A stretch of DNA of 24,533 bases from a plasmid. The stretch lies in the sequence record NZ_CP021968.1; one strand, given 5' to 3'. The notes beneath the pieces are model-generated. The model did no database searches. It saw nothing but the letters and a program-made list of their open reading frames with translations, and was not told the DNA's origin. This document shows, piece after piece, positions 1-24,533 of this stretch. The first letter of the stretch is position 1. Each line of letters starts with the position of its first letter. The translations under genes and the position numbers were made by a program.

Positions 1-522
1 TGGCCGTTCTATTGAAACGAGACCTAAAAGTGTTCAAACACGACAGACATTTGGGTATTTTGAAGTTGATACCATGCAATCAGGAAAGAGACGTGGTGAT
101 GTGCTAGTGACAATCACCAAAGACTGAGTCGATAACATATTGTTCGACATGTCAGTGGGCGTAATAGCCAATCAGTGACACCCGCTTTAATTCACTTTTT
201 TCAAGGCATAAAGAATGCAAAGTCAATCACTGTTGATCGCGGACGAGAATTTGCAAAATATGGCGAAATCGAGCAAAAGATAGGTATTCCAGTCTGTTTT
301 GCAAACCCATACTCACCAGAAGAACGTGGGAGTAATGAGATATTAAACCGATATGTTCGGCGATTCTTACCCAAAGAGCGCAAGATTGAAACAATTAGTG
401 CCAAAGAATTAGATCAAATCAATCATTGGATCAATGCACGACCAATGAAAACACTCAACCGGCCATCACCACGAAAGGTTTTTCAGCAGTTCGCAGTGTT
501 CGGTTAATTCTTGCAATCGATC
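1..522 (+). mobile_element. IS30-family element, copy 2, 3' portion. The 5' portion is at 24043..24533; the two join across the window boundary.
   Basis: The right terminal IR ttcggttaattcttgcaatcgatc (499-522) closely resembles the right IR of the IS30 copy at 8041-9083. The transposase reading frame at the window end continues in frame into window position 2. Confidence 0.7.
2..507 (+). pseudogene. IS30-family transposase, C-terminal part, frameshifted
   Basis: Frame 2 reads GRSIETRPKSVQTRQTFGYFEVDTMQSGKRRGDVLVTITKD then TGA at 125-127. Homology resumes in frame 1 (…TVDRGREFAKYGEIE…CFANPYSPEERGSNEILNRYVRRF…), the DDE/ERGSNE region of IS30 transposases. Compare the intact copy at 8055-8984. 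Confidence 0.75.
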
Positions 523-578
523 ATCGAATAGATTACAAGTGATGATAAACTTTGATAATGTTGCTAGGAGAATGTTGT

Positions 579-1988
579 TTAGTGTGTTTCGAGTTGATAG
601 GTTGTGAACTGACCTAACAAATTTTTGCCGTCAATTTTGATGATAGGGGCGTCATCAGTATAGACTCGTTCTGTGAATACTTTCTCACCATTTTGAACAA
701 ATATTTCAACGACACTTTTATCAATATATAAGGAAAGTGTTATTTCTGATGACTGTGCAATCGTGGCAAACCGATCATCTTGAGGATGATCCTGATGTGT
801 TAGTCGGAATTGCTGGTTAGCATGATCAAAATCGAGCGTGATAATATCTTGCTTTTTGCTATTTTGGAAGTGTAAGTTAAAATCTTGGTCGGTGAGATTG
901 AGCTGAACTTCAACAGTTGATGAATGACCATCTAATAGCGTTTGTACTGATGATAAACTGCCACTGCTTAATACCTGTTCCCGTAAAGCGCGAACTTCGG
1001 CGACTGGACGCATCAATAAACGGTCATTGGCTAGGATAAGTTCGCGAGGTAAGGTGAGCATACCTGCCCAGCCATCTGTTTTTTCAGGAAATTCGCTTTC
1101 CCACATATCTGCCCAGCCAATAACAATTCGGCGACCATCCGGTGCCAAAAGGGTTTGTGAGGCGTAAAAGTCATGACCATTATCTAATTCTTTAAACTCG
1201 CCACGGTCAAATTGATTTTTGGCGTAATCGTAATGGCCTACAAAGTAACCTGTTTGATAGAGATTACGGAATTTTTGGGGCTGGGTTTCAATTTTCATAG
1301 GTGAGGTGAGTAGGATATGACGACCGTTGAGGGTGAAAAAATCAGGGCATTCCCACATGTCACCTTCGGTTGCGACAGCTCGTGATTTGTCGAGCTCACC
1401 TAGATATTGCCAATCAAAGAGATTTTCGGATTGATAGATTAAGGCACGACCGAGTCCATCTTGTGATTGATTGCCTAAAATGACATTGTAATTGCCATCA
1501 TATTCCCAAATTTTAGGATCACGGAAGTGATGGGTGCTATCAGACGGCGCTTCAGCAATAATAGGGTTGTGCTCATACTTTGTAAAATGAACACCGTCAT
1601 CGCTATAAGCTAGATTTTGATTTTGCCAGAAATGTTCAGGATCATTGTCGCCGTAGTAATGATGACCCGTATAAATCAGCCAAAGGCGACCGTCTTTGAC
1701 AATGGCGCTTCCCGAAAATACGCCGTCTGTATCTTCATCATCGCCAGGGGTTAATGCAATTGGTAAGTCTTCCCAGTGCATTAAATCACGGCTTCGTGCG
1801 TGCCCCCAATGCATTGGTCCCCATTCAGGTTTGTAGGGATAGTTTTGATAGAAAATATGATAATAGCCTTGAAAGTATACAAAACCATTAGGGTCATTCA
1901 TCCAGCCATAGGTTGGTGCTAAATGAAATTCAGGGCGGTAGCGATCATTGGTTACCGTTGAGAATTTTTTTTCGAGTGTGTGTGACAT
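579..1988 (-). CDS. GH32 beta-fructofuranosidase: sucrose / sucrose-6-phosphate hydrolase (ScrB/CscA/SacA type), intracellular
   Basis: 469 aa with all three GH32 catalytic motifs (WMNDPNG, FRDP, WECPD) and no signal peptide. RBS AGGAGA sits 6 nt upstream of ATG. The stop is 34 bp downstream of the permease gene, consistent with one operon. Confidence 0.9.
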   Translation of the reverse strand: MSHTLEKKFSTVTNDRYRPEFHLAPTYGWMNDPNGFVYFQGYYHIFYQNYPYKPEWGPMHWGHARSRDLMHWEDLPIALTPGDDEDTDGVFSGSAIVKDGRLWLIYTGHHYYGDNDPEHFWQNQNLAYSDDGVHFTKYEHNPIIAEAPSDSTHHFRDPKIWEYDGNYNVILGNQSQDGLGRALIYQSENLFDWQYLGELDKSRAVATEGDMWECPDFFTLNGRHILLTSPMKIETQPQKFRNLYQTGYFVGHYDYAKNQFDRGEFKELDNGHDFYASQTLLAPDGRRIVIGWADMWESEFPEKTDGWAGMLTLPRELILANDRLLMRPVAEVRALREQVLSSGSLSSVQTLLDGHSSTVEVQLNLTDQDFNLHFQNSKKQDIITLDFDHANQQFRLTHQDHPQDDRFATIAQSSEITLSLYIDKSVVEIFVQNGEKVFTERVYTDDAPIIKIDGKNLLGQFTTYQLETH

Positions 1989-2021
1989 ATTGTCTCCTTA
2001 AATGATGTGTTGGATGTTGCG

Positions 2022-3317
2022 TTATGACTTAGCCAAAGGGGTTCCGTCGACGTGTTGTGTATCTTTTTTGAGGATAAAGAATGCATAGATGCCAGCAATC
2101 AAGACGATGACAGCAATGACATGGAATGTGTTTTGATAGCCTACACGATCTCTGAGAATGCCCAATGGCGTTGATAAAATAACCTGCCCAATCTGGGCCG
2201 CAATTTGGAAACCAATCATGTATAGAGAAGCCGAGAGTTTGGTATTGAAGTGAAGGGTAAAGTATCTGAAAATTGATAACGTAAACATAGGTACTTCGAG
2301 AGAGTGCAGCATTTTAATTGCCGAAACGGCGTATGGATTGGCGTTAAATCCGCAGAGGCCAATTCGCAAGAACATAATAGCGACACCAATCATGAGTGTC
2401 CGTTTGACACCAACTTTTTGCATCACAATTGGTACGATACCTAACATTAGTGCTTCAAAGAATACTTGAATACTGTTGAGCGTGCCGTATGTCTGTTGGC
2501 CAACTGCTACACTTGAGAATAACTTTGTATAGAAATCAGGAAACATTTGTGAATCAAAAATATTATAAAAAGTCCAAGTGAACATGATGAAAATAATCAC
2601 CTGCCATAATTCAGACATTTTTAAAAGACGTAACATATCTGACAGCTTTGGTACTGAATCTTCGCGGGCTAGCGTTTTGACAGCATGATTGGCATCACGC
2701 TCTTCTTTTGGCACCCAGAATATAAGAACCAATAATAGTAGCACACCAAATAATGAACCAAACCAGAAATTTAAATGAGGGTTAATCACAAACAAAACAC
2801 CGGCAAGTAGCGCCACAATAGCGTATCCGAAGGATCCCCAAGCGCGAGCTTGACCATATTCAAATGAGAATACACGACTAAATCGTTCTGTGACCGCTTC
2901 TAGTATGCCAACTGCCGATAAAAAACCTGTCGATAGCACGATAGCACCGACCCACATACCGATAGCAAAATGATTGACGAGGAGAGGGGCATAGACCCAA
3001 ATAAAAAATGGACCAATTAGCGTAGATATAACAGCGTTAAAAATAAGTAAGTGTCGCTTGATGAATAGTTTGTCTTGAATGGTGCCATAAACAAACATTA
3101 AAATTAAACTGATCAATGAATTGGCGGAAAAAATAGTCCCAACTTGACTTCCAGATAAGCCCAGACCATTTGTGTCGGAAGTCAACCATAGTTGGTAGAA
3201 GCTCCACCAAATACCCCATGACGCAAAGAACAACAACATGCTAGTTGAACTTTGTAAATAAGACGCGTTTTTAAAGGTGCGCGTGCCTTTTTGATTATGA
3301 TTCATTAGCAGATCCAT
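2022..3317 (-). CDS. MFS oligosaccharide:H+ symporter of the LacY/CscB/RafB type (TC 2.A.1.5), probable sucrose permease
   Basis: 431 aa, polytopic. It aligns along its length with E. coli LacY, e.g. FEYGQARAWGSFGYAI vs FEFGRARMFGCVGWAL, and KMLHSLEVPMF…RYF vs KTLHMFEVPFL…KYI. It lies immediately upstream of the GH32 gene on the same strand. Confidence 0.85.
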   Translation of the reverse strand: MDLLMNHNQKGTRTFKNASYLQSSTSMLLFFASWGIWWSFYQLWLTSDTNGLGLSGSQVGTIFSANSLISLILMFVYGTIQDKLFIKRHLLIFNAVISTLIGPFFIWVYAPLLVNHFAIGMWVGAIVLSTGFLSAVGILEAVTERFSRVFSFEYGQARAWGSFGYAIVALLAGVLFVINPHLNFWFGSLFGVLLLLVLIFWVPKEERDANHAVKTLAREDSVPKLSDMLRLLKMSELWQVIIFIMFTWTFYNIFDSQMFPDFYTKLFSSVAVGQQTYGTLNSIQVFFEALMLGIVPIVMQKVGVKRTLMIGVAIMFLRIGLCGFNANPYAVSAIKMLHSLEVPMFTLSIFRYFTLHFNTKLSASLYMIGFQIAAQIGQVILSTPLGILRDRVGYQNTFHVIAVIVLIAGIYAFFILKKDTQHVDGTPLAKS

Positions 3318-3458
3318 TAACCTTTCTTAAAATGGCGTTCTAAAATGTAAGCGTTTACACAAAAGATTATAACTGCAATTTTTTAGTATGTCAACCGATT
3401 GGCAGTTTTATTTTTTAGTTACAGTTTTGTTGACTTATAAATAGTAAAAATAAAAAAC

Positions 3459-3487
3459 TTGCATATTCTTTCTTTCGGCTATATAAT
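3459..3487 (+). promoter_or_regulatory. sigma70-type promoter for the pip-like gene
   Basis: -35 ttgcat (3459-3464), 17-nt spacer, -10 tataat (3482-3487). It sits in the divergent intergenic region between the permease and pip. Confidence 0.5.
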
Positions 3488-3522
3488 TTATCCATAGATA
3501 AAAAAAGGAAACGGGAAAGTTC

Positions 3523-5781
3523 ATGAAATTTTGGAAAAGTACGGAGTGGCAACGTGTTCGAAAAATACGCGGTTTGCCATTATTACTAATTGGAATTGCA
3601 CTCATTCCAAGCCTTTATGCGGTTATCTTTTTGTCATCATTGTGGGACGCGTATGGTAATGTCAACAAGTTACCGGTGGCAATTGTCAACCAAGATCGCG
3701 CTGCAAAGATTAACGGTAAGACGCAACATTTAGGAAATAATCTCACCAAAAATTTGGTAGATGGTAAGCAACTAAAAATTATTAAAACCACTAAATCGCA
3801 AGCCGCCTCAGGTTTGAAAAGTGGTAAATATTACATGACCATCACAATTCCTAGTGACTTCACTGAGAATTCTGGCACACTTTTGAGTAGTAGTCCCGTG
3901 CAACCAGAAATCAAAATTGCTCACAACACAGGTCAAGGATTTATTGCTGAAAAAATGACAACATCAGCAGCCGAGAAATTGCAAACTAAAGTGTCACAAT
4001 CGTTACAAAAAGTTTATAGTCAAACACTTGTAACCGCCACGACTGCTTCCAAGTATGGTTTTAATACTGGTTCTGAGGGTGCAAGTCAATTGAGCAGTGG
4101 TATCTCCCAGTTGCAAGACGGCACAAAGCAATTACAAACAGGCACGACCGCATTGCAAAGTGGTTCTGCCCAACTTGTAACTGGTTTGTCGCAGTATACC
4201 AGCGGTGTCTCATCAGCTAATTCTGGTTCTGCACAGTTAGTGGCAGGTGCGCAACAACTCGCCACACAACTTCAAAAAGTCAGTGATGAAATTAATGCAA
4301 AGCAACAAGCAAAGGCATCTGATTTGGCAAAGTTGGATGCTGGATTGACGGAGCTGACGCAGGGGTTGGAAAAATTGGGGGAGATTGGTGCACCCAATAT
4401 CAATGTAAATTCTAATGACATTAATAGTAATGCACAAAATTTGACAGATGGTTTAACTCAAATTCAAACCAATTTAGGGCAACTTAAAGTTGGTCTTAAT
4501 GATTCTGCAACGAATGCCCAAAATGTGGCTGATAGTTTGCAAGCGGCAATCAAATCGGACCCTCAGTTAATGTCTGATCCGAATGTTCAAAAAGCAGTGC
4601 AAAGTCTGAATGAGTTGGATGGTAGTTTGAAGGCTAGTGTTTCATCGGCGGCGGCCACTGGTGATGCGGCCGAAAAAAGTGGTCTAGCAGCCCAAAAAAT
4701 CAACAAAGATCTGCAACCGTTAGTTGCAGCATTACCAGAGCTAAAAAACTTACAAGCCCAACTTCCTGAACTGAAAGCTCTGTCTAAAGGTACGCAAGCA
4801 ACTAAGGGTGCGCAACAAGCCATCAAAACCCTCAATGCGAGTCTAACTGAAGTTAGCAACGGTATAGCTACGCAAGCTGTTCCGGGAGCACAACAATTAG
4901 CACAAGGTGCCAGTCAATTGAATGCCGGACTGAGTCAACTAAATGCTAATAGTGGCACTCTTAATCAAGGGGCTTCGCAGCTCAATTCTGGTACCACACA
5001 GTTACTAGAAGGTGAAAATCAGGCAATCGTTGCTCTTGGGCAAGCTAACACAGGCGCGCAAACGTTGTCACAAAAATTAGCTGATGGCGCTGTTAAATTA
5101 TCAAGCATTCATAATCAAAAATCTAATGTGACTGCATTGTCAAAACCAGTTAAAAAAGATAATTCTGATTTATCTAAAGTTGCTAACAATGGTACTGGTA
5201 TGGCACCATATATGATGTCGGTTGGTCTGTTTGTTGGTATGGTTGCATTTAGTGCGATATTTGATTTCATGACTGTTGGCAAGAAACCGAAAAATGGTTT
5301 TCTCTGGTGGGCTGACAAGCAAACAGTTAATGCACCGGTCTGGATTGCACAAGCACTGTTGATGACAGCATTGCTCTTTATCGTTGACGGTATGCAAACT
5401 CAAAAACCAGTCATGACATTCGTAGTAGCTTTGGTAGCATCATTTGCCTTTAATCAATTCGTAATTCTGTTCAATGTTGCATTTGGTAAACTAGGATCTG
5501 GTATAATGCTAATTTTGATGGTTTTGCAATTGAGTGCCAGTGCCGGAACTTATCCAATTGAGCTCTCAAATGGCTTCTTTAATGCAATTCACCCTTGGAT
5601 GCCGATGACGTATTCGGTTCATGCACTCCGTGAAACAATTTCAATTGGTGGCAGTGTGGCGTTGGATCTAACCGTATTGTTGAGTTTGGGTATTGTTTCC
5701 ATGATTCTGACATGGGGTGTTTACCAAATGAAACTAAAGCATAATCAATTGTCATTTCCACAATCATCAGCTGCGGAATAA
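3523..5781 (+). CDS. YhgE/Pip-domain membrane protein, a phage infection protein homologue
   Basis: 752 aa. N-terminal TM plus the conserved YhgE/Pip N-domain (RGLPLLLIGIALIPSLYAVIFLSSLWDAYGN…VAIVNQD). A long Q/S/G/L-rich repetitive central ectodomain. A C-terminal cluster of about five TM helices (ABC-2-like). Confidence 0.85.
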   Translation: MKFWKSTEWQRVRKIRGLPLLLIGIALIPSLYAVIFLSSLWDAYGNVNKLPVAIVNQDRAAKINGKTQHLGNNLTKNLVDGKQLKIIKTTKSQAASGLKSGKYYMTITIPSDFTENSGTLLSSSPVQPEIKIAHNTGQGFIAEKMTTSAAEKLQTKVSQSLQKVYSQTLVTATTASKYGFNTGSEGASQLSSGISQLQDGTKQLQTGTTALQSGSAQLVTGLSQYTSGVSSANSGSAQLVAGAQQLATQLQKVSDEINAKQQAKASDLAKLDAGLTELTQGLEKLGEIGAPNINVNSNDINSNAQNLTDGLTQIQTNLGQLKVGLNDSATNAQNVADSLQAAIKSDPQLMSDPNVQKAVQSLNELDGSLKASVSSAAATGDAAEKSGLAAQKINKDLQPLVAALPELKNLQAQLPELKALSKGTQATKGAQQAIKTLNASLTEVSNGIATQAVPGAQQLAQGASQLNAGLSQLNANSGTLNQGASQLNSGTTQLLEGENQAIVALGQANTGAQTLSQKLADGAVKLSSIHNQKSNVTALSKPVKKDNSDLSKVANNGTGMAPYMMSVGLFVGMVAFSAIFDFMTVGKKPKNGFLWWADKQTVNAPVWIAQALLMTALLFIVDGMQTQKPVMTFVVALVASFAFNQFVILFNVAFGKLGSGIMLILMVLQLSASAGTYPIELSNGFFNAIHPWMPMTYSVHALRETISIGGSVALDLTVLLSLGIVSMILTWGVYQMKLKHNQLSFPQSSAAE

Positions 5782-5840
5782 ATGACTTATAAACCTCACT
5801 CGTGGGGCTTTGTACATAAAAAGTTGGGAGAAATATCATT

Positions 5841-6326
5841 ATGAAAATGTCTAGTGCTGTTGAGCAAAGTTTAGTTGTATTAGTCATGTTGGGACTACAA
5901 AAAGATGGACTGCCAGTTAAAAGTCACATTTTGAGTAAGCATCTTGAAGTTTCAGATTCCTATTTAAAAAAGACCATGCGAAAATTGGTTGTTGCCAATA
6001 TTGTGGAAGCAATTGCCAGCAAAGAGGGGGGCTTTCGTTTGGCACGTGCCACAAAGTCAATCACGTTATTGGACGTTTACGAAGCGATTGAGGGAAAGGA
6101 CAGTTTTGTTCATTCTACACAGCTAGCTGATAGAGTATTCCCAGCCAAAAAAGCGGTTGAAACAGGTACACAAGAAGTCCTATCAATCATATTTGATGCC
6201 GAGCAAGATTTCAAAAAGCGATTGAAGCAGTATTCAATTCTGGATTTGCTGAAGTTGCGCGAAGATGGTAGCGATGGCATTGATTGGCGTAATTATGAAC
6301 CACAAAGTCAAACGGCCTTTGTGTGA
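5841..6326 (+). CDS. Rrf2-family (IscR/CymR-like) transcriptional regulator
   Basis: 161 aa. N-terminal winged-HTH of Rrf2 type (MKMSSAVEQSLVVLVMLG…HILSKHLEVSDSYLKKTMRKLVVANIVEAIASKEGGFRLAR). RBS GGGAG. Confidence 0.8.
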   Translation: MKMSSAVEQSLVVLVMLGLQKDGLPVKSHILSKHLEVSDSYLKKTMRKLVVANIVEAIASKEGGFRLARATKSITLLDVYEAIEGKDSFVHSTQLADRVFPAKKAVETGTQEVLSIIFDAEQDFKKRLKQYSILDLLKLREDGSDGIDWRNYEPQSQTAFV

Positions 6327-6350
6327 TGCGTTTAAAATATAAGAGATTAG

Positions 6351-6370
6351 GGACCGGCTGGTCCTTTTTT
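6351..6370 (+). terminator. Rho-independent terminator after the rrf2-like gene
   Basis: ggaccggctggtcc hairpin (5-bp GC-rich stem) followed by TTTTTT. Confidence 0.7.
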
Positions 6371-6481
6371 GTTTCGACAAGTTATTATTGACGACAAATT
6401 ATAACCATGATAATATGAAACAAAATGAAAGCGGTTACATAAAAACTGTCAGTTTACAGAGAAACAAGAGGTATTGATCGT

Positions 6482-6574
6482 ATGACATATAGTCATGAAA
6501 GTATTCAAACAACAAGTGGATTACCGTTTCGCATTTTTAGTTTTAATGAGCAAAATGACGGCCGCTTTATCCCG
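6482..6574 (+). pseudogene. Possible N-terminal fragment of an AraC-type sugar regulator, truncated by IS3 insertion
   Basis: Promoter-like ttgacg-17-taatat and RBS AAGAGG precede MTYSHESIQTTSGLPFRIFSFNEQNDGRFIP. The reading frame then runs into the IS3 terminal repeat at 6575. Only the first ~30 aa remain, so the family call is weak. Confidence 0.3.
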
Positions 6575-7652
6575 TGTTCTTATGCTAAAAAAAATGAACT
6601 ATTTTTGTTCAGTCCGTAAAATGAAAGTATAGGAGTATTTTTATATCAAGTCGTTATTCACAAGATTTTAAAGATTCACTGGTTAAACTTCAGCAAGTAA
6701 TTAGACAAACGACTCGCGATTTTTGAAGAAGAAAACTAAGCTTTATCACGCACAGCCTGACAGGTATTGAGCGGCCATCTTACTAGCCAAAAAATAGTCC
6801 GTAATGTGGGATTGCCGTTAGTTAACCAATTTTTAGCACAAGGCTACGCGCTTGTGCGTATTTTAAGTGCACTTAAAATCAAACCTAGTACCTATTACAA
6901 CTGGCGTCATTGGCAACCCAGTCGACAAGAAAAGCGTAGAGAATCCCTGAAACCTTATATTTTAGACGTTTGGAAAACCTTTAAATTTTATGGTTATCGT
7001 CGTATTGCTGCTTATAGTCAACAAACCGACGGTCCGAAAGTATCTGAGTATATGACACTCAAATTGATGCGTGAATTAGGGATTAAATCCCGCATGCAAA
7101 AACGTTATCGCAAACCCAAAACTGTTGTGACGGTTGATCAAAAACCCACTCTGATTAGACACTTGCATGATTTGAGCGGTGTTTGGCAAACAGATATCAC
7201 TTATATTCAGTTGACTAATCACAGATGGGTCTATTTAGCGACCGTTTTGGATCCTGAGAAGAGAAAAGTATTGGGCTATAAAATTGGCGATACAATGACA
7301 GCCGAGCTAGCCACAAGTGCCTTACAGATGGCGTTAGATAAGCATCGAAAGCCATTAATTATTCATTCAGATATGGGGTCACAATACACGAGTGCTGAGT
7401 TTAATATTAAATGCCAAAATTATGGCTTGAAACATTCATATTCACTCAAAGGCCATCCGTACGATAATGGCCCCGTATGGAAGCGTTTCATTCAATATTG
7501 AAGCGTGAAGAGGTGTATCTGAAGGCATACCAAACATTAACTGAAGTCCAAGCAGCCATTGGTTGGTATATCAATTTTTATAATCGCAATCGTATCTCAA
7601 ATGTTGCCTAAGTAACTGAATAAAAATAGTCCAATTTATTGACTTCTGAGCA
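6575..7652 (+). mobile_element. IS3-family element, type 1, copy A (degenerate)
   Basis: Left end tgttcttatgctaaaaaaaatgaact… and right end …ttattgacttctgagca form imperfect TG…CA terminal IRs. The orfA region is internally diverged or deleted. The orfB DDE region is present but frameshifted. Confidence 0.65.
6767..7611 (+). pseudogene. IS3-family transposase OrfB, frameshifted near 7455-7465
   Basis: ORF 6767-7501 carries the IS3 integrase core (…WQTDITYIQL…IIHSDMGSQYTS…GHPYDNG). The conserved C-terminus ESFHSILKREEVYLKAYQTLTEVQAAIGWYINFYNRNRIS continues in another frame to the stop at 7611. Confidence 0.75.
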
Positions 7653-7798
7653 AAATGTCTAAGATAACATTGAAAAAAATTTCAAGTGATTTAATACTTA
7701 ACAAGTAATTTTTAAACTAAAAATATTACCAAAGCGAGTGAAATGATTACTTTGCACTAGCTAATTTTTAATGGCATTTGAAAAAATTTTATGCTGAT

Positions 7799-7863
7799 AA
7801 ATCACCAAGTAAAAAGATAAAAATAATAGATTAAATTATTTTTATCTTTTTACTTGGTGATTT
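7799..7863. repeat. Perfect 27-bp-arm inverted repeat (65-bp hairpin) in an AT-rich spacer
   Basis: aaatcaccaagtaaaaagataaaaata (7799-7825), 11-nt loop, tatttttatctttttacttggtgattt (7837-7863). It is flanked by direct repeats ttttaatggcatttgaaaaaattttatg (about 7766) and ttttaaatggctcttgaaatattttattatg (about 7887). Confidence 0.85.
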
Positions 7864-7984
7864 TTGATCAATTAATACAATAATATTTTAAATGGCTCTT
7901 GAAATATTTTATTATGTGTAATTATATATTAAAAAAATCTAAATGCTATTAAACTTACGTCTGAAGAAAGTAGATATTAGTAAT

Positions 7985-8040
7985 GTTCTCATACTAGAAA
8001 AATGACCTATTGTTATTTGGTCCGTAAAATGAAAGTATAG
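7985..8040 (+). mobile_element. IS3-family type 1, copy B, left terminus (part 1), interrupted by IS30
   Basis: tgttctcatactagaaaaatgacctattgttatttggtccgtaaaatgaaagtatag aligns with the copy A left end at 6575-6632. Collinearity resumes at 9084. Confidence 0.6.
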
Positions 8041-9083
8041 GGTAGATTGCAAATTTAATCCGAATTTTTTGACAAATTAGTCAGCATCACTTGGTAAGGT
8101 GTTTGCCAGTTAAGTACTTTAAGGGGGCGCTGGTTAATTTCGAGTAACGTCGTTGTTAAATCTTGAGCACTAATGTGCTCAAAACAAGTCCCCTTAGGGT
8201 AAAAATAACGTAAGTTCCGATTGAATCGTTCATTACTGCCGCGTTCAGCGGGCGTGTAAGCATGGCAGTAATAGGTATGAATACCGTATTGTGGTTCAAA
8301 TGACACTAGATTGCTAAACTCAGTTCCACGATCGACAGTAAAGGTGTGTACCGGTCCCTTAAAAGTTGTTAGAAACATAGTTAGGGCTTCATTAACAGTC
8401 GCCGCTGTCCGATCTTTTAATCGGTAAGCCCAAAGAAAACGTGATTTGCGATCAATTAGCGTTAATAAAGCAACCTTGCTATGTCCACGAGGTCCAACCA
8501 CTGTATCTATTTCAAAATCACCGATGCGGTTACGTTGGTTAATCACAATTGGTCGTTGTTCAATTGAACGCCCTAATGATTGATTATATTTAGAACGTTT
8601 GTCAAGGTTACGCCGTTGGCGTAGCCCATGTTCAGGTAGTTCACTCAAGGAGAATTCAATTTTCCCCTGATATAGCCAATTATAAATAGATTTAGTGGCT
8701 AGTTTAAGCTCATGCGCAATCACTTCCGGTGACCATCTTAGACGTAAATGGTTTAGAATGGTTTGCTTTAATTTGGCATTCAGTTTAGTTTTTCGGCCAC
8801 AATGCGCCCGTTTATATTCAGCGTTGGCCTGTGCTAATTCAGCTTGATAAGGTTGACAACGAGATAATTCATAAGAAATCGTAGACGGAGATCGTTTTAA
8901 CCGCTCAGCCATTTGGATATTGGTCAGTCCTAGCTCACAAAAGGTTTCGATTTTAATTCGTTCAGAATAGGTTATACTAGACAAAAGATCAGCTCCTAAA
9001 AAATGGGTTTGTGGTAAACACCATTTTAAAGGAAGCTGATCTTTTTTGTCCGAACAGCGTTCGGATTAATTTTACAATCTACC
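8041..9083 (-). mobile_element. IS30-family insertion sequence, copy 1, intact (1043 bp)
   Basis: Terminal IRs ggtagattgcaaatttaatccgaa (8041-8064) and ttcggattaattttacaatctacc (9060-9083). Flanking ATAG duplication (8037-8040 and 9084-9087) within an IS3 end. Confidence 0.85.
8055..8984 (-). CDS. IS30-family DDE transposase
   Basis: 309 aa. N-terminal HTH (…LGLTNIQMAERLKRSPSTISYELSRC…). DDE region (…DFEIDTVVGP…FTVDRGTEFS…HAYTPAERGSNERFNRNLRYF). TTG start with AGGAG RBS 8 nt upstream. Confidence 0.9.
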   Translation of the reverse strand: MSSITYSERIKIETFCELGLTNIQMAERLKRSPSTISYELSRCQPYQAELAQANAEYKRAHCGRKTKLNAKLKQTILNHLRLRWSPEVIAHELKLATKSIYNWLYQGKIEFSLSELPEHGLRQRRNLDKRSKYNQSLGRSIEQRPIVINQRNRIGDFEIDTVVGPRGHSKVALLTLIDRKSRFLWAYRLKDRTAATVNEALTMFLTTFKGPVHTFTVDRGTEFSNLVSFEPQYGIHTYYCHAYTPAERGSNERFNRNLRYFYPKGTCFEHISAQDLTTTLLEINQRPLKVLNWQTPYQVMLTNLSKNSD

Positions 9084-9362
9084 ATAGGAGTATCTTTATA
9101 TCAATTCGTTATTCACAGGATTTTAAAGATTTACCGGTTAAACTTCACCACGAAGGTCGTTCACTTAAATCATTAGCAGAGGAGTTTGGACCTCCAAAAG
9201 ATTCTATTGCTATTTTGGAAGCAAAAAAGAAATTTTATCACGCAGAGCGTGACAGGCATTGCGTGTTCATCTTACTAGCCAAAAAATAGTCCGTGATGTG
9301 GGATTGCCGCTAATCAACCAATTTTTAGCACAAGGCACGCACTTGTGCGTATTTTAAGTGTA
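9084..9362 (+). mobile_element. IS3-family type 1, copy B, continuation after the IS30 (orfA region). Truncated at about 9362.
   Basis: Collinear with copy A 6633-6890 (…ttagcacaaggc…gtgcgtattttaagtg…). Homology stops at about 9362 before the LacY-like gene. Confidence 0.6.
9098..9289 (+). pseudogene. IS3-family OrfA (HTH) remnant of copy B
   Basis: The frame of track ORF 9011-9289 from about 9098 reads ISIRYSQDFKDLPVKLHHEGRSLKSLAEEFG…, OrfA-like. No canonical start codon follows the AGGAG at 9086-9090. The upstream part of the track ORF runs through the IS30 IR and is spurious. Confidence 0.4.
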
Positions 9363-9399
9363 CGGGAAATCAAATTTACGCAAATATGAGCTTTAAAGG

Positions 9400-10488
9400 T
9401 TAGACATCGGACTCCCCTTTAAAATAAAGAGGTACCGCTACTTTTGAGACTGAATCATTTCTCAAAGAAACCATAGACGCTAAGAACACAACAAATACAA
9501 ATATTCCCAGAGCCATGTATGTGGTTCTAAAACCAACCGAGTCATACATTATTCCCACTAAAGGTGCAAACACAATAGTACCAAATTGAATAAAGAATTG
9601 GTAACCAAACAAATAAAGCGTCGATGATAATCTTGATTCAAAGTGCAAATCTAAATACTTAAAGACTGCAATCAGCAGTACTGGTAATTCAAATGAATGC
9701 ATCAGCTTAATGGTTGCAATTAGCACAGGTCCCACAACAACACCTGACAAAGTAATACGACTTGCCATAATAAATGCTGCAAAGAGCAATGATTTTTTAG
9801 GCCCAATCTTATTAACTATACTTGGTGCAACAAACATCATTCCCGCTTCCAAGAAGACTTGGAGGGAATTGAGATAACCGAACATTTCATTGCCTGTCTT
9901 TAGATTAGCAAATTGATTTGCAAAATAACGCGGGAATTGTTGATCATAAACTCCGTAAACACATACAATGCACAAAGAAAATAGTGCAAAAGCCCAAAAA
10001 TCTTTTAGCTTAAGCAACGTTAGAATATCGTGGAAAGAAACAGAACTGGCTGCTTCTTTCTCTGTATCGGACACTGCTATCTTAGTAGACATCACAATTA
10101 CCAATAAAATAGCACCACTGGCCGAAGCTAACCAAAAATTATAATCTGGATTGATATTATAAACAGCTCCAGCAAAAAAGGTCGCGGTTGCCCAGCCCAG
10201 AGACCCCCACATCCGCGCTTTTCCATATTCGAAATGATACTTTCGTCCTGTTTTTTCAATATAAGATTCCAATGGACCCATTGAAAATGATGAGCTTAGA
10301 ATTATGGCACCTATAATTGCACCAAAAATGAAATTGCTTCTCAATAGTGGTTCATATACAAAAATAAAAAACGGCGCAGTTAGCGTGAGTGAAATCGCAA
10401 AGAAATATAATAAATTCTTTCTATTACCAAATTTATCAGAGATATAACCAAAAATTGGTTGAGAAAATAATCCAAATACTGCATTTAT
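9400..10488 (-). pseudogene. Second LacY-type (OHS family) sugar permease, 5'-truncated by IS6 insertion
   Basis: The frame stays open from 9400 up to the IS6 IRL at 10489. It translates as …FSQPIFGYISDKFGNRKNLLYFFAISLTLTAPFFIFVYEPLL…FEYGKARMWGSLGWA…KLMHSFELPVLLIAVFKYL…. This aligns with LacY from about residue 55 onward. The first TM helix or helices and any promoter are missing. Confidence 0.8.
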
Positions 10489-11298
10489 GGTTCTGTTGCA
10501 AAGTTTCCTGATAAACTAATTTTAAGATAGAATAGAGGAAAAAGATAGCTTGGAGGACAAAAGATGGATCACTTTAAAGGCAAACAATTTCAGGAAGATG
10601 TAATTATTGTCGCTGTAGGTTACTATCTTCGATATAATCTAAGTTATCGAGAAGTTCAAGAAATTCTTTATGACCGTGGAATTAATGTCTGTCATACAAC
10701 CATTTACCGTTGGGTACAGGAATACGGTAAAGTCCTGTACCAAATTTGGAAAAAGAAAAATAGACAGTCTTTTTATTCGTGGAAAATGGACGAAACCTAT
10801 ATCAAAATCAAAGGAAAGTGGCACTATTTATATCGAGCAATTGATGCAGATGGACTAACTTTAGATATTTGGTTACGTAAAAAGCGAAATACACAAGCAG
10901 CATATGCGTTTTTAAAACGATTAAAGAAGCAATTCGGAGAGCCAAAGGTTCTCGTTACAGACAAAGCCCCATCTATAGGTAGCGCGTTTAAAAAGCTACA
11001 GAAAAACGGATTCTATCTAAAAACAGAACATCGAACGGTTAAATATCTCAATAATCTCATTGAACAAGATCATCGTCCAATTAAACGTCGCAGTAAATTT
11101 TACCAAAGCCTTCGTACGGCCTCTGCCACGATTAAGGGCATGGAAACCATTCGAGGAATATATAAAGAAAGCCGAAAAGAAGGAAATCTCTTCGGCTTTT
11201 CAGTCTGTACTGAAATTAAAGTTTTAATGGGTATCCCAGCGTAATTTATTGTAAAACAATTAGTAGTATGATTTGTTTTTAAACTTTGCAACAGAACC
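10489..11298 (+). mobile_element. IS6-family insertion sequence (IS1216/IS1297/ISS1-like), 810 bp
   Basis: Terminal IRs ggttctgttgcaaagttt (10489-10506) and aaactttgcaacagaacc (11281-11298). No 8-bp target duplication: the flanks are gcatttat and taaaaaac, so it sits at a recombinant junction. Confidence 0.9.
10564..11244 (+). CDS. IS6-family transposase
   Basis: 226 aa, MDHFKGKQFQEDVIIVAVGYYLRYNLSYREVQEILYDRGINVCHTTIYRWVQEYG… with the DDE core (…KMDETYIKIKGKWHYLYRAIDADG…LVTDKAPS…IEQDHRPIKRR). Confidence 0.9.
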   Translation: MDHFKGKQFQEDVIIVAVGYYLRYNLSYREVQEILYDRGINVCHTTIYRWVQEYGKVLYQIWKKKNRQSFYSWKMDETYIKIKGKWHYLYRAIDADGLTLDIWLRKKRNTQAAYAFLKRLKKQFGEPKVLVTDKAPSIGSAFKKLQKNGFYLKTEHRTVKYLNNLIEQDHRPIKRRSKFYQSLRTASATIKGMETIRGIYKESRKEGNLFGFSVCTEIKVLMGIPA

Positions 11299-11768
11299 TA
11301 AAAAACCAAATTATTTACACACTGATATGGGCAGTCAGTTCACTAGTTTTGGCTTTGAAAATTTGTTAAAGCGAGACAAAATTGATCATTCATATTCAAA
11401 ACTAGGATATCCATATGATAATGCCAAAATTGAAAGTTTTCACTCCCTATTAAAGCGTGAAATGATTTATCAATTCCGGTTTCCATCGATTGCACATCTA
11501 ATTTTAGATGTGTCCAAGTATATTCATTGGTTCAACAACGAAAGAATATCCATATGATAATGCCAAAATTGAAAGTTTTCACTCCCTATTAAAGCGTGAA
11601 ATGATTTATCAATTCCGGTTTCCATCGATTGCACATCTAATTTTAGATGTGTCCAAGTATATTCATTGGTTCAACAACGAAAGAATTAGTCTTGCCAATC
11701 AAAAAATAATAGTAGCCTAATCAGTTCAGCCCTAGATAAAAAATATTCCGAATTATTGACTTATGAGC
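11299..11768 (+). mobile_element. IS3-family type 2, 3' fragment, abutting the IS6 right IR. Contains a 139-bp tandem duplication.
   Basis: Collinear with 21236-21569 of the full copy (KKPNYLHTDMGSQFTSFGFENLL…PYDNAKIESFHSLLKREMIYQFRFPSIAHLIL…). Ends …ttattgacttatgagca (right IR) at 11768. Confidence 0.85.
11407..11684 (+). repeat. 139-bp direct tandem duplication (2 copies) inside the IS3 orfB remnant
   Basis: 11407-11545 and 11546-11684 are essentially identical (atatccatatgataatgccaaaattgaaag…caacaacgaaagaat). 139 is not a multiple of 3. Confidence 0.9.
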
Positions 11769-11818
11769 ATTTATCTATCTAAGTTTCATCAATGACGTTG
11801 ATTAATTCGTATTACTAT

Positions 11819-12148
11819 TTATTTGTTTTTCAAACGTGCATCACGCGCTTCTAGTGTATCAGTCTGTAAGGAAAATGACTTTTGTTCACTACTACTTAGA
11901 TTATCTATAAATGCTTGTAGAGCTAGATCTAAAGCACTCTTTTGGCTGTCTGCATATCCTAAGTTGGCTATGGCTTGTAATTTATTCCTTGAATGGTTGC
12001 TGATTTTCAAGTTTGTGTCGAATGATACGCTAGTAGCTGGTACGGCTGGTTTCTTTTCTGTTGTAAAGTCTTCTGCCTTGGCAATTACTTTAGGGGCAAT
12101 ATTTTTTTTATTTCTGTTTGATTGGATGAGTGAATTAGCCATGTTCAA
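11819..12148 (-). CDS. Small partition / centromere-binding protein (ParG/ParB-like, putative RHH)
   Basis: 109 aa directly downstream of parA, overlapping it by 14 bp. Basic, low-complexity N-terminal tail followed by a strand-helix-helix-like segment (VSFDTNLKISNHSRNKLQAIANLGYADSQKSALDLALQAFI). Typical type Ib layout. Confidence 0.5.
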   Translation of the reverse strand: MNMANSLIQSNRNKKNIAPKVIAKAEDFTTEKKPAVPATSVSFDTNLKISNHSRNKLQAIANLGYADSQKSALDLALQAFIDNLSSSEQKSFSLQTDTLEARDARLKNK

Positions 12149-12944
12149 TGTCCTCTATTCTTTTTAGCATTTCGTCTGTTACTTTTTCATAAACAGCAAA
12201 GACATTTTTGTCGTGTTTACTATTAAATGTTATACCTGTAATGCCATATCTTTTTATTCGTTGCATTGCGTGTATTTTAGTGTCAAGAATATTACTTTTA
12301 CCAAACGTCTCAGTTGCATTGATAATAGTTGCTTCATCGACTGGTGCACCAGCTTGCATTAGTACGGCCAATATACCAATTAGTTCTAGTCTAGGTGCTT
12401 CGTAAGTGTCTATTACTTCGTCTTGAATATACTTGATAAATGTTTCTGCTCCGGTAAAGCTTGCTTCATGTGTTTGCATGACAATTAAACTATAATCTGA
12501 AGCGTATAAGGCACTATCTGTGATTAATGAAATTGTTGGTGGAATATCAATTATTATATAGTCATAATTTATTTTCACTGGAGTTAATAGTTTATCAAAT
12601 TGTTTTACTCGATCATTATAGTCCTTAAACCTCTCCATATATCTTGGATATAAGGAGAAATCAGGAGCAGAAGCCATTAGGTCTAAATTTTCCATGATGT
12701 TTATTATAGAATGAGATAAATCCCCTTCCTCTATACTAGACATTAAAGATTTATCAAACGTCACCATTTGATCAGTTAAATTCGCTTTTGTCTTTAGATA
12801 TAAAGTTGTTGCGTTTCCTTGGGGGTCTAAGTCTACTAAAAGAGTTTTAAAGTTTCTTTTACTTAATTCTAGGGCAACCATTGTGGAGTTTGAAGTTTTT
12901 CCCACACCACCTTTGAAGTTCCCAAACGTTATAACTTGTGTCAT
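12135..12944 (-). CDS. parA: ParA/Soj-family partition ATPase
   Basis: 269 aa with the deviant Walker A (FGNFKGGVGKTSNST) and …LLVDLDPQGNAT… RBS AAAGGG upstream. Confidence 0.9.
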   Translation of the reverse strand: MTQVITFGNFKGGVGKTSNSTMVALELSKRNFKTLLVDLDPQGNATTLYLKTKANLTDQMVTFDKSLMSSIEEGDLSHSIINIMENLDLMASAPDFSLYPRYMERFKDYNDRVKQFDKLLTPVKINYDYIIIDIPPTISLITDSALYASDYSLIVMQTHEASFTGAETFIKYIQDEVIDTYEAPRLELIGILAVLMQAGAPVDEATIINATETFGKSNILDTKIHAMQRIKRYGITGITFNSKHDKNVFAVYEKVTDEMLKRIEDIEHG

Positions 12945-12960
12945 CTTTACCCTTTCTTAA

Positions 12961-13210
12961 TGTAGTGCTGTAGTTCATTATTTCTAGAACTAATGAATAC
13001 TATAGTGTAGTAATGCTAGTAATAGATAGTCTATCAGTGCAATAGTGCAAGTTAATTAAAAATAAGTCCATATAATGTTATTATAACAGCATTTCATGAA
13101 AGTACAATAGTGCAAGTATAAAAACACTACATAGTACTTAGACTATGTAGTGTTAGAAATAGATAGTGTTAGAAATAGATAGTTCTAGTGTGCTATAGTG
13201 CTATAGTGCT
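12961..13210. repeat. Iteron / operator-rich region upstream of parA: candidate centromere (parS-like) and/or replication iterons
   Basis: caatagtgcaag ×2 (13040, 13106). tgttagaaatagatag ×2 in tandem (13152-13183) plus aatagatagtc (13021). gctatagt tandem (13193-13209). 11-bp-arm palindrome cactacatagt-acttag-actatgtagtg (13125-13152). ttctagaa palindrome (12983-12990). Confidence 0.7.
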
Positions 13211-13223
13211 AAGCGCAAAAGTT

Positions 13224-13253
13224 TTGACATTTTGCTTTTGTTGATGATACAAT
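13224..13253 (+). promoter_or_regulatory. Strong sigma70-like promoter with extended -10, reading into a non-coding structured region
   Basis: -35 ttgaca (13224-13229), 18-nt spacer, tgatacaat (13245-13253). No credible ORF follows for about 800 bp. Confidence 0.5.
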
Positions 13254-13690
13254 GACAATTGAATCAAGGAAAAAAGAATAAAAGAAAAGCCACCAAGGAT
13301 TGCCGTCCTTGATAGCTACGTAAATCTTATTTGTTTTGGTTAACGTAACTATATTATATAACATAACCTTTGTGTTGTAAATGTGGGTGATTTCAAAAAG
13401 AGTGAAGCCAAACACTTTAAGGGGTAGGGCATATATGACGTGTAGGGGGTAGTTACCTAGAGTAACTCGGAAGAGCCAAATCGCTGTATATGGTATACGA
13501 AAAAATAGACAAGTGCCATTTTCCCAGACACTACTGTACAAAAACATTTGGGTGCTACACAAACAATCCATACTGGGCGTGTAGTAGGGTGAGAGCGACC
13601 ACAAACGGCTCGGCAGGTAAAACGGTGTCTACGGACACAGGGCTTGTATTTAAGTTGTAGCGCGAAAAAAGATAATAAATATAGTGATAC

Positions 13691-13713
13691 AGCGCCAATA
13701 AGGGCGTTTTTTT
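13691..13713 (+). terminator. Weak intrinsic terminator candidate closing the non-coding transcript
   Basis: agcgcc-aataag-ggcgtt stem (4 GC pairs plus wobble) followed by TTTTTTT. Confidence 0.3.
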
Positions 13714-14072
13714 ATTGGTTTAATGAATAAAGTAATTAATTAAAGCAGGCGGGTAAAACCAAAGCTTGTATGGATAAGGTGACGGACGACTGAACGATCG
13801 GTCAAGTGTTTGTTAACAGTAAAGTTTTCTTCTTCCCAAAACAAGGGGGAAACTAATTTCAGTTCAAAACTCCCTCACTCTCAATCAAGCATTTGTAACT
13901 TCCTGTGTCAACAAATTTTTATGGTTCTTCTAAAGATAAATTCCAGTTTTTCAGACAATTAGTTTATTATTACTTATTCTATTAGTATGATATGTCTATT
14001 TTAAGTACTTTATAAGAAAATATAGTATAATAATATATACAAAGATATTGACGTATATACAAGGAGTTTCAA

Positions 14073-14366
14073 ATGACTGCATTAGTAAAAAATAAACAGT
14101 TTAGTTTTCGTACAAATGATGAATTACTTGTTAAAGCGCAAAAGATTGCTGCTGCTGAGCATTTTGATATGGCTACAATTTTTAATTCAGTTTTAGAAAA
14201 GATGGTGGCTCAAGATGATGTTCCTGTTGAGCTAATTGATGAAAAACAAAAACGTCAAGATAAAATTATTCAGTCTTTGTATACTGAAATAGACCAGGGT
14301 TATCAGGACTATAAAAATAATCGTGTAAAAGGGATTGATGAGGCGTTTTCAAAGTATGGCGCATAA
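14073..14366 (+). CDS. Type II antitoxin, RelB/DinJ-like
   Basis: 97 aa (…FSFRTNDELLVKAQKIAAAEHFDMATIFNSVLEKM…), DinJ-like. RBS AAGGAG. Overlaps the downstream toxin gene. Confidence 0.6.
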   Translation: MTALVKNKQFSFRTNDELLVKAQKIAAAEHFDMATIFNSVLEKMVAQDDVPVELIDEKQKRQDKIIQSLYTEIDQGYQDYKNNRVKGIDEAFSKYGA

Positions 14367-14676
14367 TATTTTGATTACTGCTGCTGCGCAAAGAGATTTA
14401 GATGATATTTTTGAATATATCAATGAAAAATTTTTAGCCCCACAAGCGGCAATTAATACATTAAGTAATATCAAATTATCAATTTTAAAAATAGCTGAAA
14501 TGCCAGAAATAGGCATCGATGTTTTCAAGAGATTGCATAAAAAATTTAAAATTTCAGAAACATTAAGGATGATTCCTGCTGGAAATTATTTAGTATTTTA
14601 TATTATTTCAGATCAAGACTTGGTTATTTTACGAGTCCTTTATCAACGACGAAACTGGTTAGAGATTTTTGGTTAA
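14356..14676 (+). CDS. Type II toxin, ParE/RelE superfamily
   Basis: The internal ATG at 14356 gives MAHNILITAAAQRDLDDIFEYI…YLVFYIISDQDLVILRVLYQRRNW, a ParE/RelE-like fold signature. The 11-bp overlap with the antitoxin is typical TA coupling. Confidence 0.65.
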   Translation: MAHNILITAAAQRDLDDIFEYINEKFLAPQAAINTLSNIKLSILKIAEMPEIGIDVFKRLHKKFKISETLRMIPAGNYLVFYIISDQDLVILRVLYQRRNWLEIFG

Positions 14677-14760
14677 AATCTCAGGAAATGTTTGTTGCAG
14701 AGGTTATCTAATGTTGAAAAAGGGTAGAAAATGAAAAATAGGAATAGCTTAGATACTATT

Positions 14761-14947
14761 ATTATATTTTGCTCGTATACTGAAAATCCGGACTGCTTTA
14801 TTTCTAGGGCATAATCCGAGATAATCAAGTATAGGAGTTTTTTTATATTATGAAAGCTAAGCAATACTCAACAGAATTTAAGTCATCAATTGTTGCCTTG
14901 TATAACGAGGGACGTTCTGCTAATTCTCTAGCCAATGAATACCATTT
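14761..14947 (+). mobile_element. IS3-family type 2, 5' fragment (left IR plus orfA N-terminus)
   Basis: tgctcgtatactgaaaatccggactgctttatttctagggcataatccgagataatcaagtataggag… is near-identical to 20341-20525. The orfA start at 14850 reads MKAKQYSTEFKSSIVALYNEGRSANSLANEYHL and then diverges, with a stop at 14967-14969. Confidence 0.85.
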
Positions 14948-14998
14948 GAACCAGAAACAATTCAATTAATCAGTTATTGGGTAAGAACCCCAGAACAA

Positions 14999-15283
14999 AT
15001 GAGATCATTTATTGGCATAATATTAAATGCAAGAAAAGATATTCAAGCTGATATAGAAAAACAAACAGGACGTCCAGTAACAATTATCATGGATATGGAA
15101 CCAGAATTACAAAAGGGAATAACGACTACACTTAGAAGATATTTTAAAAGCATTAGAAATACAGATAATAAAAACAAAAAAATTAATAGTCCTGAAAATT
15201 ATCTGTATATCTCAATGAAGAACTACTTTGGATATTGGTATAACTCTGAAATGGCACAAAGAAACAAGGAAGCGTCTAATTAA
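14999..15283 (+). CDS. Hypothetical protein, possibly the 3' remnant of a gene cut by the IS3 fragment
   Basis: 94-aa ORF. Its frame stays open upstream to about 14942 (…PFEPETIQLISYWVRTPEQ-MRSF…), i.e. into the IS3 junction. No family recognised. A weak hairpin and T-tract follow at about 15284-15302. Confidence 0.25.
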   Translation: MRSFIGIILNARKDIQADIEKQTGRPVTIIMDMEPELQKGITTTLRRYFKSIRNTDNKNKKINSPENYLYISMKNYFGYWYNSEMAQRNKEASN

Positions 15284-15435
15284 GCGTTTAAGCTTGTTTT
15301 TTTGAATGACGTATAAAACCAAGCATTAAGTCATAAAACGCCTGATACGCTTAATAAGAAGCAATTAAGACATAAATAACTAGTCCATTATATAATTGAC
15401 TTAGAAGACAAATACATTTAGCAGGAGGAAATATA

Positions 15436-15621
15436 ATGAATAAACAAAATGTTTTTGATGAACTATTGTTAGAAGCTGAGAAAACCAACTTACAAGTTTT
15501 AATGGATAATGCTTTAAACGAAAAAGATCCCGACAAGAAAAAAGTCTTACATGCAATTTATACGTATGCGCTTGATAAAAAACAGGACGAACTACTTAAA
15601 GACAAAAAGTTTGTTATTTAA
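15436..15621 (+). CDS. Small acidic helical protein, a candidate antitoxin partner of the downstream P-loop protein
   Basis: 61 aa with a strong RBS AGGAGG 7 nt upstream. Its stop overlaps the next start (TAATTATG), suggesting translational coupling. Confidence 0.4.
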   Translation: MNKQNVFDELLLEAEKTNLQVLMDNALNEKDPDKKKVLHAIYTYALDKKQDELLKDKKFVI

Positions 15622-15623
15622 TT

Positions 15624-16301
15624 ATGGAAAAGCCAAAATATGTGATTATCGCAGGAATAAACGGAGCAGGTAAAAGTACATTATACCGATTACAACCTGA
15701 ATTATTTCACAGTACAGAACGAATTAATGCTGATGAAATTTTGCAAAAAATGGGTGGCGATTGGAGAAAAGAAATTGATAACTTTAGAGCTATGCGAGAA
15801 GAAGTTAAGCAATTACATGACGCTCTCAATAATTTTAAAAGTATTCATGTGGAGACAACACTTGCAGGTAGTGGAAAAGCACAATTAAATTTGATTGATG
15901 AAGCCCATAAAAATGGTTTTGAAGTCACATTACTATATGTCACAGTCAATAGTGCTGAAATGGCTATTAATCGAGTACAGGATAGAGTTAAAAATGGCGG
16001 TCATGGTATACCACCAGAAACGATTAAAAAGCGTTACAGTCAATCCTATAATAACTTGCCAGCAGTTGCGTTTAAAAGTGATAATGTTTTTATTTATGAT
16101 AACAGTAAAAAATTTGTCAACGTATACACGAGAAAACATGAGCAAGTTCAGATTAATAACTTGAAACAATATCCATGGATTAATCAAGGTGTAACCTTTT
16201 CAAAAAAGGTACAAAATCAATTAGATAAATTTGCTGAAAATAACCCAAGCGTTACTGAAAATTTAAATAAGACAATTAAAAAGGATAACCCTAAGATTTA
16301 G
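15624..16301 (+). CDS. Zeta-toxin-like / AAA_33 P-loop kinase-family protein
   Basis: 225 aa. Walker A IIAGINGAGKSTL. INADEIL about 20 aa later (zeta-like catalytic Asp context). C-terminal …RVQDRVKNGGHGIPPETIKKRY… (GGH…RY as in zeta/PezT-family kinases). Confidence 0.5.
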   Translation: MEKPKYVIIAGINGAGKSTLYRLQPELFHSTERINADEILQKMGGDWRKEIDNFRAMREEVKQLHDALNNFKSIHVETTLAGSGKAQLNLIDEAHKNGFEVTLLYVTVNSAEMAINRVQDRVKNGGHGIPPETIKKRYSQSYNNLPAVAFKSDNVFIYDNSKKFVNVYTRKHEQVQINNLKQYPWINQGVTFSKKVQNQLDKFAENNPSVTENLNKTIKKDNPKI

Positions 16302-16303
16302 GG

Positions 16304-16570
16304 CTATCCTTTTTTGTATTTATCAGGCTTATTTGAATTAACGTAATTAGAAAATATTTTTAAAAGATTTTCTGTGTCATCAACTGATAAACTTTCAGTT
16401 TCAAAGTATTTATCTAGTAGGGCACCTTTTTGGATTAAAAGACGGGTACGTTCTCTTCTAGCTTTAGAGTTTTCAAAATATTTTGATTGGCGTAAAGTAA
16501 ATTCTTCCTGATCAATTTTTTTTTGAAGTTTTTCTTTTGATGAAACTAATTGATTTAACTTTTTACTCAT
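16304..16570 (-). CDS. Small coiled-coil protein with a KARRERTRLLIQKGALL motif: a relaxosome-accessory-like protein (DUF3847-like, from memory)
   Basis: 88 aa. Transcribed divergently from the relaxase, second gene after oriT. RBS AGAGG. Confidence 0.35.
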   Translation of the reverse strand: MSKKLNQLVSSKEKLQKKIDQEEFTLRQSKYFENSKARRERTRLLIQKGALLDKYFETESLSVDDTENLLKIFSNYVNSNKPDKYKKG

Positions 16571-16592
16571 AGGCTAAAACCTCTAATTATTT

Positions 16593-16934
16593 TTAAGAGA
16601 TACCATTGTTTTTATCACTAGCATTTTCAGGTGAGTTACTATCATCTTTGTTTGTAACATTATTTTCATTATCGCTAGCATTTTCAGGTGAGTTACTATC
16701 ATCTTTGTTTGTAACATTTTTTTCATTATCGCTAACAATACTTGAATTAAAAAAATCAGCTATTTGTTTTGAAATATCTTTAATTTTTTCTTGATCCAAA
16801 TTTGAATAATCAAAATTAGAAAGCTTGATTATTTCATGACCTAATTTTTTATCAATTTTCTCTTTTTCATTTTTTATTTTTTCATTTAGCTTATTCAATT
16901 TTTCTTGCTGTTTTTCTAAATTGCTTAAAGACAT
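16593..16934 (-). CDS. Coiled-coil protein with tandem 19-aa repeats, a possible Mob accessory protein
   Basis: 113 aa. K/E-rich helical N-terminal half, then SDNEKNVTNKDDSNSPENA ×2 encoded by a 57-bp DNA tandem repeat. RBS GGGGTG. Divergent from oriT/mobA. Confidence 0.45.
   Translation of the reverse strand: MSLSNLEKQQEKLNKLNEKIKNEKEKIDKKLGHEIIKLSNFDYSNLDQEKIKDISKQIADFFNSSIVSDNEKNVTNKDDSNSPENASDNENNVTNKDDSNSPENASDKNNGIS
16629..16742. repeat. 57-bp tandem repeat ×2 inside CDS 16593-16934
   Basis: tagcattttcaggtgagttactatcatctttgtttgtaacattattttcattatcgc at 16629-16685 and 16686-16742 (one mismatch/indel). In frame, so 19 aa per unit. Confidence 0.9.
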
Positions 16935-17084
16935 ATCTACACCCCTTTATAAAAATGTATTTATTTATTTGAACACAGAATAACATAATGAGGGGGACAA
17001 GTCAACATATCTGTTGCATAAACAAAAAATAAATAGTACACTAAAAATGAATTTTAGATACATCAGAAAAACGAATGAAATGAG

Positions 17085-17130
17085 TTCAATGCGCACTTAT
17101 ACCCCACTCATAAATTTGTGGGGTAATTGC
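17085..17130 (-). promoter_or_regulatory. Predicted origin of transfer (oriT), MOBQ pSK41/pIP501/RSF1010 type, with the nicked strand being the minus strand
   Basis: Minus strand reads ACCCCACaaatttatgaGTGGGGT (7-bp IR, 17101-17124) immediately followed by ATAAGTGCGCattg (complement of 17087-17100). TAAGTGCGC is the conserved nic core of RSF1010/pSK41-type oriTs. Located 80-120 bp upstream of the relaxase gene. Confidence 0.6.
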
Positions 17131-17208
17131 TAAAAAATATGTATCAGAAGTCGCCTATGGCGACAACAAAAACAAAGAATATAAATAAAATGAAAGGTAG
17201 CGGACAAT

Positions 17209-19239
17209 ATGGCAATATTTCACATGAATTTTAGCAATATTAGTGCAGGAAATGGAAGAAGTGCTATTGCCAGTGCTAGCTATCGAAGTGGCGAAAAACT
17301 ACATAGTGATATGGAGGGGAAAAACTATTTTTATGCTAGAGATGTTATGCCTGAAACATACATTTTAGCACCAGATAATGCACCTGATTGGGTTAATAAT
17401 AGGGAAATACTTTGGAATGAAGTTGAAAAGAAAGACAGACGTTCTAATGCTAGATACGCAAAAGAATTTAATGTTGCACTACCAGTAGAATTAAGCGAAA
17501 TTGAACAGAAAGAATTACTTTTAAAATATGTTCAAAATACATTTGTAAATGTGGGAATGGTTGCTGATGTTGCAATTCATAGAGACCACCCAGATAATCC
17601 ACATGCTCATGTTATGCTTACTAATCGCCCATTTAATGAAGACGGAACATGGGGAATTAAAAGTAAAAAAGAATACATTTTAGATGAATATGGTAATAAA
17701 ACCTATACAGGAACGAGTAAGTATCCTAAGAGTAAAAAAATATGGTTAGTTGATTGGGACAAAAAAGGAAAAGTTGAGCAGTGGCGTAAAGATTGGGCTA
17801 AGGCAGTTAATAGGGTTTTTGAACAAAAAAATATGCCAGATCGGATTAGCGAAAAGACATTAGATGAACAAGGTATTGACGGAGTAGCAACGCAACATGT
17901 TGGTGTAAACGGACAACGACCAGAAAGAGAAAAATTTAATCAATTAGCTTTGGAGAATAGAAAGCATAAAGCACAACTGAAAAACGTTGTCGAAAAAATT
18001 CATAATGAGCGCAGAATGCAAACACTACAAAATCATCTATCATTTAGTGAAAAGCGTTCTGTATCACAGCTAAGTAAAGAGTTACAAACATTTGTTAGTT
18101 TGGAAAATCTAGACGACAAAAAACGTATGCTATTTAACTGGAAAGACAGCTTATTAATTAAGCAAGCGGTTGGAGAAGATATATCCAAGCAAATGTTTAC
18201 TATTAATCAGCAAGAACAGTCATTAGAAAAGGCAAATGATTTACTTGATAAAGTTGTTGATAGAACAATTAATAGTATTTATCCAGATGTTGATATTGAA
18301 CAAACAACAATTGCTGAAAGAAGAGAATTAATTAAAGAAACAGATAGTGAAAAAACAATCTTTACAGGACAAGAATTAAAAGACCGTTTAGCTATGATAC
18401 GAATGGATATTTTGAATAAAGAAATATTATCATTTACAAAGCGACCTTATGTTAGTTGGTTAGTTTTGGAACATCAGGAAGAAAGAACCAAAAATAATAT
18501 GACGGAAATATTATCTCAAAAGGGTTATAAATTTGCTGATATAGAACGTTCAAAAGGTAGTATTATACGTAACTTTAGTGATGAAGAACAGGATATTTTG
18601 AAACGTGGAATTAAAGATTTACAGGCAACTAATGAAATTAAAAACGTTGTTCAAATTCAATATGCAGGAGTGTTAAAAAAGACATTCCCTGATATGGATA
18701 TTGATAATGTGACAATGGTTGATCGGGAAAAAATTTATACCGCTATTGTCTACTTTAACCCTGAATTGAAACAACTTTCAAAACAAGAATTTAATGAATT
18801 AAAGGATAATCCACCAATTAAATTTAGTACGAGAGAACATCAACAAGGGCTTGCTTACTTGAGCGGTACGATAAAACTTGATGATATTAAGAACCCTAAT
18901 CTGATTAGAGTATTAGCTAATGAGGGAACAAAACAGCTATTTATAGGAGAAAGTAGTCAAGACCCTAATATTACTAAGGAACAAATAGAACAGGTCAAGC
19001 AAGTTATGACGCAAAACAATGGTGCTTATGAAGATTATCGCAAAGCCAATATTAGTGATTATCAGAGTGTCAATTATCGAGAAACAACACCTGCGGAGTA
19101 TCTTAACAGTGTATTTAGTAGTGTCATTATAAAATTGTTATATGTTGATGAAGCACGTAGAAAGAAAGGCTTGAAAGAAACAGAATGGGAAATGGAGAAG
19201 AAGAAAAGACAGCATGAAAAGCATGGTAGACAAATGTAA
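17209..19239 (+). CDS. mobA: MobA/MobL-family (MOBQ, Nes/TraA-like) conjugative relaxase
   Basis: 676 aa. N-terminal motif I with the catalytic Tyr context (HMNFSNISAGNGRSAIASASYRSGEKL). His-triad motif III HRDHPDNPHAHVMLTNR. Overall layout matches pSK41 Nes / pIP501 TraA. Confidence 0.9.
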   Translation: MAIFHMNFSNISAGNGRSAIASASYRSGEKLHSDMEGKNYFYARDVMPETYILAPDNAPDWVNNREILWNEVEKKDRRSNARYAKEFNVALPVELSEIEQKELLLKYVQNTFVNVGMVADVAIHRDHPDNPHAHVMLTNRPFNEDGTWGIKSKKEYILDEYGNKTYTGTSKYPKSKKIWLVDWDKKGKVEQWRKDWAKAVNRVFEQKNMPDRISEKTLDEQGIDGVATQHVGVNGQRPEREKFNQLALENRKHKAQLKNVVEKIHNERRMQTLQNHLSFSEKRSVSQLSKELQTFVSLENLDDKKRMLFNWKDSLLIKQAVGEDISKQMFTINQQEQSLEKANDLLDKVVDRTINSIYPDVDIEQTTIAERRELIKETDSEKTIFTGQELKDRLAMIRMDILNKEILSFTKRPYVSWLVLEHQEERTKNNMTEILSQKGYKFADIERSKGSIIRNFSDEEQDILKRGIKDLQATNEIKNVVQIQYAGVLKKTFPDMDIDNVTMVDREKIYTAIVYFNPELKQLSKQEFNELKDNPPIKFSTREHQQGLAYLSGTIKLDDIKNPNLIRVLANEGTKQLFIGESSQDPNITKEQIEQVKQVMTQNNGAYEDYRKANISDYQSVNYRETTPAEYLNSVFSSVIIKLLYVDEARRKKGLKETEWEMEKKKRQHEKHGRQM

Positions 19240-19260
19240 AATGAACGTAATAAAAAACTG

Positions 19261-19289
19261 TGCACATTGTGCTCAATTATTGATATAAT
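19261..19289 (+). promoter_or_regulatory. Promoter with extended -10 for the 19322 gene
   Basis: -35-like tgcaca (19261-19266), 17-nt spacer, tgatataat (19281-19289). Followed by RBS AAGGAG and a GTG start. Confidence 0.45.
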
Positions 19290-19321
19290 GGTTATATAAA
19301 TTAGGAAAGGAGAAACCGTGT

Positions 19322-19777
19322 GTGGCAGAAAATCAGGAGTGGTACAGTCTTACCAAAGCCAGTGAAAAACTGGGGTATGGCAGAACTTATGTTAGCGTGT
19401 GGTTACGCAGACATAAAGACGACTTCCCAAGCAGTATGTTAATGGAGTCAGGAAACAGCAAGATGATTTCTGAACAAGGCATAGAATGGATTAAAGAAAA
19501 CATAAAAAAAGCGGGCGTCCTCGTCAGCAACAGTAGTGCTAATGAGGATAAATACCTAATATTGCGAGTATTAGGTAAAGCCCTTAATATCCATTTTACA
19601 GGGTGGGCAAGGGGACGTCTAGCGCCTAACTTACTAAGAACAAATTGTGTGGTAAAGCCAGTGAAACGGCCAGTTTTTTTTACGACATCAAGTGCCAAAA
19701 TAACCTGCGACCTATGTTTCACTACCAATTTTAGAATAAATCCAAAAAAGGTGAAGAATTATCTCCGTCGAGAATAA
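19322..19777 (+). CDS. Hypothetical protein with an N-terminal HTH-like segment. Extent uncertain.
   Basis: GTG start 9 nt after AAGGAG. N-terminal WYSLTKASEKLGYGRTYVSVWLRRHKDDFP resembles excisionase/MerR-like HTH. The C-terminal about 60 aa are compositionally odd and overlap the convergent terminator. Confidence 0.35.
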   Translation: MAENQEWYSLTKASEKLGYGRTYVSVWLRRHKDDFPSSMLMESGNSKMISEQGIEWIKENIKKAGVLVSNSSANEDKYLILRVLGKALNIHFTGWARGRLAPNLLRTNCVVKPVKRPVFFTTSSAKITCDLCFTTNFRINPKKVKNYLRRE

Positions 19778-19787
19778 TCTTCACCTT
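19743..19787 (-). terminator. Rho-independent terminator of the SemiSWEET gene (minus strand)
   Basis: aaggtgaagaattat / ataatcttcacctt stem (about 13 bp). On the minus strand it is followed by TTTTTTGG, 25 bp after the stop at 19812. Confidence 0.7.
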
Positions 19788-19811
19788 ATATGTTAGTAAG
19801 CTGTTCAGAAG

Positions 19812-20072
19812 TTAAATGGCAGTCACGAAAGCGATTAGTCCAAATATTATGCCTGGAAAATTAGCTAAGGCGACAGGTATGTCGTGATGATTCTTTTTTA
19901 GTGCGTAGATAACCCACAAGGTACAATTGATAGCCGCCACCAGTGGTTGTAAGGGGTTCGCCTTAGAGCCGGCTAGGTTATCTGCTATTTGAGGGATATA
20001 CGAAACATACATTAAAACAGCCATGACGGTCGCAATCCAGCTTAGGTATTTTATAAAATTTGTTTCTTTCAC
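19812..20072 (-). CDS. SemiSWEET (PQ-loop) small sugar transporter
   Basis: About 86 aa with 3 predicted TM helices and the PQ motif (…VLMYVSYIPQIADNL…). The likely start is the GTG at 20072, which has a strong RBS AAGGGAGAAG 7 nt upstream. The 110-aa track ORF probably over-extends the N-terminus. Confidence 0.6.
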   Translation of the reverse strand: MKETNFIKYLSWIATVMAVLMYVSYIPQIADNLAGSKANPLQPLVAAINCTLWVIYALKKNHHDIPVALANFPGIIFGLIAFVTAI

Positions 20073-20215
20073 GATATTCTTCTCCCTTTTTATTCTACGC
20101 TTTAATAATACAACGAAGTGAATAAAATCACAACTTTTTATCATATTGATGAAAAGTGGTCGCGATTTTTACCTTAAAAGTTGTAATTTTAGAATATTTT
20201 TCATATTAATTTGTA

Positions 20216-20304
20216 CCTTTTTTAGAAATAGTGCTAGTATAAACATACGGTGATTTTTTCTACCAGAAGTCAAGTGTTTCAAGGCATTTGACTTCTTTTA
20301 TTTT
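20216..20304 (+). ncRNA. Candidate small RNA (promoter to intrinsic terminator, no ORF), antisense-proximal to the SemiSWEET 5' region
   Basis: Promoter-like ttgtaa (20181-20186), 17 nt, tattaa (20204-20209). Then a 9-bp perfect stem agaagtcaa/ttgacttct (20265-20296) followed by tttatttt. No coding capacity. Ends 36 bp before the IS3 left IR. Confidence 0.3.
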
Positions 20305-20417
20305 GAAATTTTGTTAACAATTAGCACTACTTAAATAAACTGCTCGTATACTGAAAATCCGGACTGCTTTATTTCTAGGGCATAATCCGAGATAATCAAG
20401 TATAGGAGTTTTTTATT

Positions 20418-20693
20418 ATGAAAGCTAAGAGATACGCAACTGAATTTAAATCATCAATTGTTGACTTGTACAACGAGGGTCGTTCTGCTAATTCGCTGGC
20501 CAATGAATATCATTTGGCTGTACAAACGGTTACGGGTTGGGTCAAAAAAGCCCAAATCGTTGGGACTGACATGAATGGCAACCAAGTGACTCGTGCCAAA
20601 TTTAATGCAATGCAGAAAGAAATCGCGCGACTCAAGGAAGAAAACGAAATTTTAAAAATTGCGGCCGTTTTGCTGGGCGAACATCGCAAGTAA
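20418..20693 (+). CDS. IS3-family transposase OrfA (HTH)
   Basis: 91 aa, MKAKRYATEFKSSIVDLYNEGRSANSLANEYHL…, leucine-zipper-like C-terminus. A candidate -1 slippery heptamer TTTAAAA at 20651-20657 lies near its 3' end. Confidence 0.85.
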   Translation: MKAKRYATEFKSSIVDLYNEGRSANSLANEYHLAVQTVTGWVKKAQIVGTDMNGNQVTRAKFNAMQKEIARLKEENEILKIAAVLLGEHRK

Positions 20694-20725
20694 AACGTAA
20701 GACCCATTTTCCTATTGTCCAATCA

Positions 20726-21520
20726 TTGCTAAAACAGCATTTTAAACTCATGATGGTGCTTCGTCTACTCAAAATACCCAAAAGCACCTACTTTGATTGG
20801 GTTCACTATACTGAAAGCCATCGTCAACGAGAAGACACTATTTTAAAAGCTTTATTACGTGAAATTTGGCAAAATAACTACAAAGCTTATGGGGCGCCAC
20901 GTTTGCGATTAGCATTGGCTGATCTGAATTTACATCATGGTACCAACCGAATTCGTCGCTTAATGCGAGAAGCTGGTATACACTCTGTCATGAGTCGACG
21001 GTTTAACAAACCAACGACAACAGTTGATTATATTCAACGGCCAAACTTAATCAGAAAGTTACAAGACGCCAATGTCTGGAGTATGGACATCACTTATTTA
21101 AAGTTAAGCAATGGTCAGTGGGTGTATTTAGCGTCAGTTTTAAATCTACGAACACATAAGATATTAGCCCATCAAATCAGTGGCACGATGGATACCAAAT
21201 TAGTAGTTACAACACTACAAAGAGCGCTATCAACTCATAAAAAACCAAATTATTTACACACTGACATGGGCAGTCAGTTTACTAGTTTTGGCTTTGAAAA
21301 TTTGTTAAATCGACATAAAATTGATCATTCGTATTCAAAGTTAGGGTATCCATATGATAACGCCAAAATTGAAAGTTTTCACTCTCTATTAAAGCGTGAA
21401 ATGATTTATCAATTCCGTTTTCCATCGATTGCTCATCTAATTTTAGGTGTGTCCAAATATATTCAATGGTTCAACGACGAAAGAATCAGTCTCGCCAATC
21501 GAAACATGAAAGTAGCCTAA
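20726..21520 (+). CDS. IS3-family transposase OrfB (DDE integrase domain), expressed as an OrfAB fusion by -1 frameshift
   Basis: 264-aa ORF in the -1 frame relative to orfA. The -1 frame is open from the slippery site at about 20651. DDE core …WSMDITYLKL…YLHTDMGSQFTS…PYDNAKIESFHSLLKRE…. Confidence 0.85.
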   Translation: MLKQHFKLMMVLRLLKIPKSTYFDWVHYTESHRQREDTILKALLREIWQNNYKAYGAPRLRLALADLNLHHGTNRIRRLMREAGIHSVMSRRFNKPTTTVDYIQRPNLIRKLQDANVWSMDITYLKLSNGQWVYLASVLNLRTHKILAHQISGTMDTKLVVTTLQRALSTHKKPNYLHTDMGSQFTSFGFENLLNRHKIDHSYSKLGYPYDNAKIESFHSLLKREMIYQFRFPSIAHLILGVSKYIQWFNDERISLANRNMKVA

Positions 21521-21572
21521 TCAGTTCAGCCCTAGATAAAAAATAGTCCGATTTATTGACTTATGAGCAATC

Positions 21573-21650
21573 TGCTCTTATACTAAGAAGGTGGGCTATT
21601 TTATTCGGTCCATAAATATAGTATAGGGGTATTTTCATATTAATTTATTA
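21573..21650 (+). mobile_element. IS3-family (type-1-like) left-end remnant abutting the right IR of the intact IS3, separated by 3 bp
   Basis: tgctcttatactaagaaggtgggctattttattcggtccataaatatagtataggggtattttcatatta aligns with the left ends at 6575 and 7985. Preceded by …gagca (21569) plus atc. Confidence 0.5.
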
Positions 21651-22345
21651 TAAGAAAAATTTATAGATTTGCTGCTAAAACTTAGCCAAAAGAAGGTCGT
21701 TAATTTAAATAATGAGCAATGTGATTGTTCCCATTAAAGAATTCTATTGGTATGTGAGCTAGATAGGGTAAGCCGTAGTGATTAATGTAGATCCAAGATA
21801 GTAAAGGATGTCAAGCATCTAGAGAAGTTTCCTGTTATCCTAGTAGGTAAAAATGAAAATTTGTCGTGTAAGATTACTAGTAATTGAACAGTGTTGGATC
21901 CAGAGATAATAGTTTTCATATCAAGTTCAGCATGGGCTACGGTTAATTTTATTAATATCTAGTCTGTAGGCATCATGATAACAGCCACTTAGAAATCTTT
22001 CATCTAAATTTGAATCGTGTAGCAGTTCACTGAAAGAAATACCGTACGTTAATATAATTTTAAACAACGATTTGTTGATATAAAAATTTTTTTAACTACA
22101 AGCGCAGTTTAAATGATAACAAAGTAACAGAATGGGAATAATCCGGTTCATTGGATGTCTGAGTAATTTTTAGTGCAATAAATAGTCAGCTCCATTCTCT
22201 AGGTTGCTAATGTTCTAATTCAAATTTTGCAGTTACGTCATTAAATTAAAATGAATTTAATACTTATATTCTTAATATTAATTTTCAAAGGTGACCAAAG
22301 CTTATGCAGTAGCGATAGTTTATCCCAGTACAAGGAGAAAATAAT

Positions 22346-22672
22346 ATGGTAAATGAAATTGAGTTAACAACAGAAAATTACGAACAGATTGTGTCAAAGG
22401 GGATAACCATAGTTGATTTTCGTGCGGATTGGTGTGCCCCCTGCAGAATGATGGATTCTGTTCTAGAAAAGGTAGCAGAAGACCCATCATACAAAAATGT
22501 TAAATTTGGTAAGGTAAATGTAGATAAAAATATGGAGCTGAATGTTCGTCACTCTATTTCTGGGATTCCAACTTTTTTATTTTACAAGGATGGAGAAATT
22601 ATTGACAGATCAGTAGGTCTGCAAACAAAGAATACTGTTAAAAGTATGTTAAATAGTTCATTGAATAAATAG
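22346..22672 (+). CDS. trxA: Thioredoxin
   Basis: 108 aa with the WCAPC active site (FRADWCAPCRMM). RBS AAGGAGAA. Confidence 0.9.
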   Translation: MVNEIELTTENYEQIVSKGITIVDFRADWCAPCRMMDSVLEKVAEDPSYKNVKFGKVNVDKNMELNVRHSISGIPTFLFYKDGEIIDRSVGLQTKNTVKSMLNSSLNK

Positions 22673-23062
22673 TGATCAATATCCATGTGTAATATTCAAT
22701 ATATTTCTTAATTTTTTCGTTTAGTATTTTATTTGACTGATAATTGTATTGATTTTTCTATAAGCGTATTTCATATATTTATATTCGTTCGATCTAAAAT
22801 CATTTGAAAGGGAATATTTTTTGTATATCTTCGCTCTATGCACATAAAATTTTTGCAATAAAATCATTTATACCTCAATTTTTAAAAAATTGAGTAATTT
22901 ACCAATAATAGTAATAGTTTCATGTTTTTATCATTTTAGCCAGAAAACTACTTTAACTCCCCTATTAAAGTATATCGTCTGAATGCTAGTTTGCTCCACA
23001 AGTGTATCCCAATTTGAACCAGAGTCATTGATAATATTTATATTAATTTGTTCTCCCGTTAC

Positions 23063-23083
23063 CTAAACAACAATGTTGTTTAG
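23063..23083. repeat. 21-bp palindrome 10 bp downstream of the resolvase stop
   Basis: ctaaacaaca-a-tgttgtttag, perfect 10-bp arms. Confidence 0.8.
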
Positions 23084-23092
23084 CATTCATGA

Positions 23093-23650
23093 TTATCTGA
23101 ATAGTTTTTTAATATATTGCACGGTCCTAGGTGAAATATTGAATGCTTCGGCAGTTACTTTAACAGTATGTGTTTTTGAATATTCAAAGATAGCAGTATT
23201 TCGGCTATCTTTTTTTCTTTTGGGTCTGCCTTCTTTATAGTTAGGATTGTGTTGCTTAGCAAATATTTTTCCTGCTTGTGTACGTTCAATAATCATGTCA
23301 CGTTCCATCTCCGCAACCGACAATAAGGTTCTAACAAGCATACGACCCATAGGAGTGTTATCAATCGTTCCTAAGTTTAAAACTTTGATAACGATTTTTT
23401 CTTTTAATAGGGAGTCAATTAAATTTAGCGCTTCTCGCGTGTTACGGGCAAAACGGTCTAATTTTGTGACAATCAAAGTATCATTTGGTTCAACTAAATG
23501 AACTAACTTTTCGAATTGGGGACGTGTGGTAGTGGTCCCAGAATATTTTTCACTCATAATGATATCAGCACCAGCCTTCTTCAAAGTATCTTTTTGTTCA
23601 TTTAACGATTGTCCCGCTGTTGAGACGCGTGCATAGCCATAAACTGTCAT
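23093..23650 (-). CDS. Serine recombinase (resolvase/invertase family)
   Basis: Start at MTVYGYARVSTAGQSLNEQ… with the catalytic Ser in the YARVST context. RBS GAGGTGGAAA. C-terminal HTH. The track ORF begins 4 codons earlier at an upstream ATG. Confidence 0.9.
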   Translation of the reverse strand: MTVYGYARVSTAGQSLNEQKDTLKKAGADIIMSEKYSGTTTTRPQFEKLVHLVEPNDTLIVTKLDRFARNTREALNLIDSLLKEKIVIKVLNLGTIDNTPMGRMLVRTLLSVAEMERDMIIERTQAGKIFAKQHNPNYKEGRPKRKKDSRNTAIFEYSKTHTVKVTAEAFNISPRTVQYIKKLFR

Positions 23651-23662
23651 TTTCCACCTCAT

Positions 23663-23751
23663 TAATTTGCATAATTAAATTGCATATTATAAAACCTATT
23701 ATATCAAGGGATATAAAAAGCGCAAGATACTTAAAAGTTTTTTGCGCTTTT
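23663..23751. promoter_or_regulatory. Candidate res / regulatory region upstream of the resolvase
   Basis: Imperfect palindrome atttgcataattaaattgcatat (23666-23688). Perfect 10-bp IR aaaagcgcaa / ttgcgctttt (23716-23725, 23742-23751) with a 16-nt loop. Confidence 0.35.
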
Positions 23752-24042
23752 AACATTAAACGAAAGGTTTGTCGAATAAAAATGTATACCTCATGTTAGT
23801 CAATTTTTTATTGTACTAATTTAATTATTACCAATCTGATGTAGGGTATTTTGTTTGTATTCATTTGGAGATATTCCAACTATTATTTTAAATAATCTAT
23901 AGAGAGAAGAATGATTTTTGTAACCAACTATTTGACTTATATTTTCAATTGACATATCAGTGCTCAGAAGTCAATAAAATTGACTATTTTTATTCAGTTA
24001 ATTAAGGTCACATTTGAAATGCGATTACGATTATAAAAATTA

Positions 24043-24533
24043 GGTAGATTGAAAAATTAAACCGAACATTTGAATAAAAAAGCCGCAGAGCCTTTAATGG
24101 TAATTGACTAAAAAAACCATAAAGTAACAATAAAGTAACTGTGATCCATGACTAGTTTATCATCTTCAGAACGTACTGTCATTCAAACAATGCTTCAATT
24201 GAATTATTCTGTTCGTGCCCTTGCTTGCTTCATTAACCGTTCACCCCCGACTATCTCTGTTGAAATTCATCAAGTGGCGTCTTATAGCGCCAACGCAGCC
24301 AACAAGTTGACAGAAATGAAATGCCATCTTCGTGGTCGGCATACGATGCTAACACCTGATATTGCTGTTTTAAAAGGGTCACCACAGACAGCTTCTCATG
24401 TACCAGGACTATCCTTTAAATCCATCTATAATTAGATTAATAGCGGTCTATTGAAACTTAACGTTGGTAATCTACTCGACAGAGGTACTCGTCAGAAGAG
24501 GAAGAGCGACGGTAGGCGACAAGTGTTTGTTCA
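24043..24533 (+). mobile_element. IS30-family element, copy 2, 5' portion (continues at 1..522)
   Basis: The left IR ggtagattgaaaaattaaaccgaa (24043-24066) resembles the copy-1 IR ggtagattgcaaatttaatccgaa. The transposase N-terminus follows. Confidence 0.7.
24148..24533 (+). pseudogene. IS30-family transposase, N-terminal part, with a premature TAG
   Basis: HTH (…LNYSVRALACFINRSPPTISVEI…). …SFKSIYN then TAG at 24433-24435 where copy 1 has TGG (Trp). The frame continues (INSGLLKLNVGNLLDRGTRQKRKSDGRRQVFV) to the window end and joins position 2 in frame. Confidence 0.75.

Follow-up and report, generated by a model that had tools for sequence, protein, structure and literature searches.

How does a plasmid replicate when it encodes no functional replication initiator? 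The question is raised by a 24,533-nucleotide stretch of plasmid DNA (NZ_CP021968.1), analysed here at its full length and referred to as the window. A sequence-only reading had described it as a closed circle in which no open reading frame (ORF) resembles a Rep protein, and had placed the best origin candidate in the non-coding region between parA and a TA pair. The window does close as a circle, the frame of an IS30 pseudogene running unbroken from its end into its start. The second claim needs one correction. A six-frame scan of all ORFs and every stop-to-stop segment of at least 50 aa against Pfam (30 ORFs and 95 further segments in the window) returned a single Rep-related match, a truncated RepA C-terminal domain, with no Rep_3 match that would indicate a Rep_3/RepB protein and no other Rep family. 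This RepA_N-family remnant (14939-15283, + strand) contains an ORF at 14999-15283, stop-free from 14942, that encodes a complete Bac_RepA_C domain (PF18008, E=1e-26, profile positions 2-95 of 95) and is 96.5% identical to the C-terminus of the intact 'replication initiator protein A' of NZ_CP028257.1 and two other Leuconostoc plasmids. Homology to NZ_CP028257.1 starts inside repA, and a fragment of IS3 OrfA (14850-14966) abuts the remnant; only the C-terminal domain is left because an IS-associated breakpoint took away the first ~693 bp of coding sequence, so that an intact RepA with its N-terminal RepA_N DNA-binding domain is absent from the window. Since the remnant is truncated, the practical conclusion that there is no functional Rep stands. 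Judged by its sequence, the remnant is a dead RepA_N-family gene outside the conserved system described below, and among the six complete plasmids compared it is confined to the window-type plasmid. The evidence presented here supports this non-coding region, bounded by parA and relB, as the best, and in practice the sole, replicon candidate of the window.

Distant-mode blastn of this region against the 72,556 plasmids of PLSDB matched 74 plasmids, 73 of them from Leuconostoc, in which a block at 13260-13915 (hereafter the element) is conserved at 75-95% identity; apart from one 35-nt Lactiplantibacillus match, the search returned Leuconostoc records only. The element-bearing plasmids include dozens of complete circular molecules of 16-59 kb. 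A scan of genome collections gave 14 stretches, 13 of which carry the element, all on plasmid-sized contigs (labels given as 12 Leuconostoc and 2 from one MAG labelled Lactobacillus); the chromosomal location that the earlier reading had considered thus finds no counterpart among the genome-assembly copies. A match on a 383-kb Bacteroidetes genome contig was due to chance agreement with the search pattern, as were two metagenome matches (L044 and L056), and a further 17 metagenome contigs carry the element. The earlier description of a GC-enriched non-coding block of ~450 nt was right as to composition, with 37-54% GC in 13350-13850 against 16-33% in the flanks and a positive GC skew of 0.35-0.46, that is, a G-rich RNA, over most of the transcribed block. 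The conserved stretch exceeds these ~450 nt: it reaches to about 13915, beyond the 'terminator', and conservation stops at about 13915-13931 in all copies. Rfam 15 gave zero matches at the gathering threshold for the whole window and only chance-level matches at E<=10 for 12900-14100, so that no known covariance model accounts for the element, and our literature search found no published description of it or of Rep-less Leuconostoc plasmids.

The plasmids that carry the element have little else in common. Six complete circular plasmids (the window and five others) share only ParA, at 42-59% amino acid identity, and the non-coding stretch 13280-13613; the genes downstream of the element differ in every plasmid. 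No theta-type Rep is annotated in the eight complete element-bearing plasmids, out of 74, that were examined over their whole length; pseudogenes and RNA genes are omitted from the PLSDB gene table. Among these eight, the element occurs on Rep-less plasmids only. Element-free plasmids present a different picture: pLCK3 and pLCK4 of strain KM20, which is also home to element plasmids, each carry RepB, and NZ_CP028257.1, from another strain, carries RepA. In the conjugative plasmid LN890333, whose backbone is syntenic with that of NZ_CP028257.1, the element lies upstream of hyp61...mobQ, where NZ_CP028257.1 has repA. The 'rep_cluster_1503/1510' labels that MOB-suite attaches to some relatives appear to follow ParA protein identity and not a Rep gene. 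Element-bearing pLCK1 encodes a Rep_trans-domain protein; with the MOB-suite relaxase type of this plasmid being MOBT, we read the protein as the putative MOBT relaxase of a Tcp-type transfer module. Proteins with a Rep_trans domain can in principle support rolling-circle replication, which counts against a Rep-less reading.

On one side, the element adjoins divergent parA genes in all cases. In the window, parA (12135-12944, - strand; Pfam AAA_31/CbiA/ParA) encodes a ParA/MinD-type ATPase and is transcribed away from the element, and it is followed by a small ParB-like partition protein gene (DUF5388; 11819-12148, - strand; PF17363, E=3e-25), a small gene being present after parA in every locus inspected. 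Between parA and the element, at 12961-13215, lie the repeats and palindromes that had been noticed earlier (repeat families D1-D4, palindromes I9 and I16), including a 16-nt tandem repeat TAGTGTTAGAAATAGA at 13148-13201, a run of the 8-nt TATAGTGC at 13186-13212, four AGTGCAATAGTGCAAGT-like copies and a perfect palindrome with 13-bp arms at 13123-13154. At least six ParA groups flank one and the same RNA element, which recombines independently of ParA type. The repeat field is unrelated across ParA groups and related within a group, regardless of the clade of the RNA element. The repeats, which change along with the ParA/ParB type and are not included in the conserved block, are therefore most plausibly a partition centromere and operator, and the idea that the iteron-rich part is the origin finds no support. 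Comparison of these sequences indicates that 12961-13215 is probably the partition centromere together with the parA operator and belongs to the parAB cassette; a reading of them as iterons that bind Rep was rejected, the repeats following the ParA group and not the element.

Does the element encode a protein? No conserved ORF was found anywhere in the region, or after the element, when its copies were compared. The minus-strand ORF 13209-13604 (131 aa) has no Pfam match and is broken in other copies by indels of 2 and 4 nt, and the L024 copy has no stop-free stretch longer than 53 aa. The sole recurrent ORF, 13381-13452, was rejected as the small ORF of a type I toxin: its 23 codons encode a basic peptide, have no RBS, change mostly non-synonymously and are truncated in L024. 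A conserved small hydrophobic toxin ORF of the hok/sok or Fst-like kind was not found in the sense RNA either.

The element behaves instead as a structured RNA. RNAalifold applied to an alignment of 21 copies, which also served for the analysis of promoter spacing, gave a fold of 112 pairs with 99.0% of cells paired. Compensatory changes occur in 24 pairs, against 12.7±2.0 in shuffled alignments (0/500) and 2-6 in slid controls, with a covariation score of 0.211 (0.04-0.06 in slid controls); in a hold-out test, 62 of 99 double-changed cells were still canonical, compared with 19-38% in slid controls. It is the + strand that folds, since G-U cells far outnumber A-C cells (352 vs 14); the folding energy is -210 kcal/mol for this strand and -164 kcal/mol for the - strand, and the covariation specific to the + strand spans about 450 nt. 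In the 3' domain alone the energies of the two strands are alike (-47.5 vs -43.6). The conserved sense RNA, as delimited by conservation and covariation, would extend over 13260-13915 with both ends predicted, and its best-supported core is 13280-13852.

The 5' part of this RNA forms two hairpins supported by covariation. Hairpin 1 (helix 2, 13294-13311), the complement of which is the stem of the antisense terminator described below, has pair 23:32 as GC in 14 copies and AU in 7, and loop variants TTGCCG, CGCCAA, CGGCAA, CTGCAA, CTGGAA, CGGGAA and TTGCAG. Hairpin 2 (helix 3, 13317-13347), supported by UA/CG and AU/GC/GU exchanges, has a hypervariable loop, the sequence of which is unlike between co-resident plasmids. 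Further downstream, the weak terminator of the earlier reading was recovered by a terminator scan as a hairpin at 13691-13708 followed by T7 (feature to 13718). It is overlapped by a conserved alternative hairpin (13695-13703 with 13710-13718) and enclosed by helix 15 (13640-13645 with 13762-13767), and neither its stem nor its T-run is retained in the divergent clade. In that clade, helix 17 changes from CCAAUAA/UUAUUGG to CCAUCA/UGAUGG with three compensatory pairs. Helices 15, 18 and 19, 3' of the T-run, have G-U pairs specific to the + strand; for the conserved 3'-domain hairpin of helix 19 (13825-13852), which shows a UA/CG exchange and is also terminator-like in the scan, the count is 43 G-U against 0 A-C cells. 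In the main clade the terminator-like hairpin and T7 lie ~200 nt before the end of conservation, and a simple run-through primer needs none.

Promoter signals are found on both strands. The strong promoter claimed earlier is present at 13224-13253 (+ strand) as TTGACA-18-TGaTACAAT, which agrees with the consensus at 11 of 12 positions and has a TG extension; transcription would start at about 13260. All 17 copies with flanking sequence have a perfect TTGACA, a spacer of 17-18 nt and a TAnnnT box, located 25-59 nt upstream of the conserved block in otherwise unrelated surroundings. Within the element, a promoter of the opposite orientation, TTTACA-17-TATAAT (13353-13381, - strand, 11 of 12 positions), has invariant hexamers and a gap-free spacer in the 21-copy alignment; 29 of the 30 copies keep the exact pattern, and the remaining one has TACAAT. 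It is followed on the - strand by a terminator (13317->13288) consisting of a 12-bp stem and then TTTCTTTT, and the U-tract of the antisense corresponds to an A-run (13280-13288) that is conserved on the + strand. This arrangement predicts an antisense RNA of ~65 nt (13280-13346, - strand, with estimated ends) that would cover the 5' hairpins of the sense RNA, being complementary to its nt ~20-85, and that folds with -18.1 kcal/mol (z = -4.3).

The target of this predicted antisense RNA is the most variable stretch in the 5' two-thirds of the element: mean pairwise identity is 78% there, and 91.5% and 84.5% in the two stretches that follow. It is also the part in which co-resident plasmids diverge: pLCK1 and pLCK2 are 83% identical in the antisense-target region and 98% identical in the rest of the element, and the corresponding values in L. 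litchii are 82% and 95%. None of nine same-strain plasmid pairs is identical in this region; with a chance expectation of P ~0.4 for all nine differing, the co-residence pattern is not statistically significant and is suggestive only.

Taken by analogy with known systems, these features lead us to consider, with moderate confidence, that ~13224-13915 is the basic replicon of this and related Leuconostoc theta plasmids, a family without an encoded initiator protein, and that it is of a Rep-independent, RNA-dependent type with antisense copy control, analogous but not homologous to ColE1. In the scheme that we propose, the strong constitutive promoter at 13224-13253 would drive a G-rich, structured non-coding RNA of ~600-650 nt toward an AT-rich zone, and the convergent internal promoter (13381->13353) would produce the ~65-nt RNA, which would base-pair with both hairpins at the 5' end of its long partner. 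Acting in cis, the long RNA would serve both as pre-primer and as origin-opening RNA in a persistent RNA-DNA hybrid, to be processed and extended in the host by RNase H or RNase J and by DNA polymerase I, followed by the PriA/DnaD/DnaB primosome. The antisense RNA would govern both copy number and incompatibility, either by changing the fold of the 5' domain or by blocking this domain. In this scheme the element would be required for replication and also sufficient for it. Where conservation ends on the 3' side, the alignment columns of TCCCTC (13871-13876), AAGCAT (13887-13892) and TGTCAA (13906-13911) are invariant and are followed by AT-rich DNA (16-24% GC); this zone (13871-13911) is possibly where RNA gives way to DNA or where the duplex unwinds. 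Plasmid-wide GC skew gave no origin signal in this IS-rich mosaic.

The same motifs could instead be protein-binding sites next to AT-rich DNA, as expected if the element were a DNA-level origin served by a host initiator (DnaA or another), with transcripts that activate or regulate it without priming. The Rep-less origins of the pLS20 type are thought to use host DnaA (PMC8557374), and both the similar strand energies of the 3' domain and the terminator-like signal ahead of it would suit such an origin. However, no DnaA box is conserved: the window count is at chance, and the one box with a single mismatch in the element (13769-13777) is lost in the divergent clade. Strand-specific covariation over ~450 nt is also hard to square with a purely regulatory RNA, and it continues beyond the T-run in helices 15, 18 and 19; we therefore regard a DNA-level origin as unlikely. 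Still less probable is a role of the RNA pair in maintenance or regulation (type I TA-like or another non-coding RNA) with no part in initiation, in which case it would travel with par and the true replicons would be diverse and unrecognised. A long structured RNA with a short antisense overlapping its 5' end is also the hok/sok layout, and the element always adjoins stability genes (parAB, often the TA pair), but the absence of a conserved small ORF and the independence of the element from ParA type speak against it. Moreover, since nothing else is common to the six complete Rep-less plasmids, each of them would then need a cryptic replicon of its own.

The sequence-only reading had left the choice between an origin with an RNA and a decayed replicon. 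The former is borne out insofar as both a sense RNA and a counter-transcript are predicted; decay does not fit an element found on dozens of complete circular plasmids. A decayed replicon might persist as a co-integrate, as a chromosomal island, as an assembly artefact, or through the RepA remnant and a co-resident RepA plasmid, and there is indeed a truncated repA 1 kb downstream, while NZ_CP037936.1, the closest record, is given as 'linear' and has the region duplicated. Yet strong purifying and compensatory selection acts on the element across 74 plasmids, most of which are complete circular records, the window itself closes as a circle, and the remnant, which lacks the N-terminal DNA-binding domain, is found in the window-type plasmid only. 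In RepA_N replicons the iteron origin sits in the central part of repA, and this part is also lost here; we give decay very little credence. It would be just as surprising if the conserved block were an oriT common to mobilizable Leuconostoc plasmids. Typing as mobilizable of 61 of the 74 plasmids would agree with this, and little is known of oriTs in Leuconostoc plasmids (bioRxiv 10.1101/2024.01.30.577996), but the element occurs together with MOBV, MOBQ and MOBT relaxases as well as with none (12 non-mobilizable plasmids) and is linked to parA and not to relaxase genes, and its size of ~650 nt, its promoter signals on either strand and a G-U covariation typical of RNA make it look unlike an oriT.

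If an RNA-dependent replicon is thus the preferred reading, its logic would combine that of RNA II/RNA I of ColE1 with downstream host machinery on which pAMβ1-type plasmids are known to rely in Firmicutes. Several features recall ColE1-type (class B theta) replication: the plasmid encodes no initiator protein; transcription from a strong promoter is predicted to yield a long structured RNA of ~550-650 nt heading for the presumed origin; a second promoter, within the element, would give a short antisense RNA complementary to 5' stem-loops; and the antisense target is the part that varies among co-resident relatives. There are differences as well. The element has no sequence or Rfam similarity to RNA I/RNA II, its antisense of ~65 nt would have one or two hairpins where that of ColE1 (108 nt) has three, no rom gene is present, and a terminator-like hairpin lies inside the conserved block. 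ColE1-type plasmids are proteobacterial, small and multicopy, whereas the element resides in Firmicute plasmids of 16-59 kb with active partition. To our knowledge, RNA-only, Rep-independent initiation, which is textbook for enterobacterial ColE1, has not been demonstrated in Gram-positive bacteria. That an RNA of ~600 nt acting in cis and a 65-nt antisense fully replace Rep as theta initiator across large, partition-equipped Firmicute plasmids, and so define a new Gram-positive replicon class, is a tentative proposal that we hold to fall just short of an even call.

The Inc18 (class D) plasmids pAMβ1 and pIP501 share the Firmicute host range; their initiation requires transcription across the origin, an R-loop, extension by Pol I and a PriA primosome, and an antisense RNA controls their copy number. 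They need RepE/RepR, and their antisense attenuates the leader of the rep mRNA, whereas the element has no rep ORF 3' of the RNA. Similar in layout is the class E theta plasmid pLS20 of Bacillus, in which a Rep-less module of ~1 kb lies beside the partition operon, is restricted to one genus and works by an unexplained mechanism (PMC8557374). The element likewise adjoins partition genes and is restricted to one genus. It has no DNA similarity to pLS20 (blastn of PLSDB gave no Bacillus match) and no conserved DnaA boxes, which pLS20 has, and a covarying RNA or antisense RNA is undescribed for pLS20 (PMC8557374). In the lactic acid bacterium Limosilactobacillus reuteri, plasmid pTE15, an unclassified theta replicon, has a minimal origin without a Rep ORF near a truncated RepA (PMC9743546), a situation reminiscent of the window. 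By its description, this ~0.3-kb origin differs in that it contains AT-rich iterons as well as DnaA boxes and that an RNA element is not reported for it (PMC9743546), and the PLSDB search gave no match to the element in L. reuteri. With pLS20 and pTE15, theta replicons that lack a Rep and adjoin a partition module have forerunners among the Firmicutes (PMC8557374, PMC9743546).

Were the proposed mechanism correct, it could be the one missing behind 'Rep-less' origins such as that of pLS20, and it would explain why none of the inspected element-bearing Leuconostoc plasmids has a genuine MOB-suite/PLSDB replicon type. The loops of the 5' hairpins would define compatible plasmid lineages, two or three per cell, and a large class of plasmid-borne structured RNA missing from Rfam would be added. 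It would also offer a small food-grade replicon and sets of compatible vectors for Leuconostoc. The element is a defined candidate for such studies, with an RNA fold supported by covariation, predicted sense and antisense promoters and natural variants that resemble compatibility types. Within the same genus, a protein with a putative replication role is mentioned for plasmid pTXL1 in a paper that cites the original work.

The window is a 24.5-kb plasmid of Leuconostoc, with 100% identity of the query region to L. kimchii NKJ218 NZ_CP037936.1 (megablast/blastn, PLSDB) and 99.9% to the 24,244-bp record L. mesenteroides NZ_CP014613.1, and its replicon is probably a conserved non-coding RNA element lying between the partition operon and a RelB/ParE pair (14073-14676; Pfam). 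The sequence-only reading had proposed an apparently circular molecule, which is borne out, since the frame of a frameshifted IS30 transposase pseudogene (24148-24533 joined to 1-507) runs unbroken from the window's last bases into its first. On the left of the element, Pfam identifies parA (12135-12944) and a DUF5388 small ParB gene (11819-12148), both on the minus strand. The window also carries a LacY-type sugar symporter twice (2022-3317 and 9400-10344), one copy full and the other 5'-truncated and adjoining IS elements, with a GH32 hydrolase gene alongside. The closest public record, NZ_CP037936.1, is a 'linear' 25.5-kb entry in which the parA-element-TA-zeta block is present twice (8178-8938 and 21686-22445), probably because ~13.5 kb was duplicated during assembly.

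That no ORF resembles a replication initiator, RepA_N included, needs correction in one respect. When 30 ORFs and 95 additional stop-to-stop segments (≥50 aa) were searched with Pfam in six frames, as had been proposed, only a truncated RepA C-terminal domain was matched, and no other Rep family. An entire Bac_RepA_C domain (PF18008, E=1e-26) is encoded by ORF 14999-15283, whose frame is open from 14942; it is 96.5% identical to the C-terminus of 'replication initiator protein A', which three other plasmids of Leuconostoc carry intact. Because the homology to NZ_CP028257.1 begins within that plasmid's repA, ~693 bp of 5' coding sequence are gone, and with them the N-terminal DNA-binding domain. 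Adjoining the breakpoint is the N-terminal part of an IS3-family OrfA (14850-14966, 39 aa; HTH_Tnp_1, E=1e-4). The remnant (14939-15283), which retains only a complete C-terminal domain, is thus a dead RepA_N-type gene, and the absence of a functional Rep stands. Since 14939-~19400 shares 93% identity with NZ_CP028257.1, a conjugative plasmid that carries RepA, the window plasmid is a mosaic in which the RNA-element module took the place of a RepA replicon.

Several comparisons agree in marking the element as the replicon candidate. The six complete circular plasmids compared (the window, pLEUM1, CP042398, pWK40-2, CP042395 and LN890333) have in common only ParA (42-59% amino acid identity) and the non-coding sequence 13280-13613, and no annotated theta-type initiator occurs in the eight element-bearing plasmids examined in full. 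One such plasmid, pLCK1, does encode a Rep_trans-domain protein, read as a putative relaxase because it lies within a Tcp-type conjugation module and the plasmid's relaxase is typed as MOBT by MOB-suite. In strain KM20, the two plasmids that lack the element, pLCK3 and pLCK4, both have a RepB gene; the element was not found in an 8.2-kb stretch of the RepA plasmid NZ_CP028257.1, and in conjugative LN890333 it sits at repA's place in the backbone syntenic with NZ_CP028257.1. The MOB-suite 'rep_cluster' labels (rep_cluster_1503 for NC_010470.1, NC_018698.1, NZ_LN890332.1, NZ_CP037938.1 and NZ_CP042398.1; rep_cluster_1510 for NC_010466.1 and NC_016820.2) track the identity of ParA (e.g. WP_012304962.1), not a Rep gene, which suggests that this tool types ParA genes as replicons.

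The element is confined almost entirely to one genus. Among 72,556 plasmids (megablast and blastn), window ~13271-13931 is kept in 74 records (73 from Leuconostoc) at 75-95% identity, with no annotated gene beneath it in the PLSDB gene table, which omits RNA genes and pseudogenes. Searching one genome per species for exact 20-mers gave 14 stretches. Thirteen have the element, 11 of these on contigs from Leuconostoc (2.8-51 kb) and two on contigs from a single MAG with the label Lactobacillus; the remaining one, on a 383-kb Bacteroidetes contig, was a chance match. A 20-base pattern scan of metagenomes added 17 copies, two further matches being due to chance. In all 18 loci inspected, a divergent parA, accompanied by a small parB, has its start 300-400 bp from the element, and the genes on its other side differ every time (RelB, ImmA/IrrE, a BRCT-domain protein, IS6, an AAA ATPase, DUF6414 or hypothetical). 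Many other element-bearing plasmids have a conserved GC-rich block (AACCACGGGCGAGCTTAACTGTTGTGGTGGCGGTTGG...) ~90 nt past the element, with a small BRCT-domain protein gene nearby (for instance the 12900-12990 region and 11535-11816 in record L003, and 3138-3419 in record L025); the window lacks both.

The element is probably an RNA gene and not a protein gene. No reading frame is conserved: a 131-aa minus-strand ORF of the window carries disrupting 2- and 4-nt indels in other copies, and in LN890333 no frame stays open for more than 53 aa. The sole recurrent small ORF (13381-13452, plus strand; 23 codons, MWVISKRVKPNTLRGRAYMTCRG; 18 of 21 copies) lacks an RBS and would encode a basic, not a hydrophobic, peptide; LN890333 (one clade) has a truncated version, and substitutions are mostly non-synonymous. 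Its retention probably follows from conservation of the RNA. For the alignment of 21 distinct copies, RNAalifold predicts 112 pairs with 99.0% of cells paired, and 24 pairs are changed on both sides, against 12.7±2.0 in column shuffles (0/500 reach 24) and 2-6 in slid-partner controls; the covariation score is 0.211 versus 0.04-0.06 in the slid controls. As the structure came from the alignment on which it was scored, we also predicted it from the 17 main-clade copies and scored it on the four divergent ones, where 62 of 99 doubly changed cells (63%) were still canonical, compared with 19-38% in slid controls. The folded strand is the plus strand (consensus energy -210 kcal/mol versus -164 for the reverse complement; 352 G-U cells versus 14 A-C cells). 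Rfam contains no match.

The transcription signals anticipated from the sequence are present. The plus strand has a near-consensus promoter at 13224-13253 (TTGACA-18-TACAAT, with TG ahead of the -10 box). Every one of the 17 copies that include upstream flank shows, 25-59 nt ahead of the conserved block, a perfect TTGACA and a TAnnnT box separated by 17-18 nt, in surroundings unrelated between plasmid groups. The expected GC enrichment is likewise seen (37-54% GC against flanks of 16-33%), as is a terminator-like hairpin (13691-13708, then T7). Helices 15, 18 and 19, downstream of this T-run, are also plus-strand-specific, and helix 17, of which the T-run forms one arm, shows compensatory change in the divergent clade, where the terminator is not kept; the sense RNA therefore probably extends to 13852 or beyond, perhaps as far as the limit of conservation at ~13915. 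On the minus strand, a promoter TTTACA-17-TATAAT (13381->13353) matches 11/12 positions, has invariant hexamers and an ungapped spacer, and is intact in 29/30 copies; a terminator with a 12-bp stem, then TTTCTTTT, follows at 13317->13288, and the conserved A-run 13280-13288 is explained as its U-tract. The predicted ~65-nt antisense RNA (13346->~13280) folds at -18.1 kcal/mol (z = -4.3) and is complementary to the sense RNA's two 5' hairpins.

Within the 5' two-thirds of the element, it is in this overlap that copies differ most, with a mean pairwise identity of 78% against 91.5% and 84.5% in the next two stretches, and 21 variants among 43 copies; changes fall in the two hairpin loops, and compensatory or wobble substitutions preserve the stems. 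Two or three plasmids with the element coexist in many strains (PLSDB matches), and the overlap differs in all nine same-strain pairs examined. In otherwise near-identical co-resident elements the difference is concentrated there (pLCK1 versus pLCK2, 83% identity in the overlap and 98% elsewhere in the element; the L. litchii pair, 82% and 95%). This variation would fit an incompatibility determinant, for which the co-residence pattern is consistent evidence only, because nine differing pairs have a chance of P ~0.4 at these variant frequencies.

The repeat families and palindromes noted earlier are present in 12961-13215; their reading as origin iterons does not hold, as they are specific to the ParA group and no Rep is there to bind them. 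The ParA proteins beside the element form six or more groups that are 37-62% identical to one another, each with its own upstream repeats; the pLEUM1 group (TTTATAAA-type repeats) occurs with both RNA-element clades, and in most plasmids homology breaks between the promoter and 13271-13280. The repeats are therefore assigned to the partition cassette, as its putative centromere and operator, a role usual for repeats of small-ParA systems. Within this field, a perfect palindrome with 13-bp arms (13123-13154) is also predicted to be an intrinsic terminator on the minus strand (13-bp stem, then TTTATACTTG); its role could be to block antisense read-through or to bind ParB.

How the element would act is less certain. 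Firmicutes hold an R-loop-primed theta machinery, as used by pAMβ1, with Pol I extension followed by a PriA/DnaD/DnaB primosome. Given this and a ColE1-like layout, we favour, tentatively and at slightly less than even chances for the priming step, a scheme without initiator protein: the strong promoter would drive a long, G-rich structured RNA (GC skew of the transcribed block, +0.35 to +0.46) toward an AT-rich zone, where it would serve in cis as pre-primer and origin-opening RNA, with the short antisense RNA over its 5' hairpins exerting copy control. An origin that acts as DNA through a host initiator, with the RNAs playing only a regulatory part, is unlikely, and no conserved DnaA box was found in the element. 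Still less probable is an RNA module for maintenance or regulation with no part in initiation. A decayed replicon or co-integrate, which the sequence-only reading had entertained, and an oriT both seem very improbable for a block with such preserved pairing, and explanations of other kinds take up the probability that is left.

The layout of the favoured pre-primer scheme reproduces RNA II/RNA I logic, a long sense RNA with a short antisense over its 5' hairpins; however, the element is not a member of the ColE1 family, with which it shares no homology, and it belongs to a different phylum and to large plasmids with partition genes. Like pLS20, it is a Rep-less, genus-restricted module adjoining partition genes (PMC8557374), but it shares neither sequence nor DnaA boxes with pLS20. 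For Rep-less origins of lactic acid bacteria such as pTE15, no such RNA is described (PMC9743546), and no published description of the element was found in the literature searched. Four PLSDB records (NZ_LN890332.1, NZ_CP013017.1, NZ_CP014602.1 and NZ_CP103384.1) match the element in two places each; co-integration or the presence of two replicons could account for this. Where conservation ends on the 3' side, directly before AT-rich DNA, the motifs TCCCTC (13871-13876), AAGCAT (13887-13892) and TGTCAA (13906-13911) are invariant in all 21 aligned copies; read on the minus strand, the last is TTGACA, with only a poor -10 (TGcTTGATT) 17 nt away.

Follow-up and report, generated by a model that had tools for sequence, protein, structure and literature searches.

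The closest known counterpart of the plasmid analysed here is pDRC2 (NZ_CP014613.1; 24,244 bp), which was deposited as circular from Leuconostoc mesenteroides subsp. jonggajibkimchii DRC1506, and a second relative is a plasmid of L. kimchii NKJ218 (NZ_CP037936.1). Two other Leuconostoc plasmids, pDRC1 (NZ_CP014612.1, positions 33378-34295; L004) and pLMCBA713101 (NZ_CP021967.1; L005), carry intact IS1070-like insertion sequences with the terminal repeats GGTAGATTG...AACCGAACA, the pDRC1 copy being annotated as 'IS30-like element IS1070 family transposase'; these two elements are the references used below. With regard to replication, the relevant described system is p256 (NC_006278.1) of Lactiplantibacillus plantarum, whose replicon is used in pSIP-type Lactobacillus vectors. 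The p256 'miniori' is credited to Sorvig et al. 2005 as cited in PMC3526553, where a 1690-bp plasmid is described that comprises nothing but cat and the minimal origin of p256; p256 is not mentioned in the review PMC4490491.

We have compared these systems with a 24,533-bp stretch of plasmid DNA (NZ_CP021968.1), referred to throughout at its full length as the window. Taking its sequence together with that of the sister record pDRC2, we conclude that the window is almost certainly a circular plasmid that has been cut at an arbitrary point inside a dead IS30-family element. The plasmid is already known, since it is in GenBank as pDRC2, and the junction between the window's end and start is an ordinary bookkeeping feature.

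The window ends with ...CAAGTGTTTGTTCA (at greater length, ...GGCGACAAGTGTTTGTTCA) and starts with TGGCCGTTCTATTGAA (TGGCCGTTCTATTGAAACG), such that the sequence across the joined bases 24533 and 1 reads ...GTTTGTTCATGGCCGTTC.... Translation of the concatenated end and start yields, in a single frame, ...DGRRQVFVH up to the join and GRSIETRPKSVQTRQTFGYFEVDT beyond it (in longer form, ...RGTRQKRKSDGRRQVFVH followed by GRSIETRPKSVQTRQTFGYFEVDTMQSGKRRGDVLVTITKD and a stop), which reproduces exactly the joined frame quoted in an earlier note on this DNA. At the equivalent site the intact IS1070-like transposases have RRQVFVHGRSIETRPESVKARQTFGHFEVDT, and the transposase of a second, intact IS30-family element within the window (copy 1) has ...NQSLGRSIEQRPIVINQRNRIGDFEIDT (longer, ...KYNQSLGRSIEQRPIVINQRNRIGDFEIDT) at the homologous position. 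The earlier note had described the ends as meeting in frame inside a transposase; the frame does hold at the join, but the gene is a pseudogene, a point that the note missed, and because it is broken in four places the continuity of the reading frame is by itself weak evidence. Nucleotide collinearity across the join outweighs it. The joined ends align with the intact IS1070-like elements over 1037-1043 bp at 78.5-78.9% nucleotide identity (E = 0), and in a MAFFT alignment there are 0 indels at the 24533/1 join relative to either reference, with no base lost or doubled. Judged against these independent intact elements the window ends abut without gap or overlap, and the window is not terminally redundant: its outermost 12-30 bases at either end each occur a single time. 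Exact 50-mers spanning the junction or taken from just inside the window end had no match in the genome and metagenome contig collections scanned. Joining base 24533 to base 1 restores the 1013-bp element exactly.

An alternative explanation is that the window is linear and that its ends were made by an assembler break at a repeated IS30 element, in which case the join would be coincidental and the true flanks would lie elsewhere. IS copies often break short-read assemblies, both ends of the window are inside an IS, and there are candidates for the repeat in copy 1 and in the IS1070-like element on the sister plasmid pDRC1. Breaks induced by repeats, however, fall at the repeat borders or leave overlapping ends, whereas this one is in the middle of the element with ends that abut to the base. 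Nor are the candidates similar enough: the pDRC1 copy is only 78.5% identical, and copy 1 has no blastn match to the dead element at E 1e-5, its transposase sharing only 35% amino acid identity with the repaired transposase of the dead element (77-78% for the IS1070-like transposases), which bears out the earlier argument that the two IS30 copies are too diverged for a repeat-induced break. As described next, pDRC2 also contradicts a linear contig, and we regard this explanation as extremely unlikely.

Searching with 1 kb from each side of the junction (megablast) shows one plasmid, pDRC2, whose sequence continues across it. The window and pDRC2 are circular permutations of one another, and the window covers pDRC2 completely and exactly once: window 18392..24533 plus 1..11547 corresponds to pDRC2 1..17543 with 1 mismatch, window 12267..18391 corresponds to pDRC2 18124..24244 with 0 mismatches, and window 11543..11686 matches pDRC2 17400..17543 a second time. 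The window junction lies inside a single uninterrupted 17.7-kb alignment, at approximately pDRC2 position 6021, while the end and start of the pDRC2 record fall at window 18391/18392, inside mobQ. Because the two records are linearised at different points, and each break lies inside the other record, they mutually confirm the circle. The two plasmids have their genes in the same order throughout, with 1 mismatch in 23.8 kb aligned, and both have the dead IS1070-like element, intact IS30, IS6 and IS3 copies, the sucrose module, parA, relBE, the zeta toxin gene and mobQ. They differ in the start point (window 18392) and in a 139-bp tandem duplication in the window, the unit of which is single-copy in pDRC2 and also in the L. 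kimchii plasmid. Both the pDRC2 read-through and the exact abutment of the ends thus support the proposal that a circular contig was linearised at an arbitrary point.

The pDRC2 alignment also contains 106 gaps totalling 150 bases, every one of which is a deletion in pDRC2, and 102 of them (146 bases) are within the 6.7 kb that follow the pDRC2 start, equivalent to window 18392..24533 plus 1..2600. These gaps break mobQ, an MFS transporter gene and other genes, and small deletions 4-10 bp from the window junction fit the same pattern. Over 11.9 kb the L. kimchii plasmid can be aligned to the window gap-free, and we therefore read them as most likely being consensus errors at the pDRC2 contig end; the GenBank record of pDRC2 would then carry about 150 deletion errors, the majority close after its own start.

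The L. kimchii plasmid is 99.8-100% identical to window 10489..24135 and has the same backbone of parA, a non-coding cassette, relBE, zeta toxin, mobQ and resolvase. It lacks the 10,886 bp formed by window 24136..24533 plus 1..10488, and with them most of the dead IS30 element, the sucrose module, the YhgE and Rrf2 genes, the upstream IS3 copies and the intact IS30 element. At the resulting novel joint, window position 24135 (93 bp into the dead element) is fused to the left inverted repeat of the IS6-family element at 10489 (GGTTCTGTTGCAAAGTTT); this arrangement has the signature of an IS6-type adjacent deletion, by which the sucrose module would have been lost. The missing segment is contiguous only if the window ends are joined, and it therefore provides a third line of evidence for circularity.

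The L. kimchii record also illustrates a further way in which a circle could be misjudged, as it is labelled linear and its 25,506 bp amount to about 1.9 copies of a 13,508-bp unit, an over-run of the assembly. Conceivably the window too is a unit cut by software from a multimer, an over-run assembly or a tandem integration, such that the monomer is not a physical molecule or its size is wrong, and the 139-bp duplication, missing in both relatives, could be an assembly artefact of this kind. The window, however, has no terminal redundancy and covers pDRC2 completely and once, and the circular monomer sequence would be the same even for a plasmid multimer; we consider such an origin very unlikely. 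The reading that we favour is that the window represents, in its entirety, a circular Leuconostoc plasmid that is in essence pDRC2, has a size of about 24.4-24.5 kb and would have been written out from an arbitrary start in the decayed IS1070-like element. Of the closed 24,533-bp circle claimed in the earlier note the circularity stands, and the exact size carries an uncertainty of 139 bp, since the tandem duplication may be real or an assembly artefact and the plasmid may accordingly be 24,533 or 24,394 bp. The choice of start would also be understandable, as assemblers that rotate circles to rep or dnaA would find neither here, repA being truncated. Recognition of the contig as a complete circular replicon has quality-control value and the junction itself provides no new biology. 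For annotation, the split IS30 ends should be treated as a single pseudogene that spans the origin and not as two partial transposases. The coordinates of these and other features are listed in the table.

Table. Positions of the principal features of the window.
Feature	Coordinates	Strand	Basis or remarks
Left (5') 491 bp of decayed IS1070-like element	24043..24533	+	Alignment to L004/L005, TRF, translation
Right (3') 522 bp of the same decayed IS1070-like element	1..522	+	Alignment, translation, NCBIfam profile
Left inverted repeat (IRL), dead IS30	24043-24068
Right inverted repeat (IRR), dead IS30	497-522		Tip mutated, GATC in place of GGTA
11-bp tandem duplication 5' of ATG, dead IS30	within 24115-24139		TRF and alignment
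Transposase ATG, dead IS30	24148
24-bp in-frame deletion (8 codons), dead IS30	after 24369
Nonsense codon, dead IS30	24433-24435		TGG>TAG
1-bp deletion, dead IS30	between 118 and 119		Frameshift, TGA at 125-127
Nonsense codon, dead IS30	133-135		CAA>TAA
Original stop codon, dead IS30	505-507		TAA
Intact IS30-family element (copy 1), 1043 bp	8041..9083	-	Profile search, repeat analysis
Transposase of copy 1, 309 aa	8055..8984	-
IS6-family element, 810 bp	10489..11298	+	18-bp perfect inverted repeats, GGTTCTGTTGCAAAGTTT
Perfect tandem duplication, 139 bp	11407-11686		TRF; 2.0 copies, 100% identical; inside IS3 integrase-core fragment
parA-type partition ATPase gene	12135..12944	-	Pfam AAA_31, CbiA, ParA
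Conserved non-coding cassette, candidate replicon	13224..13931	+
Near-consensus promoter	13224-13253	+
Terminator	13317-13288	-
Near-consensus promoter	13381-13353	-	Invariant in 11 aligned sequences
Terminator	13691-13708	+
Conserved 35-nt hairpin motif	13820-13854
MobQ-type relaxase gene	17209..19239	+	Pfam MobA_MobL, 275 bits

The rebuilt element that spans the origin begins at 24043 with GGTAGATTGAAAAATTAAACCGAACA and finishes at 522 with ...TGTTCGGTTAATTCTTGCAATCGATC; its size and coordinates, and those of the 1043-bp copy 1, are as previously noted. Its inverted repeats match at 20 of 26 positions and have a motif in common with the intact IS1070-like copies, with which it is collinear over its full length at 78-79% nucleotide identity. 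The dead copy is 14 bp shorter by net indels, placing the intact elements at about 1027 bp, and the published length of IS1070 reportedly agrees with this. When the lesions, which were called relative to the intact IS1070-like elements, are repaired, the transposase scores 199 bits against the NCBIfam profile NF033563 (transpos_IS30; cutoff 80) and 37.7 bits against Pfam HTH_38, with an rve score of 26.9 bits that is under the cutoff of 32.6. Both the transposase profile and the terminal inverted repeats place the element in the IS1070 group of the IS30 family. There is no uninterrupted transposase open reading frame across the element, which has two nonsense codons, a frameshift and the 24-bp deletion, and no target-site duplication surrounds it, the flanks being ...AAATTA and ATCGAA.... 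The origin-spanning element is a pseudogene, a fossil member of the IS30 family, and because of the stops, the frameshift, the eight-codon deletion, the mutated IRR tip and the absence of a target-site duplication it would have no active part in the junction.

We note that a terminal piece of an IS3-family element, about 80 bp long (23961..24041), directly abuts the left end of the dead element. This fragment is an inverted copy (86-93% complementary) of 7573-7652, where the IS3 element near 7600 has its right end, and the region around the left end of the dead element is a patchwork of IS remnants. Copy 1 is of a different character: 22 of the 26 positions agree between its inverted repeats, it is bordered on both sides by the 4-bp direct repeat ATAG, and it interrupts the left end of an IS3-family element, such that rejoining the flanks gives a sequence resembling the uninterrupted counterpart at 6590-6700. 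Unlike the dead copy at the origin, it is probably the product of a clean, recent transposition.

The maintenance and transfer genes found in the window are those for ParA and its DUF5388 partner, RelBE, the zeta toxin, the MobQ relaxase and a resolvase. A Pfam scan of the window reveals no intact replication initiator gene. What is present of repA is a segment encoding the C-terminal 94 residues (14999-15283; Pfam Bac_RepA_C), cut off by an IS3 left-end fragment just upstream (14755-14948, a copy of 20326-20516), and those relatives in which 'replication initiator protein A' is complete cease to match the window near position 14940. Neither an annotated rep gene nor a MOB-suite replicon type is present in the pDRC2 and L. 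kimchii plasmid records.

Between parA and relB there is a 1.1-kb interval without open reading frames, and this contains the conserved non-coding cassette. The core of the cassette (13270-13931) shows 82-94% conservation across 73 Leuconostoc plasmids; the cassette adjoins parA in all ten relatives examined and overlaps no annotated feature. Its promoters and terminators predict a plus-strand non-coding RNA of about 450 nt (about 13260-13712) together with a countertranscript of about 60 nt (about 13346-13285) directed against its 5' end. In the predicted countertranscript a 5' stem-loop, which contains two covarying pairs and has a variable loop of 21 nt, would precede the terminator with its one covarying pair, and a domain of the long RNA at about 13424-13500 has five to six covarying pairs, which are carried by only two haplotypes. 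The minimum free energy of the 459-nt RNA has a z-score of -1.08, which is not significant; the whole window has no Rfam match at the gathering threshold, and the region 12900-14100 has only chance-level matches (E 0.66-9). A type I toxin-antitoxin system was also considered for the cassette and is unlikely: the only longer open reading frame (13490-13660, 56 aa) does not encode a hydrophobic product, and its frame is not kept by indels in divergent relatives.

Relatives of the cassette are found beyond Leuconostoc. The 35-nt hairpin motif is also present in 152 Lactiplantibacillus plasmids, and an nhmmer profile of the Leuconostoc cassette matches some 250 nt in each of two small plasmids of L. 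plantarum (E = 1e-8). These matches correspond to the 3' half of the cassette and include the terminator, with compensatory changes in its stem, and the hairpin motif. In the L. plantarum plasmid G1 p2 (L016; 5669 bp) the layout and dimensions of the promoters and terminators are as in the window, and outside the cassette this plasmid is 97% identical to p256, with the window-like cassette located at the position of the p256 'miniori'. The p256 miniori resembles the window cassette in being short and non-coding, in lacking a rep open reading frame and in having a strong promoter in the antisense direction; of the convergent plus-strand promoter, which is clear in both the window and G1 p2, p256 has only a weak version. 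At the sequence level no similarity was detected between p256's own miniori and the cassette of the window, and the p256miniori primer (PMC3526553) is absent from both L016 and L017.

By analogy, the cassette may be a p256-like Rep-less replicon, and its function in Leuconostoc is putative. Our tentative proposal, which we hold to be possible rather than probable, is that the plasmid has no functional Rep and that the circle is replicated from the cassette, which would represent a widespread class of Rep-less replicons present in 73 Leuconostoc plasmids and with a homologous 3' half at the p256 'miniori' position in more than 150 Lactiplantibacillus plasmids. If so, the class would have neither an Rfam family nor, in the records examined, a MOB-suite type. 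This is the one lead of wider interest here: a plasmid family that appears to replicate Rep-free from a conserved RNA-encoding cassette, related to p256 by position and partial homology.

Two further repeated sequences were observed. Directly upstream of parA (12945-13223) are clusters of short direct repeats, with TAGTGTTAGAAATAGA present in 2.2 copies at 13148-13183 and ATAGTGCT in four copies at 13179-13211, and these may constitute a partition site or an operator of the parA/DUF5388 operon. A 57-bp tandem repeat (16612-16734; 2.2 copies, 96% identical) lies in a 113-aa open reading frame on the minus strand (16593-16934), where it encodes a repeated NVTNKDDSNSPENASD motif; the pDRC2 annotation has a shorter open reading frame at this location.
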